DNA from: a virus
Taxonomy: Duplodnaviria > Caudoviricetes
Reading direction: 5' to 3' (one strand)
IMG/VR virus record: IMGVR_UViG_3300028048_003161
Length of the DNA: 64,000 nucleotides
Shown here: positions 1-64,000 of the stretch, in pieces
Layout: every line of letters begins with the position of its first letter
Numbering within the stretch: the first letter of the stretch is position 1
Program-made: the position numbers and the translations under genes
Notes under the pieces: model-generated
The model's database searches: none
What the model was told of the DNA's origin: nothing
What the model saw: only the letters and a program-made list of their open reading frames with translations

Positions 1-31
1 ACATTAAACATTATGAAAGGAGCACTAGCAG

Positions 32-598
32 ATGATAGTTTATCATGGTAGTAACAGCAACTTCAGGAAGTTAAAAATAAGCAAGTCCTTGGTTAAGCAT
101 ACTAGTACATTGGGTAATGAGGGGTTAGGAATTTATTTCAGTACAGATCCAAGTGTAGCTAATTCATATGGAAAATACTTATATACATTGGAGATAAATG
201 ACAGAGCCTTTGTTGATATGAGAAAGAAAACAAATTGTACAAAATACATTAGGAAAATAATAGGAGCAGTTTACAAGGAAACAGGTGTCAATATAGGTAT
301 GTATTTTGACTTTCAATCTACTATAGACAGACTCTATTATGGTGGACAAGCAGTGTTTTCAGTAGGGCATGACATAGCTGAAGTGCTAGATAACACAGAT
401 GAATTTTATGATAGTGGTTTAAGTCAAACAAAGAAAAGCAATGTTTATAGAGTATTAAGACATATGGACAAGGAATGTCCTAAAGCTTATATGTTTAATT
501 ATCACATTAAGAACATTGGAGTTATAAAGGATGTCTCTGAAGAATATGTGAGAATCATTAAAAGAGAAAACATAGGCTTTGGAGTAATAAGTGGGTAA
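32..598 (+). CDS. ADP-ribosyltransferase-fold protein (ART-PolyVal/DUF3990-like)
   Basis: N-terminal VYHGS followed by GLGIYFS..A.SYG, the strand-1 His / GxYF pattern of phage and MGE ART domains; RBS aaggag upstream. Confidence 0.6.
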   Translation: MIVYHGSNSNFRKLKISKSLVKHTSTLGNEGLGIYFSTDPSVANSYGKYLYTLEINDRAFVDMRKKTNCTKYIRKIIGAVYKETGVNIGMYFDFQSTIDRLYYGGQAVFSVGHDIAEVLDNTDEFYDSGLSQTKKSNVYRVLRHMDKECPKAYMFNYHIKNIGVIKDVSEEYVRIIKRENIGFGVISG

Positions 599-662
599 CA
601 ATTAGACATGAAAAGAGGCATTTGGAAATCAGAAAGGCACATGTGAGAAAGAGGTATTTGAC

Positions 663-1541
663 ATGAAAATTTTAGTTGTAGTCACTAACATATTTGTGTT
701 TCTCGAGGAAACATCAGTGATTAAACAGTTAGGTTTAGCAAGGAACAGGGTTTATTATACAATCAATCCTAATTATGTTAAGTCAAGAACAACTAAAAAC
801 AACTTAATACATGATATTAACAGACTTGGTCTTGGTTTAGAATATATAACATGGGGCAGAATAAATGAGAGTACCTGGGATGTAATGTTATGTTCATCAT
901 ATGCAGGTGATGGTACATATGAGAAATTGATTAATACAAGAGTAAAAGTGAATGTACTCGTAGAGGATGGTAGCTATGACTACTTCACAGAGAATGTGTC
1001 GCATCCTGATTTTGTAAGGGGAAAGAATTTGTTTTTGTTTAGACCTCAAAACAGTGTGGCTGGTAGCATTTACAGATCAGTAAGACCTATAAAAATTGAT
1101 GCTGATATGCAAAGAAGAATTATGAGTTTGTACAGTGATCAATTGAATGTCTTTAATAGATTACCTAATGGGTCATGTATTTTGTTTACTAGTCCATTGG
1201 AATCAGACTTTGGTATCATGGATCATGAGAAACAGGCAGTTGAGTTTATGGAAAAGAACTTTAGAAATAGAGTAGTAATACTTAAGAAACATCCAAGAGA
1301 CTTAAGTGAGTACAAGTCAAGGCATCTTGACATTGTGGAATGTAGCACTAATGTCCCTGGTCAGATACTTGATATTTTGTTTAATGGACCTAAGGTATTT
1401 ACTTTCCCTTCAACAATATGTTTTATGAGTGGTAAGGTAAATGATATGCTTTTATTAAGAATGAAAACACATAATAAAAATTACAATGACTTCTATGAAA
1501 AAGTAGGTAGACTAAATTGTTTTAGGACAGTCATGATTTAG
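663..1541 (+). CDS. sialyltransferase-like GT-B glycosyltransferase (GT38/GT52-like)
   Basis: VEDG (D/E-D/E-G) motif, KKHPRD (HP) motif and late TFPST, in the order seen in bacterial sialyltransferases. Confidence 0.6.
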   Translation: MKILVVVTNIFVFLEETSVIKQLGLARNRVYYTINPNYVKSRTTKNNLIHDINRLGLGLEYITWGRINESTWDVMLCSSYAGDGTYEKLINTRVKVNVLVEDGSYDYFTENVSHPDFVRGKNLFLFRPQNSVAGSIYRSVRPIKIDADMQRRIMSLYSDQLNVFNRLPNGSCILFTSPLESDFGIMDHEKQAVEFMEKNFRNRVVILKKHPRDLSEYKSRHLDIVECSTNVPGQILDILFNGPKVFTFPSTICFMSGKVNDMLLLRMKTHNKNYNDFYEKVGRLNCFRTVMI

Positions 1542-1567
1542 AAAAAGTAAGCATGGAGGCTTAGACA

Positions 1568-1993
1568 ATGGGCATATTTGAAATGTTTAGTAGCAGAAAA
1601 GATTACAAGAGAGAAGAAGAGATTGAACGTAGTAGGTCTGGAATAATACAAGAGGTTGAGAGAGGAAACCTTAGTATGAAAGACCTAGACAGGAGACAAA
1701 AGTTGTGCAACAAGATTGTTACTGTAGAAAAGACAGGTAAGATTGGTCAATGTCATATAGTTGCAGTAGTGATTAGCATGGCAGATGGTGACGACTACAT
1801 AGTAGAGGATTGTACAGGTAAGAGGTTTATTGTTGATAAGGCATCAACTTTTGAATTAGCAAAGAATAAAAAGATTGAAAACATTAAGTTTGTGAAAGAT
1901 CACATTCAAGGTTATAATGGTTTTAGGTTGGGTTCATTACCTCATGTCTATTATAAAGAGGCATTGGAAATGTTAAAACAACATAAAAAATAA
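1568..1993 (+). CDS. hypothetical protein
   Basis: 141-aa ORF with GGAGG RBS, co-oriented in operon. Confidence 0.7.
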   Translation: MGIFEMFSSRKDYKREEEIERSRSGIIQEVERGNLSMKDLDRRQKLCNKIVTVEKTGKIGQCHIVAVVISMADGDDYIVEDCTGKRFIVDKASTFELAKNKKIENIKFVKDHIQGYNGFRLGSLPHVYYKEALEMLKQHKK

Positions 1994-2029
1994 AAGAAAG
2001 GATAATGAAACAAAAGGAGGAAAGACATA

Positions 2030-3091
2030 GTGAAGAAAAGGCTAGTAATTTTAGGAGTGATTTGTACAATGTTGTTTAGTTGTACAGCTTGTTCAGATTC
2101 AAGTTCAACATTGAATGGAGCAGTTGATGCAAGTGTAAGTAGTGGTTCAAATGCATTTGGTGTTGCTGAGAAAAGTGAAAGCAGTGATAATTACGAATAT
2201 GACAGTGGAGATAGTGATTATGACAGCAATAGTGATGAGAGCGACACAGGTGATAATGAGAACAACAGCAAGACTGAAGAGGCAAACATTGACACAAAGG
2301 CTAAAAACATTAATGATAAACTAGTATACAGTTATGATATTGAGTATACAGTTTATGGAGAAAAGAATAAGAACAAAGCAATTAAGAAAGTAGATGATGC
2401 AATTGAAAATTACAATGGCTTCATTGAAAATTCAACTAGTTCAGAGTATAATTGCAGAGTGACAGTAAGAATCCCTAGTGAATACAGAGATAAGTTTGTT
2501 GAGGCATTAACAAACAAGTTAGATAAAGAGAATTATAGGATAAACAAGCAGGTTGAGAATTTGAAGTCAACATATGCTGATTACAAGAGACAGTATGAGA
2601 TTGCTAAATCAAATTATGAAGCATACAGTAAATTGTTAAAGCAGGCAGATGAATTAAAAGATGTGCTTGAGATAACTAATTATGTGAACACTGCTAAACA
2701 AACAATGGACGATATGGAAAGACAGATGCAGGATATTGATACTGATGTAGCATATTCAACTATTGTGGTAGACATTAACTTTAATAGTGATGACATTAGG
2801 AGGTCAGAAGATGAGCCATTGATAAATCAAGCAATACATGCCTTTAAAGATGGAATAAGATCATTCTTTTTATTGATTGTTAATTTATTGTTATTCATTA
2901 TTGGTAATCTGTTATACTTATTAGTATTTGGTTTAATCATTTGGTTTATTGTGGCTAAACACAAGAAGAAAAAGAGACAGAAACAAGAAAAGAATTCAGC
3001 AGTGGAAAATAAAGAAAGCACAGAGAATGAGAAAGCAAATACATCTGAAGTTGAAACAATTACAGTGGATATGAATGAGAACAGTAAATAA
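2030..3091 (+). CDS. DUF4349-family lipoprotein with C-terminal TM helix
   Basis: lipobox-like CTAC, acidic Ser/Asp linker, VTVRIP..coiled coil..VAYSTI core, hydrophobic C-terminal helix then Lys run. Confidence 0.75.
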   Translation: MKKRLVILGVICTMLFSCTACSDSSSTLNGAVDASVSSGSNAFGVAEKSESSDNYEYDSGDSDYDSNSDESDTGDNENNSKTEEANIDTKAKNINDKLVYSYDIEYTVYGEKNKNKAIKKVDDAIENYNGFIENSTSSEYNCRVTVRIPSEYRDKFVEALTNKLDKENYRINKQVENLKSTYADYKRQYEIAKSNYEAYSKLLKQADELKDVLEITNYVNTAKQTMDDMERQMQDIDTDVAYSTIVVDINFNSDDIRRSEDEPLINQAIHAFKDGIRSFFLLIVNLLLFIIGNLLYLLVFGLIIWFIVAKHKKKKRQKQEKNSAVENKESTENEKANTSEVETITVDMNENSK

Positions 3092-3110
3092 TTAAATACA
3101 ACATATAAGT

Positions 3111-3149
3111 AAAAGACATATACATTTGGTTTAGTGTATATGTCTTTTT
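3111..3149 (+). terminator. rho-independent terminator
   Basis: aaaagacatatac...gtatatgtcttttt inverted repeat with T tail. Confidence 0.75.
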
Positions 3150-3152
3150 ATA

Positions 3153-3181
3153 TTGAAAAATAGGGTAATAAGTGTTATAAT
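3153..3181 (+). promoter_or_regulatory. sigmaA-type promoter
   Basis: TTGAAA-17 bp-TATAAT with extended TG; spacer contains AATAGGGT. Confidence 0.7.
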
Positions 3182-3212
3182 ATAAGTAAAGAGTTAGGAA
3201 AGGAGATAAGAC

Positions 3213-3692
3213 ATGATCAAGTTCAGTCGGGCGCATGGTAAATACGCGTGTTTCAGTAATTTTTATCCTTGTGAGATTTTGTTCGGTGGTATGCACTTCA
3301 AGAACAGTGAAGCAGCTTGGCAGGCATTAAAGACACTTGATGAGAATGAGAGACTTTCATTTCAGAATTTAGGACCTTCTGAAGCAAAGAAAAAGGGAAG
3401 AAGTGTTAAGTTGAGAGAAGATTGGGAACTTGTTAAGTACAAGTTGATGGTTGCAGTCTGCTTGGCTAAGTTTAGGCAAAATCCTGATTTAGGAAAGATT
3501 CTGCTTGAGACAGGCGATGAGGAGATTCAGGAGAACACTACAGGTTGGCATGACAACATCTGGGGTCATTGTGAGTGTCCTAAGTGCAGAGATAAGAGTT
3601 ACACTAACTTACTTGGTAAAGCACTCATGGAGGTCAGAGACTTTCTGAAAACAATGGATGACATGGGAAAAGGTTGGAAAGTAGAAGACTAA
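3213..3692 (+). CDS. NADAR (YbiA-like) family N-glycosidase / ADP-ribosyl hydrolase
   Basis: FSNFY, SEAAWQALK, AKKKGR, W...K..LM, KFRQN..L...LL.TG, DNIWG, NLLGKALMEVR: full NADAR motif series. Confidence 0.9.
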   Translation: MIKFSRAHGKYACFSNFYPCEILFGGMHFKNSEAAWQALKTLDENERLSFQNLGPSEAKKKGRSVKLREDWELVKYKLMVAVCLAKFRQNPDLGKILLETGDEEIQENTTGWHDNIWGHCECPKCRDKSYTNLLGKALMEVRDFLKTMDDMGKGWKVED

Positions 3693-3722
3693 ACAGTAGA
3701 GAAAAGGAATAGGACAGTTAAA

Positions 3723-4379
3723 ATGAAAAACAAGACATGAAGAAAGAACAAACTTGTCATGGTAGTTGCAATTTGTTTAATGATGTGTACACTGGTTGGT
3801 GGTTGCGGTATCCTTGATTCAAAGGTAAATGACATTAAAGGTAAGCTTGTAGGAAATGACTACAACATTTACTTTTATGATAACTTTGGTAACAAGACAG
3901 GGTTTGTGTCAGGTGAAAAAGTAGGTATGACGGGTAATCCGATTAAGGTGCAGAGTGTATCTGATAGCGGAGACATCATTACTACATATCAGCTCTCATC
4001 AATTATTACACTTAACATTGATGGTCATGAACTGGAGACTTGTGGAGATACAATGATCTGTGCTCAGAAAGGACTTGAGCCTGATGTAGATTTTAAGTCA
4101 TCTGATATTATCAGTGAGTCATCAGGAAAATTAACAGACAATGCTGCAATTTCAGGGTTTGTCAATAAGTACAAGAATATGTTTGGCAAGTCACGTGTAA
4201 TTGTGGTTAAGTCACAGTTAGGACAACCTATTACAGCATATTCAGGAGAAAAGGTCTATTGGGAGGCTCCTGAGGACCTTCCTAAAATGACAAAGCTTAT
4301 GATTGATGGTAAGGCTTTATATGTGCATAGAGATAACTTTCAGATTATAGATAAAGGCTTATTGAAAAATGCAGAATAA
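3723..4379 (+). CDS. DUF5052-like lipoprotein; in-frame TGA at 3738 separates the likely signal-peptide n-region (ORF track start 3759)
   Basis: lipobox VGGC, KG.L.GN.Y....YDN.G and KSQLGQPI..YSG..VYW motifs; ATG 3723 is in frame and reads MKNKT*RKNKLVMVVAICL. Confidence 0.6.
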
Positions 4380-4392
4380 GCACTAAGGCAGA

Positions 4393-4430
4393 GCACCCTG
4401 CAGTGAAAACTGTGGGGTGTAATTTTGTTT
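4393..4430 (+). terminator. rho-independent terminator
   Basis: gcaccctgcag-loop-ctgtggggtgt stem then T-rich tail. Confidence 0.6.
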
Positions 4431-4445
4431 ATAGCTGTGGCATTG

Positions 4446-4687
4446 ATAAAAATTGGGTATGCAGTATAAGATGTGCATTGGTAATTTTAGGTATATTGAC
4501 AATTTATTAAATTTGTGATATAATATGGTAAATGAAAGACCTTATGTAAGAAAGAAAGTTGACTAGCCACAAAGTAAGAAAATACATAATTTTTGAGTGA
4601 CATGCATATGTCAAAAAATTAGATATGCAGTGGGGTCAAAATTGGGTACGACATAGGAGTTAAAAAATTAAAAATTTTTAATAGGTT
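4446..4687 (+). repeat. dispersed intergenic repeat, copy A (two sub-units: 4446-4480 and 4622-4687)
   Basis: tatgcagtggggtcaaaattgggtacgacata..aaaaaattaaaaattttt, similar to 36717-36780 and 52737-52782. Confidence 0.65.
4496..4524 (+). promoter_or_regulatory. sigmaA-type promoter
   Basis: perfect TTGACA-17 bp-TATAAT. Confidence 0.8.
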
Positions 4688-4702
4688 GGAGGTACATATG
4701 AT

Positions 4703-5032
4703 ATGCTAGTGGACATTAAGGAAGTGAGGGATGGACTAAGGATAAGAGGGGCAACACCTTGGAAATCTTTTGACTATGGTGTTTGTGATGACTACACTTA
4801 GGTACTGGAGAAATACAAAGAGGAAATTAAGAGTAACAAGAAATATGTGGTTGTGTTACAGGTCATTCATAAACAAGGGAAATCTAGTTTAGATGGGTGG
4901 AAATGGAGTAAGCATGGTCCATATATTGGTAAGCAGAAACAAGAAGCAGAGTACTTGTTTAATGAACCTTTAATCACAGAGGTTTATGAATATAGCATTT
5001 TTGAATTAGGAGGACATGAAAATGAAAAGTAA
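4703..5032 (+). pseudogene. phage-type hypothetical protein interrupted by an in-frame TAG at 4799
   Basis: GGAGG RBS then ATG 4703 reads MLVDIKE...YGVCDDYT*VLEKYKEE...GWKWSKHGPYIG in one frame. Confidence 0.55.
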
Positions 5033-5381
5033 AAGCAATGTAGCAGGAAGAATGAAAAGTAAAAGCAATGTAGCAGGAAGAATGGACAGCAAGATTGTTG
5101 CAATGAACAACAGAAGAAAAGTAACTGACATGAGCGAAGAGAATAAGAGACAGGCATGGAAATGGATTGGTATTTTTGTAGGTGTTATGTTACTTTTGAT
5201 TGTAGGTGGTTACTTTGCAGTTCCTGCAATCAGACAGGCAGAAATAGGTGTTTGGCAGGCATTTATGAGAAAGTCAATTGGAGACAAAGTTGACTGCATC
5301 TTGATTGTTGTTTGTGCATTTGCATTTTTAATTTCAATCAATAGGACATTAAGAAAGGCAAGGCTCAACAGAGGGAAATAA
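5016..5381 (+). CDS. small two-TM membrane protein
   Basis: two hydrophobic segments; AGGAGG RBS. Confidence 0.65.
   Translation: MKMKSKSNVAGRMKSKSNVAGRMDSKIVAMNNRRKVTDMSEENKRQAWKWIGIFVGVMLLLIVGGYFAVPAIRQAEIGVWQAFMRKSIGDKVDCILIVVCAFAFLISINRTLRKARLNRGK
5022..5081 (+). repeat. 30-bp in-frame tandem duplication (MKSKSNVAGR x2)
   Basis: atgaaaagtaaaagcaatgtagcaggaaga occurs twice in tandem. Confidence 0.9.
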
Positions 5382-5440
5382 AGGCAAGCAATAGAAAAAT
5401 AAAGAGATTGCAATTAAAATAAAATAATAACATTATTAAG

Positions 5441-5479
5441 AAACTAGTATACACAGCAATTTGGCGTATACTAGTTTTT
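5441..5479 (+). terminator. rho-independent terminator
   Basis: aaactagtatac...gtatactagttttt. Confidence 0.7.
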
Positions 5480-5635
5480 CAATTTTATTGTAACTATAGG
5501 TGTACATGTGTATAAACTGGGCATACATTATGGTTTATCTAAAGGAATATTAAATATAGGATTGACCCTCCTGTTGGCATAAAGTGGAAACAGAAATAAG
5601 TTTTTATTTATTTTTAATTTATGGGAGGTATCTTT

Positions 5636-6364
5636 ATGTATATACTTGTTGCACGTATATTTGACAAGAGGGAGCTTGTTGGATATAAGATGAAAGACAT
5701 GACAAATGGGGAGGCTCATCTTGTCACAAAAGGGGATGCATGTAGATTAGCAGCTAATGAGCAAATAGTTGATGTCAAGTGCATTCAGTCAAAATTAGGT
5801 TCAGATAGTTTAGTAAGTACTGGCAGTACTAGATTGAGGGATTTGCCTAGGATTGATGCAAAGGACATTAAGAAAAAGTCAGTATCATCTAGTAAGTTCA
5901 AATACAGTGATAGGATAGCGTGTGTGATTAGGGATACCTGTAATAATAGAAAAATGAACACAGTGTATACAGAATCACACATTAAGGAAATTATTAAACA
6001 GGATGTAAATAGGGGAGTCATTGATATAAGTGAAAAGAACTCATTAAGTATGGGTATACTCATTAGAAAATGTGGGAGCAATGAGTATATGGTGCTTAAT
6101 GAAAATGATTATGACCTGCCTTTTCATAGAATAGCAGATGATAAGGATAAAATAAAGCAAGTTGAGACATTGGGTAGCCATGATCAGCAGTTATTAAGTA
6201 AAGGTGAACTTGTATTATTGAGTTCTAATCCTAAAATAAATTGTATATTCAGTAATGCACTTGTGATAGGTCCTACTAAATTTAGTAGATACACAGGTGG
6301 TTTAGAGGATTGGCTGAATCAGTTTAGTATAGTATTTGGAAATAATGACGGACAGGATATATAA
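5636..6364 (+). CDS. hypothetical protein
   Basis: long ORF; GGGAGG RBS favours ATG 5636 over 5621. Confidence 0.65.
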   Translation: MYILVARIFDKRELVGYKMKDMTNGEAHLVTKGDACRLAANEQIVDVKCIQSKLGSDSLVSTGSTRLRDLPRIDAKDIKKKSVSSSKFKYSDRIACVIRDTCNNRKMNTVYTESHIKEIIKQDVNRGVIDISEKNSLSMGILIRKCGSNEYMVLNENDYDLPFHRIADDKDKIKQVETLGSHDQQLLSKGELVLLSSNPKINCIFSNALVIGPTKFSRYTGGLEDWLNQFSIVFGNNDGQDI

Positions 6365-6429
6365 TATTACATAAACTAGACAAGTTATGAAAAGAGTAGT
6401 ACAGTGGAAAATAAAATGAACATTAGATG

Positions 6430-6472
6430 ATTAAGCTTTACTTATAATAATTTAAGTAGGGCTTAATTTTTT
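6430..6472 (+). terminator. rho-independent terminator
   Basis: attaagctttactta...taagtagggcttaattttt. Confidence 0.6.
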
Positions 6473-6490
6473 AGATTTTGGGCATCAGTA

Positions 6491-6519
6491 TTGACAAAAT
6501 AGGGTTTATGTGGTAATAT
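6491..6519 (+). promoter_or_regulatory. sigmaA-type promoter
   Basis: TTGACA-17 bp (aaatagggtttatgtgg)-TAATAT. Confidence 0.65.
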
Positions 6520-6609
6520 AATATTTGTAGTTAAGAAGTAAATATGTAGTACGTAGTCTTAATTACTCTACAAAATTTAGTGCGTGAGAAACGCAAGGAG
6601 GACAGTGCT

Positions 6610-6936
6610 ATGGCATTTGAAAACGAAATCAATGAACAGGTGGCTCAGATCGACAAGAATAATCGTGGAGATTACATGGTAGTTTCTAAGATCACCAACA
6701 AGAACACAGGAACAGTGAGTGCAGACATTAGACAGTTTTACACTGACGAAAATGGAAAGGTAGCTCCTACTCGAAAGGGTACCCGTGTCAACACAGAAAT
6801 CTTACCTGACGTGATTAAAGCATTACTTCAGATTCTGGAGCCTGATGAACTGGAGGACATTGGAGAGTTTGTCGAAAACATGGGTGCTGATGAACTTGAG
6901 GATCCTGAGGACACTACAGAAGAGGAAGAGGCATAA
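6610..6936 (+). CDS. PC4/p15-family single-stranded DNA-binding protein with acidic tail
   Basis: ADIRQFYTDENG...PTRKG is the PC4 signature; Glu/Asp-rich C-terminus typical of SSBs; AGGAGG RBS before ATG 6610. Confidence 0.8.
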   Translation: MAFENEINEQVAQIDKNNRGDYMVVSKITNKNTGTVSADIRQFYTDENGKVAPTRKGTRVNTEILPDVIKALLQILEPDELEDIGEFVENMGADELEDPEDTTEEEEA

Positions 6937-7204
6937 GCCTCAATGTAGAAATAGGAGATGCAGGTCATTAAATCTTAAATTGACATTGTGTATGATTGAA
7001 ATTACATAAAACAAGGTAATCATTTATGGTTGTGATTGTCTTGGTATAAACCGACTAACAACATATGTGATTGAGATTGTAGACATTGGAAATTTTAAGG
7101 TTTATCCTTTAAGAAGAAAAATTGAATATTGTGGACTTCTGACATAACTAGGAAAGCAGAGTTGGTGACTGATTGAACAGTTTAAGCAGAGGTCAAAGCT
7201 GCGG

Positions 7205-7251
7205 AAAAAAGTAAGGGAACAGTACTTAATTGTATTGTTTCCTTATTTTTT
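7205..7251 (+). terminator. rho-independent terminator
   Basis: aaaaaagtaagggaacagtac...gtattgtttccttattttt. Confidence 0.65.
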
Positions 7252-7300
7252 GCATTAAAATAAAAATAAGGAAATTTATTTTAATTAGGAGTGTGGTAAA

Positions 7301-9535
7301 ATGTTAATGAGTAGGACATTGTGTTCAATGGTGATGGCAAGTTTATTATTAACATCTACAAGTACAATAACAGTTAAGGCAGAGAAAATTGAAAATACAG
7401 TAGAGACAAATGGACAAGGCGTACAAGGCGTAGAGAATACACTAATTAACATCAAGAGTTTAGATGATCAGTTGGACGAACTCTACAGTAAGATTGGTGA
7501 GCACTTGGGAGTAGACAAAAGCATAGTTAAACAAATTCATGCACTTTGTGGAAGTAAAGCAGTTTATGCAGATAAGAAGCCTAGCATCTATAACGATTTG
7601 ACAACATATAAGCCAATGGGTATATACAGAGGAAAAGGTGAGCAGGGTATTTTACAGAAAGCAGACTTCATAGAGTGTGGAGATGATAACATAGATAGAC
7701 CTTCAGAGTATTTTTTACCTGATGCACTATATAGTGTGTCTTATGACATAGTATCCTTAATGAGTCAGAGGTTTAATTGTGATAGAGGACCTATGCAAGA
7801 ATACTTTGACAACTTAAAAGAGGATGTTAAGCAGAGGATTGTGTTCTATGAGGCAGTAATGGAATATACAGATTGCAAGGAAGATACAGTTGATGAAATT
7901 TTCAAAGCATATGAAAAGTGTTTATATGACAAGCAGAAAGATGAGAATGTCGTTGAGACAAATAAAGATGGACAGTTAGAAATTAAAAGCAAGTTTAGAA
8001 AGATATTCAATGACATTGGAATTAAGAATGAGACAAGATTAAATTATTTAGCTATCATTTTAAGTTATGATAAGGATTTGGCAGTTAATGATAATACAGA
8101 GAGTACAAAAGATGAGTACATTGTACCATACAAACTCAACTATACAAGTAGAGAGAATATGATGTTAGCAGCGGCTTGTTTAGTTGGAAAAGTCAGGTAT
8201 GTTTGGGCTGGTGGACATAGTGGTGCATCTTACATAGATGGAATAAATCCTGCATGGGAAATGTGGAGTGACTTGTACACAGGAGATAATTATGAGAAAT
8301 GTATACAGCCTCATGGTTCTTGGTGTCCTGAACATGGACAAAGCAGTGGTGAGTGTACACAGGGAGGAATCATAAGAAGTTTAGATGATTACATTAGTAA
8401 AAGGTCAAAGACATTTGGAACAGATGAATTAGATCAGGATAAATACAGAAAGCTTTTAGCAAAAGTTAATTACAGTAATGGAATTAGTACTCATACATTG
8501 GATGGTTTAGATTGCAGTGGATTTGCATCTTGGCTATACAATCAAATTACAGATAAGTACAATGTCAACTCAACAGCTAGATGCTTTACTAAACAGTCAG
8601 GGATTAAAGAAGTTGCATTTGGAAGTAAGATGTTACCTGGAGATGTGTTTTCATGGACATCACATATAGTAGTAATTGTTGGACAGGTAAGAAAAGGAAG
8701 TAAGGCATATGTGACAGTTGAGGAAACACCTCATGTATTGAAATATGGAGTAGTTTATTATGCAGGTGCAAGTTCAGCTGACATAGAATATGGAAAGAAG
8801 ATAGCATCTGAAGCAAACACCTTGATTGGTGGAATACCTTCTGGAAAAGAAACACCTCATGTTTATTGTATGAATAACGTAGGGCACTATACAGAGGAAG
8901 AAGAGGTTGAGGTCACAGATGAAAAAGGAAAGAACAAGCATAAAAAGAAAAAGGCAGGAAAAGGGTCAGGAAAGAAAAAGGTAGACGTGTCAGTTGTAGA
9001 CAATGACTTGAGTTTATTAGCAAGTGCACTTGAAAGTACAGAAGAGAGCACTGAACAAGAAACAGAGACAGAGGAAAGTACAACAGAGGACAATACAGAA
9101 GAAAAAGCTGACAGCAAAAAAGAAAACACAACAGAGAAGTCTGACAGCACTGACAGTGAAAAAGAAAATAAGACAGAGGATAAAGAAAACAAGACAACGG
9201 ATAAAAAGGACAAGGGCAGTTCAGATAAAAAGGACAAGAACAGCAAAAAAGATAAGAAAGACAGGAAGAAAAATAAGAGAGACAAGCACAAAAAGAAAAA
9301 GACAAAGAAAGTTAAGGTTGATAAGCAGTATATTTCAATTGGTAGGTTTGAAGGAACATTCATTGATGAACAATTTGGACATGAGAGTTTTGAGGACTTG
9401 ACAGCACTGGAAATTATAAGACATACAATTAAGAAATTACCTATGAGTTATATAAGTGGTTACAACATTTATAAGGGTAAGCTTTTTGATAAAAAGACAG
9501 TTGCATCAGAATTAGGAGTAAAAGTAAATGAATAA
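7301..9535 (+). CDS. secreted NlpC/P60 cell-wall hydrolase
   Basis: Sec signal ending VKA; YVWAGG...GLDCSGF...PGDV..HIV catalytic motifs; long K/D/E low-complexity segment near C-terminus. Confidence 0.8.
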   Translation: MLMSRTLCSMVMASLLLTSTSTITVKAEKIENTVETNGQGVQGVENTLINIKSLDDQLDELYSKIGEHLGVDKSIVKQIHALCGSKAVYADKKPSIYNDLTTYKPMGIYRGKGEQGILQKADFIECGDDNIDRPSEYFLPDALYSVSYDIVSLMSQRFNCDRGPMQEYFDNLKEDVKQRIVFYEAVMEYTDCKEDTVDEIFKAYEKCLYDKQKDENVVETNKDGQLEIKSKFRKIFNDIGIKNETRLNYLAIILSYDKDLAVNDNTESTKDEYIVPYKLNYTSRENMMLAAACLVGKVRYVWAGGHSGASYIDGINPAWEMWSDLYTGDNYEKCIQPHGSWCPEHGQSSGECTQGGIIRSLDDYISKRSKTFGTDELDQDKYRKLLAKVNYSNGISTHTLDGLDCSGFASWLYNQITDKYNVNSTARCFTKQSGIKEVAFGSKMLPGDVFSWTSHIVVIVGQVRKGSKAYVTVEETPHVLKYGVVYYAGASSADIEYGKKIASEANTLIGGIPSGKETPHVYCMNNVGHYTEEEEVEVTDEKGKNKHKKKKAGKGSGKKKVDVSVVDNDLSLLASALESTEESTEQETETEESTTEDNTEEKADSKKENTTEKSDSTDSEKENKTEDKENKTTDKKDKGSSDKKDKNSKKDKKDRKKNKRDKHKKKKTKKVKVDKQYISIGRFEGTFIDEQFGHESFEDLTALEIIRHTIKKLPMSYISGYNIYKGKLFDKKTVASELGVKVNE

Positions 9536-10487
9536 ATTAGGACAATTAAAAAAGAAAGAGAATACAAAGGAAAAAGAAGCAAAGAACACAGCAAAAGAAA
9601 GGAAAGAGCCTTATGACATAGTTGATACAGCATTTGCAATGTCAATTGGGTTTATAGTGGTCATACTTTTAATGCTTGGTTTGGCATCTGTCTGGAAAGA
9701 TAGCATTGAAGAAAAATATGAAAAGCAATTTAATATAGCTGATGCACAATATACAAAACTAGACATTAAGTTCAATGACTTAATCACAAGCAAAGAAGTT
9801 TATAACAAGTTGAATAAGAGTTGTAAACAGTTTGTGAGTGAAGGAGATAATGAGGATACAGATAAGGTAAGTAATGGTTACACAAAGAGCAATGGAAAAT
9901 ACATTGATACAGAAAAGCAGACAAGTTCAGAAAAAGAAGAGACAAGCAAAGATGGCTTGGATGAAATGAATGAGACAGGTCCTATTTATCTGAATGACAT
10001 GCTAGTAATGAGATACATTAGTGATTCTGGAGAAATGAAAGTAGTTGCAGCTAAAATAAATGAGAGTACAGGAGAAATTAAGACAAGCGCACTTAATGAT
10101 TTAGAGACAGGGGAGGTCAATGATTGGAAAAGCAATAATAGAGATACAAAGATTACAGGTACAATTACAGAGGATGCATACTTACAAGATGTAATGACAA
10201 TATTTGTTAGCTTAGTAACACAGAAAGACATTGATTATACATTGAAAAGAGAAGCATTACAGTTCTTTACAGAGGATGGTTACAATAGTATGATTAAGAA
10301 TCCTAACAGATTGTTGGTAGATAAAAACAGTTTGGAGGTTAAAAACATTGTAGCAGGTAAATCATCATTGGAAAATAAGAATAAAGACAGGGTATTGTTA
10401 CAAATGGTAGTTGGTAAAGACAGTTATGTTAATGTGGTGATCAAGTTAAATAAAAACAATAAAATCTTTGACATTGATATAGTTTAG
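9528..10487 (+). CDS. bitopic membrane protein (possible TcpC/VirB8-like)
   Basis: single N-terminal TM helix and large soluble domain; overlaps stop of hydrolase gene. Confidence 0.5.
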   Translation: MNKLGQLKKKENTKEKEAKNTAKERKEPYDIVDTAFAMSIGFIVVILLMLGLASVWKDSIEEKYEKQFNIADAQYTKLDIKFNDLITSKEVYNKLNKSCKQFVSEGDNEDTDKVSNGYTKSNGKYIDTEKQTSSEKEETSKDGLDEMNETGPIYLNDMLVMRYISDSGEMKVVAAKINESTGEIKTSALNDLETGEVNDWKSNNRDTKITGTITEDAYLQDVMTIFVSLVTQKDIDYTLKREALQFFTEDGYNSMIKNPNRLLVDKNSLEVKNIVAGKSSLENKNKDRVLLQMVVGKDSYVNVVIKLNKNNKIFDIDIV

Positions 10488-10559
10488 TGATGGCATACGA
10501 ATGGGCATATAGTTCATTGAAAAGAAATTAAATTATTTATGAAATGAGGAAAATTAAAA

Positions 10560-12233
10560 GTGGCGATCATATGTAATAATGAGGTAGTGCCTGAAGAAAA
10601 GAATATATTACTTGACAAATGGAAGTTTCCTTCAGTGGATGGAGAGTGTGAACCTGAAAAACCTCCTATGTGCATGTTTTATAATACAGCAAGAGCATTA
10701 CAGTTATTATTTAAGCATATAAAAAATAATAACAAGATAGTTTTAGGAACAGACGTAGACGTTGATGGAATTGGAACAACTTATATATTAAAGAAAGCAC
10801 TCATATATTTAGGTTCTAACAACCATGTGATTTTGATAAATCAGGAGAAAACTCATGGTATACAGGAGAATCAGGTGAGGTTCTTTAATGAGAAATATAA
10901 GGTTGATTTGGTAATCATTACTGATTCAAGTAGTAACGAGTTGGAATTGATAAAAGCACTTAAATGTGATGTATTGGTCATTGACCATCATGATATATTG
11001 CATGAAGAGTATTTTGGTAAATGCAATGATGGAATACATAACTTTGTAATTGTTAACAACAATGTTGATAATTTTCAACAAAGTATTGATATTGAGTGGC
11101 TTAACAAGATTAAACCTGGAGCATTTGATAATATAAGAGAGTACAAAGCAGAACCTGATATGTCTTGTGGTTTGGTAGTATATGAACTTATGAGGGTTTG
11201 TTTTAGGGCAGTAGGTGATGAGCGTACCATTGAAAATTCTCTTTTGTATCAATGGGCTGGTGTGACATTGTTTACTGATGTAATCAATACCTTAAATGAC
11301 AGGAATCAGTATTATTTGAATAAGACAGTGTTTAGTAGAGAAACAGAAAGAGCACTTGGTTCAATACTTAGGGCAATGAATAAATTCAAAGCAACATTGG
11401 ATAAATCATTTATTACATACTCATTAGCACCAATAATAAATAAGGCAATACGTGCTGGAAAGGGTGCAGAAGCAGTTGATATTGTTTTGAATAATCCTGA
11501 TAACATATTGGAACTTAAAAAGTATGCTGAACTACAGGAGATTGCAATTAAGAAAGCAACAACAGTTGAGGTAATAGACAGTGATACTGGGTTAAGGACA
11601 TTAGCACCTAGAGTGTTTACAGGGAAAACAATAGTGATGGATGTAACAAAGATTGGTGTGCATCGTAACTATAATGGAGTAATTGCGGGGCGGTTGTCCG
11701 GAGATACACATAAAGATGCTGCTGTTTACTCTGTTCTTGAGAATGGGATTTGTTCAGGGTCATTCAGAGGAATTTACAAAGACGTGAATTACAGAAAATA
11801 CTTTGCAGATTTTTCAAGTGACATATATGCACAAGGTCATCCTCCTGCATTTGGTTTCAAATGTACAAAAGAGCAGTTGGACGAAATAATGAATACATTG
11901 TATACTATTGAGCCTACAGAGGATCCTAGACCTTGGATTACAGCTGGGAACATTAAACCTGAGGCAAGAGGTATATATCATATAGACAACATGGACGAGT
12001 TTAGGAGGGCAGGATATGTTTGGAGGATAGCAACAGGAAATTCAAAAGTACCATCACAAGATGAAATTAGTATTAGAGTGAGTGCACTTGATGTTACATT
12101 GAGAGAAACAAAAGGAAAATTGTTTATCTATGATGCACTTGGTTTTGAATGTAAAGCATTTAAACCATTGAGTGGCAGTTATTTTGACATTTACCTTGAA
12201 TACACAAATGAAATAACTGCATATATAAGGTAA
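10560..12233 (+). CDS. recJ: RecJ-like DHH-family exonuclease
   Basis: DVDVDG, ITD, IDHH, APIIN..R, GSFRG, GH..AFG motifs of DHH/DHHA1. Confidence 0.8.
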   Translation: MAIICNNEVVPEEKNILLDKWKFPSVDGECEPEKPPMCMFYNTARALQLLFKHIKNNNKIVLGTDVDVDGIGTTYILKKALIYLGSNNHVILINQEKTHGIQENQVRFFNEKYKVDLVIITDSSSNELELIKALKCDVLVIDHHDILHEEYFGKCNDGIHNFVIVNNNVDNFQQSIDIEWLNKIKPGAFDNIREYKAEPDMSCGLVVYELMRVCFRAVGDERTIENSLLYQWAGVTLFTDVINTLNDRNQYYLNKTVFSRETERALGSILRAMNKFKATLDKSFITYSLAPIINKAIRAGKGAEAVDIVLNNPDNILELKKYAELQEIAIKKATTVEVIDSDTGLRTLAPRVFTGKTIVMDVTKIGVHRNYNGVIAGRLSGDTHKDAAVYSVLENGICSGSFRGIYKDVNYRKYFADFSSDIYAQGHPPAFGFKCTKEQLDEIMNTLYTIEPTEDPRPWITAGNIKPEARGIYHIDNMDEFRRAGYVWRIATGNSKVPSQDEISIRVSALDVTLRETKGKLFIYDALGFECKAFKPLSGSYFDIYLEYTNEITAYIR

Positions 12234-12267
12234 AGAAAAGAAGTAGAAAGGAAGGAATTAAAAGGAC

Positions 12268-13113
12268 ATGAAGATTGGAAAGAAAGCACAAAATAAGGAG
12301 TTATCTACAAGACCTGAAAAGAATAACTCCAAGAAGAGTATGGCATTGATCATTGTCATTGCAATAACCGCAGTACTTATTTTATGGGTCTATACCATGG
12401 GTAGAAAAGCAGAAGAGACAGTGGATGTTGTAATGTTATCTGACAATGTTTATAAGAATCAGGTAATTACAGAGAGTGTACTTAAGAAATATCCGATGCT
12501 CAAGGGAGAATTTGAGAAATATGCAACTACTACAGATAGTGGTGAAAAGAAAAGACGTATTTTACTTTGGAGTGAAAAAGATATGATCATTAACTCATTC
12601 GCAGCATATCCATTAAAGTCAGATACAGTTGCAATGTATAATGATTTCATTACTTCTAAAGTAGATAACAGTGATTCAGTATTGTATTCATTCCCTGGTA
12701 AAAACATTGTTTCACTTGATGCAGGTCAGCAGGATTTGGAGTCATTCAAAGCATACCTTCAGCCTGGAGATAGAATCAATGTAACAGCTATTTACAAAAC
12801 AGACGAGGCTGTAAAAGAGGGGGACACAAGTACAACAGTAGAGACATATAAAGAGGAACCTGTGTTTGTAGGAATTATGTTAGCTGACCTATTAAATTCA
12901 CAGGGAGATTCAATTCTTGATCTGTATCAGCAGTATAATGACATGTCAACTTATGAACAGGCAAACTTAGATGCTTCTGAATCATGGATACAGAGCGTTA
13001 CACCTGCAAATATTATGGTAGCATTAACACCTGAAGAAGAGTCAGAGTATTACAAATACTTAAGCAAAGACAGCGTAACATTTAAGATTTCTCTGCCTCA
13101 GAGGTCTAACTAA
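12268..13113 (+). CDS. cpaB: Flp/Tad pilus assembly protein CpaB/RcpC-like
   Basis: N-terminal TM, SAF-like segment, LQPGDRINV and VALTPEE motifs; heads tad operon. Confidence 0.7.
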   Translation: MKIGKKAQNKELSTRPEKNNSKKSMALIIVIAITAVLILWVYTMGRKAEETVDVVMLSDNVYKNQVITESVLKKYPMLKGEFEKYATTTDSGEKKRRILLWSEKDMIINSFAAYPLKSDTVAMYNDFITSKVDNSDSVLYSFPGKNIVSLDAGQQDLESFKAYLQPGDRINVTAIYKTDEAVKEGDTSTTVETYKEEPVFVGIMLADLLNSQGDSILDLYQQYNDMSTYEQANLDASESWIQSVTPANIMVALTPEEESEYYKYLSKDSVTFKISLPQRSN

Positions 13114-13161
13114 TAACAGTTAAAGTTTGAGAAGTTTATGTTTAGAGTTTAGATAGGAGGC

Positions 13162-14085
13162 ATGGAAATGGCATTTGGTTTTTTCAAAGAAAAAGTTAGG
13201 CAGCTTGAAAAAATGGATCCTAACGACACTTCAGGAGTGAATTTAGCAAAGGAAACATCTGATAAAGCAGTTGAGATTATTAAAGAGCTGTCAGGTAGAG
13301 ATATAGACACAAAGGTAAAAGTAATAGACAACTTGATTGTGTTTACTAATGCAGCTGGTGGTGCTGGAGCATCTACAATAGCTACGAATGTAGCATATGA
13401 AGCTATTCAAAAGGGATTGAAAGTTGTGCTTTTAGACTTGAATTTACTTTGTCCTGTACAGCATACATATTTAGGAGTTGAGCAGCAAATGACAAAACCT
13501 GACTTGGTGGGATATTTACTTGGTCAGAACTCATTGAGTGATAGCATTGATACTTCTAATAAGATCAATTTGATTTTTGCAAACAACAGAACAATCAATG
13601 ATTTAATCAATTGTAATGATGCAATTGCAATTGAGAATTACAAAGACATGTTAACAAAGTTGAGGCAGTTTTATGATCTTGTAATTGTTGATTGTCCTAT
13701 GCGAATTGATGATATGCTCTGCAATACAACATTGTATTACGCAGATGCAATCTACATGGTTTGGGATGAGGGTGTTGGTTCTGTAATCAACACAGAGAAA
13801 TTAAGAAGGAACATGGCAGCAACTGGTATTGACAGTTTCACAAAAATGAGAGTCATTTTGAATAAGAGAACATCAATTCATTTTTCTGATTATCCATTGA
13901 CAAAAATGAATATTGAACTTATGGGAGTATTACCTTTCAGTGTTGATATCATTGATAACTCCTTAAGAGAGAGAATCTTCTGTGAAAAGGGTTCAAGTAG
14001 CAATGAGGAATCAAATGAGTTTGCACGTAAAATGATAGGTTTATCAAATAAGATACTTAGTATTGCAGGATATACAGGAAAGTAA
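13162..14085 (+). CDS. cpaE: CpaE/TadZ-like MinD/ParA-family protein with degenerate Walker A
   Basis: AAGGAGASTIA (no Lys), LLDL, YDLVIVDCP, VILNK; directly upstream of TadA. Confidence 0.75.
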   Translation: MEMAFGFFKEKVRQLEKMDPNDTSGVNLAKETSDKAVEIIKELSGRDIDTKVKVIDNLIVFTNAAGGAGASTIATNVAYEAIQKGLKVVLLDLNLLCPVQHTYLGVEQQMTKPDLVGYLLGQNSLSDSIDTSNKINLIFANNRTINDLINCNDAIAIENYKDMLTKLRQFYDLVIVDCPMRIDDMLCNTTLYYADAIYMVWDEGVGSVINTEKLRRNMAATGIDSFTKMRVILNKRTSIHFSDYPLTKMNIELMGVLPFSVDIIDNSLRERIFCEKGSSSNEESNEFARKMIGLSNKILSIAGYTGK

Positions 14086-14106
14086 ATTTAAGGAGGCATA
14101 GGGTTT

Positions 14107-15624
14107 ATGAACACTAAAGAGTTGCTTGAACTCCAGTCAAAAAGAGGAGCAAGACTTACAGCTATTAGTGATGGCTTTACAAAGACACTTGAAAGCGTTA
14201 CTAATGATTGTCGTAAGGCAATAGAGGAACAGTCAGACAAGTACAGAGACTTGGATGCAGTTAACAAGAAAGAAGCAATTAAGAAAATCATCATTGATTT
14301 TGTAATGAATACAAAACCTCTTGTTGAAGGGTACATTGATGGTGAAAATAAGCCTGATACAGTTAAGTTGGTAGATAAGTTAATTGAGGACATTACTAAC
14401 TATGGTATACTTACTCAGGCAATGATGGATGAGAAAGTATATGAGATTCGTTGTAATGGTAAAGAGCTCAAGGTAGAGATTGAAGGTCATGTACAAGACT
14501 TACTGGACAAGGAAGGAAACATCATTTCATTTGAATCACCTGAACAGCAGGAAGTAATTATTCGTAAGCTTTTGGGTGATGTGAGATTGACACCTAAGGA
14601 TTGCTTGGTCAACGCTAGAACAATTGAGGGATACAGAATCGCAGCTATTCACTCATCTGGTTTAAGTCCTGACCCTAATGATCCTACAGGCGAGCATTAT
14701 CATGCTTTTGTATTACGTAAGTTTCGTAAGAGTAAAATGAAACTTGGAGAGATAGTACTTAAGCACACAATGTCAGACAATATGGCAAGATTGTTAGCAT
14801 TATGTACTGCAGGTGGTTTAACATTCTTCACAGTTGGACCTACAGCTTCAGGTAAAACAACAACAAACAATGCTATTTTACAGTCAGTACCAGCAACAAC
14901 GAGAACAGTTCTTATTCAGAACCCTTCAGAGATTGATCTGCGTTTTAAGGACGACTCAGGTCGTGTTTATAATGATGTGCTTCATTTGGAGGCAACAGAG
15001 AAAGAGCATCCGACAGAAAAAGACCCGACAATGACAAACTGTATGGACATGACATTGAGATTGTCTCCTACATTTGTTTGTTTTGGTGAGGTTCGTACAA
15101 ATGGTGAGTTTAAGCAGTGTATGAAAATCATGCAGGCAGGTCACCCAATCAATACTACATTCCATGCAGAGAGTAGTGAGGGTGCAATTAAGCGTTTCCA
15201 GACAGCATATCTTGCAGAGTCAGGCAATGAGCCTTCACACTTAGCATTGAGTACAATTGTTGGTCTTGTAAATATCATAGTTGTACAGAAGATTATGAGA
15301 GATGGTACACGTAAAGTAATTCAAATATCAGAGGTTGTAGGGGTTGATCCTAACAATAATGAAAAAGCATTACTTAATGACCTTTACATATTTGATATCA
15401 ATGGTGAGCCTGAATATGATGAGGCAGGCAATGTTGTTAAAATTAGAGGTCAGCATAGGAGAGTTGGAAAGCTTTCAGAAAGAACAATTAGGAAATTCCA
15501 GCTTGAGGGTGTATCACAGAAAAGATATGACTTCCTGCTTAAGGATGTGAAAGAGGCAGAGAACGAGGTTGAGGTTTATACAGGTAATGACATTGATAGA
15601 TATGGAATGCCTAAAGTAGTATAA
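14107..15624 (+). CDS. tadA: CpaF/TadA pilus assembly ATPase
   Basis: YG.L...M.D..V.EI..NG, LRKF, Walker A GPTASGKTT, LR..P....GEVR, GH....TFHA. Confidence 0.92.
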   Translation: MNTKELLELQSKRGARLTAISDGFTKTLESVTNDCRKAIEEQSDKYRDLDAVNKKEAIKKIIIDFVMNTKPLVEGYIDGENKPDTVKLVDKLIEDITNYGILTQAMMDEKVYEIRCNGKELKVEIEGHVQDLLDKEGNIISFESPEQQEVIIRKLLGDVRLTPKDCLVNARTIEGYRIAAIHSSGLSPDPNDPTGEHYHAFVLRKFRKSKMKLGEIVLKHTMSDNMARLLALCTAGGLTFFTVGPTASGKTTTNNAILQSVPATTRTVLIQNPSEIDLRFKDDSGRVYNDVLHLEATEKEHPTEKDPTMTNCMDMTLRLSPTFVCFGEVRTNGEFKQCMKIMQAGHPINTTFHAESSEGAIKRFQTAYLAESGNEPSHLALSTIVGLVNIIVVQKIMRDGTRKVIQISEVVGVDPNNNEKALLNDLYIFDINGEPEYDEAGNVVKIRGQHRRVGKLSERTIRKFQLEGVSQKRYDFLLKDVKEAENEVEVYTGNDIDRYGMPKVV

Positions 15625-15667
15625 GAATAAGACAGATTAAAGTAAGTGATAGCAGGGAGGAAAGGAA

Positions 15668-16666
15668 ATGAGTTCATCATTATTTGCTAATATAGCAAGT
15701 GGAAACGGTGCAACGCCTATCACAATTATCTTCATCATCCTGTTAGCAATAATGTTGCTTGTGCAGATAACTAATCTGCCTATGATAGCATTGTTGCACA
15801 GAGGTTTAGGTTTACTGAAAACAGGGTTTGGTAAATTCATACATAAGAGAGAAGATAACTACCATAGAGATTTGGAGATAGGCAAGATAAATGAAAAGAG
15901 GACAAAGGTTAAATTGTATAAGTTCCTTAGCGAATTGATTATAGACCTTAACCTTTATTCCACAGGAATCTTACCATATGAGTTGTTGACAATGGTAGTT
16001 ATCATAGTCGCAGTGGTGGTTACAGTTATCTGCAAGATCTTGTTTGGATCAATCGCTATGACTTTTATAATGACACCTATCGCAATTATAGCAACATTCT
16101 GTGTAATGTATACTAAAGCAAATGTAGCTCATGATACTCGTATTGAATCAGTAATTGATGCAGAGAACATTATCTGTAATAACATTAAAATTGGTGTGGT
16201 TGCAGCTGTTAAAGATAGTATTAACGTTATACCTAAGAACATTAGACCTGCTTTTAGAGACTTCATTGACAATGTTGAGCAGAAAAACTATCATATCAAG
16301 ACAGCATTGTTAGAGTTGAATCAGCAGTTAGGAAGTGTAGCAGATGACTTCATAAAGAAATGTATTGTCTTTGAATTGGAGGAAGAGCATGGTATTGCAA
16401 ATATGTTTCAGGATGTTGTAGAGATCAACAACATCAATATGGAGTTTAGAACAGATATGAAACGTAGTTTCGAGGAAGTAAAAACACAGTTCATTACTGG
16501 TGTTAGTATGATACTCGTATTCCTGTTCGGTGTCATTGCTATTTATGATGTAGTCAGAAATTTCTATTTCAAGACAGCAATTGGAAATGCAATACTTGCA
16601 GCTGATGCTTTAATAATTGTTATTGAGTTTATGTACATTACATACTTAAGAGCAAAAGAGCTTTAA
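15668..16666 (+). CDS. tadB: TadB-like pilus platform membrane protein
   Basis: TM / TM pair / soluble T2SSF-like region / TM pair, immediately after tadA. Confidence 0.7.
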   Translation: MSSSLFANIASGNGATPITIIFIILLAIMLLVQITNLPMIALLHRGLGLLKTGFGKFIHKREDNYHRDLEIGKINEKRTKVKLYKFLSELIIDLNLYSTGILPYELLTMVVIIVAVVVTVICKILFGSIAMTFIMTPIAIIATFCVMYTKANVAHDTRIESVIDAENIICNNIKIGVVAAVKDSINVIPKNIRPAFRDFIDNVEQKNYHIKTALLELNQQLGSVADDFIKKCIVFELEEEHGIANMFQDVVEINNINMEFRTDMKRSFEEVKTQFITGVSMILVFLFGVIAIYDVVRNFYFKTAIGNAILAADALIIVIEFMYITYLRAKEL

Positions 16667-16674
16667 TAAAGGAG

Positions 16675-17733
16675 GTGAGAACATTGGATACAAAGAATGG
16701 TACAGCTGGTGGTGGGGAGATACTTCAGTATATTGGGAATAACAATGGTTCTTCATCACAAATGGATGAGGGAGTACTTAAACAATTTGCAATGTTACCT
16801 TGGGTGAGATTGATTGTTATTGCACTCATAATTGTGGCAGCATTTCTAATAATCATTAGGATGTTTAAGGTCAAGAATCCTCTAAGGGGTAAGGCTATCA
16901 CACATGAGTTAGATAACATGGACAAAATCAGAAAGCATGATGAGTCTATTGTTAGAGCAAACAGAATTATTTCAGCAATCACTAACCTTGTTGAGAGAAC
17001 ACCTTTTGCCTTGAGTAAGTCCTATATAGAGTATTGGAACTACAATTTATATAGGGCAAATGTAAGAATACCTGGCAAGGCAAGAGTAATGAAGGCAATA
17101 GAGTTTAATGCATTGGTTAAAGCTACTGAAGCTTTTGTTGTATTACTTGGACTCTTGGTATCAGTATTCTTCAATGGTCCTCTTGGTTTACTACTTATAA
17201 TTTCAGCAATAGTAATGTGCAATACATTTCCTATGATGATTGTAAGACAGACAGTAAAAGCAAAAGACATGGAAATTATTGAGAACTTTGCACAGTTCTA
17301 TTTGATGATACATTATGTATTATTAGCAAGTTCAGGTACTCCTATTAGTGGTACAATGAAGTCTTATGATAAGACAACTGATAGTGAGGAAATGCACAGG
17401 TTTGTTGACACATGTATTCATTATATTGATACATATGGTGAATATGAAGCTACAAACTATATTGCTAAACAATACAGAGAAATTCCTCAAGTTGGCAAGT
17501 TAATGAGATTGATCAGACAGGCTAACGAGGGTGGTGATGTAAGAGCAGAGCTTATTGGTTTTAGAAACGAGCTTCTTGAAGCAAAGAAGTACACACTTCA
17601 AAAACATAAAGAGAAGCTTGTAATGAGAGCACAACTCTCATTCAATATATTGTTGCCTATTTTGATTCAGGCAATCATAAGTGCAACTGCTATATATCTG
17701 CCAGATATTATGGGAGCAGCTAGTGTATTCTAG
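16675..17733 (+). CDS. tadC: TadC-like pilus platform membrane protein
   Basis: same topology, IRQA..GG...L motif and final TM, second platform gene. Confidence 0.7.
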   Translation: MRTLDTKNGTAGGGEILQYIGNNNGSSSQMDEGVLKQFAMLPWVRLIVIALIIVAAFLIIIRMFKVKNPLRGKAITHELDNMDKIRKHDESIVRANRIISAITNLVERTPFALSKSYIEYWNYNLYRANVRIPGKARVMKAIEFNALVKATEAFVVLLGLLVSVFFNGPLGLLLIISAIVMCNTFPMMIVRQTVKAKDMEIIENFAQFYLMIHYVLLASSGTPISGTMKSYDKTTDSEEMHRFVDTCIHYIDTYGEYEATNYIAKQYREIPQVGKLMRLIRQANEGGDVRAELIGFRNELLEAKKYTLQKHKEKLVMRAQLSFNILLPILIQAIISATAIYLPDIMGAASVF

Positions 17734-17802
17734 TAGACCAGAATATAGGCATGAGAATTATAGAAAAGAAAAATTATTTAATTAAAAGTGGAGGTAGAAG
17801 AG

Positions 17803-18075
17803 ATGAAAGTAAGTAAAATTTTCGTTGTCTTAATTACAGTCGTTGTTTGTGTTATTATTGGTGCCTTTGTTATCAATATCTTAATGCCAAACACAGTAAC
17901 ATCAGTGGTTGATACAGTTGAGAATCAGATTCAGCATGCAACTGGTATTTCGCTTGACCTGAATGGTAATGGTGTAGCAGGTGCATCTGGTAACAACATT
18001 GCTAAAATGAAGAGCAGTAACAAGGATAAGTCTAACTCAACTAGCAGTAGTAAGACAGTTGATGGTTTCCAGTAA
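17803..18075 (+). CDS. putative major pilin (Flp-position small protein)
   Basis: ~90 aa with N-terminal hydrophobic helix, strong GGAGG RBS, follows tadC, followed by strong hairpin; no G|xxxxE cleavage motif. Confidence 0.55.
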   Translation: MKVSKIFVVLITVVVCVIIGAFVINILMPNTVTSVVDTVENQIQHATGISLDLNGNGVAGASGNNIAKMKSSNKDKSNSTSSSKTVDGFQ

Positions 18076-18113
18076 ATCATTTAAGGAATGGTAACAATCG
18101 TAAAGTAAAATTA

Positions 18114-18146
18114 GGGGTACCTGGGACAATGGTCCCAGGTGCTTTT
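18114..18146 (+). terminator. GC-rich stem-loop after putative pilin gene
   Basis: ggggtacctgggac-aatg-gtcccaggtgctttt. Confidence 0.75.
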
Positions 18147-18163
18147 AGGTTTGGGAGGCAACA

Positions 18164-19036
18164 ATGGCAGAGAATGTTAAGTTTATATTTAAGTCACTGA
18201 TTAAAGTACCAATCTTTATACTTGTTGCATTCTTCATATTTAACATCTTTACTTTCTTTTTCATTTACTTCAAAATGTTGGGAATATCATATGTGGTTAT
18301 GCAAACAGCAGTAGAGAATAATTACTTGCCTCAACAGGAGTTAACAACACTCAATAAGTACATGAAAAATCTGAATAAGATTTCATATGTAGAGAATGCA
18401 CACGTAGTTGTAGATAATGATACATCAGGAGCAACATTATACAATGGTTCAGGAAATTACCTTGATGAAAATGGTAATGCAAAGGCTCTTAAGTCTGATG
18501 GACATAACTCAGTAACTCGTAGACAGTATGGAAATTATATTGTCACAGGTGTTTATTGTAAATACAGAATAATTTGGCCTCTGCAGTATGTCGAAACAAT
18601 GCATGACACTAATGCAGGTGTAGCTGGTACAAATAGTAATAATAACAATACAGTAGAAACAAGTAACACTACATTGGCAAATAGGAGAAGTGATTCAAAA
18701 CATGCAGTCTTGATACCAATTAAATTGGTTTATACAATACCTGGTTTGAAGTACTATCCTGATTTGGGTGTAGACTATACTAATAATGTATTTGACATAG
18801 ATGAGAATCCAGACATCAACGATGATGATATCAACAATGGCAATTGGGATGACATTGATGATGGATATGACGATGATGATGGAGACTATGTTGATAGGGA
18901 TACATCTGGGGACGAGAACTACAATGGAGATATATCAGATGGACTAGACGACAATTTGGATGGCGACGATGGCGACGACTTTGATAACGGTGATGACGGC
19001 GACTTTGGAGACCTTGACGACAGTGATTTTGAGTAA
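18164..19036 (+). CDS. TadE-like minor pilin with long Asp-rich tail
   Basis: N-terminal hydrophobic helix, position in tad operon, about 80 C-terminal residues dominated by D/G/N. Confidence 0.5.
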   Translation: MAENVKFIFKSLIKVPIFILVAFFIFNIFTFFFIYFKMLGISYVVMQTAVENNYLPQQELTTLNKYMKNLNKISYVENAHVVVDNDTSGATLYNGSGNYLDENGNAKALKSDGHNSVTRRQYGNYIVTGVYCKYRIIWPLQYVETMHDTNAGVAGTNSNNNNTVETSNTTLANRRSDSKHAVLIPIKLVYTIPGLKYYPDLGVDYTNNVFDIDENPDINDDDINNGNWDDIDDGYDDDDGDYVDRDTSGDENYNGDISDGLDDNLDGDDGDDFDNGDDGDFGDLDDSDFE

Positions 19037-19051
19037 TAAGGAGTAAAGAAT

Positions 19052-20299
19052 ATGACAGTAAAAACAATATTTAGGACTCTGATAGGTACAATAATCATTA
19101 TGGTTGTTGGGTCACTGCTTGTTGAGGTATTTAATATCTCTGTAATTTCTTTACAGATCACACAGTTATCAAAAGAGGCAGCCAAGCAAGCTTGTGAGTT
19201 ATTTTCACAGGAGTCATATAGACAGTTATCAAATGAAGACGAGACAGCTGTTTATGGTGGTATGTACAGTATGAATGATGTGAAAGCAGAAGATGGTCAT
19301 ACATACATATCTGGTAAATTTTATGGAGCACTCACAGATGATGCTGACAAGGATGCAAAAACTATATGGGCAAAGATTTATAAGAATAGTGACTTTGATA
19401 GTTTTTGCAGAGGTACCTTATCAACTAACAGTAGAGGAACAAAGTTTAGCATAGACTCAGGTATTCAGGCATTAACAAATTTACAGTTGCTCGATAGAGG
19501 AATATTTGGAGATACAACTCAATCAAGTACAGTAGATGAAGGTTGGGGTCATGATGATTATAGTGACGAGGCTCAGGTAGCTTCTGATAAAGCAAAAGCT
19601 AAGCAGTATGCAAATGAAATGTATACAGCAGTTAACTTGGGTGTGCCTTATATGGATGATGAGATACTCAATAAAATGTATCAGTGGAATTTAGCACAGT
19701 TACTTTCAAATTGTAATCCTGCTAACATTCATAAATCCGATGAGCCAACTGATCCTTCTAGCTATTACGTTGAGTTTAAGGGATTCAAGGTATTTTGTGA
19801 CAAGGCAAGAATAACAGAGTACAGATACAATGTGTTCAGCATTTTACCTAATACACCTTCAGAGTTGACAAATGCATTTAATGTTGGAGATTCACTTGAT
19901 TTGTATAATTTAACACATATTCAATATAATCCTAGCAGTGGTCAACTTGGTAATACAAATTTGAAAGAGCAGTTGGAAAAGAATGGAACTTCATTAGTTC
20001 AAGAGAGTGCTCCTTCATCATTTATAGGAGGTGCAGGTAGATTAAGTAATAGATATGACAATGCACTTGTAACTACAGTTAGTTTAAATTACAATGCACC
20101 TCTTACTTATGCAGGAATCACTCCAATTAAAAATATATTCAATTGGGTAAACAGCTATAGCGTTTCAGGTGTGGATAATGCAAGTAATTCACATTCAGGT
20201 GCAAAGTGGAATACCAGGGTTGCATATTTTGATGCTGATACAGCAGCAAGTGATGGATACTCTTCAACTGGAGAGTATGTATTTACTCTTATTAAGTAA
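19052..20299 (+). CDS. TadG-like minor pilin / tip protein
   Basis: N-terminal TM then LVE...Q..Q....AA..A pattern as in Tad N-terminal domains. Confidence 0.5.
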   Translation: MTVKTIFRTLIGTIIIMVVGSLLVEVFNISVISLQITQLSKEAAKQACELFSQESYRQLSNEDETAVYGGMYSMNDVKAEDGHTYISGKFYGALTDDADKDAKTIWAKIYKNSDFDSFCRGTLSTNSRGTKFSIDSGIQALTNLQLLDRGIFGDTTQSSTVDEGWGHDDYSDEAQVASDKAKAKQYANEMYTAVNLGVPYMDDEILNKMYQWNLAQLLSNCNPANIHKSDEPTDPSSYYVEFKGFKVFCDKARITEYRYNVFSILPNTPSELTNAFNVGDSLDLYNLTHIQYNPSSGQLGNTNLKEQLEKNGTSLVQESAPSSFIGGAGRLSNRYDNALVTTVSLNYNAPLTYAGITPIKNIFNWVNSYSVSGVDNASNSHSGAKWNTRVAYFDADTAASDGYSSTGEYVFTLIK

Positions 20300-20311
20300 A
20301 GGAGACAGTTT

Positions 20312-21178
20312 ATGGGTAATGAGAAAGAATTAGAAAATGAAGCTCTTGACTTTGATGTTGAAGAGAATACACTTGGAGATATGGAAGTTGCAGAGGAAAG
20401 TTTAGATGAGCAGACAGAAGAGGCAACACAGGACTTAGGTAGTACAGTTGATAATTCAGAAGAGACTAATGAAGTAGAAACTGACAGCACTAGTAATAAA
20501 AAAGATAAAAAGAAAAAGGAAAAGAAAGCTAAGGCTAATAAGAAAAAGACAGCTAAGGAAAGTGAAAATGCAGAAGAAAAACCTGTTGAGCAGGTTGAAG
20601 ATGTTGTGCTATACATCATAACTGATAGACATTTACCGAATATGATACAATACTATAGAGAAAGGGGTGTAAACGTATCAAATATTTTTGATAGCATAGA
20701 GGATGCCAGGTCAGCATTGATTTTGAATATTGAGAAATCAAGACTTGTAATTTTAGACACAGGAATGGGTCAGTTCTCAAATATGGGAACACGTAGACAA
20801 ATTATTGACCTCATTGGTATTAGTGATGAGGAAAACAGAATTTCTGTTTATTACACTGATAGTGTAATCAAGTCAGAGGTTGAGTATTCTGACGAGGTTA
20901 TGGGAAGAGAGATCAGTTGGCATAAGTATAGATCTACAGCTGATGTTATAGCACACATTTTGAAACATAAAAATGAGCATTATGTATTGAATTTCAACGC
21001 TGACAAAGATGGTTCAGACTCAAAACCAGTTTATATGGACAGACCTGGATTTAAGGTTGACGTTGAGAAAGTACCTGTAATTGGGACAATGGCTTTCACA
21101 TCTAAAGATGTTATGAGACATTTAGATGAGGAGAGTGCAGAAGTTAATCAATTAGAGGCATATGAAGTTCATATGTAA
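20312..21178 (+). CDS. hypothetical protein, acidic N-terminus plus possible pseudo-receiver domain
   Basis: VLYII...A...L......LVILD alpha/beta pattern. Confidence 0.5.
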   Translation: MGNEKELENEALDFDVEENTLGDMEVAEESLDEQTEEATQDLGSTVDNSEETNEVETDSTSNKKDKKKKEKKAKANKKKTAKESENAEEKPVEQVEDVVLYIITDRHLPNMIQYYRERGVNVSNIFDSIEDARSALILNIEKSRLVILDTGMGQFSNMGTRRQIIDLIGISDEENRISVYYTDSVIKSEVEYSDEVMGREISWHKYRSTADVIAHILKHKNEHYVLNFNADKDGSDSKPVYMDRPGFKVDVEKVPVIGTMAFTSKDVMRHLDEESAEVNQLEAYEVHM

Positions 21179-21207
21179 TAACTCATAATTTTAGGAGGGA
21201 ACAGATT

Positions 21208-21765
21208 ATGAGAAAGAAATTGACAAGTTTAATGTTGGTTCTTGCATTTGTAATTACTTCAATACTTGGAGTAATGGGTGGAACTACAGAGGTACAAGCA
21301 GAGGACTGCATACCTTTTAAGTCAGCTCACTCAATCAAAGTTGATGGAGTAATTTACAGGACAGCACCTTTACCTGATGGAGATGCAGAGAGTGTAGATT
21401 CAGACAAGGTTTATGGAGTTACAGCAATAGGTTGGATGCCTTACTCATGTGCGGATCAGAATGGACTTCTTAAATGTAAATTCTACATTGGTAAAGGAAA
21501 GCAGAGAACAGGATATGTACCTGTAAGCGATGTAGTAACAGACAGTCCTAAAAGATGGGCATTTAAGAGAAAAATAAGTGGCACAACAAATGTAGCAGCA
21601 CAGACATATAAAACAGATTATTCAGCATACAGAAAGTTAAAGGCAGACAAAGTGATAAGCACAGCTGGATTTGCTATGTATAATAGTAAAGCATATGTAG
21701 TATTTAAGGTGAAAAGGATTGGTAATTTACTCATAAACGTAAATGATATTAGCATTACTGGTTAA
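21208..21765 (+). CDS. secreted protein
   Basis: Sec signal ending VQA; possible SH3-like TGYVP segment. Confidence 0.65.
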   Translation: MRKKLTSLMLVLAFVITSILGVMGGTTEVQAEDCIPFKSAHSIKVDGVIYRTAPLPDGDAESVDSDKVYGVTAIGWMPYSCADQNGLLKCKFYIGKGKQRTGYVPVSDVVTDSPKRWAFKRKISGTTNVAAQTYKTDYSAYRKLKADKVISTAGFAMYNSKAYVVFKVKRIGNLLINVNDISITG

Positions 21766-21786
21766 TTATTAACCAGTGAGTAAAGA

Positions 21787-21826
21787 AAATAGACCTAGTA
21801 TTCAGAAATGGGTACTAGGTCTATTT
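21787..21826 (+). terminator. rho-independent terminator ending the tad operon
   Basis: aaatagacctagta...tactaggtctattt. Confidence 0.75.
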
Positions 21827-21985
21827 GCATGTAAATATAATAAGTAGTTATTTATTAAGTTGTTTGAAGTGACACATGAACATGTAATTGAATAAATTAA
21901 AAATGTGTAATTTATTATTGCGTTGTTTCAGACATCTAAATATAATAAATGTAAAAAATTATTTATTTAATGGAGGTAAATTAAA

Positions 21986-23338
21986 ATGAGTTTTGTAGCA
22001 GCTGATTTAGGTGCAAGCAGTACACGATACACTAGTGACAGTGGAAAAATCGATGTGTTGCCTAATAACATGAAAACACTGCCTGATATGAATGTATCAC
22101 TTATCATTCCTGACTCTGGAGACATTGAGAGTTGTTTAGAGGCTCAGATTACAAGAGATGGGCAGGATGCAATGGGATTCTTCCCTACAAATGTACTCAT
22201 GGGAATCATGGCAGAGAAACATCGTGGAATTGACGAAAGACCTTCAGTCAATACACACAAGCATAAGCAGAAAATCAACTATGTTTCAGCTATTATGGCA
22301 TGTGCAGTAAGTAAACTCAAGCATCCTGAGTTAGCTGAGCATGTAGACCTTTACTTAGCTACACCTCCTATTGAGGTTCATGCAGCTAAGGAGGCTTTTG
22401 CACAGGTACTTTGTGGAACTTACACAGTTTATTTTCCAAAGTATAACAATGGAGTAAGCGTGACATTTACTGTTGATTCAGTAAAATGTTATGCAGAGTC
22501 ATATATGGCTTCAGCAGCTTTCTTCTTCAATATGAATGGTACACCTAAGGAGGAGACAAGACAGTACTTAAGTGGTACAGTGCTTCACCTTGATATTGGT
22601 GCATCTACATCAGATCTGTCCATTACAAAGAATGGTAAGTTCCTTGATAAGTCAGGACAGACATATCGTATTGGAGGTAATGTGGCACGTGACAACCTGA
22701 TTGACCAGATCTGTCAGAAATTTGCTATTGATTTACCATTAGCAGATGCTGAAAAGGTCATGGCAGAGGGTAGGATGCAACAGGGTATGGGATTTGTAGA
22801 CGTAAGTGACCTTGTAATGGTTGCTAAGAGAGAATTAGCTCAGCAGTTAAATGAGTATCTTGATACATACTTCAAGAGGATTCAGATCCCTATTCAGATG
22901 GTAAATGCCATTGTTGTTTCTGGTGGTGGATCAATGCAGAGTCAGTATGCAACACCTGAAGGAGAGATGGTTAAGACATCTGAACCTTTAAGTTACTTTG
23001 TAACTCAGGAGTTACAGACATGGTCACCTGGAACAGCAGTAATTCCTTTTGGAGACAATGCTAGGTTTGCAAATGTCACAGGTTTGTTTATTCGCGCAAA
23101 GATTGATGAAATCAAGCGTAAACAGCAGGCAGCAGTTGCATCTCAGCCTGTAACACCTACAGTTCAAAGCGTTGCTCAGGGCATTGGACAGACACAGCAG
23201 GTACAGCAGGTAGTAAATAATGGGGCAGTTGCAGGAGCAGGTCAGACAGTAGGTCAGACAACACCAACATATACTGGAGCACCTGGACAGGTAATGCAGG
23301 ATAGACAGCCTGGACAGGAAGGACAGATTACACAGTAA
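21986..23338 (+). CDS. parM: ParM/StbA-family actin-like protein with Gln-rich tail
   Basis: actin motifs ADLGAS, AES, LDIGASTSD, VSGGG, FANVTGL. Confidence 0.85.
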   Translation: MSFVAADLGASSTRYTSDSGKIDVLPNNMKTLPDMNVSLIIPDSGDIESCLEAQITRDGQDAMGFFPTNVLMGIMAEKHRGIDERPSVNTHKHKQKINYVSAIMACAVSKLKHPELAEHVDLYLATPPIEVHAAKEAFAQVLCGTYTVYFPKYNNGVSVTFTVDSVKCYAESYMASAAFFFNMNGTPKEETRQYLSGTVLHLDIGASTSDLSITKNGKFLDKSGQTYRIGGNVARDNLIDQICQKFAIDLPLADAEKVMAEGRMQQGMGFVDVSDLVMVAKRELAQQLNEYLDTYFKRIQIPIQMVNAIVVSGGGSMQSQYATPEGEMVKTSEPLSYFVTQELQTWSPGTAVIPFGDNARFANVTGLFIRAKIDEIKRKQQAAVASQPVTPTVQSVAQGIGQTQQVQQVVNNGAVAGAGQTVGQTTPTYTGAPGQVMQDRQPGQEGQITQ

Positions 23339-23351
23339 AATGTAAATTAGT

Positions 23352-23390
23352 ACAGAGAACCACTAAGGCAGACATGGTGGTTCTCTGTTT
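23352..23390 (+). terminator. stem-loop after parM
   Basis: acagagaaccac...gtggttctctgttt. Confidence 0.7.
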
Positions 23391-23410
23391 ATGTCAGAGA
23401 GGGAAAGAAA

Positions 23411-26400
23411 ATGACTAATGAATCAATTAGTATAATCATTAAGGTTGGAAAAAAATCTAATATGAAATTTAGTCATAGCAAGGCTTATAGAGCACTAATA
23501 CCTGAAGATTTGGAGATATTGCATAGAAATCATCCTGATTGTCATTTGGCAATTATTGAGAACATTAAGGAAGATGAAGAGGATGCAGTAAGAAAGTTTA
23601 TTCAGTCGTTTGAGAGTGAAAGTGATGACAATAAAGTTTTGTTCTATATACCTGATGAAGATGATTTGGCAACATTAGGTTTAGCAGATGAACTTAATTT
23701 TGATATATACATGACACTTGAAGATATCTATTTTGCTATGAAAGACTTAGGATACAGTTTGGATGTAGCAGCAACACTGGATAGTAGAAGAGAACACTTC
23801 AAGGAAATGTCAAAAACAGATGATTTGGAGGGTGTCACAGATATCTTTGGTGGCATTGGAGAGGGTCAGGACAGCATTGATATAGATGTGGACAATGAGA
23901 CAGAAAATCAACATGAGGACTTTGGTGATTCAGACACTTCAGAGAAGCAAACTAGCAAGGTTAGTTTAGCAAAAGAGACATCAGAAGAAAATGAGACAGA
24001 CTTATTTGATGGTATGGGTTCATTTGAGGATGGACTTGATACAGCTGAAGAAAAAGAAGATAACACACAGGAAACAAAGGATGCGCAGGAAACAAAGAGT
24101 AGTACTTCAGAATTAAGTGAAGTAAACAGTGAAGAAATTGATAAGATTAGAACAGAATTAAGAGATACTAAGTATGATTATGGAGTAGCAGTTAAGGATG
24201 TTCAAGAGGCTAACAAAAGAATTGAGGACCTTGAGAGTGTAATTAAGGCACTTAAGGATGAAAAGAAAGACATTGTAGATAGATTTAATGCAATTAAGGA
24301 CAATGGAGAAGTATTTGATGATGCAGACTACAGTGAGTTAAAGAGAAAATTACAGCAGAGTGAAAGCAGTATTGAAGAATTAACTGCTGAATTAAATAAA
24401 GAGAAGTCAGAGGTTGAAAAACTTACTACAGACCTTAATGATAAGGTTGAACAGCTAAACGAGTTAAATAGTAAGGTTAAATCTGGTGAAATACATGCAG
24501 AAATAGTTGCAGACTATGAGAAGAAATTAAGTGAACTTTCAAATAAATACAAAGATACATTAGAGAAATTTGAGAATGAGCAGGGTAAGGTAAGTGAGAT
24601 TAGTGATAGTTCAAGTAAAGAACTTGAGGTAATGAGTTTAGACCTTACAAATGTAAAAAATGAGCGTGACAGGTTTAAGGGAGACATTGATAGACTTAAC
24701 AAACAGCTAACGAACAGTGAAGAAAAAGTAGAAAGCATTACAAAAGAAAGAGATGATCTTAAGAAAAAGGTTGAGTCACTTGAGAAAGAGAAGAGTGACG
24801 TAACAAAAGAAAGAGATGATCTTAAAGTTGAATGTGATGGACTTAAGAGTGAGAGAGATACACTCAAGATAAATGCAGGAGACCTTGAGACAGCTAAGGA
24901 AAACTTAACAGAAAGAGTGGAGTCACTTGAGAAAGAAAAGAGTGACCTTGAGAAAAAGAAGTCAGACATTGAGGGAAAACAAGCAGGTTTAAGAAGCGAG
25001 AAAGAAAAGCTTATAAATGAAAAGAGAGAACTTGCTAATGATAAGATCAGACTTACAAATGAAAAAATTACACTTGAGGATGAGATAAAAGAACTTAAGG
25101 ATAGACAGAAGAGCCTTGAAGCAGAGAAGAAAGACCTTGAGAATAAGAAAAACAGCCTTGCAGAAAAAGTAAATCAACTTGAGAGTTTGGAGGGTACCTC
25201 TGAAAAGAATGAAGAGTCACTCAATGAGAAAATTGAAACCTTGGAAAAAGAAAAGAGTGACCTTGAAGAAAAGATTAAGACATTTGAAAGTGAAAAGGAA
25301 CAGTTAAATAAAAAAGTAAGTACAGCTGAAGATAAAGCAGATGCAGCTGAATTTGCTAAATTTGAGGTTGAGGAAACAGCAACAGCACTTAAAAAGAGTG
25401 TTGAGACACTTGACAAAAAATTAAATGACAAGCAGAGTGAAATTGGACAGCTGAAAGCAACAATAACTAATTTGAACTTACAGTTAGATGAGTGTAGGGC
25501 AGACTTAAGTTTAGCAACTGAAGCAAACAGTAAGATTCTGGAGCAGCAGGGAGATGCAGATAGCCAGTATAAAAGTGAGATTGACAGTCTTAAACAGCAG
25601 ATCAGTGGTTTAGAGACTAAACTTAAATTAACAAATGAGCAGTTGGAACAGAAGGAACAGCAGTACAGCGTGCTTGTTGCACAGCAGGCAGATAAATCAG
25701 CAGGAGCAAATGCATTAGCTAGCACAAATCAGACACTGGAAATTGTCAATAAAACATTGTCAGAACAGTTAAGCGTAGCAAATAAAGAAATAAATGCACT
25801 TAAAAACAGTAAGACTAAACTCACAAGTGAAGTTAAGACTTATAGGGATAGATGTAATCAGTTAGATAGTGCATTGAAAAATACAGTTAAGGCACTTGGG
25901 AGTGGGGCAAGCAACACAGAGAAAAAAGAGCAGACAAGTGATAGTGGTAGCAGTAGCATGGGAGGTCAATATCTGACAGTTAAACCTATCAACTATACAG
26001 GGTCAGCTAAGATCATACCAGTATTTGGTTGTGGAGGTACAGGTATAACAACAGCAGCTGTGTCATTGGCAAGTAAAATCTGCTTAACATCAAATGTACT
26101 ATACATTGATATGGACATTACACAAGCATCAGCTGATGCATGGTTTAGTCAGACACCTTTATGTGGTGGTCTCAGTGGTCTTGGTTTAATGGACATTGAG
26201 TGTACAGGACTGGGTATCTTCTATGAAAAAGGGTTTAACATTTTCAATAATAATTTGGACAAGATTATTAAGAATGTTGAACATACAAAAGGTGGAGGAA
26301 CAGACTATTTAAGTGGATTGATACATAGAGTGGATGATGAAAGAATTGCGAATGCAGACTATACGTCTTTGTTTAATAGACTTGGAGAGAAATATACATA

Positions 26401-26761
26401 CATTGTTATTGACCTTGGTAGAGTGGGAAATAGCAGAGTCAATGATAGTTTGATCAAAGCAATTTTTGATATATCAGCTACAAATATGGCAGTTGTACCT
26501 CAGAATTATTTTAGTATACGTAATTTTATTCTTAAAGTCAGTGAGGCTAAATTAGATATGCGTAAGTTAAAGTTGATAATCAATATGTGTACAGCGACTG
26601 CACTTGACAGGAGAACTAAACAGGCATTAACAAGTAAATCAATTTCAAAGTATGCCATGATTTTGTTAGATCAGAACATGGTGTGTATAAAAGATACATT
26701 CATACATAACAAATTGAACAGAGATAAATTTGCAGCTTTTGTAAATTCAGACCTGTTTTAG
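23411..26761 (+). CDS. 1116-aa protein: N-terminal globular domain, acidic linker, ~600-aa coiled coil, C-terminal MinD/ParA-like domain
   Basis: heptad K/E/L region with internal repeats (VESLEKEKSD, KERDDLK); C-terminal FGCGGTGITTAA, VLYIDMD, YIVIDLG, LIIN. Confidence 0.8.
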   Translation: MTNESISIIIKVGKKSNMKFSHSKAYRALIPEDLEILHRNHPDCHLAIIENIKEDEEDAVRKFIQSFESESDDNKVLFYIPDEDDLATLGLADELNFDIYMTLEDIYFAMKDLGYSLDVAATLDSRREHFKEMSKTDDLEGVTDIFGGIGEGQDSIDIDVDNETENQHEDFGDSDTSEKQTSKVSLAKETSEENETDLFDGMGSFEDGLDTAEEKEDNTQETKDAQETKSSTSELSEVNSEEIDKIRTELRDTKYDYGVAVKDVQEANKRIEDLESVIKALKDEKKDIVDRFNAIKDNGEVFDDADYSELKRKLQQSESSIEELTAELNKEKSEVEKLTTDLNDKVEQLNELNSKVKSGEIHAEIVADYEKKLSELSNKYKDTLEKFENEQGKVSEISDSSSKELEVMSLDLTNVKNERDRFKGDIDRLNKQLTNSEEKVESITKERDDLKKKVESLEKEKSDVTKERDDLKVECDGLKSERDTLKINAGDLETAKENLTERVESLEKEKSDLEKKKSDIEGKQAGLRSEKEKLINEKRELANDKIRLTNEKITLEDEIKELKDRQKSLEAEKKDLENKKNSLAEKVNQLESLEGTSEKNEESLNEKIETLEKEKSDLEEKIKTFESEKEQLNKKVSTAEDKADAAEFAKFEVEETATALKKSVETLDKKLNDKQSEIGQLKATITNLNLQLDECRADLSLATEANSKILEQQGDADSQYKSEIDSLKQQISGLETKLKLTNEQLEQKEQQYSVLVAQQADKSAGANALASTNQTLEIVNKTLSEQLSVANKEINALKNSKTKLTSEVKTYRDRCNQLDSALKNTVKALGSGASNTEKKEQTSDSGSSSMGGQYLTVKPINYTGSAKIIPVFGCGGTGITTAAVSLASKICLTSNVLYIDMDITQASADAWFSQTPLCGGLSGLGLMDIECTGLGIFYEKGFNIFNNNLDKIIKNVEHTKGGGTDYLSGLIHRVDDERIANADYTSLFNRLGEKYTYIVIDLGRVGNSRVNDSLIKAIFDISATNMAVVPQNYFSIRNFILKVSEAKLDMRKLKLIINMCTATALDRRTKQALTSKSISKYAMILLDQNMVCIKDTFIHNKLNRDKFAAFVNSDLF

Positions 26762-26784
26762 TTTAGGAAGGAGATAACAGAGAA

Positions 26785-27621
26785 ATGGGTACACGTAGTA
26801 TTAGATTTGGTTCACAGCTGACATTTGATGAGGACAAAGAGAAAGATATTATTGACACTATTGATACATTGAATTCATCTCATAAAATGGGTCAGTTCAT
26901 GTCTAATTTGATTAGACTTGCATTTGATAATCCTGAAATACTTAGGGTTGGTGCAGATGGTTTAGAGAAGCAGGCAATGCTTCAGCAGGTGGAAAGCAGC
27001 GGTATGTCAGTTAACAGACAGCGGTTTATGTCTGAAGTTACATCAGAGATTTCTGATATGAAAAAGAAAGTTGATGAGGTGTACAATATGGTGTTTAAGT
27101 TGTATACATTGGCTTTAATGAATAAGCATTTGGAAATTGAAAATAAATCAGACAATTCATTAAGGGCAACATTTGTATTAGAAAGACAGCTTAGACAATT
27201 ACAAGATTCACTTGGTGTAAATATAAGTGATGCAGTGTATGAGTCTGATAAGGTCGCTGACGTTCATGTAAGAGCAGAGGATTGTTTAGAGTATATCATT
27301 GAGACATACGATGGAATCATTGATGAAATGAAACAGGCAATTGCAGTAGGACAGCAGCCACAGGTAGTTGTTCAGCAGGCAGTAGGAAATACAGGAGTTG
27401 CTGGAAACAATATGGTAGTTGGCAGTACAGAGGCAATTAGATCAGTAGAAACTGTAGGAAATACAGGGGCAGTTGAGACACAAGCAGTTGTGAATGATGC
27501 AAGCACAGCAAATACAAGTACAAGCACAGCAGTTCAAACCGAAACACCACCTGAAGAGGAAATAATTGACTTTGGGGATACAGATGATATCTTGGATGCA
27601 ATGAACTTCTTTGATGATTAA
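26785..27621 (+). CDS. ParR-like ribbon-helix-helix adaptor with coiled coil and acidic tail
   Basis: N-terminal QLTFDE.KEKDII..I......MGQFMSNLIR.A fits RHH; near parM. Confidence 0.5.
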   Translation: MGTRSIRFGSQLTFDEDKEKDIIDTIDTLNSSHKMGQFMSNLIRLAFDNPEILRVGADGLEKQAMLQQVESSGMSVNRQRFMSEVTSEISDMKKKVDEVYNMVFKLYTLALMNKHLEIENKSDNSLRATFVLERQLRQLQDSLGVNISDAVYESDKVADVHVRAEDCLEYIIETYDGIIDEMKQAIAVGQQPQVVVQQAVGNTGVAGNNMVVGSTEAIRSVETVGNTGAVETQAVVNDASTANTSTSTAVQTETPPEEEIIDFGDTDDILDAMNFFDD

Positions 27622-27648
27622 AGGATGAGACATGGAGGATTTAGGGAA

Positions 27649-28839
27649 ATGACATTTGATAAGTTATTAGGTTTATTGGAGGAAAATGAATTACATGAGT
27701 TGGTTGACTTTATGAAGTCAATGATACGTCTTGATGAGTATTCAGAGACACCTTATCTGATAAATCAGACATTGAAATTATTGTCAGATGACAGTCCTTT
27801 GTATAACCTTGTCACTGATGGAAATAAAAGAGCACTATGTATAATGTTACAGAGATACTATGAGAATTGTTTCGACTACTCACTTGGAGATGATGAGATG
27901 GAGGACAAGTTGAAATATGGAAAGATCATGGTATATAAGATTTGTGCAGCAAATGGTTTGAGATATGCAACTGAAAAAGAGGTTGAACTTGGTGTCAAGG
28001 GTTTACAAGAAGAGCCTATTTATCCCGCTACACAGGAAACATATGAAATGCTTTGTTTATTACAGTGGACTTTAACAGGTTCTGCTTATTATTTCAGACA
28101 GGCTGGCTACAAATTAGAGTATGGAGATAATAGAGAAGTTAAGAATACATTTTATGAAATGGTTCAAATGTGTGCAGAAAAACTAAACAACTTGTTTGAG
28201 TGGATTAAGGACTCTGGTAGAGTGGAAAAAGCACTTCGTATCATGGCTAAAATGAAAAGGAACAAGGGATATAAATATGCTAGCTATGAAAAAGATGAAG
28301 TGACAGAGGATATTCCAATCAAACAAATTGTTTATAATATTTGCAAGACATTTCCTAGAGGGAGTGAGAATCCTGAATACAGGAGGGCTTTAGCGATAGC
28401 ACTTAATAACTACAATAATAAAAAGAGAATGACCGTTATGGAAGTTTCTTTTCTACGTACTGTTTATGAGAAATTTGCAGTAGATAGGACAGCACATAAG
28501 GAGATGGCAGAGAAAGAGGCACAGGCTCAAGTAGATGTGCAGTTGAAAGAGGAATGTCAGGCACTGTTAGATGCTAGAAATACACGAGATATTGATTCTC
28601 AACACTTTTGTTATAAGATAATTGACACATTAAAAAGAAATGGTTACACTAGATGTTCTGCAAAACAACGAAAAATTATTGAGTCGGCCTTGCAAGACAT
28701 TGGATATGACAAGGATAAAAAGAAGACTAACATTGTGGAACCTAAGGTTGAAATCTTATCTGATGATATGATAGACGCTTCACTTGGTACATTGGCAAGT
28801 GCAGTGAACATGGGATTGTTTGATGACTTGGATGAATAA
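27649..28839 (+). CDS. hypothetical protein
   Basis: long ORF in operon, GGAGG RBS. Confidence 0.7.
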   Translation: MTFDKLLGLLEENELHELVDFMKSMIRLDEYSETPYLINQTLKLLSDDSPLYNLVTDGNKRALCIMLQRYYENCFDYSLGDDEMEDKLKYGKIMVYKICAANGLRYATEKEVELGVKGLQEEPIYPATQETYEMLCLLQWTLTGSAYYFRQAGYKLEYGDNREVKNTFYEMVQMCAEKLNNLFEWIKDSGRVEKALRIMAKMKRNKGYKYASYEKDEVTEDIPIKQIVYNICKTFPRGSENPEYRRALAIALNNYNNKKRMTVMEVSFLRTVYEKFAVDRTAHKEMAEKEAQAQVDVQLKEECQALLDARNTRDIDSQHFCYKIIDTLKRNGYTRCSAKQRKIIESALQDIGYDKDKKKTNIVEPKVEILSDDMIDASLGTLASAVNMGLFDDLDE

Positions 28840-28890
28840 CATTTTGATATATTAAGTATAAGATTTTTGAGAGATTGAGAGGTAAGTCTA

Positions 28891-29526
28891 ATGAGCAGTC
28901 TTTGTATAAGTTCAGACTTCTTTGATTTCTACGACTACTTGAACAATAAGTCTTCTCCGATAAGATATGACAGACAATTAAGTAGATGTAGACAACGAGG
29001 AGTGGCATTGAAGTTTCTAAGGGCTCTTGGTATTAAGACAATAGACATTCAACCTGTAAGTCAGTACATAGAAAGTGATGGACCTTTGGTGGTTTATACT
29101 GATATACGGGGTCATAGTGGCAATGGCAAGAGAATAGAGACAGTTGCAGAAGCAAGGTTTTTGCATGAGAATTGTATAGCAAGCAAGTTATTAACTTTGG
29201 ATGAACTTCTAACAATGAAGTTTATACAGATAGGTAAAAGAAGATACACTTTATACTTTAAGAAAAGTAAAGAAGATCATCCATTAAATGTTGGTACACT
29301 GGTGGATATTAAGAGAGCACCTGATGAATACAATAGAGTCATAGGATTGCCTATATTTTCAATAGATTACATTTCTCATAATAATGATGTTTTAGCAACT
29401 GACTTTAATGAGGTAGAGTGTCTTGAGAGATATAAAATGGATAACTATATAAGTGCAGAAGAGACAGTAACTGAAATTATTGATGCACTTATAGCTTATA
29501 ATAAAGTGAATGTTAAGGAGAATTAA
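28891..29526 (+). CDS. hypothetical protein, possible degenerate ATP-grasp fold
   Basis: C-terminal FSIDYI....LATDFN resembles ATP-grasp metal-binding strands. Confidence 0.45.
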   Translation: MSSLCISSDFFDFYDYLNNKSSPIRYDRQLSRCRQRGVALKFLRALGIKTIDIQPVSQYIESDGPLVVYTDIRGHSGNGKRIETVAEARFLHENCIASKLLTLDELLTMKFIQIGKRRYTLYFKKSKEDHPLNVGTLVDIKRAPDEYNRVIGLPIFSIDYISHNNDVLATDFNEVECLERYKMDNYISAEETVTEIIDALIAYNKVNVKEN

Positions 29527-29530
29527 AAGG

Positions 29531-30430
29531 ATGGGTAATACATTAGAAACAAAGGGAGCTTATACAGAGGAGCATACAGCATTAGCATTAGCAAAGTACA
29601 TTTCTGGCATTGATACAGTAAAAACTCGCATAGGGGAGTTTGGAAGTAGTCATTATGACAGTGGCGTGAAGGACCTGGTTGTATCAGGACATCAGATCTT
29701 TGACATGGGAGAAAATCCTGTTTACGTTTACACCTCAATGGATACAGTGATTGATGCACGAGTTAAGTTTGGTAGGGTTAATGGAAAGAGTACTACACAG
29801 CTTATCAATTTATTGGTTAAGCAAGGAGTAATTACTGGCGAGACAGGTGATGAAATCATTGAGAAAATCAAGGACATCAATACAAATAAGCAGGTCATTG
29901 TTCCTTTTAAACCTCATACAGACTGTAGAGTTACTTATGAGATAGGAAATACAGTCAAGAAAGATTGTGGTGCAACTATTAAGTTTGTTAAGTGGTTTAG
30001 TAACAAAGAAACTATGCAGTTAGATTGTAAGCTGGGTTTTGAACTTAAGGAGACAGCAACAGAAAAAACAATTACACATGATATTACAGACTATATGCAT
30101 GGATTCAAAGCAAATGCAGTAATGTTGCATGCAAATGACAGTAAGAAAAATGATGAGATGATTAAGGTTACTAATCAATGTATCATTGAACCTGTCGAGG
30201 TTACAGATGGAAGAACAACAGCAGCCATTGATGGAACTTTCATGTACTTAAAAACTGGAGATGCAATGGAGATTGTAGGGCATTGGAATCCTAACAACGA
30301 ATTTGTATTTACAGAGAAAAAGAGTACAAAGACAGTGAAGTTCTTGAAAGACAATATCAACATTATTGCAGTACATAGGAAGTATATTGCACCTTACATG
30401 TTGTATGAAGCTAATCACTTTGAAATTTAG
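29531..30430 (+). CDS. hypothetical protein
   Basis: long ORF in operon. Confidence 0.7.
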   Translation: MGNTLETKGAYTEEHTALALAKYISGIDTVKTRIGEFGSSHYDSGVKDLVVSGHQIFDMGENPVYVYTSMDTVIDARVKFGRVNGKSTTQLINLLVKQGVITGETGDEIIEKIKDINTNKQVIVPFKPHTDCRVTYEIGNTVKKDCGATIKFVKWFSNKETMQLDCKLGFELKETATEKTITHDITDYMHGFKANAVMLHANDSKKNDEMIKVTNQCIIEPVEVTDGRTTAAIDGTFMYLKTGDAMEIVGHWNPNNEFVFTEKKSTKTVKFLKDNINIIAVHRKYIAPYMLYEANHFEI

Positions 30431-30463
30431 TTAGACAGGTTATAAATTTGGTTGGAGGATACT

Positions 30464-31381
30464 ATGAAAATACATTTGATTTTTGATTTTATGCATATCT
30501 ATTACAAGTACTTTTTCAGAAAGGGTTTAAAGAGACTTTCTGCTCCGATTGATTGGAATGGTACTGTAATTGAGAAAGACACTACTTTGATTTTTCATCC
30601 TTTGAGTGATATTGAATCACAGAGAAGAAGTTTTGAGTCACAAGGCAATGATGTGACAGTATCAGTTTGTTTTGATAGTAAGTCACACAGAAATGATAGT
30701 GAGGACTCTGATTATAAGTCAGGTAGAGAACACAGACTTTCTGAAGAGGATATTAAAAACATTGATTATATTAAAGAGAGATTGGCGATTGCTGGACATA
30801 ATACATACAAGTTAGATGGATTTGAGGCAGATGATTTAGTAAATTACATTTGTAATAAATACAAAGATCAGTATGATTATACAGTCATCTTTACAAATGA
30901 TAAAGACTTGATTGTGAATGTGTGTGACAATGTGATTGTTATGAGATACAAGAGCGTTGATGGTGGTTATAATCCTGTAAGACGTGACAATTATGAGTCA
31001 TACTTGGAGCCAGAGTTCAAGGTGTTCATTCCTTACAATGCATTAGGTTTATACCTTGCAACAGTGGGAGATAAGTCAGATCACATTAAGGGCATTAACA
31101 AGTTTGGACCTGTAGCGTTTAAGAAATTGATTACAAAAGTTGCAGCAAAGAATGACGTTAACTGGTCAGAATGCGGAGATTATCACAAGGCATTTGAAGT
31201 AGCTCAAATGTGCAAGGAGTTTTTAACTGATGAACAGTATCAGGATATGATGGACAGCTTTGCATTAGTTGCTAACCTTAAAGTAGAGGATGGGTGGTTA
31301 GAGGCACCTGAAAGAAAATCTACAAGGGAAATGAGAGAAGATGCTTATGGTGGATTAAGGATGATGACTTTAATTCCTTAA
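30464..31381 (+). CDS. stand-alone 5'-3' exonuclease / flap endonuclease (Pol I N-terminal-like)
   Basis: FD, YKSGR, EADD, NDKD, GDKSDHIKGI..FGP (H3TH) motifs. Confidence 0.9.
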   Translation: MKIHLIFDFMHIYYKYFFRKGLKRLSAPIDWNGTVIEKDTTLIFHPLSDIESQRRSFESQGNDVTVSVCFDSKSHRNDSEDSDYKSGREHRLSEEDIKNIDYIKERLAIAGHNTYKLDGFEADDLVNYICNKYKDQYDYTVIFTNDKDLIVNVCDNVIVMRYKSVDGGYNPVRRDNYESYLEPEFKVFIPYNALGLYLATVGDKSDHIKGINKFGPVAFKKLITKVAAKNDVNWSECGDYHKAFEVAQMCKEFLTDEQYQDMMDSFALVANLKVEDGWLEAPERKSTREMREDAYGGLRMMTLIP

Positions 31382-31554
31382 GTTGAGCAGTGACAATAAA
31401 GGACTTGCAGGTAGGATAACTAGTGATGGGCATTTGAGCTGGTTATCCTATTTTCTTGCAGATATGGCATATTTGCTGACTAGTTTACATATATTTGGAC
31501 ATATGACTCAATATAAATAATAATTTATATTATAAATTAAGGGGTGAATGAGGC

Positions 31555-32529
31555 ATGGAAGCAAATATCAACAGTCAGTTACTAAATATGGGGTTCACAC
31601 AGAATGAAATTAATTACTATGAATATGTTGTAAGCAACAATGGCAAAATTACGCCTCAAGCTTTACAGAGTTACGGTTTATCATTTGGTGAGGCAAAAAG
31701 ACTTACCTATATGAAAAAGATACTTACAGGTGCAGTTAGTATACAGTCAGAAAGTGACATGATCACTCATGTTAAAAATATGACAGGTACAAGCAGACAG
31801 AATGCAAAAGATTATGTTTATCAGCAAAACTTAATGAATGGTTATGCACAGAATCATTATAGTAAGGATGAACTTATTAAGCACCTGAAAGAGACTAATG
31901 GGCGTAAGAGAAAAATTCGTATACAGGACTTAAAAGTGAGTACAGTCACTACAGTACCTAATGTTGCAGTGGTTGCAGGCATCAATATTGAACCTTTTAC
32001 AATTTGGAATAGTAAGCAGTACAGTGGAAAAGATATGTTATATCCTGTAGCAAAAGTAAGTGGACAGAATATAACAATAGAGACAAGTAAGAAACCTAAG
32101 TTGGAATATGGACAAAATAAAGAGATACCTGGAATGCTGAAAATACTTGGTGTGAGAAATAATGGGCATGTAGTAGTAACATTCAATAGGAAATATTGTG
32201 CATTATGTAACAGATACATCATTGTTGCATCTTTGAGAAATCCTCAATTTCATTTAGGTAAGCATGAGATTGTATGCTTTGAAGGCACTAAGATCTATGT
32301 TTATGCAGTAAACATGGGAACTAGAGACAAAGTAGGATATGCAGGTGGCAATAAGAGAATTTATGCATATGGAATTTTCCCTGGTGACATAAGATCAAAA
32401 TTGGACAACGTAGCAAAGAGAATATATGGACAACTTGGTGGAGTTTGTTCAGCATATTACGAGGCTAATTCAGGCTATAATATTATAGATAAGGAGAAGA
32501 AAGAGGATATACCTAACGTAGAGGTATAA
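31555..32529 (+). CDS. hypothetical protein
   Basis: 324-aa ORF after AT-rich leader. Confidence 0.7.
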   Translation: MEANINSQLLNMGFTQNEINYYEYVVSNNGKITPQALQSYGLSFGEAKRLTYMKKILTGAVSIQSESDMITHVKNMTGTSRQNAKDYVYQQNLMNGYAQNHYSKDELIKHLKETNGRKRKIRIQDLKVSTVTTVPNVAVVAGINIEPFTIWNSKQYSGKDMLYPVAKVSGQNITIETSKKPKLEYGQNKEIPGMLKILGVRNNGHVVVTFNRKYCALCNRYIIVASLRNPQFHLGKHEIVCFEGTKIYVYAVNMGTRDKVGYAGGNKRIYAYGIFPGDIRSKLDNVAKRIYGQLGGVCSAYYEANSGYNIIDKEKKEDIPNVEV

Positions 32530-32539
32530 GGATAGACAA

Positions 32540-33259
32540 ATGAGAAGGATAGTTACTCTTAAGTATAATAATGATGATACAATAAATATAATAGGAGATG
32601 CAAGTGCAGATGTACTGATTGCACAGGCTATTAAGTTGTCACCAAGGTTACTAGGAGATAGGGCATTGTATATTACAGAGGATCTTGAGTTTGTGAAAGA
32701 ACAAGATCTGGATAGTAGCATTAGGATTGCAAGTAAACCTAAGAGAAAATTCATGGTATCATTTATAATGGATAATGTGGTGCAAGTGGTTAAGGTTTGT
32801 AGCGATAGTCCTGTTGGAGCATGTCATAAGGTCAGAATCAAGTACAGTGTAGAAATACCTGGCATAGCAATTGTTTATGAGTTTGATCAAGAGAAAAATA
32901 AAATCTCCGTTGATAGTATAACAAAGAAGCTTATGTCTGGAGAGATGAGGATTGACAGAGTTTTGAATAAAGCATATAAGCTATTAGGAGAGACACCTGA
33001 ACTTGAGGATTTCAGAGAAGATATAGTGACTATGCTTAACATGATTAGAGACTGTTCAATGGGGATGTACAGTGGTGTTGATAATTACACAATGTTCAAT
33101 ATGATCAGTGCAGTGGTTTATTTTGTAGATCCTGTGAATGTACATAACTATAAAATACTTGGCAGTAAGGAAAACTTAAAATACATTGTTTTAACTTATG
33201 TTACAGTAATTAGGAGATATGATACATTGAGGAAACAGGCAATGATGCATAAGAGTTAA
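32540..33259 (+). CDS. hypothetical protein with degenerate YkvA/DUF1232-like C-terminus
   Basis: MIRD...G.Y......MISAVVYFVDP resembles YkvA motif. Confidence 0.5.
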   Translation: MRRIVTLKYNNDDTINIIGDASADVLIAQAIKLSPRLLGDRALYITEDLEFVKEQDLDSSIRIASKPKRKFMVSFIMDNVVQVVKVCSDSPVGACHKVRIKYSVEIPGIAIVYEFDQEKNKISVDSITKKLMSGEMRIDRVLNKAYKLLGETPELEDFREDIVTMLNMIRDCSMGMYSGVDNYTMFNMISAVVYFVDPVNVHNYKILGSKENLKYIVLTYVTVIRRYDTLRKQAMMHKS

Positions 33260-33365
33260 AGAGTAAGAGAAAAAATTAAAAATAATTTAGTCATTAGGTA
33301 TAAAATGATGCAAGATTATCTACATTTATGTATATAGATGTAGATAATTTAATTTTAGAGAGAAA

Positions 33366-33695
33366 ATGAGGGCGGCGATTAAAATGGTGGACATGGGAGT
33401 AAAGGTACTAAACATTGGAGATAAAATATGGATCAGTGATACTTTTGAGAATGTCACTGGCATGAATAAATATAAGCAGTATGGTTTATTGAATGAGCCT
33501 CAGGAAAGAGTAATAAGGACAATTGACATAAATAAGCATGGCATTGTAATTTATGGAACAGGCAAGGAATCATTCAACAACAGCTTCATTGGACTCAAGA
33601 ATGTGTTCACTAGCAAGACATTAGCAAAGATAGACAATATGCAAAGGAGGATTAAACATGAGAAAATGGTTGCTGGGCAAACTTGGAGTATTTAA
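33366..33695 (+). CDS. hypothetical protein (phage-like)
   Basis: IGDKIW...VF.SK..A pattern common in small phage proteins. Confidence 0.6.
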   Translation: MRAAIKMVDMGVKVLNIGDKIWISDTFENVTGMNKYKQYGLLNEPQERVIRTIDINKHGIVIYGTGKESFNNSFIGLKNVFTSKTLAKIDNMQRRIKHEKMVAGQTWSI

Positions 33696-33696
33696 G

Positions 33697-33816
33697 TTGC
33701 GTAACAAAGCAGAGATGCAGGTACTTACAGAGTTAGAGAGCTGTGGTAAGTTTAGTATTGAGCAGCTTGATTATATTGCAAGCAGTGTAAAGAAAGGATT
33801 TGGACAGATAAAATGA
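33697..33816 (+). CDS. 39-aa small ORF (below ORF-track cutoff)
   Basis: GGAG RBS, TTG start, MRNKAEMQVL...GQIK, stop overlaps next ATG (ATGA). Confidence 0.45.
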   Translation: MRNKAEMQVLTELESCGKFSIEQLDYIASSVKKGFGQIK

Positions 33817-34145
33817 GAAGATCAGACATATTGATAGAGGGGTTTGATAACATTGAGAAGTTGTGTCAGTACCTTTATATGAGTGAAGATCATAAGATCA
33901 ATGTTAAAAACAGCATTGGAGTTCCTTTAGAAGTCAGAATGGATGAAAATATGAGATTCAAGGTAAAAAACCTGAACTTTCCTGATTGTCCAGAGACATA
34001 TAATGATTTAACATTTGAGTCATTATTAGGGATTGTTGATCAGTTAAAAGAGCAGGATGCAGTTGAATACCCTGACAGGTTTGATAACAGATGGCAGGAG
34101 ATTAGTGAAATGACAGCAATGAATTTATCACTTAACATTCATTAG
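33813..34145 (+). CDS. hypothetical protein
   Basis: 110-aa ORF in operon. Confidence 0.65.
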   Translation: MRRSDILIEGFDNIEKLCQYLYMSEDHKINVKNSIGVPLEVRMDENMRFKVKNLNFPDCPETYNDLTFESLLGIVDQLKEQDAVEYPDRFDNRWQEISEMTAMNLSLNIH

Positions 34146-34232
34146 AGAAAGAATTAGCATTGGTAGAAAGTTGAATAAGCAGGACAAATAAAGAGTTGGA
34201 CAGGACAAATAAAGAAAGGACATATAAAGAAA

Positions 34233-34682
34233 ATGAAGAGACCTAGCAAAGACAAATATTACTTAGGAATTGCAGAAGCAACACTGGAGAGAAGCACTTG
34301 TTTAAGGAGACATTATGGTGCAGTGATTGTCAAGAATGATCAGATTGTTAGCACTGGTTATAATGGATCACCTCGTGGAGAGGATAACTGCTGTGACATT
34401 GGTTATTGTGAAAGAGAGGCACAGGGAGTAGCAAAGGGTGAGCGCTATGAGTTGTGTGTAGCCATTCATGCAGAGGACAATGCAATTATGAATGGTGGTA
34501 GAGAGCATGTCAAAGGTGGTACAATGTACATTGTTGGTAAGGAATGCAGTGATGGTTCATATGCTAATCCTTGTCCTTGTATGATGTGTCGTAGAAAGAT
34601 TGTAAATGCAGGCATTTCTAGGGTAGTAGGTTTATTTCAGGATGGAAGCATCAAGGAAATCGACTTCAGCACTCATGGTTAA
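34233..34682 (+). CDS. dCMP deaminase (ComEB-like)
   Basis: RSTC.RR..GAVIV, GYNG.P, HAE, PCMMC zinc motifs. Confidence 0.92.
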   Translation: MKRPSKDKYYLGIAEATLERSTCLRRHYGAVIVKNDQIVSTGYNGSPRGEDNCCDIGYCEREAQGVAKGERYELCVAIHAEDNAIMNGGREHVKGGTMYIVGKECSDGSYANPCPCMMCRRKIVNAGISRVVGLFQDGSIKEIDFSTHG

Positions 34683-34742
34683 AGAGATTAACATAGAATA
34701 ATTAAGTGGTTTAGCAAATAGAAATTAGTGGAGGACATAAAA

Positions 34743-36059
34743 ATGGCAGAGTTAAACGTTGAAGATAAGATGGTGCGTACAACAGTTAAGCTTAGATTAA
34801 AGATTAGTTCATTCTATTCTGCAATCTACAGTTCACTTAGTCATAACGAAAGTGACATGGTTGAGAAAATGGAGTTCTGTGGTAAAAATATGTATTACAA
34901 TCCTAAATATATTGAGGCACTTGAATCTGATGAGGTTACATTTGAGGCAATGCATTTAGCAGTTCATATTGGTTTATTGCACGTAGTCAGACTTGCAAGA
35001 AAGAAGCAAACACGTAAGTCTGTAAACTACAAACTGTTTAATATCGCATGTGATCTTATTGCGAATTCCTTACTCTATGAGGAATTTGGGGTTGGACCTG
35101 AAAGACCTGTAACATACATTAAGATGCCTAAGGGCGAGTTCTTCTGTTCTACAGTAAGTGTTGATACAGACACTGTAGAGGACTTATATGAGTATATGTT
35201 GTCACAAATGGACAATGATAAGGACTTTATTACTGTTAGAGGTAAAAAGCAACTTTCTGATTATGACAATATGCAGAATTATGCTGAACTTAAGATTGAT
35301 AAAAAAGACATTGAAAATTATACACCTGACATCAATACTACAGAGATGTCTGATGGAGTTGCAGATGCAGACGCTGTTGAGAGACAGTCACGACAGATGT
35401 TAAATGCAGCTTACATGAAGAGTAAGATGATGGGCGATGGTGCTCAGGCAGGAGTTGGTGGAGTTGGTTTAGCACGAGAAGTTGGTAAGATCATGTCAAG
35501 TCATATGGATTGGCGTAAGTATCTTAAGAGATTCTGTATCAAAATGAAAGAATCAGAGGCTTCATTTGCTACACCTGACAAAAGAATGTATTACCAGAGT
35601 TTAATCTATCCTGGACATAGTAAGAAATTAAGTAATGAGATTGACAACGTTAAGATTTGTTTTGATACCAGTGGTTCTATTTCAGAGGACGATCTGGGAA
35701 GATTTCTTGGACAGGTACTAAAGCTGACTACACAGTATAAAGTAGATGCTGATCTTATTTGTTGGGATGGGGATGTTGAGTCAGTAACAAACCTTAACAA
35801 GAAATCAACATTGAAAAACAATAAGATGTACGGTGGTGGAGGTACGGATCCTTCATGTATCTTTAGATACTTCGACTCACCTGCTTGTAAGCGTAAACCT
35901 TATGTGACAATCATCTTCACAGATGGTTATATCCTTGAAGAAGGACTGAATAACCCTTCTTGGGGTCGTAAGTACAAGGATACACTTTGGGTATTAACAA
36001 AAGATTACAATAGAGATTTTCGACCTCCATTTGGAAAAGTGACAGAGGTTGAGCAGTAG
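34743..36059 (+). CDS. DUF2201-like metallopeptidase-vWA protein (HExxH altered to HLAVH)
   Basis: YNP..., HLAVH...H..R, NIACD...N, DW...L, vWA DTSGS, GGGTD, IFTDG. Confidence 0.8.
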   Translation: MAELNVEDKMVRTTVKLRLKISSFYSAIYSSLSHNESDMVEKMEFCGKNMYYNPKYIEALESDEVTFEAMHLAVHIGLLHVVRLARKKQTRKSVNYKLFNIACDLIANSLLYEEFGVGPERPVTYIKMPKGEFFCSTVSVDTDTVEDLYEYMLSQMDNDKDFITVRGKKQLSDYDNMQNYAELKIDKKDIENYTPDINTTEMSDGVADADAVERQSRQMLNAAYMKSKMMGDGAQAGVGGVGLAREVGKIMSSHMDWRKYLKRFCIKMKESEASFATPDKRMYYQSLIYPGHSKKLSNEIDNVKICFDTSGSISEDDLGRFLGQVLKLTTQYKVDADLICWDGDVESVTNLNKKSTLKNNKMYGGGGTDPSCIFRYFDSPACKRKPYVTIIFTDGYILEEGLNNPSWGRKYKDTLWVLTKDYNRDFRPPFGKVTEVEQ

Positions 36060-36075
36060 AAAGGATAAACAGTTG

Positions 36076-36121
36076 AAATGAGAGTTTGACAAATAGAAAA
36101 ATGAGTTAAACTCTCATTTTT
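36076..36121 (+). terminator. rho-independent terminator
   Basis: aaatgagagttt...aaactctcattttt. Confidence 0.7.
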
Positions 36122-36128
36122 AATTTTA

Positions 36129-36533
36129 ATGAAAGAGGCAGACAATATGAGTAATGTTAGGATCAAGAGAGATAAATTAGTTTATACAGTTGAAAAAGTA
36201 ATTGACAATAAAGAAATTAAAAGAGCAGATGAAGTAGAGGAAGTACACAGTAAGTTTAATGATACAGTGATAAAGATCTATTATTTTCGTGCAAAGACAG
36301 GGGAGAATGGAGATTATGCAGTGATTCACAATACACATACAGGTAAAATATTAAGGGTGTACAATTGTACTAAGGTATATGTGCAGGAAGAGTATATCAA
36401 TTGGACATTAACTAAAATGTCAGACAATAGTATTTGGTACTTCAACTCTAAAAATTTCAGAAAGCGTTGGTTTGCTAATTTAGTAGAAAGTAGGAATTGG
36501 CATAGAAAAATGAAGAACAGACATAGTAACTAG
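36129..36533 (+). CDS. hypothetical protein
   Basis: ORF with GAGG RBS before internal ATG. Confidence 0.6.
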   Translation: MKEADNMSNVRIKRDKLVYTVEKVIDNKEIKRADEVEEVHSKFNDTVIKIYYFRAKTGENGDYAVIHNTHTGKILRVYNCTKVYVQEEYINWTLTKMSDNSIWYFNSKNFRKRWFANLVESRNWHRKMKNRHSN

Positions 36534-36716
36534 ACAGTGGTGAAAAATTGTGGTATGCATTGTAGGTTCTAACATATTTTAATAATTTGGTTTGTTGATG
36601 ACAAATGAAAGGTTAGGTGTCATAAATTGAATAAACTAACGAAAATTGGCAATAATAACAGTGATAGTGTAATCTACATAGATTTACTATTAAGGAATGC
36701 AGTCGTACAATCGTGG

Positions 36717-36780
36717 GGTATGCATTAGCGAAAAATTGGGTTCGACATATGGTTTCAAAAAATTAAAATTTTTCGAGGTT
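36717..36780 (+). repeat. dispersed intergenic repeat, copy B
   Basis: ggtatgcattagcgaaaaattgggttcgacatatggtttcaaaaaattaaaatttttcgaggtt aligns to 4622-4687. Confidence 0.7.
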
Positions 36781-36889
36781 TTAATAAGCATTGGAAAATT
36801 AAACGACATTCGATATGCATTCAAAATTGAAATAGAGTTTCAGAAATGAAAAAGTACATAGTAAAGTGTATGATGGAGGCATAGAGAAT

Positions 36890-37162
36890 ATGGTAAAGCA
36901 GAGTAAAAGTAATGAGGCATATGATAGAGCATTGGATCTAATTAGTAAGTTCATGACTAATAGAGAGTACTGCACTGATATTGACTATGAAGCATTAGTG
37001 GTATTATTAGATGGTTTAACGGACATTATGTCTGAAAACAATAAGGCACTAATAAAAGAGCTATTGCAGTTGAGTGGTTTGGACAAGGATGTAAGTTTGG
37101 CAGCTGACAGAATAATTAAGCATGGAGGAAAATTAAATGGGCAATACAATAAGCATGAATAA
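36890..37162 (+). CDS. hypothetical protein
   Basis: GGAGG RBS before ATG 36890. Confidence 0.6.
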   Translation: MVKQSKSNEAYDRALDLISKFMTNREYCTDIDYEALVVLLDGLTDIMSENNKALIKELLQLSGLDKDVSLAADRIIKHGGKLNGQYNKHE

Positions 37163-37649
37163 CATAGGAATGAAGTTAATTGCACCTGATGGTACTTATG
37201 ATATCATTAAAGTAATTGCAGATACAGATGAATTATGGGAAGAGGTCAGGTCTAGAAATTCAGGAGAGAATAAGTATAATTACAGATACATACTTGACAA
37301 TAGAATTACTTCTAATATAGAAGTTGTGACAGAAGAGACTGGGGATTGTGCAAGGGTTGTTTATGATTATGCATTTACAGGAATGGAAGGTTACCTTGTA
37401 CAACTTGTGGAGGTACTAGATAATAGTGAGAGTGACAGTGTAGTTGAAGGAGTTGCATTGACAGATGCATTTCTTATAGGAGCATGCATTGAGGAATTAA
37501 AGAAATGCAGTGGCGTAAAAGAGTCAGAAAATGGTAGAATGAAGATTGAGCATGGAGATTGGAGTGTTACATTTTTCAGGCATAAGTTAATTAAGATTGG
37601 TGCAGCTGCTAAATCAATAGTACATATTGAATTTGAAGCAATGCAGTAG
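37137..37649 (+). CDS. hypothetical protein
   Basis: GGAGG RBS, overlaps previous gene. Confidence 0.65.
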   Translation: MGNTISMNNIGMKLIAPDGTYDIIKVIADTDELWEEVRSRNSGENKYNYRYILDNRITSNIEVVTEETGDCARVVYDYAFTGMEGYLVQLVEVLDNSESDSVVEGVALTDAFLIGACIEELKKCSGVKESENGRMKIEHGDWSVTFFRHKLIKIGAAAKSIVHIEFEAMQ

Positions 37650-37734
37650 AAAGTTAAACAATGGACATGGTTATAGTCATTGAAAATATAATAAATAAAT
37701 TTTTATTATTTTATTATTTTTTAGGGGTGTAAAC

Positions 37735-37989
37735 ATGAGCATTGGTTTATCAGAGATAATACTTATTGGTTTAATAGTATTAGCATTGTTCAAACCTGAG
37801 AAACTTAAAGAATATGCAAGAGCATTAGGAAAAGCACTTAGGTACTTAAAGGATGAAAAAGAGAAGATTGATGATAGTGTTATAACACCTGTAAAAGAAG
37901 CAATGGAGCCTGTAACTGATATCAAGAAAGACATTGATGAGACAGTTGGAAGCATTAAGGATACATTGACAGCAGATAATAAAAAATGA
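37735..37989 (+). CDS. tatB: TatA/TatB-family protein (TatB-like)
   Basis: IG.SEI..I....L.LF.PEKL...AR.LGK..R..K: short TM plus amphipathic helix; hinge Gly replaced by Lys. Confidence 0.8.
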   Translation: MSIGLSEIILIGLIVLALFKPEKLKEYARALGKALRYLKDEKEKIDDSVITPVKEAMEPVTDIKKDIDETVGSIKDTLTADNKK

Positions 37990-38023
37990 AAAGAACAAAT
38001 GATTATAGGAGGATAACATTATC

Positions 38024-38212
38024 ATGGGTACAGGAATTTTTGAGATTTTTCTGGTTGTTTTGGTAATATTTCTGTTTGTGGGACCTAAGCAGTTGCCAAA
38101 GTTGACAAGAGCAGTGAAAGATTCAATTCACGAGATCAAAGACGAAGTAGGCAAGGATAAAGAAAAGTCAGACAGTGAAGATGAGGAAGAGGACAGTAAG
38201 AAAGAGGCATAG
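38024..38212 (+). CDS. tatA: TatA-family protein
   Basis: G..EI..V......F.GPKQLPKL.R....SI.E.K then charged tail. Confidence 0.85.
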   Translation: MGTGIFEIFLVVLVIFLFVGPKQLPKLTRAVKDSIHEIKDEVGKDKEKSDSEDEEEDSKKEA

Positions 38213-38226
38213 GAGCGGTTGGAGCC

Positions 38227-38973
38227 GTGAAGAGACACAAGAAAAATAAAGATCCTAACAGCTTAACTTTAGGTGAGCATTTAAGAGAACTGAAGAAACG
38301 TGTATTTAGCATATTACTAGCATTTGTTGTAGTATTTATACTAGCCTATGTGAAAAGTGAAAACATATTAGCATTTGTGATGTCTTTAGGTAAAAGGGCA
38401 GGATACACATTTGTATATATTTCACCTCAAGAAGTAATTCTACAGCAGTTAAGAATTGCAGGAGTGTTTTCAATAATTGTGGTATTGCCTTTGATAATTT
38501 ATCACATTGCAAGGTTTGTTTCACCTGTATTTACAAGTAAGCATGCTTTTAGAAAGTTGATACTTATAGGAATTGGAGCAATCCTGTTCTTTGTAGCTGG
38601 TACACTATTCGCTTATAAGGTGTTACTTCCTTTTGTATATCAGTTCTTTTATGGGCTAGGAAATGACTTAGGGATTCAAGCCAATGTATCATTGGATGAA
38701 TATTTGTCATTGTTCTTAACAATTGAAATTTGTTTGGGGGTTGTGACAGAAATGCCTTTAGCTTGTTTGGTTTTAACAAGGGCAGGAGTAATAAATTCAA
38801 CCTTGTTGAAAAAGGGAAGGGTAGTAGCAACAGTGATAATATTCATTGTTGGAGCAATTATAACACCTCCTGATGTGGTTTCACAGTGTATGGTTGCAAT
38901 ACCTATGGTTGGTTTATATCAGTTAAGCATTTGGGTAAGCACTTTAGCAGAAAAGAAAAAGAGAGGTAAGTAA
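38227..38973 (+). CDS. tatC: TatC twin-arginine translocase core subunit with divergent first cytoplasmic loop
   Basis: LGEHLRELKKR, six TM segments, EMP, AIITPPDVVSQ...P...LY. Confidence 0.92.
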   Translation: MKRHKKNKDPNSLTLGEHLRELKKRVFSILLAFVVVFILAYVKSENILAFVMSLGKRAGYTFVYISPQEVILQQLRIAGVFSIIVVLPLIIYHIARFVSPVFTSKHAFRKLILIGIGAILFFVAGTLFAYKVLLPFVYQFFYGLGNDLGIQANVSLDEYLSLFLTIEICLGVVTEMPLACLVLTRAGVINSTLLKKGRVVATVIIFIVGAIITPPDVVSQCMVAIPMVGLYQLSIWVSTLAEKKKRGK

Positions 38974-38976
38974 GAA

Positions 38977-39102
38977 ATGAGTGACAGCACAAAGAAAATT
39001 ACAATTATTGGCACTGGTGCCATAGTTATAGCTGTTATTATTGGTGTAGTTCATACAGTTGCAAAGATTGTTCCTGCTATGGTTGATGATTATGAGGACT
39101 AG
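38977..39102 (+). CDS. 41-aa single-TM protein (below ORF-track cutoff)
   Basis: MSDSTKKITIIGTGAIVIAVIIGVVHTVAKIVPAMVDDYED; GAGG RBS inside tatC end. Confidence 0.6.
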   Translation: MSDSTKKITIIGTGAIVIAVIIGVVHTVAKIVPAMVDDYED

Positions 39103-39150
39103 GAATTATAAAAAGTGAGACAAGTAGTTTATTTTAGGAGGCAGTCAGAA

Positions 39151-39420
39151 ATGAAAGAGGATACAGAGAGTAAAATAACTAGAGCAGAGTTCTTAAAGAA
39201 ATCTGCATTAGGAATGGCTGCTGTAGCACTTGCAGCAAAGTTTGGAACAGGTATTGTTTCAACACCTAGTCCTACACAAAGTAAGAGTAGTGGAGGTACT
39301 TGTGTGAGTGCAGTAGCACCGAGTGATAAGACAGTTGTTTGGATTGACACAGCTCATGGGGGTATTACAAAATATTGGGATGGACATGAGTGGAAACCTA
39401 CAGTTGCTACTTGGGGTTAA
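39151..39420 (+). CDS. small protein with Tat-type signal peptide (single-Arg variant)
   Basis: AGGAGG RBS; ITRAEFLKK then hydrophobic h-region; mature part AP.D..VWID......KYWDG..W....TWG. Confidence 0.75.
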   Translation: MKEDTESKITRAEFLKKSALGMAAVALAAKFGTGIVSTPSPTQSKSSGGTCVSAVAPSDKTVVWIDTAHGGITKYWDGHEWKPTVATWG

Positions 39421-39448
39421 ATAGGAGCATAAGAGTAGAGGTTTTAAC

Positions 39449-40027
39449 ATGAAGGCAAAAAAGGTAAAAGAGTTAAAAAGGAAACTCAAAAATGAACTGC
39501 GTAGAAGAAATGGTTATGGTTCAGTTGCTCATTTAGCTGCTAACAGGTACAACTTTGATGAGCAACCAGAAGATGGTAAGCCAATTAAAGCAGAGCATGG
39601 AGAAAAAACAGTTAATCTATTACTTCAAATAGAGGACATTGAAGGTCTGACAGCAGTCAGGAAAGGTGATCCGATACCTGAAGCTTTTAACGAAAAGCTT
39701 ATTGAAGTTGTAGAAAAGCTTGCAGGAGAAGAAATGAATGGTGAGTCAGAGTTCACTGCAAGAGTGATACATACAAACAAAAAGGCAGAGAGGTCATCTT
39801 GTAGAGCAGAATGTACAGGTTTATGTGTAGGAAGTTGCATAGGGTTTTGCAATGGATGCCATGGTTGTACAGGATGTAGCGGTACTTGTGAGGGTGAACG
39901 TGCAATTACAGGTGCTGAACAGAGAAGAGTGAATAGATGCGTTAGGACAATGAGAACATCAGTTGATAATTCTAATTGGGCAGGAATTAAGGCAGGTATT
40001 TATAATGAAGTAATTAAAAATAAATAA
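39449..40027 (+). CDS. Cys-rich CXXX-repeat protein, putative radical SAM substrate
   Basis: CRAECTGLCVGSCIGFCNGCHGCTGCSGTC (9 Cys, 39800-39889) upstream of a radical SAM gene. Confidence 0.75.
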   Translation: MKAKKVKELKRKLKNELRRRNGYGSVAHLAANRYNFDEQPEDGKPIKAEHGEKTVNLLLQIEDIEGLTAVRKGDPIPEAFNEKLIEVVEKLAGEEMNGESEFTARVIHTNKKAERSSCRAECTGLCVGSCIGFCNGCHGCTGCSGTCEGERAITGAEQRRVNRCVRTMRTSVDNSNWAGIKAGIYNEVIKNK

Positions 40028-40042
40028 TTTTGGAGAAAAATA

Positions 40043-40360
40043 ATGGAGAAACTAGACATTAAAGACAATGGATTGCATGTTTATGATGTACCTGAACGTT
40101 ATCAATATGTAATTAACAGAGGTACATTTGAATTGAGTAAGGCAGCAAGCAATATTGCTTTTATGCTTGACAAACATTTGGATGATCCTGATTGGTTGGA
40201 CAGTGAGTTGTATCAGCAGCTCGAGCATAGGTTGATTGAGACATCAATTAACAACTGGGTTTATACAAATGGTGCATTACTTGCTATGGGAATTGACCCT
40301 GCAAAGTATGCTTGGAAAATAAGCAGAGACTATACAGAAATAGCAGTTCAAAGGAGATAA
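40043..40360 (+). CDS. CXXX-repeat modification system associated protein
   Basis: helical hairpin ending W.I....TEI; similar to each half of 41935-42606. Confidence 0.55.
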   Translation: MEKLDIKDNGLHVYDVPERYQYVINRGTFELSKAASNIAFMLDKHLDDPDWLDSELYQQLEHRLIETSINNWVYTNGALLAMGIDPAKYAWKISRDYTEIAVQRR

Positions 40361-40362
40361 AC

Positions 40363-41871
40363 ATGGAAAAGCAACGTAGGAAAAGAAAGAAATTCCTTCA
40401 ATTTAACGAATGGATTTCTAATATGTACCCTGAATATGTGAGACAGGCTCAGGAAAGAGCAGGTGGGGTATCACTTACAGACCTGGAGAAAGAAAATCAT
40501 AGGGCAATTCCTTTATCAAAGGAATTTACATTTCAGGTTACAGACAAATGTAATTTAGCATGTACATATTGTTATCAGATCAACAAGTCAACAAGGAGGA
40601 TGCCATTTGAAACTGCAAAGATTGCAGTTGATAAGTTATTAAGCGGCGCAGATGGGTTTGGTGATTACGTCAATCCTGAAACATCACCAGCTATTGTACT
40701 TGACTTCATTGGTGGTGAGCCTTTCTTGGAGGTTGAACTCATTGATCAGATTGTGGATTACTTTAGAGAACAAGCTATTAAGCTTAGACACCCTTGGGCA
40801 GAGAAATTTGCAATCAGCATTTGTACAAATGGAGTACTTTACAAGGATCCTAAGGTACAAAAGTTTTTGCAGAAGAATACAGCTAATTTGAGTTTGTCTG
40901 TCACAGTTGATGGAATTAAGGAACTTCATGATGCTTGTAGAATATTCCCTGATGGCAGACCTTCATATGATTTAGCTCATGGAGCAGCACTTGATTGGAT
41001 GGCTCGTGGTTATGACATGGGAAGTAAGATCACAATCGCACCTAACAACATTAAGTTTTTATCAAAGAGTCTTAAGCAAATGGTTGAGGATGGTTACTAT
41101 GACATCAATGCTAACTGTGTATACGAGGATGTTTGGAAACCTGAACATGCAACAGAACTTTACTATCAGTGTAAAGATTTCACAGACTTTATCAAAGATA
41201 AGATTGATCTGTTTGATTATAGTTTCTCACTTTTACAAGAAAGATGTGGTAACCCTCTGTTAGAGAGTGATAACAATAACTGGTGTGGTGGTACAGGAGA
41301 CATGTTAGCAGTAGATCCTGATGGAAGAATCTTCCCTTGCATCAGATATATGGAGAGTAGCCTTGGCACACAGCAGAAGCCTATTGTTATTGGTGATGTG
41401 TGGAGAGGTATTGCACAGAAACCTTGTGAGAAAGAATGTTTAGAGTGCATGGGAAAAATCACTAGACGTTCACAGTCAACAGATGAGTGCTTCTATTGTC
41501 CAATTGGACAGGGTTGTGGCTGGTGTTCAGGGTTTAATTACCAGACATTTGGTACAGTCAACAAGAGAGCAACATTTACATGTGAGATGCATAAGTCACA
41601 GGCTTTAGCATCCTGCTATTTCAATAACAGTTTTGCTTTATTAAGCGAGAGATACAAAGATTTTGCAATGGACTTATGGGTTCCTGAGCAGTGGGCAGTT
41701 CCTATGATTGGTCAGGAAGAATATGACAAGCTTGTAGGAATGTGTAGACAGCTTGGTAGGTATGTAAATGATCAGAATGCTACAATGGTTAAGATACATG
41801 CAGATGAGGGCAGCGGTGAAATTTCTGATTACATTCATAATCAGGATAAGATTGAGGTGCTGGCACGATAA
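40363..41871 (+). CDS. radical SAM/SPASM peptide maturase, CXXX-repeat target type
   Basis: TFQVTDKCNLACTYCY, FIGGEP, TNG, DG...HD..R, SPASM WCGG...G.IFPC...C..C..C...C..C...C; AGGAGA RBS before ATG 40363. Confidence 0.9.
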   Translation: MEKQRRKRKKFLQFNEWISNMYPEYVRQAQERAGGVSLTDLEKENHRAIPLSKEFTFQVTDKCNLACTYCYQINKSTRRMPFETAKIAVDKLLSGADGFGDYVNPETSPAIVLDFIGGEPFLEVELIDQIVDYFREQAIKLRHPWAEKFAISICTNGVLYKDPKVQKFLQKNTANLSLSVTVDGIKELHDACRIFPDGRPSYDLAHGAALDWMARGYDMGSKITIAPNNIKFLSKSLKQMVEDGYYDINANCVYEDVWKPEHATELYYQCKDFTDFIKDKIDLFDYSFSLLQERCGNPLLESDNNNWCGGTGDMLAVDPDGRIFPCIRYMESSLGTQQKPIVIGDVWRGIAQKPCEKECLECMGKITRRSQSTDECFYCPIGQGCGWCSGFNYQTFGTVNKRATFTCEMHKSQALASCYFNNSFALLSERYKDFAMDLWVPEQWAVPMIGQEEYDKLVGMCRQLGRYVNDQNATMVKIHADEGSGEISDYIHNQDKIEVLAR

Positions 41872-41934
41872 TAATAGGTATTAACTATTTGTTTAATAGT
41901 TAAGATATAAATAATTAAAAAGGAGATATTAAAA

Positions 41935-42606
41935 ATGAAGATTACAGAAAAGATTATCAAAGTAAGCACGGAGGATACCAATAATGTGCAGACTTTAGAC
42001 TTGAGACAGCAGGCTTTGGAGAACACAATTGTTTCGTTTGTAGAGATGCATGCACTTGATGAGACACCTGCAGTACAGGAGAGTCCTATGATGCAGAGAT
42101 ACGAAGAGCGTTATGAAGATGCTCTGATGGCGTTTGATTCAGCTAAGTCAGCAATCGCTGATAAGTACATCGACGAAGAAATGCAGAAGATCTGTTCTAA
42201 GTGGTCACTTGAGTACAACACTTGTGAGTTAAAGTGTGAGGTTTCAGAGGGATTCAAGAATGACGATGCAGCTATTAAGGATGTGATCATCACAGTTTCA
42301 GAGGAAGATGCAAAGAAGATTCATAAGCTGGACATTAAACAGCAGGCACTTCAGAATATCGTTGCTTCATTTGCAGAGATGCATGCACTTGACAGTACAT
42401 ATGCTGCTCAGGAGAGTACTATGATGCAGAGATATGAGGAAAGATATGCAGAGGCTTTAACAGCATTTGATACTGCTAAGTCAGAATTAGCAGACAAGTA
42501 TATTAGTAAAGAGATGCAGGAAGTTGTAGCTAAATGGTCATTAGAGTATGACAGCTGCGAACTTAAGTGCAAGGTACCTGCTGATTATGAGTATAAAGCA
42601 GAGTAA
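41935..42606 (+). CDS. two-domain tandem-repeat protein, CXXX-system associated
   Basis: two near-identical ~110-aa halves (QQAL.N...SF.EMHALD...MMQRYEERY...KWSLEY..CELKC). Confidence 0.75.
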   Translation: MKITEKIIKVSTEDTNNVQTLDLRQQALENTIVSFVEMHALDETPAVQESPMMQRYEERYEDALMAFDSAKSAIADKYIDEEMQKICSKWSLEYNTCELKCEVSEGFKNDDAAIKDVIITVSEEDAKKIHKLDIKQQALQNIVASFAEMHALDSTYAAQESTMMQRYEERYAEALTAFDTAKSELADKYISKEMQEVVAKWSLEYDSCELKCKVPADYEYKAE

Positions 42607-42731
42607 TAAAAGAGAGATAGACAGGACAGCTTAAATTGGTGCACATGTTGGTTTAATACTGACATGTGCATTGATTGATGTTTATAGAGAAGAGACATTA
42701 AAGGTAGACATAAGAGAGGGAGGATAAAGCA

Positions 42732-43514
42732 GTGAAAAACAAGGTATTAGCTTTATTTTTAACATTAACAATTACATCTGCAACGTTTACAGGTTGTGGA
42801 GAGGCTAAAACAGTAGTTGCACCTGTACCTAGCACTCAATCAGAAGTGCAGACAAATAATACAGAAGTTGCAGAGGTAGTCAATGAAGAGACAGAGGGTA
42901 CAGAGGTTGCTGATGAAGCACCAGTAGAAGTAAACAAAGAGTACAGGTCAATACCTGGTGGTAATCTTGTAGAAGAGGCAACTGATACATCTTCAAAATA
43001 CAAGATTCATTGGAAGTATGGCAGTTCAGACAGCAAGATTGAGTTTGAGTCAGTTTATGGAAATATTGGATCATTCAAAAATGAAGAGCAGCCAGATGAT
43101 GATGGAGTAGTTAGACTTTGTACACAGACAGACTGGGTTTCAGTTGTAGACTGGGGTGGTTCTGATGACTACACAGCTAAGGCACAGGCAAAAGATCTGA
43201 AAGCAAAAGATGCATTGAAAGCATTTGACAGTCTTAAGCCTGATTATGATAAAGCAGTGACAGATGACAGTAACAGTGACGAATTAAAGGTTTATACAGC
43301 ATTTGGTAATGCAGACAGTGCTGATGGCATTCATGGTTATGTGGTTAACATCAGGAACTTCAAACTTCACAAGTCAGCTAATGTCATTGTTGAGGGTAGA
43401 GAGGGACTTAACTACAATGATGAGTACCTGAAACAAATTGTTGATACAATGCACATTGGTACATTCGATGACACTGAGGTCGTTGAGAGTAAGAGTGATA
43501 AAAGCAGTAAATAA
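42732..43514 (+). CDS. lipoprotein
   Basis: signal with FTGC lipobox, acidic linker. Confidence 0.75.
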   Translation: MKNKVLALFLTLTITSATFTGCGEAKTVVAPVPSTQSEVQTNNTEVAEVVNEETEGTEVADEAPVEVNKEYRSIPGGNLVEEATDTSSKYKIHWKYGSSDSKIEFESVYGNIGSFKNEEQPDDDGVVRLCTQTDWVSVVDWGGSDDYTAKAQAKDLKAKDALKAFDSLKPDYDKAVTDDSNSDELKVYTAFGNADSADGIHGYVVNIRNFKLHKSANVIVEGREGLNYNDEYLKQIVDTMHIGTFDDTEVVESKSDKSSK

Positions 43515-43552
43515 TGGATTAGCAGGTAATTAAAGAGACTTGCTTAAAATAG

Positions 43553-43590
43553 AAAATGCTCAACATTTAGAATAGGTGTTGGGCATTTTT
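43553..43590 (+). terminator. rho-independent terminator
   Basis: aaaatgctcaaca...tgttgggcattttt. Confidence 0.7.
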
Positions 43591-43625
43591 GATTAAAGAG
43601 AGAAAGAAAAAGGAGGGAGGAAAAT

Positions 43626-44669
43626 ATGAAGAAGTCAAGAGTAATTAGTTTATTAACAGCTATTGTAATTGGGGCAAGCTTAACAGGTTGTGGTATGGAC
43701 TTGCACTATACAGTAGATACACAGGGTAAGACACATGAAGAGAATACAATCTACGTAACAGATGAAGAAGATAAACAGCTTGGTTTTGCTGAAAGTGCTA
43801 AGGATAAAGATAATGGCATAACCTACATGGGCACTCAAGAAGTCAATGGTAAGCAGTATAGAGTTTATCATGCAGTAGAGACAGAGAAAAACAAGGATAA
43901 GGACGCCATTAAAATTGGCGGACCTCAATTGTTTGACAAGACAGAGTTTGTAATGAGTTACAATAACTCAGGTAAGTCAGACAATGCCACAGAGTGGCAA
44001 AACGTGTATGTTAGTATGAATGATCCTGTATTGTTTACAAATGGCGAACTTTCAACTAATGGAAAGAACGTTGAGTTTAAGAATGTGCAGGATAAAAAAG
44101 GTACTGGTCTGCTTTATGTTTATACGAAGTCAGCTAAAAATGGTGTAATGCTTTCTAGTAAAAATATGAATACAGTTACATCTGAGAAGATGAAGCAGGG
44201 TGGAACAATGAATGTTACAGAGAAAAATGCAATGGTTACATCTAAAGTAGGTTATGGACTTACAAAAGATGGAACAATCAACATTGTAACTCCTGATAAG
44301 GTACAGAAGGTAACAGTGAATGGCAAGGCAGTTTCATTTAAGGGCAATAAGATTAAGCTTAGTAAGAGTGGAACATACACAGTAAAAGTAAAGACAAGGT
44401 ACTTTAATAATAAATTCAAGCTTGTGGTTGATAAAACTAGACCTACAATTACAGGTAGGATGTCAGATAAAAAGATGGATGTATCAGTGACAGATAATGA
44501 CAAAAACATGAGTGTTTATGTGGATGACAAAGCATCATTTGCAACTGCAAAGAAATTAAAGGGTGGTAAATATAATATGACAATGAAAGTCACTGGAAAT
44601 GGGAAACATACAGTAAAAGCAGTAGATTCAGCAGGAAATGTACATAAAGTTACATTTACAATTAGATAA
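43626..44669 (+). CDS. lipoprotein with C-terminal Ig-like domains
   Basis: LTGC lipobox; SGTYTV.V, DKTRPTI and G.HTV.AVD.AGN Ig-like motifs. Confidence 0.75.
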   Translation: MKKSRVISLLTAIVIGASLTGCGMDLHYTVDTQGKTHEENTIYVTDEEDKQLGFAESAKDKDNGITYMGTQEVNGKQYRVYHAVETEKNKDKDAIKIGGPQLFDKTEFVMSYNNSGKSDNATEWQNVYVSMNDPVLFTNGELSTNGKNVEFKNVQDKKGTGLLYVYTKSAKNGVMLSSKNMNTVTSEKMKQGGTMNVTEKNAMVTSKVGYGLTKDGTINIVTPDKVQKVTVNGKAVSFKGNKIKLSKSGTYTVKVKTRYFNNKFKLVVDKTRPTITGRMSDKKMDVSVTDNDKNMSVYVDDKASFATAKKLKGGKYNMTMKVTGNGKHTVKAVDSAGNVHKVTFTIR

Positions 44670-44682
44670 TGGAGAAAAGATT

Positions 44683-45687
44683 ATGAGTGATATAAAAAAT
44701 AATGGTTTAGCAGAGGATGAGGTCATTGAGGACTTCTCCTCTTCTGTAATACCAGAGGAAAATTCAAAAAAGAGCAATAAAAAGAAAGACAACAGTAAGT
44801 ATTTTAAGAAAATACTTCTGGGGATAATCATGGCACTTGTGTTGATTGGTATTGGCATATATGCAAAGAGCAATAGTGAACAAGATAAGCATATCAATGT
44901 AAGTGACAATACAGAAAGTAAAAATGGTTTGGCAGTTACAAATAATGGTGATACAGAAGTAGTTGGTGATGCTAGCACAGAAATTGTGAGTAGTACAGAG
45001 GCTACAGGCAGTGAGGACATTGATAAAATTGTAAGAAGCAACATTGTAAAAAGCAATGTACCTAAGAAAACAGTGAAAGGTACAAAGAGTAAACCTGCTA
45101 AGGCAGGTGAATGGGTAAAAGTACCTGTAACAATTAACACTAAATTAAATGATAAAGCATCATTTGATAATTACAAGTCATATGTTTATGTGAAAATGAA
45201 CAAGGTAGTTTCTGGGTATGATCAAGTTGTTGAATATATTAACAACTATAATGCTTTAAGCAACATAGTTGTAAATGTAGATAACAATGATAAAAAAGAT
45301 GTCAAGATTGCAATGTATGAGTTCGAGCTTGTGTATAATGATGAGTACCCTACTTACATGTCAAGGGATAAGATTTATGCAATGCCTGATTTGAAGTTAT
45401 CACTTAAGGGAACAGTGGATCAGCTTGATAATAGAAAACTTGACAAGAAGAAATCAAGTGATTACATTGTAGTTGGTTCTAAAATTTATAATGTGGCTGA
45501 TGCAACAAGTATTACAGATAAGCAGGTGGATGAAACAAATGGTACATCAATAAATAACAAGATAGTTTATAGGTTTGTGGTTTATGTACCTAAGGGTGCA
45601 AATAGTGACAACTATGTTGAAAAGGTTAACATTAAGATTGATAAAAACAAGCAGGATGCTTATTTTATAGGGCAAGCAATAAAGTAA
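44683..45687 (+). CDS. single-TM membrane protein with extracellular beta-rich domain
   Basis: TM at residues ~30-50, linker, PAK.GEWV start of beta domain. Confidence 0.7.
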   Translation: MSDIKNNGLAEDEVIEDFSSSVIPEENSKKSNKKKDNSKYFKKILLGIIMALVLIGIGIYAKSNSEQDKHINVSDNTESKNGLAVTNNGDTEVVGDASTEIVSSTEATGSEDIDKIVRSNIVKSNVPKKTVKGTKSKPAKAGEWVKVPVTINTKLNDKASFDNYKSYVYVKMNKVVSGYDQVVEYINNYNALSNIVVNVDNNDKKDVKIAMYEFELVYNDEYPTYMSRDKIYAMPDLKLSLKGTVDQLDNRKLDKKKSSDYIVVGSKIYNVADATSITDKQVDETNGTSINNKIVYRFVVYVPKGANSDNYVEKVNIKIDKNKQDAYFIGQAIK

Positions 45688-45711
45688 CAAGTTACGGGTG
45701 GAAATAAAGAG

Positions 45712-46476
45712 ATGTTACATTGGGATGAAAAAGATGCATTAAAAGCGTTAGGGGTTGATCAAGAAACAGAATTAAAGCAGAGGTATTTAGATTATAATGC
45801 AAATGATAGAGAGGAAATTACATCTGAATTATATTCTTTGCTTAAGAAGAATAGAGCAAAGCAGATGAGGAATAACCTGTTATACATTGCTGCAATAACT
45901 GCTATCTTTCTTTCTTGTTTTCTGGTCATCAGATATGTAAATGACTTCAGTGAATCATTACTGGCTACACAGAATATTTCAATCAGTTTCCCTTCTAGTT
46001 TGATATATGACAATGAGAGAGATAGCGGGTATCAAGCAAATTTCATTAAGGATCATAACTTAAATGATATAAGCACAGGTGCTGATGGGGCATTAGTATT
46101 AAGTCTTAATAGGGAAGATAGGGATGCATTAAGGAATTACTACAAGCAGTTAATGAATGACTATAAAGACACTTTAATTAAGGATGATAGTAATGATATT
46201 GTTAAGGTCAATATAAGTAAGGACTATAAGAAAATAACCATTACAGTGGATAGTGATGAGGTTAGCAAGCTTGATTACTTGCACAGCAGTATAGTTTATG
46301 CTCAAGTTCAGAAATATATGATTGTCAGCGGTAAAGAAATAAGTGATTACAGTGATGTTATGATTAAGAGCAGTGAGAATGGAAAAGTACTTGGAACATT
46401 GAACGATTACAGAGTAAAATTCGACGATGTAATTAGTGATTACAGCGTTGAAATTAAAAAAATTACTAAAAAATAA
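45712..46476 (+). CDS. single-TM membrane protein
   Basis: hydrophobic helix LLYIAAITAIFLSCFLVI. Confidence 0.7.
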   Translation: MLHWDEKDALKALGVDQETELKQRYLDYNANDREEITSELYSLLKKNRAKQMRNNLLYIAAITAIFLSCFLVIRYVNDFSESLLATQNISISFPSSLIYDNERDSGYQANFIKDHNLNDISTGADGALVLSLNREDRDALRNYYKQLMNDYKDTLIKDDSNDIVKVNISKDYKKITITVDSDEVSKLDYLHSSIVYAQVQKYMIVSGKEISDYSDVMIKSSENGKVLGTLNDYRVKFDDVISDYSVEIKKITKK

Positions 46477-46485
46477 TAACATTGA

Positions 46486-46517
46486 AATGTCTCACAGACC
46501 TGTTGTGAGACATTTTT
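46486..46517 (+). terminator. rho-independent terminator
   Basis: aaatgtctcaca...tgtgagacattttt. Confidence 0.8.
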
Positions 46518-46577
46518 ATATTGTAAGTATATTTAATAAATAATTTGTTTAATATAAGAAAGCGAGGATTTTTAATT

Positions 46578-47726
46578 ATGGCAAACTTAAGCATTCCAGC
46601 AGTTAGTGTAGGACAGTTCAATCAGATCGTGGAGCAGCAGATCAGAGAAGAGAACTACAGACCTATTATTGGTTTAGGCAAGGGTGGTATTGGTAAGTCT
46701 GAATCACTGGGAGACCTGGCAAAGAGACTTGGTATTGGATATATTGACTTAAGACTTCTGTTATATACAGAGACAGACTTAAAGGGTATTCCTTATCCTA
46801 GCGTTGATCATAAGAAAACAGTCTGGCTGACAAATGATATTTTACCTCAGTTTGATGCAGAGCATCCTGAAAACAGCAGAGATCCTGAAAGAGGAATTCT
46901 TGTACTTGATGAAGTTACATCAGCAAGTAAGAGTGTAAGAACAGCAGCTTATCAGCTCCTGCAGGAAAGAAAGTTAAATGACTATGTACTTCCTGAGAAA
47001 TGGCTTGTAGTATGTATTGGAAATGGTGAGGACGATGGCGGTGAGTACAATGGTATCGAGCCTAACTTTGCTAACAGGTGCTCTGTTTATGAGGTAGTTG
47101 CAAAGTTTGATGAGTGGAAAACATGGGCGGTTGCACATGGGGTAAATCCTATGGTCATTGCTTATCTGAATACTAACAATCAGGATTTTCACAACTTCAA
47201 CCCTGATTCTGATACAGACCTTGTGTTTGCATCGCCTCGTTCATGGAAGGCAGTAAGCGACATTCTGAATATGAATGAGTTCAATCCTGAAAATGAAGTG
47301 TTACTTGCAAGAATGGAAGCTAACGTAGGTAGTGGTCCAGTTGTAGCATTTAAAACTTTCATGGAGTACAAAAATCAGATGCTGAATACAGATGCTATTT
47401 TGGCAGGAGATTTTCCTGAGGTTGATAACATTCCTAATGAGGTTCTGTACATTACCTTAACAAACTTAAGCAGTAAGATGGCAGAGATTTTTGAGAGATG
47501 CCAGAAGAAGGGTGGCTTTGATGATGTGGCTCTGCATCAGGTAGGAAATGCAGTACGTTGGGTACTTGATCCTGATAGACCTAAGGAGTTCAGTGCTATG
47601 GCAGTAAATGACCTTATCAGATCAAATAAGGATGCATTTACAAGTTTATTAGGAAGTCAGCAGTTTAAGAATATCTGTCCTGAACTTAGTAACTTTGCAT
47701 GTACTAACAGAAACATCTACAGATAA
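46578..47726 (+). CDS. MoxR/AAA_5-like ATPase (usual partner of DUF2201-vWA proteins)
   Basis: GKGGIGKS, DL.G.PYP, LVLDE, GN, ANR, SPRSW. Confidence 0.88.
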   Translation: MANLSIPAVSVGQFNQIVEQQIREENYRPIIGLGKGGIGKSESLGDLAKRLGIGYIDLRLLLYTETDLKGIPYPSVDHKKTVWLTNDILPQFDAEHPENSRDPERGILVLDEVTSASKSVRTAAYQLLQERKLNDYVLPEKWLVVCIGNGEDDGGEYNGIEPNFANRCSVYEVVAKFDEWKTWAVAHGVNPMVIAYLNTNNQDFHNFNPDSDTDLVFASPRSWKAVSDILNMNEFNPENEVLLARMEANVGSGPVVAFKTFMEYKNQMLNTDAILAGDFPEVDNIPNEVLYITLTNLSSKMAEIFERCQKKGGFDDVALHQVGNAVRWVLDPDRPKEFSAMAVNDLIRSNKDAFTSLLGSQQFKNICPELSNFACTNRNIYR

Positions 47727-47743
47727 GATCAACAGGTGAGAGC

Positions 47744-48721
47744 ATGAGACTTAGGGTTCATAGCAGTAAGAAAGTAAAAACTACAGAGAAACAAAAGAAG
47801 ATCAACAGTGAGAAAAAGGCTAAAGGGCCTAAGATTTCTAAGAACTACAGGGATATTTCAATCCCTGTGGCATCTGGAAATGGAGAGGTCAAGGCTGATT
47901 TAACACAGCTAACATATGGAATGATTGATAACTGCGACTTGATTTCTGTTTATACAGAGGATGGAACAGTTGAACTTACAGGAAGTTGGATTGAACTTAT
48001 TATTTCAATGATGGACACTATAATTAGTGATAATCCTGATAAGTTTAGAGAGATCTTCATGGAAAACGAAGTAACAAGTCCAGAAATGAATGTAGACAGC
48101 ACTTATGGAAAGTACACATTTGACTCAAGAGAGCAGTACAAAGTTTATAGTATCTACAACTCGGGTTATTATTTAGAAGCAATATTTAATAATTCGAATA
48201 TCTTTTCAGCAATTGTAGGTCTCACTAAGGCTTTGAGGATACCACTTAATTTAATTAAGTTCAACATGGTATTAAAGGGAGCAGATTTGAGTAAACTTGG
48301 TACTGACATTATTGAAGATAATAGCAGACAGGTGGATGTAGATGATATAAACATTGTTGCTAGAAATGGTGTATTTTTGAGAAAGGTATCAATACTTGGT
48401 ATTGTTGTTGATGTTCGTAGGTTAGATGTTGCACTCCTTATTGTTTTGAAAATAATCAGTAAGGTTTATGGAGATACATTATTTGATGATTTGCAGACAG
48501 TAGGAAATACAGGAATATGCAAGGAAAGTGATTGTATTGAGGATAAATATGAAAAGATAGACAATACAGATTATGTGGTTTATACAGATGGAAACGTGAA
48601 TGACATAACCGATATGCTCATACAGATAAGAAATGCACTGGCACTAGACAGTGACCTGTTTAATTTCACAATAAGGACACTTAAGAAAAAGAGTGAACTT
48701 AAGGAATATGAAGTAGACTAA
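47744..48721 (+). CDS. hypothetical protein with two internal repeats, possibly SeqA C-terminal-like
   Basis: IYNSGYYLEA...I...I..L and IDNTDYVVYT...I...L..I repeats. Confidence 0.5.
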   Translation: MRLRVHSSKKVKTTEKQKKINSEKKAKGPKISKNYRDISIPVASGNGEVKADLTQLTYGMIDNCDLISVYTEDGTVELTGSWIELIISMMDTIISDNPDKFREIFMENEVTSPEMNVDSTYGKYTFDSREQYKVYSIYNSGYYLEAIFNNSNIFSAIVGLTKALRIPLNLIKFNMVLKGADLSKLGTDIIEDNSRQVDVDDINIVARNGVFLRKVSILGIVVDVRRLDVALLIVLKIISKVYGDTLFDDLQTVGNTGICKESDCIEDKYEKIDNTDYVVYTDGNVNDITDMLIQIRNALALDSDLFNFTIRTLKKKSELKEYEVD

Positions 48722-48760
48722 AGAGAGGCAGTTAGAAAGAAGAGGAGGCATTGATAGAAA

Positions 48761-50362
48761 ATGTATAAGATCAATTCAAAAGTTGACAAGCCTGACATTG
48801 GTAACATGTCCATTACAATTGATAAGATGATGCGTCGTGGAGTAAGAATCAACATTAACAAATGTCAGAATCTTCGTGACTATTATCTGAACTTGATGAA
48901 TGTGTTAAAAGAGGACTTTGCTACAAAATATGGTGTATCAAATCCTAATAGTAGTAATCAGTTGGTTGCTTATTTGAGCAGTAAGGCAGATGAGGTAAGC
49001 CTTGGTGTCAAGAATGACATTCTGAATATATGTTATGACGGCGAGACAGGTAAGTGGACAACTAACAAGGAGGCAATGCATAAGTTGTCAGACTTGGGGT
49101 ATGCTTTCGCTCAGGATTTATTGGATTACAGGGCAGCTAAAAAATATGCAGAGACACTTAATATGTTGTGTGCATTCTCTGATGAAGGTGGTTTAGTGCA
49201 TCCTAGAATCACATTGGGCAAGACAAATAGAGTAAACTACTCTGATCCTGCACTTATGACAATTCCAAAGACATTGTTATGGGATGTAATTACATCTTAT
49301 GAGGATGGAAATACATTGTACAGTGTTGATATCAAGAATCAGGAGCCTAGCATTCTGATTAACCTGACAGGGGCAGAGGAGTTATATTATGCATTGGAAA
49401 GTCCTGATGGACTTTATGAAACAATGTTTAAGCAGTGTTTCAGTCCAACTACGAAAGCAACAATTCTGGTAGATACATTGCCTGAAAATAGAGTATACAG
49501 TATTGAAGAGTTGAGAAAGCTTGGAACAGTTTCACCTGCAACATATTCAGCAATTAGACCTAATTGTGAGAATATGACAATCAATGGTAAAAAGATTGAT
49601 GCAATTGAGGTTGTTTGTGCAGGCAGTGAGAAAGGTTTAAGACCTGTATTACCTGATACAGTGAAAGTAATTCTTGAGGACAGTGAGGTTTGTGATGTAC
49701 CTGTAACTTGGGAGAGCTGTGACAAGAAGTATAAGAAGAGTGCAGACTATGCACTTGTTGGACACCTTGGTGGGGTTGATATGACAGTATCAAAGGCTGA
49801 ACGCAATGAGTTTAAGACAGCATACTTAGCATTGTCTTACGGGGCATCTAAATTTGGAATTAAGAAAATTTGTAAAATTATTGATGGCGCTAGAGTGTAT
49901 GATTACATTACAAAAATTGAGGCGATCAAGAAGTACAGGAGCATGATTACTAAGTACAGTAAAGAAGGAAATACTTGCATTGGTACAACATTTGGTACAA
50001 TGCTGGATGTTGGTGAGATTGATAATGAGAGAGCAAAGATTAGAACAATGCTGGACTTACCTATTCAGGGTACAGGCGCTGATATTTTAAGCCTACTCAT
50101 TAAGAGGTTTGAAACATACACTCAGGAGCATGGACTTGCAGAGTATATGAGTTTATACTTCACTAGACATGATGAGTTAGTCATTGAGGTTAAGAAAGAG
50201 TATTGTGATAAGACATCAGAGGATGAAATCAGTAACATCTTAACAGATATGATTGCATATCAGATTGATGATTGGGTACCTGCAAAAGTAGAGGTTAAGA
50301 AGCTGAATAACAATGAGAGCATTGATGTTCAGAGAGGATTTGCATCTGAAGATGAGGACTAA
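48761..50362 (+). CDS. family A DNA polymerase, polymerase domain only, with ~115-aa insertion
   Basis: NPNS..QL, KTNR, motif A DIKNQEP, motif B RNEFKTAYLALSYG, IQGTGAD, motif C HDEL. Confidence 0.88.
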   Translation: MYKINSKVDKPDIGNMSITIDKMMRRGVRININKCQNLRDYYLNLMNVLKEDFATKYGVSNPNSSNQLVAYLSSKADEVSLGVKNDILNICYDGETGKWTTNKEAMHKLSDLGYAFAQDLLDYRAAKKYAETLNMLCAFSDEGGLVHPRITLGKTNRVNYSDPALMTIPKTLLWDVITSYEDGNTLYSVDIKNQEPSILINLTGAEELYYALESPDGLYETMFKQCFSPTTKATILVDTLPENRVYSIEELRKLGTVSPATYSAIRPNCENMTINGKKIDAIEVVCAGSEKGLRPVLPDTVKVILEDSEVCDVPVTWESCDKKYKKSADYALVGHLGGVDMTVSKAERNEFKTAYLALSYGASKFGIKKICKIIDGARVYDYITKIEAIKKYRSMITKYSKEGNTCIGTTFGTMLDVGEIDNERAKIRTMLDLPIQGTGADILSLLIKRFETYTQEHGLAEYMSLYFTRHDELVIEVKKEYCDKTSEDEISNILTDMIAYQIDDWVPAKVEVKKLNNNESIDVQRGFASEDED

Positions 50363-50396
50363 ACACAGGGTAGAGTAGGTGTAAAATAGTGGAGTA

Positions 50397-50435
50397 ACAA
50401 AAGGACATGATTTTTATGAAAACATGTCCTTTTGT
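50397..50435 (+). terminator. rho-independent terminator
   Basis: acaaaaggacatg...catgtccttttgtt. Confidence 0.75.
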
Positions 50436-50560
50436 TATACAGATTGAACACTTGGAGAAACCGGATAGACTAGTTTGCGTTTGGAATTGAGCAAAAGTAT
50501 GAACTTATAAAATATAAAAAGTATATTAAATTTTATTTATTTTGGACAGGAGATACTTAA

Positions 50561-52204
50561 ATGAAAGAGCATGGGATAAAGAAAGGAACAGCATTAGTAA
50601 TTAGTCTTGGGCTTATGATTGTAATGGTAATTAGCAGTTTAGCAGGATGCAGTACACTCAAGAATGAGATGTTAGACGCAATGAATAAGAAAGAGAACAT
50701 TCACATGTCTGTTGCTAACGTTGGAGAGGACAAGGACACAGAAGATGTGCAGTGGATTGAATTAGATCAGCTTACAAGTTATCCAGATATCAGAAATAAG
50801 TTTGATGATGCATTCAATACAACAAGATTTGACAAGAGTTCAAAGAATGGTTGCATTTATGTTGATACAGATGGTAACTGGTGTGGAAACAGCACATTAT
50901 ATAATGCTTTTATGAACAAGGTATTTGTTGAAGATCATTGGAAAGATAGCAATAATCAACATGAGATTGCAGAGGTTGCTAAGAAAGAATTCAGTGATAT
51001 CAATAGTGATTACACAGGATTTATGGCAGCAACAAATGTTTATTTTAACTTGATGCCTGTGAATGAAGATGGTACATCAGGAATGAATAACAACATCAGT
51101 AGAAAAGTTGCAATGTCAGTGTTATATAAAGCTGATAACAGTGTAATGTTAAAAGATACAGATAGCAAGTTTAGTGAAGCAGTTGGAAATAGGGCAGAGG
51201 CAGTTGAAAATAGCGCAGAGGCAGTTGGAAATAATGAGAGTGGTACAGAGATTGCAGAGAATGGCACAGAAAAAGAGGTAGATGCAGTAGAAAGTACAGA
51301 GAGTGTCATAGAAAGTAATGTGAATGATGTAGGAGTAAATGAATATGACAATACAGCACAAGAGAGTGAGCAGTATTGTTATTTGCAGACAGATGATGGT
51401 TCATTAAATAGCATTACTTATAATGAGACAATGTCAAAAGCTGAATTGATATATGCATTGGTTAATAAATATTACAGTGATGAATTAAAGAATTACAGTG
51501 GAAATGAGGAATTTACAGATTGTAAAAATGCAGGTAACTTAATTGATAAGTTAGGTTTCAGTGGTAAATATGGTTGTAAGTCATTTACTTTAGAATATGC
51601 ATTACAAAATAAAGACAGTGGACTTCCTAGTGATATGTTTAATGCAATGTGTATTGCAAAGGAACATGGGATTGTTGATGAAGAGACAGGTTGGAATGAG
51701 GGTGTTACAGGAGAGTACTTGATTGACAAGATTACAAAGACATATATGAGTTTATGTGAAAAGAAGTATTTAGTCAGTGCAAACGCTGGAGCAAACACAG
51801 GAGTTAATCTGATAGACAAGGAACTTGAGGAAGAGAAAAAGAAAGATCCAGAGGAACTTGGAGCAGTAACAGTTAAGAAAGAGAGTGATATTGATACAAT
51901 TGATGGACTGCTTGATAAGTATGGAGATGAAATTGATGTTTCTGACAAGGAACTTGAGGAGGATAAGAAAGCAGCTAAGGGTGTAGACCTTGATAGTGTT
52001 GATAAGTACATGTGGGTTGATAATTGTTACTATTTGAATATTAGAGTAGGTCCTGGAACAGAGTACAGAATAGTTAAGTCAGTACCTAAAGGAACAAAGG
52101 TACACGTGGTTGGCAAATGTAAAGACAGTGATTGGTATAGAATGATCTGTGATGGAAAGATTTGTTATCAGTATGGAATTTACCTGTCAAACAAGAAAAG
52201 TTGA
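50561..52204 (+). CDS. surface lipoprotein with degenerate SLH-like repeats and C-terminal SH3b; paralog of 58271-59962
   Basis: LAGC lipobox; ISRK.A / MSKAELIY; LNIRVGPGTEY....V.KGTKV.V....DWY SH3b. Confidence 0.75.
   Translation: MKEHGIKKGTALVISLGLMIVMVISSLAGCSTLKNEMLDAMNKKENIHMSVANVGEDKDTEDVQWIELDQLTSYPDIRNKFDDAFNTTRFDKSSKNGCIYVDTDGNWCGNSTLYNAFMNKVFVEDHWKDSNNQHEIAEVAKKEFSDINSDYTGFMAATNVYFNLMPVNEDGTSGMNNNISRKVAMSVLYKADNSVMLKDTDSKFSEAVGNRAEAVENSAEAVGNNESGTEIAENGTEKEVDAVESTESVIESNVNDVGVNEYDNTAQESEQYCYLQTDDGSLNSITYNETMSKAELIYALVNKYYSDELKNYSGNEEFTDCKNAGNLIDKLGFSGKYGCKSFTLEYALQNKDSGLPSDMFNAMCIAKEHGIVDEETGWNEGVTGEYLIDKITKTYMSLCEKKYLVSANAGANTGVNLIDKELEEEKKKDPEELGAVTVKKESDIDTIDGLLDKYGDEIDVSDKELEEDKKAAKGVDLDSVDKYMWVDNCYYLNIRVGPGTEYRIVKSVPKGTKVHVVGKCKDSDWYRMICDGKICYQYGIYLSNKKS
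51176..51235 (+). repeat. 21-bp in-frame tandem repeat (EAVGNRA/EAVENSA/EAVGNNE)
   Basis: ga(a/g)gcagttg(g/a)aaata three times at 21-bp period. Confidence 0.8.
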
Positions 52205-52281
52205 GAGACAGTGAGTAGTTTAGATGCTAGCAGGTAAGAATAAGTGATGAACTTGGAAATATTAAAGAGATCATTACAAGT

Positions 52282-52653
52282 TTGGTTGATAAGTTTACAG
52301 AATGTACAAGTTGCATTGGTAAAGTAGTTGAAAGCAATGATTCAAATACAGAAAACATTGATGAAGTGATGAAAGCATTTGAGACATTGGATAAGGGCAT
52401 TTCAAATACATCAGACATTGCAAATGAGATCAACACAGTAATTGGAAAATCTGTACATGAGATTGAGAGTATCAACAGTCAGATTGAAGAGATTCAACGT
52501 GGGGCAGAAAGTTCAGCAGCTGCAAGCGAAGAGGTCACTGCTAGTTCAGAGGAATTGACAAGTTTAATGACTGGGGTTGGCAGTGATATGAAATTGCTCA
52601 ACAGTAAAGCACAAGCATTAGTTGAGAAATTAAACAAATTCAAAGTAAATTAA
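52282..52653 (+). pseudogene. C-terminal fragment of a methyl-accepting chemotaxis protein
   Basis: AESSAAASEEVTASSEEL...A..L...L.KFK tail; no signalling hairpin, no RBS, in-frame stops upstream. Confidence 0.6.
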
Positions 52654-52669
52654 GGTAAAAGAAAAACTT

Positions 52670-52722
52670 AAAAACAACATTCATACAAGACATGATGGGC
52701 TGTGGTATGAATGTTGTTTTTT
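52670..52722 (+). terminator. rho-independent terminator
   Basis: aaaaacaacattcatac...gtatgaatgttgtttttt. Confidence 0.8.
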
Positions 52723-52736
52723 ATTGGTAAAATGTA

Positions 52737-52782
52737 GTATGCAGTGGGGTAAAAATTGATACGCAGTATATGAAGGGCATTG
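52737..52782 (+). repeat. dispersed intergenic repeat, copy C
   Basis: gtatgcagtggggtaaaaattgatacgcagtatatgaagggcattg matches both sub-units of copy A. Confidence 0.6.
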
Positions 52783-52972
52783 TTTTTTATTCAATAAAAA
52801 TTTTAATGAAAATTATGGGCATTAAGTGATAGGATTAACATAGATGGGTGGTTGGAATAACAGTGGGTAATTGTGGCATACATTGAAAGATAGATCATAT
52901 ACATTTTGGCATACATAGTATACTTTATGCAGCACATTGGGTTTTGGGCACAGGATTAGTAATGCATTGAAG

Positions 52973-53001
52973 TTGACAGTGGGAGGTTTATTTGGTATAA
53001 T
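52973..53001 (+). promoter_or_regulatory. sigmaA-type promoter
   Basis: TTGACA-17 bp-TATAAT with extended TG. Confidence 0.8.
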
Positions 53002-53041
53002 GTTAGTATAAGGTTGAGAGATAAGAAAGGAAGGAAATGAC

Positions 53042-53647
53042 ATGGAATTATTTAGTACTGACATTGTACTTAACAGAGAAGAGACAATGAAAATTGTGAA
53101 GGACTTTATTAAGAAGGAACACGAATATGCAAGGGATGGTTTAGGATCATATACTTTAATGATGGACAGAAGTAAGAATCAGACCATCTACAATGAGAGT
53201 CCAGGAAGTACTTTGGAAAATTATGTAGGATACTCATTAGAAAACGTAAAGACATTTGATGTGTCTGGACAACGTGAACATGAACTCTGGGCATATGAAT
53301 GGGCGACATTTAAGTCAGTCATGCAAAAGTTATACAGACTTCATAGTAATCAGATGTTAGCTCTGTGTTTTAACTTCATATGTAGTACTACAGGACAGTT
53401 AGATACTGATGACAGCTTCCAGGTTGGTAAGTTTGACACTAAGTTGATGTTTCCGAGCTGGACACTGGTATACCTGACAATTAGTAGAGTAGATGATGAT
53501 CATTTCAGATACGGAATTGTTTACGAGGATATGAATGCTGTCATGACAGGGTCATTCGGAGAGAAACAGGACATCCTGATGTATAGAGTGATTGAGAGAT
53601 ACATTGAGAAAACTACAGGGGTACATCTTCATAAGGAGATTGCCTAG
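53042..53647 (+). CDS. hypothetical protein
   Basis: 201-aa ORF with own promoter and RBS. Confidence 0.7.
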   Translation: MELFSTDIVLNREETMKIVKDFIKKEHEYARDGLGSYTLMMDRSKNQTIYNESPGSTLENYVGYSLENVKTFDVSGQREHELWAYEWATFKSVMQKLYRLHSNQMLALCFNFICSTTGQLDTDDSFQVGKFDTKLMFPSWTLVYLTISRVDDDHFRYGIVYEDMNAVMTGSFGEKQDILMYRVIERYIEKTTGVHLHKEIA

Positions 53648-53765
53648 TGGTTTGGGAAAAATGACAGTGGAATAAGATAGGATAACAGCTTACATAGACA
53701 CTTAACATGATTATGTGTATATGTAAGCATTGTTTAGGTTACAGAATAAGAGAGGGGAACAGGGC

Positions 53766-53984
53766 ATGGGTAAATATGCAAGCGAGCAGGAGATTAAAGA
53801 GAGACAGACATTCACTGAAAAAGCAAAAGCATTAGGAATTGATATTCATAGCATAGATGATTCAAGTGAGTGGGAGAATCCTTACAGAGCAGAAGCATTG
53901 TACCTATTGACAGCAGGGAAAGAGGTACCTGCAGATGTAATAAAGGAGATGCACAAGCTTGATAAGCAACATAGACATGGATAA
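53766..53984 (+). CDS. hypothetical protein
   Basis: GAGGGG RBS before ATG 53766. Confidence 0.6.
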   Translation: MGKYASEQEIKERQTFTEKAKALGIDIHSIDDSSEWENPYRAEALYLLTAGKEVPADVIKEMHKLDKQHRHG

Positions 53985-54026
53985 AAAGAAGGATAAGCAG
54001 TGTATAAACTTTGTTTAGTCATGCAG

Positions 54027-54055
54027 TTGTAAAAATAGGTATTTTGTGGTATAAT
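54027..54055 (+). promoter_or_regulatory. sigmaA-type promoter
   Basis: TTGTAA-17 bp (aaataggtattttgtgg)-TATAAT. Confidence 0.7.
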
Positions 54056-54082
54056 ATAGATAGGAAAGCAGGAGGGTATACT

Positions 54083-54520
54083 ATGTTAAAGATATACTTT
54101 GGAGAAATGAAAAATACAGTGTATGATACATCACTGTACTTTGATAATGTTTATGAGGACAGCTGGCTGACCTCCGATATATCTAAGAAAATGATAAAAG
54201 ACATTGATAAATCAGACGTTCTTGGATCAAACTGCATTCAAAGTCCTGTGCTTGGGCAGATAGCACCTTCTATATTATCAGGTGGTGTAAAAACTCTAAT
54301 CTTAATGGAGTATGACGACAGCTTTGTTTATAATGCATCTATGTGCGGAGATAATTGTGCTAAATGGATTTTAGACATTGCAAAACATAAGGATTTAACA
54401 ATTAATCTGTTTCATACAATGGATTTTGGAGATGGACCATTTGAAATAGAGATATTGAACACTGGAAGAGTAGTTCATAGCAGAAGTGAGTACTTAGATG
54501 AGGCATTCAAGTATGTGTAG
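54083..54520 (+). CDS. DUF4869-family protein
   Basis: MLKIYFG, YFDN.Y...W, MIKDIDKS, SPVLG.I....LSGGVKTLIL, NAS.CGDNCA.W. Confidence 0.8.
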   Translation: MLKIYFGEMKNTVYDTSLYFDNVYEDSWLTSDISKKMIKDIDKSDVLGSNCIQSPVLGQIAPSILSGGVKTLILMEYDDSFVYNASMCGDNCAKWILDIAKHKDLTINLFHTMDFGDGPFEIEILNTGRVVHSRSEYLDEAFKYV

Positions 54521-54532
54521 GAGGTCATAACA

Positions 54533-55030
54533 TTGAAAGGTGAGTACACTATAGAGGTTTGGAATAAGAAAGTTAGGTATGCACTAAGAATTAGAAGAAA
54601 CATTACAGTTATTACAGGAGACAGTGGTACAGGAAAAACAACACTGGTAAAAATGATAGATGCATATGATAATAATGGTATAAGCAGTGGTGTACATTTG
54701 AAATGTGATGTTAGGTGTACTACTTTGCATGGAAAAAATTGGAGAGATACATTAGATAAGATTAGCAACTCAATTGTGTTTATAGATGAGCAGAGTCATT
54801 TCATAACAACAAAAGAATTTGCAGTTGCAATACAGGGTACAGACAATTACTATGTATTGATTACCCGTAACAATTTAGAAGCACTTCCGTATAGTATACA
54901 TGAAATATATGGGTTAAGAGCATATAGCAATAAGGAAACACAAAATGATATGTTTCAGACATTTAATGAGCAGTATGAATTATATGGTGCTAATATTACA
55001 CAGTCAGGCATACAGTCATTAGTGGGGTAA
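54533..55030 (+). CDS. small P-loop ATPase, DUF4869 partner
   Basis: RNITVITGDSGTGKTT, IVFIDE, VLITR, LPYSI.EIY. Confidence 0.75.
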   Translation: MKGEYTIEVWNKKVRYALRIRRNITVITGDSGTGKTTLVKMIDAYDNNGISSGVHLKCDVRCTTLHGKNWRDTLDKISNSIVFIDEQSHFITTKEFAVAIQGTDNYYVLITRNNLEALPYSIHEIYGLRAYSNKETQNDMFQTFNEQYELYGANITQSGIQSLVG

Positions 55031-55035
55031 GACAT

Positions 55036-55842
55036 ATGAAATTAGTAGATTTAACTCACCTTAATTGGACAACTACACATAATGGTGGAGTGTCATATGG
55101 GTGTTATTATAAAGCAACAGAAATTAAAAATGGCAAGAAGTATTATTACAAATGCTCTAATTTCTATTCAAACAACAAGTATTTTGGTGATGAGTCAGCT
55201 AATGAGGTTATTTGTAGCAGGTTATTAAGAATACTTGGCTTTGATTGTGTAAAATACACATTAGTATATGCACTGGTTAAAATAAAGGGAAATGTTTATA
55301 GGACATATGTGTGTAAGTCAGAAAATTTCTTTGTGAGATATGATTCACGTATGACATTGGAGGATATGCATGATTTACATGACAATTTAAGTGTAGATGC
55401 TTTGGTAGCAAGACTTGGCATACAGAGAGCAGTTAAGCATATGATAATTGCTGACTTCATTACACTCCAGAGGGATAGACATGGTGGAAATATAGAGTTG
55501 CTGTGTAAAAACAATAAATGGACAATGAGTCATTTATTTGACAATGGATTAGGGTTACTAGCACCTTTTCCTAGTAAATCAGGTATGAGCATTGAAGCAT
55601 ATGATATATTGGCAGATATACCTGTTAATAACTATATAGGCACTAGAAGTTTGTATCAAAATTTGAGATATATTGATAGACCTATAAAAATTACTAGACT
55701 TACAAAGGCAGATAAGTCAAGGATATTTTATGGATTGCATGATGCATTACCAAAAGAGTATATAGACAAGATATGGAAGTTGATAACATATAGGTATATG
55801 TTTTTGAGGCAGCGAGGTTTTATAGATGATCAGAAAGTTTAA
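55036..55842 (+). CDS. HipA/CtkA-like Ser/Thr kinase toxin
   Basis: G...K, Y.K, E.I.S.L..ILG, D......DRHGGN, FDNG. Confidence 0.8.
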   Translation: MKLVDLTHLNWTTTHNGGVSYGCYYKATEIKNGKKYYYKCSNFYSNNKYFGDESANEVICSRLLRILGFDCVKYTLVYALVKIKGNVYRTYVCKSENFFVRYDSRMTLEDMHDLHDNLSVDALVARLGIQRAVKHMIIADFITLQRDRHGGNIELLCKNNKWTMSHLFDNGLGLLAPFPSKSGMSIEAYDILADIPVNNYIGTRSLYQNLRYIDRPIKITRLTKADKSRIFYGLHDALPKEYIDKIWKLITYRYMFLRQRGFIDDQKV

Positions 55843-56185
55843 GATATACAATAAGAAATTTAAGGAAGTGCAAGCTTATGTTCAGTACAACACTGATACA
55901 AAACAGTTTAGCATGCAGTTGTTAGAGAGTTATGAGGGCATGCATCCTGATTGCATATTTGCAGAACTTCATAAGATGGGTTACATTGAGGTTCCACAGA
56001 GATACGTTGATATGTGGGTTAAAAGCAGGGTAATAACACCTGATAGGCAGGGAATGTCAGGCATTTTAAAAGAACTTGGACTTAAAGAGTATGATAGATT
56101 TCAGTTCTTTTTACTTGGACATGGAGAAAGTCAAATGGACTTTAGTTGTGCAATAGAAATCACTGATGAGGAAAAAAATGAGTAG
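55826..56185 (+). CDS. HipA N-terminal-like (HipS-like) putative antitoxin
   Basis: W..SRV..PDRQ....ILKELGL..YD.F pattern; overlaps kinase stop. Confidence 0.55.
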   Translation: MIRKFKIYNKKFKEVQAYVQYNTDTKQFSMQLLESYEGMHPDCIFAELHKMGYIEVPQRYVDMWVKSRVITPDRQGMSGILKELGLKEYDRFQFFLLGHGESQMDFSCAIEITDEEKNE

Positions 56186-56465
56186 GAATAAGGAAGTAAG
56201 CATGAATATTATAGGGCAGACATTATCAAAAATACCAGTAGACAGAATAAATGGGGCAATGGAGGCAGTGAATAACTCTGTCATACAGTATTTACAGAAA
56301 ACAAGGCATATTAGTAAGCAGGAGGCAATTAAAATGTTTAGTACAACATTAACATGTGAAGCATTAAACGATAAGAATACATTGCTATTTTGCGAATCAA
56401 CAGCATATGTACAAAATATGCTTGAACAGGAACTTTCAGGCAATTGGGATAAATGGATGGTATAG
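56178..56465 (+). CDS. DUF3791-like helical protein
   Basis: IS..EA...F..T.T...L.D..T.L..ES..YV...L..EL. Confidence 0.55.
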   Translation: MSRNKEVSMNIIGQTLSKIPVDRINGAMEAVNNSVIQYLQKTRHISKQEAIKMFSTTLTCEALNDKNTLLFCESTAYVQNMLEQELSGNWDKWMV

Positions 56466-56475
56466 GAGGTTCTAC

Positions 56476-56691
56476 ATGGTAGATTTTGATAACATTGAGG
56501 TCATAGATGGGTACATTGAGGCAGATGCATACGTTGAAACAGAAGGTATTAGAGAGCACATAAGAGCAAAAATAGATGGCACATATCACTCATCACAGAC
56601 CCGTGTAATAATTGCAGGTACAGCTAATTTAATAAGTATGTACAATAGAGAAGGTAAATTACCAAAGAAAACGACAATAGCTTGGTATTAA
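56476..56691 (+). CDS. small putative immunity protein, paralog of 56991-57206
   Basis: MV.F.NI.V.DGYI.A.A....I.AKIDG.YHSS...KLPKK.T..W; AGGAGG RBS. Confidence 0.65.
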   Translation: MVDFDNIEVIDGYIEADAYVETEGIREHIRAKIDGTYHSSQTRVIIAGTANLISMYNREGKLPKKTTIAWY

Positions 56692-56721
56692 ATTACTTAT
56701 TAAGAAAGGAGATGAGACAAT

Positions 56722-56967
56722 ATGAAGAAATACAACTCAAATGAAATACATGTAGGCATGCACATTGATGATCCTGATCAGTTAAGCAAAATTTATGATA
56801 CATGGATAATTATGACAAAAGACATAGATAAAGAAGGGTACACAATTGGGTTTATAGGGGCTGAGCCTACAGAAGAGTCTGATAAACTTTTCAAACATCC
56901 AGCAGGCGTATGTCCTGTATACAACAGCAGTGAAGAATTAGATGAGGACGTAGAATTTATAGATTAA
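56722..56967 (+). CDS. hypothetical protein
   Basis: AAGGAG RBS, 81 aa. Confidence 0.65.
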   Translation: MKKYNSNEIHVGMHIDDPDQLSKIYDTWIIMTKDIDKEGYTIGFIGAEPTEESDKLFKHPAGVCPVYNSSEELDEDVEFID

Positions 56968-56990
56968 GCAATCAAAAGGAGGATGGCAGT

Positions 56991-57206
56991 ATGGTAACTT
57001 TTACAAACATTAGAGTGGTAGACGGTTATATTTATGCAAATGCTTGGAATGAAATGAATGGCATTAAAGAAAGTATAAAAGCAAAGATAGATGGATCTTA
57101 TCACTCATCTAACGATAACGGCATAATTAAAGCTACATGGAATTTAGTAATAGAATATGAGGATAAACATAAGTTACCTAAGAAAATGACAGTTACATGG
57201 GGGTAA
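56991..57206 (+). CDS. small putative immunity protein, paralog of 56476-56691
   Basis: same motif series; AGGAGG RBS; directly precedes toxin-like ORF. Confidence 0.65.
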   Translation: MVTFTNIRVVDGYIYANAWNEMNGIKESIKAKIDGSYHSSNDNGIIKATWNLVIEYEDKHKLPKKMTVTWG

Positions 57207-57213
57207 AGATACT

Positions 57214-57639
57214 ATGATACACATAAGCGGAGCACAAAATCCTAATTTACTAAGCAGCCAGAAAAAAGCTAAGCAGATGTATGAAGAGATAGGAAATAGA
57301 AAGAGAGATGTAATTAATGTATCTAGACATACAGGATTTTCCATAGAACAGTGTCAAATAATAAAGAACTATGCATTCATAGATCGACACATATTAAGTA
57401 GTGGATATAAACCATTTTTCCCTGACTTTGCAATGGCATCATCTTGGTATAGGCTTGCAGAAAGAGATGGTAATAACATAAAAGCACATGATGTATTGAT
57501 GTTGTACCATGAGTTGTATGAGATACAGTTACTAATAAGTGACCCTAATATGACACAAGCAACAGCACATAAATTAGCTGAGGCAAAATATAACTATGCA
57601 GCGGCATGTGATGCTTATTATGAGCACAGTATGAAATAG
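57214..57639 (+). CDS. stand-alone polymorphic-toxin-like domain (HExxE...H)
   Basis: IKNY.F...H, F.PD..MA.SW.RL, HD..ML.HEL.E, AH..A..KYNY. Confidence 0.55.
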   Translation: MIHISGAQNPNLLSSQKKAKQMYEEIGNRKRDVINVSRHTGFSIEQCQIIKNYAFIDRHILSSGYKPFFPDFAMASSWYRLAERDGNNIKAHDVLMLYHELYEIQLLISDPNMTQATAHKLAEAKYNYAAACDAYYEHSMK

Positions 57640-57686
57640 ATGCACAAGTATTTCAACCAGAACAGTAATAGAAAGGAATAATACAT

Positions 57687-58088
57687 ATGGATAAATTATC
57701 AGTATCATATAAATTTAACACAATCAACATTAACGTAAATTTTGATGCAGGAGTGAATGTTTTAAGTAGCTATTCAGGCACAGGAAAAACATTGCTAATT
57801 TCTGCATTAGATACATATTGTATGTTGAGTGAATATAAGCACACACTGCTTAATTACAATGATGCACGAAAGACAACTGATCAGCTTGTCAGTCTTTGCG
57901 AGGACTCTGACATAATTCTAATTAACAATGGAGACTTATTTGACATCAATAGTTTATTGGAGCAGATCAAAGATCCAGATAAAATTATCATTGTTGAGTT
58001 GAAAAATACATACAAAATTGATATGACAACAGTGAGAGAGTATCTTGTGCATTATGAAAATTTGCATGTTACAATAGAAGAAGTTTAG
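57687..58088 (+). CDS. small degenerate P-loop ATPase, paralog of 54533-55030
   Basis: VNVLSSYSGTGKT; Walker B altered to IILINNGD. Confidence 0.6.
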   Translation: MDKLSVSYKFNTININVNFDAGVNVLSSYSGTGKTLLISALDTYCMLSEYKHTLLNYNDARKTTDQLVSLCEDSDIILINNGDLFDINSLLEQIKDPDKIIIVELKNTYKIDMTTVREYLVHYENLHVTIEEV

Positions 58089-58270
58089 ATACACAAGATA
58101 TAAGTTTAATTACATATTTCAAATAAAGTATGCACACTCTAATTAAAGGGTGTGTTATTTTTATGTATAAAAATGGGTATGATTGGAAATAATGTCTAGG
58201 TAGGAGGCACTATATTGAAATTATAGTGTTTTAATTTTATATTAAAATAATACAAATGGAGGTAAAAGGC

Positions 58271-59962
58271 ATGTCAGGTAAATTTATGAATGTGAAGCGT
58301 ATTGTAATACCTGTAATGACACTAGTAATTATTGCTAGTCAATTGTGTACCGTTTCAGCAGCAACTAGAAATGAGATGGCTAGTATGTTGGGAAATAGTC
58401 AGCAGGTAGAAATTGAGGTGGCAATGCCATCTGAACAGTCTTCACTGAAAGGACAGAGTATAGGGAACGAAGGAGAAATGGATTGGGTACCTTTAGCAGA
58501 GGTAGTAGGACATGATGATATAAGAAACAGCATTGAGAATCACTTTGGTATTAAGAGCAAACAGGGTTCTCTTTATACGAACATCAAAGGTAAGAATGAT
58601 TACAATAATGTGTTTAGTGTTGCAATGAACAACAGCGCAGTCGAGAAAGCCCTGAACACGAATAAGAATTTCATAGCAAATGCAGCCTGCAACAGCTATA
58701 CCGATCTGGATATAGACGATGAGGAAAAGTGTGTGAACATGGCATTGAATGCATACTTCAATCTGTTGCCTGATGGTACAGAGGCAAATGCAGATGCATC
58801 ATTGACAAGGGCACAGTTCATGGCTATGGTCATGAGGGCAGATACCCCTGTGACAGAGATTAAGACAGACACTGCATTTGAGAAATCAGTTGGACAGTCA
58901 GAGTATAACAAGTATGCGCAGAGTGTGAACAAGGACAGCTATCTTACTTTGAATAACCAGTTGTACAATAGCAGTATGACACGGGCAGAAGCTGTTTATA
59001 CCATAGTAAGTAGATATTATGCAGACAGCTTAAAAAATGCAAGCAGTTCAGCAAGTTGTTATACAGATGCAAAGGATGGTGGAGCTGTAGCGAAATCAGA
59101 TCGTGCATCAGCCTTGAATAACAGTATTTCAAATCCAGACAGTGGGATGGACAGGGAGCTCTATAAGAGTTTATGTGTTGCAAAGGAAAAGAATCTGCTG
59201 ACAAGTGCAAGGAGCAGGTGGGATGAAGCGATCACTAAGAATGAAGCGATTGCATTGTTAAGATCAGTTTATACCCATAAGTTAGTAGAGTGTAATGCGA
59301 AAGGTACACTTCTAACCTCATCCTCAACATCAACAAATGAAACCACAACAGTTAAAAAAGCCACAGCAACAAAGAAAAAATATATCACAGTAAAGAAATA
59401 TAAAAAGAGCAAGAAATTGTATGTGAAGGTAAGTTCAGCGAAAGCATATAAGAATCCTGACACTACAAAGGGAAAGCTGGTAGTTACAAAGAAGTATAAG
59501 AAAGCTACAAAGTTAACAGTTACAGGTACAACAAAATACAAAGGAAAGTCATATTATGTTGTGAAATCAGGTAAAAATGTTTATTTAGTACAGCAGAGTT
59601 TATTAAGCAAGACCAAACCAAAGACAGCAAAGCCAAGCAGCAACAAGCCTTCAACAAAACCGAGCAGCAACAGCAGCAGTAGCAAACCGAGCAATACAGA
59701 TAGTGGTAATAGTACGGCTACTTTTGATCCTAATGGAGGTTGGGATGATTTTATCAGATGCAAAATGCCTGGAGTAAAACCTCATCATGGAGACAAATGC
59801 GTTGGTTATAAAATGGTCAATGGTAAAAAGAAGAACATCTATTATAATAAAAAAGATAATCACTGCTATTACATTGATGTAAATGGAACAGAGAGTATAG
59901 TAATGCATAAGGATGCATTTAAGTACATTGATCTCGATGATGATGGACCTGATTTTAAGTAA
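58271..59962 (+). CDS. secreted surface protein with SLH-like repeats and SH3-like C-terminal region; paralog of 50561-52204
   Basis: Sec signal ending VSA; LTRAQFMAMV, MTRAEAVYTIV, ITKNEAIALL; Lys-rich beta region; Ser/Pro linker. Confidence 0.75.
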   Translation: MSGKFMNVKRIVIPVMTLVIIASQLCTVSAATRNEMASMLGNSQQVEIEVAMPSEQSSLKGQSIGNEGEMDWVPLAEVVGHDDIRNSIENHFGIKSKQGSLYTNIKGKNDYNNVFSVAMNNSAVEKALNTNKNFIANAACNSYTDLDIDDEEKCVNMALNAYFNLLPDGTEANADASLTRAQFMAMVMRADTPVTEIKTDTAFEKSVGQSEYNKYAQSVNKDSYLTLNNQLYNSSMTRAEAVYTIVSRYYADSLKNASSSASCYTDAKDGGAVAKSDRASALNNSISNPDSGMDRELYKSLCVAKEKNLLTSARSRWDEAITKNEAIALLRSVYTHKLVECNAKGTLLTSSSTSTNETTTVKKATATKKKYITVKKYKKSKKLYVKVSSAKAYKNPDTTKGKLVVTKKYKKATKLTVTGTTKYKGKSYYVVKSGKNVYLVQQSLLSKTKPKTAKPSSNKPSTKPSSNSSSSKPSNTDSGNSTATFDPNGGWDDFIRCKMPGVKPHHGDKCVGYKMVNGKKKNIYYNKKDNHCYYIDVNGTESIVMHKDAFKYIDLDDDGPDFK

Positions 59963-60033
59963 ATAGCAGCATTGAGCTGGTGGCTACTATTACCCTGTAG
60001 CATACCAATGCACTAAATTTAATTATCAAGCAA

Positions 60034-60070
60034 AGAATCCAGTTGTATAAGCAGCTGGATTCTTGTTTTT
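60034..60070 (+). terminator. rho-independent terminator
   Basis: agaatccagttg...cagctggattcttgttttt. Confidence 0.75.
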
Positions 60071-60124
60071 ACATAAAGCACTTACATTTCAGTATATAAA
60101 ATAAAAAATATTTTTTATTAGATG

Positions 60125-60182
60125 AGCATTAGTTTGTAAAATAAGGGTTCACGCGTTATAATATAGATAGAGAAAGATTGAA
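60125..60182 (+). promoter_or_regulatory. 58-bp promoter block, copy 1 (TTGTAA-17-TATAAT)
   Basis: agcattagtttgtaaaataagggttcacgcgttataatatagatagagaaagattgaa, identical to 61111-61168. Confidence 0.85.
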
Positions 60183-60201
60183 TGGAAAGGAGCAGATATT
60201 T

Positions 60202-60438
60202 ATGTTAGAAATGAATAAAATCTATAAGTGGAATGAAGTAGTAAAAGCATATCCTGATTTATGGGTTATCATTACAAATGTAAAGGAGCATGATGGAGAA
60301 ATTGAATCATGTAAATTATTGGATGTTTGTTCTAAAGAAAATAAAAGTGACTATATAAGAAAATATATGGCATCAAATATAGAATTTGAATGCCGGCGAA
60401 CAACATTTAATGCTCCGAATATAGGTATGTTAGCATGA
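60202..60438 (+). CDS. small hypothetical protein, partner of aspartyl protease
   Basis: W.EV...YPD.WV pattern; ATGA-coupled to next gene. Confidence 0.65.
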   Translation: MLEMNKIYKWNEVVKAYPDLWVIITNVKEHDGEIESCKLLDVCSKENKSDYIRKYMASNIEFECRRTTFNAPNIGMLA

Positions 60439-60989
60439 TAAATTTGAAATTTAATTTACAGAGATTAAAAAATACATATGGATTAACGATAATCAGCAAC
60501 AGACACAAGAATACAAAAATTGGATGCTTGTTGGATACTGGAGCAAACGTGCCAGTATGGTGTGCAGGAGAGGAAAGCTTAAAATCATACTATCATAACT
60601 GTCATAAGCAAGACGCAGTATTCTTGCTCAGAGGGTTTGGTAGAGGGTATGAGATCGCGAAAGTGTATATAATTCCAGATTTCATCTTGTCAGATGGTAA
60701 AGAGGAAATACATTATAATAACTTAATAGTAGCAGTGGTAGAGAGAGATTTTTCATTTAACATGATATTAAGCTACACAATGTTTAATAAAATGAATATA
60801 AGTATTGATACATTTACAAATAGAAATGGGACACATAATGTAGCACCAAATTTGAGGATATCATCAGTAAAAGATACATATATGGTCAGATATAAATTAG
60901 CAGACCTATCAAATTTTAATAAACAAACAATTTGTCAAAAGTGTGGGACAGAGAGGATACTAGATAGCATTTATGTATTCAATCAATAG
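60435..60989 (+). CDS. retropepsin-like aspartyl protease
   Basis: LLDTGA catalytic motif, L.GFG flap, MILS. Confidence 0.7.
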   Translation: MINLKFNLQRLKNTYGLTIISNRHKNTKIGCLLDTGANVPVWCAGEESLKSYYHNCHKQDAVFLLRGFGRGYEIAKVYIIPDFILSDGKEEIHYNNLIVAVVERDFSFNMILSYTMFNKMNISIDTFTNRNGTHNVAPNLRISSVKDTYMVRYKLADLSNFNKQTICQKCGTERILDSIYVFNQ

Positions 60990-61017
60990 TAGAGGGAGAA
61001 TAAAATGCATCAAAGGT

Positions 61018-61055
61018 ATAAAAGTCAGCATCAGTAAAAAGGTGCTGGCTTTTAT
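61018..61055 (+). terminator. rho-independent terminator
   Basis: ataaaagtcagcatc...ggtgctggcttttat. Confidence 0.75.
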
Positions 61056-61110
61056 AATTTCCAATCATGCATAAAAATAATAGGAATGTTAATTTATTTT
61101 AAATCAGATA

Positions 61111-61168
61111 AGCATTAGTTTGTAAAATAAGGGTTCACGCGTTATAATATAGATAGAGAAAGATTGAA
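61111..61168 (+). promoter_or_regulatory. 58-bp promoter block, copy 2
   Basis: identical to 60125-60182. Confidence 0.85.
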
Positions 61169-61181
61169 ATAAGGGGTAAGA

Positions 61182-61682
61182 GTGATGTTAAAAATATACA
61201 CCATTAAAAATAAGATAGAACATAAAGAAATTCTTGAAACACCTTGGGATAGCTATTTTGAAGATAAGAGAATTACAAAGTATTTTGATGATACAGATAT
61301 AAAAATAATAAAAAACGTAGAAGAGACATCACTTCTAAATAATGAGACAATATATGGCAAGTTTTATGACATGCCAATTGGAATAGGATGCTTATCAGAA
61401 GGATGCAAGACATTATTATGCATTAACCATGCAATAAAAACAAATACAGTTGGACGATATGTGTTTAACATAACTTCTTGTGGTGGAAATGCAATAGCAT
61501 ATTTAGCAGAAAAAATGGCATTAGATACAGATGTATACGTATATGTTAATCATAGTGATTTTGGAATGAGTAATAACGTGCGAATACAGATAAATGACGG
61601 GGAAGAGTTAAATGATACATTGACAGCAAGCGAAGAACATATAAGGGAGTTGAGGGTAAATGGGTCAGACATTAGCGTGTAA
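61182..61682 (+). CDS. DUF4869-like protein (divergent paralog)
   Basis: MLKIY, D.YF, II..VE, LSEGCKTLL, FNITSCGGNA. Confidence 0.7.
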   Translation: MMLKIYTIKNKIEHKEILETPWDSYFEDKRITKYFDDTDIKIIKNVEETSLLNNETIYGKFYDMPIGIGCLSEGCKTLLCINHAIKTNTVGRYVFNITSCGGNAIAYLAEKMALDTDVYVYVNHSDFGMSNNVRIQINDGEELNDTLTASEEHIRELRVNGSDISV

Positions 61683-62094
61683 ATCAAGGGGCTTTAATAT
61701 ACAGTTGCAGTTACGAAGTAGTAAAACCATTGTTTGTGGAGACAGTGCTACAGGAAAAACATTTCTTTTTGAATTGTTGATGAACGCAGCAAGGGACATA
61801 GATAACCTGTACTTTATAAATTATGCTTCAGTTAAAAGTAAGGCAAATTGTAAAGTTGTAATAGAGCACATTAAACAGGCTTATGGGCAGTACATTATTA
61901 TGGATCAGGCAGATGATGTGCAAGAGGTTGACGATAGGATCATGAAGGCAATCAATGAAAATCTAAAGAATACTTATATAATTATAGGTAGAGCACCTAA
62001 ACTAAACTATTGCTTTACTGATGTGGCAGAGGTCAGCATAAAGAATAATCTAATCACATTAGAATATTTAGAACCACCTGTATTGGAGGTGTAG
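61660..62094 (+). CDS. small P-loop ATPase, DUF4869 partner
   Basis: TIVCGDSATGKT, YIIMDQAD, IIIGR. Confidence 0.7.
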   Translation: MGQTLACKSRGFNIQLQLRSSKTIVCGDSATGKTFLFELLMNAARDIDNLYFINYASVKSKANCKVVIEHIKQAYGQYIIMDQADDVQEVDDRIMKAINENLKNTYIIIGRAPKLNYCFTDVAEVSIKNNLITLEYLEPPVLEV

Positions 62095-62124
62095 GCATGG
62101 TTTATGTTTATATGGAGGATAAAA

Positions 62125-62352
62125 ATGGGAGATAATAGTAGGTTTGAGTCACAGAGTAGTACAATTATTAAGCGTCTTATGGAAAAGGATGGCATGAGTA
62201 GAGAAGAAGCAACAAATTTTTGGTTCCATTCAGCTACTTATAAAGAAATTATAAAAAGAAAATTAACATACATTTCAGCAATGAGAGCCTATTCAGAATT
62301 GAGGTTGGAACATAAAAAAAGTCCAGATTGGATGCAGAAATCTTTTGAATAA
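62125..62352 (+). CDS. DUF3791-like small helical protein
   Basis: LME..GMS.EEA...W..S.TY..I; GGAGG RBS. Confidence 0.5.
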   Translation: MGDNSRFESQSSTIIKRLMEKDGMSREEATNFWFHSATYKEIIKRKLTYISAMRAYSELRLEHKKSPDWMQKSFE

Positions 62353-62369
62353 TCACTATTGAACTAACA

Positions 62370-62402
62370 GAGCACACCGATAAAAAGGTGTGCTTTTATT
62401 TT
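62370..62402 (+). terminator. rho-independent terminator
   Basis: agagcacacc...ggtgtgcttttatttt. Confidence 0.75.
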
Positions 62403-62537
62403 ATACACTAAAATGTTTAATCACCATATCTCAATCAATTCAATACATTTAATAAAAATAATAAACATCTATAATTTTCAATGCTGCATAAAAAGCTACA
62501 TTTCCATATAGTAAGTATAATTTTTATTTTTTAATTA

Positions 62538-64000
62538 GTGTCTGCTGATTAAGCAGATATCTGTAGTTTCCAACTCTTACATCTGCTCCGGTCATGCCAA
62601 AATCGGAACAGATGAAAAAGAGCACAAAGTATTCGCCTCTGAATCCTGAACAGATTCGTCACGAATACAGATAATGCGATAGATGTCAACTGCGTTTCTT
62701 CCAGTTTTGTGGTAATGCAGCTCATACCATAGCAGCGTTTGCTCAAGCTGAAGGTGCGCTCCACTTCGATTCTATCGGTATTATCCTGATACTCTTGTTT
62801 TTTGAAGGCTTTTGCTGTGGCACTTGGTCTGCCCAGCTTTGGACCTGATAACCGGATCCCATGCTCCTTGCAATAACTCCTGTTTTCCCTGGTCCGGTAT
62901 ATCTGATCTGCCAGGACACGTTCCGGATAATAACCGGTACGTTCTTTGAAGCGTTCTACCGCTTCAATCAGGCAGCCACTCTCGTTGTATGCCTCGAAAG
63001 ATATTTTTTCGATACGCCCATAACCTTCGCTGTCAAGACTGAGATCAAATTTTGCGCCAAATTCAACAGGTGCTTTGACCTTACCTCTGACAATCGGTCG
63101 AAGCCATGGCTGCGAAATGCTTACAATGCGATGTTCCACAGAATGGACTCTGTTATCATACATATACTGTTGCTGTTCATGCAGCCTGATGATGGTAAGA
63201 TACAAGTCGATATCCTTACCTGTCATGGCGTATCCATCACTCATGAACTGTTCCAGATAGCCGAGGTCTCTTTTCACGTAGCCAAGTTGTCTGCGGATTG
63301 CGCTGCGGATTTTCTTTGCCGTGTGCTTTCTGCTCTTGGCAAATGCAAGGTACTCTTTTCTGGCACGTTTGCGGTATCTTCTTGGCAGCTTAAGACCATA
63401 ACATTTACAAAAACGGTAAATCATGTTTTCCAGCTTTTCTCTTGCTTCGTTCAAAAGCGAGAGGTCCTGCGGATAACGGATGTTTGCAGGTGCGCAGGTT
63501 GCATCAAGGGTCAGCGTTCCTTTGTTTGTATCTTCTTTTGCAGTACCATCATCACCGGATTTTCCTCCGGATGGAGGAGTATGGTCATCTTTGTCATCAT
63601 CCTTGTGAGCAAGAAGATACTCGTTTACTTCCATCAGCATATCTGCTGAAATGCGTTTACGGAAAAGAACCAGTGTACTTGCATCAAACGGGGCTTCTTC
63701 CCGAAAACCGGGAAGCCCGATAAAGTATTGCAGATACGGATTCTCTGCAATCTGTTCTACAAGCTCACGGTCGGAAAACTGGAACTTGGTCTGGATGATC
63801 AGGGCTCCTAACGCCATGCGAAGAGGCTTGGCAACATTACCCGTATCACTTGGAAACAGCTTGGCATATTTTGCTTCAAATTCATCCCATGGGATGCGGT
63901 CAGCCAGTTTGATCCAACGGTTATCCGGATTCATATGGAGCCCCATAGGCTGGTTGAAATCGAGGAATGAATGCTGTAGCTTGTCGATCGGTTTGTACAT
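62538..64000 (-). mobile_element. IS5-family insertion sequence (other end lies beyond the window)
   Basis: sharp rise in GC and CpG at ~62540; putative terminal IR gtgtctgctgattaa overlapping the transposase stop; single DDE ORF. Confidence 0.85.
62549..64000 (-). CDS. IS5-family DDE transposase
   Basis: SDRELVEQI.ENPY.QYF.G, FD.STLV.FRKR, LDAT, RPIVRGK....EFG.K, AD.IY, R..VE..F...KR. Confidence 0.93.
   Translation of the reverse strand: MYKPIDKLQHSFLDFNQPMGLHMNPDNRWIKLADRIPWDEFEAKYAKLFPSDTGNVAKPLRMALGALIIQTKFQFSDRELVEQIAENPYLQYFIGLPGFREEAPFDASTLVLFRKRISADMLMEVNEYLLAHKDDDKDDHTPPSGGKSGDDGTAKEDTNKGTLTLDATCAPANIRYPQDLSLLNEAREKLENMIYRFCKCYGLKLPRRYRKRARKEYLAFAKSRKHTAKKIRSAIRRQLGYVKRDLGYLEQFMSDGYAMTGKDIDLYLTIIRLHEQQQYMYDNRVHSVEHRIVSISQPWLRPIVRGKVKAPVEFGAKFDLSLDSEGYGRIEKISFEAYNESGCLIEAVERFKERTGYYPERVLADQIYRTRENRSYCKEHGIRLSGPKLGRPSATAKAFKKQEYQDNTDRIEVERTFSLSKRCYGMSCITTKLEETQLTSIALSVFVTNLFRIQRRILCALFHLFRFWHDRSRCKSWKLQISA

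Follow-up and report, generated by a model that had tools for sequence, protein, structure and literature searches.

The window analysed in this study, a stretch of 64,000 nucleotides belonging to a large element that is coded on one strand and carried by a gut or rumen member of the Lachnospiraceae, encodes a family A DNA polymerase (PolA) in which an Ig-like domain of the Big_4 type has been co-opted into the fingers. As judged from its sequence, the polymerase is catalytically intact and reduced to thumb, palm and fingers, and it is a member of a large uncharacterised family found in Lachnospiraceae metagenomes. The co-option of an Ig fold by an exonuclease-less family A polymerase had been put forward in a first-pass annotation, and is borne out by Pfam, by the predicted fold and by the family alignment. 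The relevant features of the window are listed in Table 1.

Table 1. Genes and protein segments of the window, with coordinates in nucleotides of the whole stretch
Feature	Coordinates	Strand	Details	Basis
Standalone 5'-3' exonuclease / flap endonuclease	30452..31381	+		Pfam 5_3_exonuc_N, 60 bits vs cutoff 34.3
Protein X	31555..32529	+	324 aa; conserved neighbour of flap nuclease and PolA family-wide	Homologues in relatives
MoxR-like AAA ATPase	46545..47726	+	First gene of probable operon with Y and PolA	phrog_1297, E 3.3e-69
Protein Y	47744..48721	+	325 aa; family without match; candidate insert partner	Gene neighbourhood
PolA, polymerase-domain-only family A DNA polymerase with Big_4 insert	48761..50362	+	533 aa	ORF, Pfam, AF2, Klenow superposition
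Motif A	49313..49357	+	aa 185-199; catalytic D190 and steric-gate E195 (SVD190IKNQE195P)	105-sequence alignment
Whole insert, between fingers helices N and O	49442..49795	+	aa 228-345; 118 residues	Alignment, models
N-terminal part of insert	49442..49585	+	aa 228-275; strand 230-237, helix 248-254; without a fold match of its own	Models, pLDDT >90
Big_4 Ig-like domain proper	49586..49780	+	aa 276-340 (Pfam match 292-338)	Pfam, PDB, superposition
Motif B / helix O	49793..49843	+	aa 345-361; R348, K352, L356, Y360, G361	105-sequence alignment
Motif C	50156..50179	+	aa 466-473; H470-D471-E472	105-sequence alignment

The polymerase is matched in two stretches by the Pfam family DNA_pol_A (PF00476; E 7.6e-28, 98 bits against a cutoff of 34.3), and its AlphaFold2 model is of high confidence (pLDDT 95.4, pTM 0.91). 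Residues 6..518 of this model superpose on residues 521..926 of the Klenow fragment (1kfs) with a Z of 29.7 and an rmsd of 3.2 A over 371 residues (22% identity), and comparison with Pol theta, Pol nu and T7 polymerase gave Z values of 27-29. The right-hand thumb/palm/fingers fold of Pol I is therefore present in the predicted structure, and the extent of the superposed segments implies that the ORF product is exactly the polymerase domain. Both the 5'-3' and the 3'-5' exonuclease domains are absent, as stated in the first-pass annotation. The start of the protein, placed there at the thumb, corresponds more precisely to the first palm segment, which precedes the thumb. Similarity to the NCBIfam Pol I equivalogs TIGR00593 and NF004397 is restricted to the C-terminal ~170 residues and remains far below the cutoffs (44.5 and 73.5 bits, against 600 and 720). 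On inspection by eye, the N-terminus has no obvious signal peptide.

Motifs A, B and C had been described as intact, and this agrees with an alignment of 105 family sequences, in which D190, E195, K352, Y360 and D471 are invariant and R348, G361 and E472 are kept in at least 90% of the sequences. Two further invariant residues, R157 and Q436, align by motif with Klenow R668 and Q849. The residue equivalent to Klenow F762 (position B3) is indeed a leucine, L356; across the family, insert-less members included, this position is occupied by L, N or I and never by F or Y. Leucine at B3 is a known variant in several PolA subfamilies, and the bacterial APEX and CHEAP polymerases, which carry it, have been shown to be active (PMC10201439). 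Since F is replaced by L, N or I throughout the family and APEX and CHEAP are active with Leu, L356 is not evidence for low fidelity or a repair role, and the earlier assignment as a probably low-fidelity or repair-type polymerase is not supported, in view also of the invariant E195, R157 and Q436. With the residues that check the sugar and the base pair intact, the protein is expected to copy a template with dNTPs in the ordinary way and not to be specialised for error-prone synthesis.

About 115 extra residues had been reported between motifs A and B. In the AlphaFold2 model the corresponding insert lies between fingers helices N (218-226) and O (345-359), at a site where Pol I has about 10 residues. 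In Pol I the N-O loop forms the tip of that part of the fingers which closes over every incoming nucleotide. A normal fingers region misread as an insert can be dismissed, as only 6-12 residues occupy this site in Pol I and in 31 insert-less relatives; in the 105-sequence alignment the length of the site splits cleanly into 113-148 residues with the insert and 6-9 without it. An intein or homing element was likewise rejected: the termini (SPTT...VSKAE) lack intein residues, as had been noted, Pfam gave no intein-related match with an E of 1 or less, and the fold is that of a beta-sandwich.

The identification of the insert as a Big_4-type domain is supported by several searches. Pfam Big_4 (PF07532; gathering cutoff 22.1 bits) matches residues 292-338 of the whole protein (E 2.8e-7, 30.4 bits) and matches the insert alone with E 3.2e-8 and 33.4 bits. 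The insert alone also matches the Big_4 repeats of the solved beta-galactosidase 8q2h (phmmer against PDB, E 5.4e-8) and, in a library of 1.84 billion proteins, proteins built of 17 Big_4 repeats (E 7e-27); phmmer matches to Big_4-repeat proteins start between residues 255 and 296, depending on the protein. Folded on its own as a 122-residue model, the insert forms a beta-sandwich (pLDDT 93) that superposes on residues 852-917 of 8q2h_A with 1.9 A over 65 residues, at 25% identity and Z 5.4. The top VIA-align match, 7nit_A, has a Z of 6.2 and spans residues 17..114 of this model, and the structural matches mostly cover residue 50/51 onward; the modest Z values reflect the small size of the domain. 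With Foldseek, 7nit_F was found with a probability of 0.97 but an E of 0.23, and the insert alone gave no match at E <= 0.001, the rows for Pif1 and GFP (TM about 0.2) being noise. The ~70 C-terminal residues of the insert are a true Big_4 domain.

Residues ~276-340 thus match, in sequence and in fold, the Big_4 repeats of secreted glycosidases and surface proteins such as the beta-galactosidase of B. circulans (8q2h) and BbgIII of B. bifidum (7nit). In those proteins the repeats occur in tandem, whereas the polymerase has a single copy nested in a loop, together with an extra connector of 48 residues, which may be required for the ends of the Big_4 domain to come close to each other. At least 74 diverse homologues, some with as little as 29% identity, share the insert. 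Its mean identity (0.46 over the insert columns, against 0.58 for the polymerase core) is lower than that of the core, and P298, V315, W317 and G334 are kept in at least 91% of the inserts.

More than 300 homologues of ~525 residues carry both PF07532 and PF00476, and a precomputed PF07532 match exists for most homologues. The search of 1.84 billion proteins also detected insert-less relatives of ~380-430 residues, which align in two separate stretches, to residues 1-228 and 344-517, and it puts the family at ~750 members. Rooting the tree on Pol I places these insert-less lineages at its base, which points to a gain of the insert, probably a single one, within a family of ~400-residue minimal polymerases. 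A scan of GTDB genomes yielded three loci, all from Lachnospiraceae MAGs, and a scan of JGI metagenomes yielded just three close relatives, all insert-less. A known phage or plasmid polymerase could be rejected as an identity: tblastn of 50,697 phage and 72,556 plasmid records returned only distant PolAs of 25-30% identity, none with the insert. A few of the alignments begin within the insert, at query residues 254-267, but they are low-scoring extensions, since an HMM of the insert finds no match in the 77 distant PolA loci. A term-based check of the megaplasmid preprint PMC12934698 revealed no link to this polymerase.

The gene for protein Y is located just upstream of the polymerase gene and is itself preceded by a gene for a MoxR-like AAA ATPase, which is syntenic in the related loci L001 and L002. 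The three genes probably form one operon: the terminator-like hairpin at 46484-46516 has no counterpart from 46545 to 50362, and a GGAGG precedes the ATG by 11 nt. Comparison of 17 loci revealed a Y homologue just upstream of PolA in all eight loci with the insert (the window, L001, L002, L006, L007, L010, L012 and L096) and in none of the nine without it (L003, L008, L009, L013, L014, L015, L093, L094 and L095). In these nine, Y was absent by BLAST, by a Y HMM with all filters off and, for two loci, by hhalign (probability <1%). Remote homology of Y with the small ORFs upstream of insert-less polymerases was considered and rejected (hhalign probability <1%, HMM E >0.2). The Y proteins are 210-330 residues long and share 21-48% identity across the loci tested. 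In L010 the Y stop and the PolA start share a base, in L001 and L002 an extra small ORF lies between Y and PolA, and in L096 the gene order is X-Y-PolA, compared to X-PolA in insert-less loci.

Because Y is encoded just upstream in every insert-bearing locus compared, the insert may be the docking site for a new accessory subunit. The best tree contains four concordant Y-insert pairs, too few for significance, and under a site-heterogeneous model the well-supported branches force just one change of insert state, which leaves one independent Y-insert pair; the co-occurrence may reflect a single evolutionary event. No match to Y was found in Pfam, PHROG, NCBIfam and PDB profile searches, nor any OB-fold signal by sequence, and its ESM Atlas model is poor (pTM 0.44), with structural neighbours of the GmrSD_C type (TM 0.35-0.43) that are too weak to use. 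The N-terminal tail of Y is rich in lysine (14 K/R in the first 37 residues), and since the protein has no recognisable fold or family it is this composition that suggests a role in DNA binding.

Both the flap nuclease and protein X are associated with the family irrespective of the insert. Searched by tblastn with N-terminal regions from eleven Pol I proteins, the window matches at 30.5-31.2 kb only, which is the 5'-3' nuclease. In L009, L012, L013-15 and L093 the flap nuclease gene adjoins PolA, in the order flap nuclease - X - PolA. X homologues are found in these same loci and in L003 and L096, directly upstream of PolA in insert-less loci; X has no match in Pfam, PDB or Atlas. Compared to Pol I (Klenow, Bst large fragment, KlenTaq), the polymerase has the same fold, motif A, B and C residues and steric-gate Glu, but it lacks both exonuclease domains, carries a 118-residue Ig module in the N-O loop, has L, N or I in place of F at B3, and has its flap nuclease as a separate gene, 17 kb away in the window. 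From these linkages the standalone flap nuclease would supply in trans the missing domain of Pol I, and the family would represent a Pol I split into separate genes for a minimal polymerase, a flap nuclease and X. The polymerase is without proofreading in cis, and a crude tblastn search of the 64-kb window, which could miss a very divergent exonuclease, detected no 3'-5' exonuclease homologue.

A gene that encodes the polymerase domain only is also known from split T7-like PolAs (S-SBP1-like), where an adjacent 3'-5' exonuclease gene arose by frameshift fission (Czernecki et al. 2023). In contrast, the neighbours here are Y and an SH3_3 protein, no 3'-5' exonuclease homologue accompanies them in the window, and the minimal form is ancient and shared by the whole family.

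We propose, with a confidence that falls slightly short of probable, that this polymerase of the element serves in gap filling or replication and that its Ig insert docks Y, which provides the function of an accessory subunit. The Ig domain on the fingers would form the docking platform for Y, and the strongly basic N-terminal tail of Y would hold DNA. As an accessory subunit, Y would then help a minimal, clamp-less polymerase with processivity or with handling of the template, and the polymerase aided by Y would fill gaps, mature the lagging strand or carry out early leading-strand synthesis on the element. It is the linkage of the genes that points to a role in maturation or replication. The first-pass annotation had suggested processivity or partner binding; partner binding is the more specific proposal and the better supported one, considering the distribution of Y and the acidic nature of the insert. 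A more far-reaching version, in which insert and Y constitute an undescribed type of holoenzyme and recruitment by an Ig domain on the fingers, instead of by the thumb or the N-terminus, turns a ~400-residue PolA into a processive replicase or primase-polymerase of giant Lachnospiraceae extrachromosomal elements, is rather unlikely. Inserts of 50-100 residues that bind, or are thought to bind, a processivity partner or DNA are known from the thioredoxin-binding domain of T7 gp5, the AID subdomain of Pol gamma and the thumb insertion of phiKMV-like polymerases (PMC10201439). These are located in the thumb and form no autonomous recognisable domain, whereas here a complete Pfam Big_4 domain is placed on the mobile fingers.

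The insert could instead bind a partner other than Y, such as X, a helicase or clamp of the element, a host replication protein or a component of membrane or wall to which replication of the giant element is tethered, with Y being a mere neighbour gene. Ig-like domains are generic protein-binding modules, and the family-wide linkage of X, a clamp-loader-like gene located 6 kb from PolA in one relative and the possibility that insert and Y became linked in one event all agree with such a partner. However, X and the flap nuclease are equally present beside insert-less polymerases and hence do not explain the gain of the insert, and among the 17 loci compared no gene other than Y co-varies with it, so that we regard this explanation as unlikely.

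A direct action of the insert on nucleic acid or on the catalytic cycle, as a lid or wedge guiding the 5' template overhang, separating the downstream duplex in strand displacement, or slowing or gating the closing of the fingers, would be in keeping with its position on the N-O loop of a segment that moves upon nucleotide binding. Against this, the insert is mildly acidic (mean net charge -2.4 +/- 2.2) and has few conserved basic positions (R244, R266, K278, K326); its net negative charge makes DNA binding or clamping by the insert itself unlikely, and the Big_4 fold is not known to have a role with nucleic acids. Functional insertions in fingers or thumb of other PolA subfamilies do provide precedents, i.e. 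the T7 thioredoxin-binding domain, those of plant organellar polymerases and the SPO2-like beta-expansion (PMC10201439, PMC7699545). On balance, a direct action seems distinctly improbable.

The polymerase and Y might also form a primase-polymerase that starts chains de novo, with Y binding ssDNA, by analogy with the PolA-SSB primases (CcPol-MP of SCCmec). These are encoded by mobile elements of Bacillota, have partly or wholly truncated exonuclease regions, and depend on an adjacently encoded small protein for which the docking surface has evolved anew in different lineages (Bebel et al. 2020, PMC7581432; Rice 2023, PMC10061031). The polymerase described here resembles them as an exonuclease-less PolA on a Bacillota mobile element with a neighbouring candidate partner gene, and the basic tail of Y as well as the variability of docking in documented PolA-SSB pairs would fit. 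In PolA-SSB primases, however, the partner is an OB-fold SSB that binds to remnants of the exonuclease domain or to the tip of the thumb, and genes for a helicase and a serine recombinase follow (PMC7581432, PMC10061031); here the exonuclease region has been removed cleanly at the domain boundary, the candidate dock is the Ig domain inserted in the fingers, and Y, the candidate partner, is larger and unrelated in sequence, with no OB-fold signal at the sequence level. Downstream of PolA there is a gene for an SH3_3 protein, followed by unknowns, with no serine recombinase and no helicase adjacent or within the operon. The shortened thumb helix of PolA-SSB primases is said to permit priming. 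Since insert-less relatives have no Y, priming cannot be the general mode of the family, and we consider it very unlikely for this polymerase.

Finally, we give little credence to the insert being a tolerated passenger, captured from an Ig-repeat surface-protein gene and without a function of its own, the removal of which would destabilise the fingers: the elements are rich in Big_2/Big_4/LRR surface proteins as possible donors, the tree allows secondary losses, and insert-less relatives keep all catalytic residues, so that the insert is not needed for catalysis, but its length (113-126 residues in nearly all bearers) and core residues are conserved across lineages sharing just 29-60% identity, the confidently predicted connector is conserved as well (mean identity 0.47), and a linked gene, that of Y, appears together with it.

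The 2023 reclassification of family A polymerases distinguishes 19 subfamilies and describes thumb insertions, a UDG fusion and beta-expansions of the fingers; nothing was found there that is comparable to an autonomous domain of Ig type within the N-O loop. A full-text literature search yielded no paper linking a Big_4 or Ig-like domain to a family A polymerase. Also new are the link of this family to a standalone flap nuclease and protein X, and the protein Y that accompanies the insert. Few enzymes have been studied and engineered as much as the family A polymerases, and the ~400-residue exonuclease-free polymerases described here form a natural pair with and without insert, in which structure and function can be compared cleanly. 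Docking of Y on the moving fingers, if it occurs, would be a new way to couple an accessory factor with the cycle of nucleotide addition, and would show that the N-O loop tolerates insertion of a whole domain, which is useful for polymerase engineering. The polymerase represents a case in which an extracellular adhesion/glycosidase module has been recruited into an enzyme of DNA replication, and Y, as a candidate new accessory protein, and X, as a conserved protein, belong to the replication module of giant gut and rumen Lachnospiraceae elements that are abundant yet uncharacterised.

The open reading frame downstream of protein Y exists as the first-pass annotation described it, and encodes a family A DNA polymerase whose DNA_pol_A domain (E 7.6e-28 in Pfam) is split into two stretches by a Big_4 domain (PF07532, residues 292-338, 30.4 bits; gathering cutoff 22.1). 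In a phmmer search of PDB sequences, residues 97-227 and 348-479 align with positions 281-418 and 430-566 of 6vdc_A, a mycobacterial Pol I large-fragment chain, so that about 120 residues stand opposite about 12 in Pol I. No catalytic residue is missing: motif A (D190 and the steric-gate E195), motif B (R348, K352, L356, Y360, G361) and motif C (H470-D471-E472) are intact as had been claimed, and motif alignment identifies R157 and Q436 as the counterparts of Klenow R668 and Q849. Across the 105-sequence family alignment R157, D190, E195, K352, Y360, Q436 and D471 are invariant.

Features of the window discussed in the text
Feature	Position	Strand	Length	Remark
Flap nuclease (standalone 5'-3' exonuclease / flap endonuclease)	30452-31381		309 aa	
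Protein X	31555-32529		324 aa	next after flap nuclease
DUF2201 protein	34728-36059			metallopeptidase-like + VWA-like
Terminator-like hairpin	46484-46516			precedes MoxR-like AAA ATPase, Y and polymerase
MoxR-like AAA ATPase	46545-47726			first of three genes after hairpin
Protein Y	47744-48721			between MoxR-like AAA ATPase and polymerase
Polymerase	48761-50362	+	533 aa	
First large SH3_3-matching protein	50561-52204			membrane- or lipoprotein-like N-terminal start, C-terminal SH3_3, weak amidase PHROG match
DUF4869 protein, small P-loop ATPase, weak HipA_C-like protein	54011-55842			row of genes
Second large SH3_3-matching protein	58256-59962			
Transposase-like ORF	62549-64000	-		sole clear break in one-strand coding

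An AlphaFold2 model built on the family alignment (pLDDT 95.4, pTM 0.91) superimposes over residues 6-518 on Klenow 521-926 (VIA-align; Z 29.7, rmsd 3.2 Å, 371 residues), followed by the Pol θ, Pol ν, T7 and apicoplast polymerases as close matches. This extent corresponds to the polymerase domain alone; according to the model the protein begins at the boundary of the exonuclease and polymerase domains, slightly ahead of the thumb, with neither the 3'-5' nor the 5'-3' exonuclease domain, as the annotation had noted. The extra residues it placed between motifs A and B (about 115) appear as a mostly β-stranded module between helix N (218-226) and helix O (345-359, bearing motif B).

When excised, the insert by itself returns Big_4 in Pfam (33.4 bits, gathering cutoff 22.1), and residues 226-347 are confidently predicted to fold in isolation (pLDDT 93, pTM 0.81). 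Its C-terminal part of about 65 residues superimposes on 8q2h_A 852-917, a Big_4 repeat from the β-galactosidase of Bacillus circulans (1.9 Å, 25% identity, Z 5.4), and on 7nit_A, Bifidobacterium BbgIII (Z 6.2). The insert sequence matches three 8q2h repeats (whole-sequence E 5.4e-8) and, in a library of 1.84 billion proteins, proteins of up to 17 Big_4 repeats (E down to 7e-27). Its first 48 residues or so, a strand (230-237) and a helix (248-254), resemble nothing in these searches, and are packed with the Big_4 part and predicted with equal confidence; this segment may reunite the ends of the Ig domain, letting it sit in a loop. Nothing intein-like was found in the insert, in keeping with the reported absence of intein ends, and an intein is rejected. 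An ordinary fingers region is likewise rejected, as 31 relatives have just 6-9 residues at this site.

Those relatives belong to a family in which the insert site shows a clean split in length, 113-148 residues in 74 of the 105 aligned sequences versus 6-9 in the others. The combined PF07532 and PF00476 architecture is shared by more than 300 homologues (about 525 aa, 41-98% identity) from metagenomic contigs as long as 720 kb, and relatives of 380-430 aa match polymerase residues 1-228 and 344-517 in two separate segments (1.84-billion-protein search). The few named homologues are annotated "Ig-like domain-containing protein" and come from Lachnospiraceae MAGs, and a scan of species-representative genomes matched only Lachnospiraceae MAGs (water deer cecum, mouse gut). 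In a Pol I-rooted tree built without the insert columns the family is monophyletic (100% support), with insert-less basal branches and the insert-bearing sequences nested inside, which indicates that the insert was gained, perhaps in a single event under a site-heterogeneous model. Mean column identity is 0.46 for the insert versus 0.58 for the core; the length of the insert is stable, and P298, V315, W317 and G334 are kept in at least 91% of sequences. All the observations of the first-pass annotation are thus borne out by sequence, fold and insert evidence. Its suggestion of a probably low-fidelity or repair-type enzyme is not upheld by Leu at the position of Klenow F762 (B3): this residue is L, N or I family-wide, with or without the insert, and several PolA subfamilies are known to carry Leu there, including two bacterial ones (APEX and CHEAP) with demonstrated activity (PMC10201439). 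Leu at B3 is therefore not evidence of a sloppy enzyme.

In the loci examined, the presence of the insert coincides with that of protein Y. Each of the eight independent insert-bearing loci examined has a Y homologue directly upstream of its polymerase gene (the window, L001, L002, L006, L007, L010, L012 and L096), one base being common to the Y stop and polymerase start in L010. None was found by BLAST or by a Y profile HMM with all filters off in nine insert-less loci whose upstream sequence extends for 2-10 kb (L003, L008, L009, L013, L014, L015, L093, L094 and L095), and in two loci the ORFs just upstream of the insert-less polymerase showed no homology to Y by hhalign either. The gene order is X-PolA at insert-less loci versus X-Y-PolA in L096. 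In the window, no terminator-like sites lie between the MoxR-like, Y and polymerase genes, and a GGAGG precedes the polymerase ATG by 11 nt. Searches of Pfam, PHROGs, NCBIfam and PDB profiles give no match to protein Y, whose Atlas model is poor; an N-terminal tail with 14 Lys/Arg among the first 37 residues of Y leads into a conserved core (about 125 residues), to which long forms add a variable C-terminal half. Short (about 210 aa) and long (about 320 aa) forms occur among the relatives. The insert is slightly acidic (-2.4 ± 2.2), favouring protein binding over DNA binding. From this charge and the co-occurrence we propose that the Ig domain would dock Y, whose basic tail would contact DNA. 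A single ancestral event may account for the co-occurrence: well-supported branches provide one contrast, and the best tree provides four, all of them concordant.

The flap nuclease is the sole window region resembling the N-terminal two-thirds of Pol I. Together with X (no match in Pfam, PDB or Atlas), it lies within 2-6 kb of the polymerase in relatives L009, L012, L013-15 and L093, often adjacently and independently of the insert. The family effectively represents a Pol I divided into separate genes, for which no proofreading exonuclease was detected.

The window shows one-strand coding and a strong GC skew, contains no tRNAs, and carries partition, pilus, Tat and radical SAM genes along with many orphans; related contigs measure 450-720 kb. 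These sizes and gene content agree with a giant extrachromosomal element. The composition of the window breaks at 62001-64000 (GC 0.41 and skew near 0, versus 0.31-0.40 and strongly positive elsewhere). The DUF2201 and MoxR-like genes are separated by 10 kb; L001 and L002 also have both of them upstream of the polymerase, and they may encode a MoxR-VWA chaperone pair. Both large SH3_3-matching proteins match the same SH3_3 proteins of these two loci and are thus probably paralogues; a homologue of the first comes immediately after the L001 polymerase and, in L002, about 2 kb downstream of it. The genes from DUF4869 to HipA_C may form a defence or toxin-antitoxin cassette; in L096 a HipA_C-like gene adjoining AbiEii follows the polymerase. 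In L010, a pig-gut contig, a clamp-loader-like gene (DNA_pol3_delta2/AAA, 482 aa, 11926-13374) lies 6 kb downstream of the insert-bearing polymerase, so some such elements may carry further replisome parts. An insert-less relative in a mouse-gut Lachnospiraceae MAG (L008, 6075-9720) neighbours LRR/Big_2 surface proteins, a resolvase, an integrase and a SprT-like gene. These elements abound in Ig-repeat surface genes, from which the insert could plausibly have come.

In function the nearest analogues are the PolA-SSB primases (CcPol-MP) of Bacillota mobile elements, exonuclease-truncated PolAs that depend on a small adjacent protein and whose docking surfaces arose repeatedly (PMC7581432, PMC10061031). 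However, their partner has an OB fold, of which the Y sequence gives no signal, their dock (an N-terminal remnant or the thumb tip) is not seen in the window polymerase, and the helicase and recombinase that follow their gene do not follow here. Insertions that recruit partners or DNA in other PolAs, among them the T7 thioredoxin-binding domain, the AID of Pol γ and the insertion of phiKMV-like enzymes (PMC10201439), are located in the thumb and do not form autonomous domains, whereas the present insert is a Big_4 domain in the fingers. Fingers insertions have been described in plant organellar polymerases, yet not as recognisable Pfam domains (PMC10201439, PMC7699545), and our literature search found no paper that places an Ig-like or a Big_4 domain within a family A polymerase.

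We regard the finding as real and the mechanism as hypothetical. The polymerase is not a one-gene oddity but points to a PolA subfamily on gut Lachnospiraceae elements that is both large and uncharacterised and offers a natural series with and without the insert, and Y as a candidate new accessory protein.
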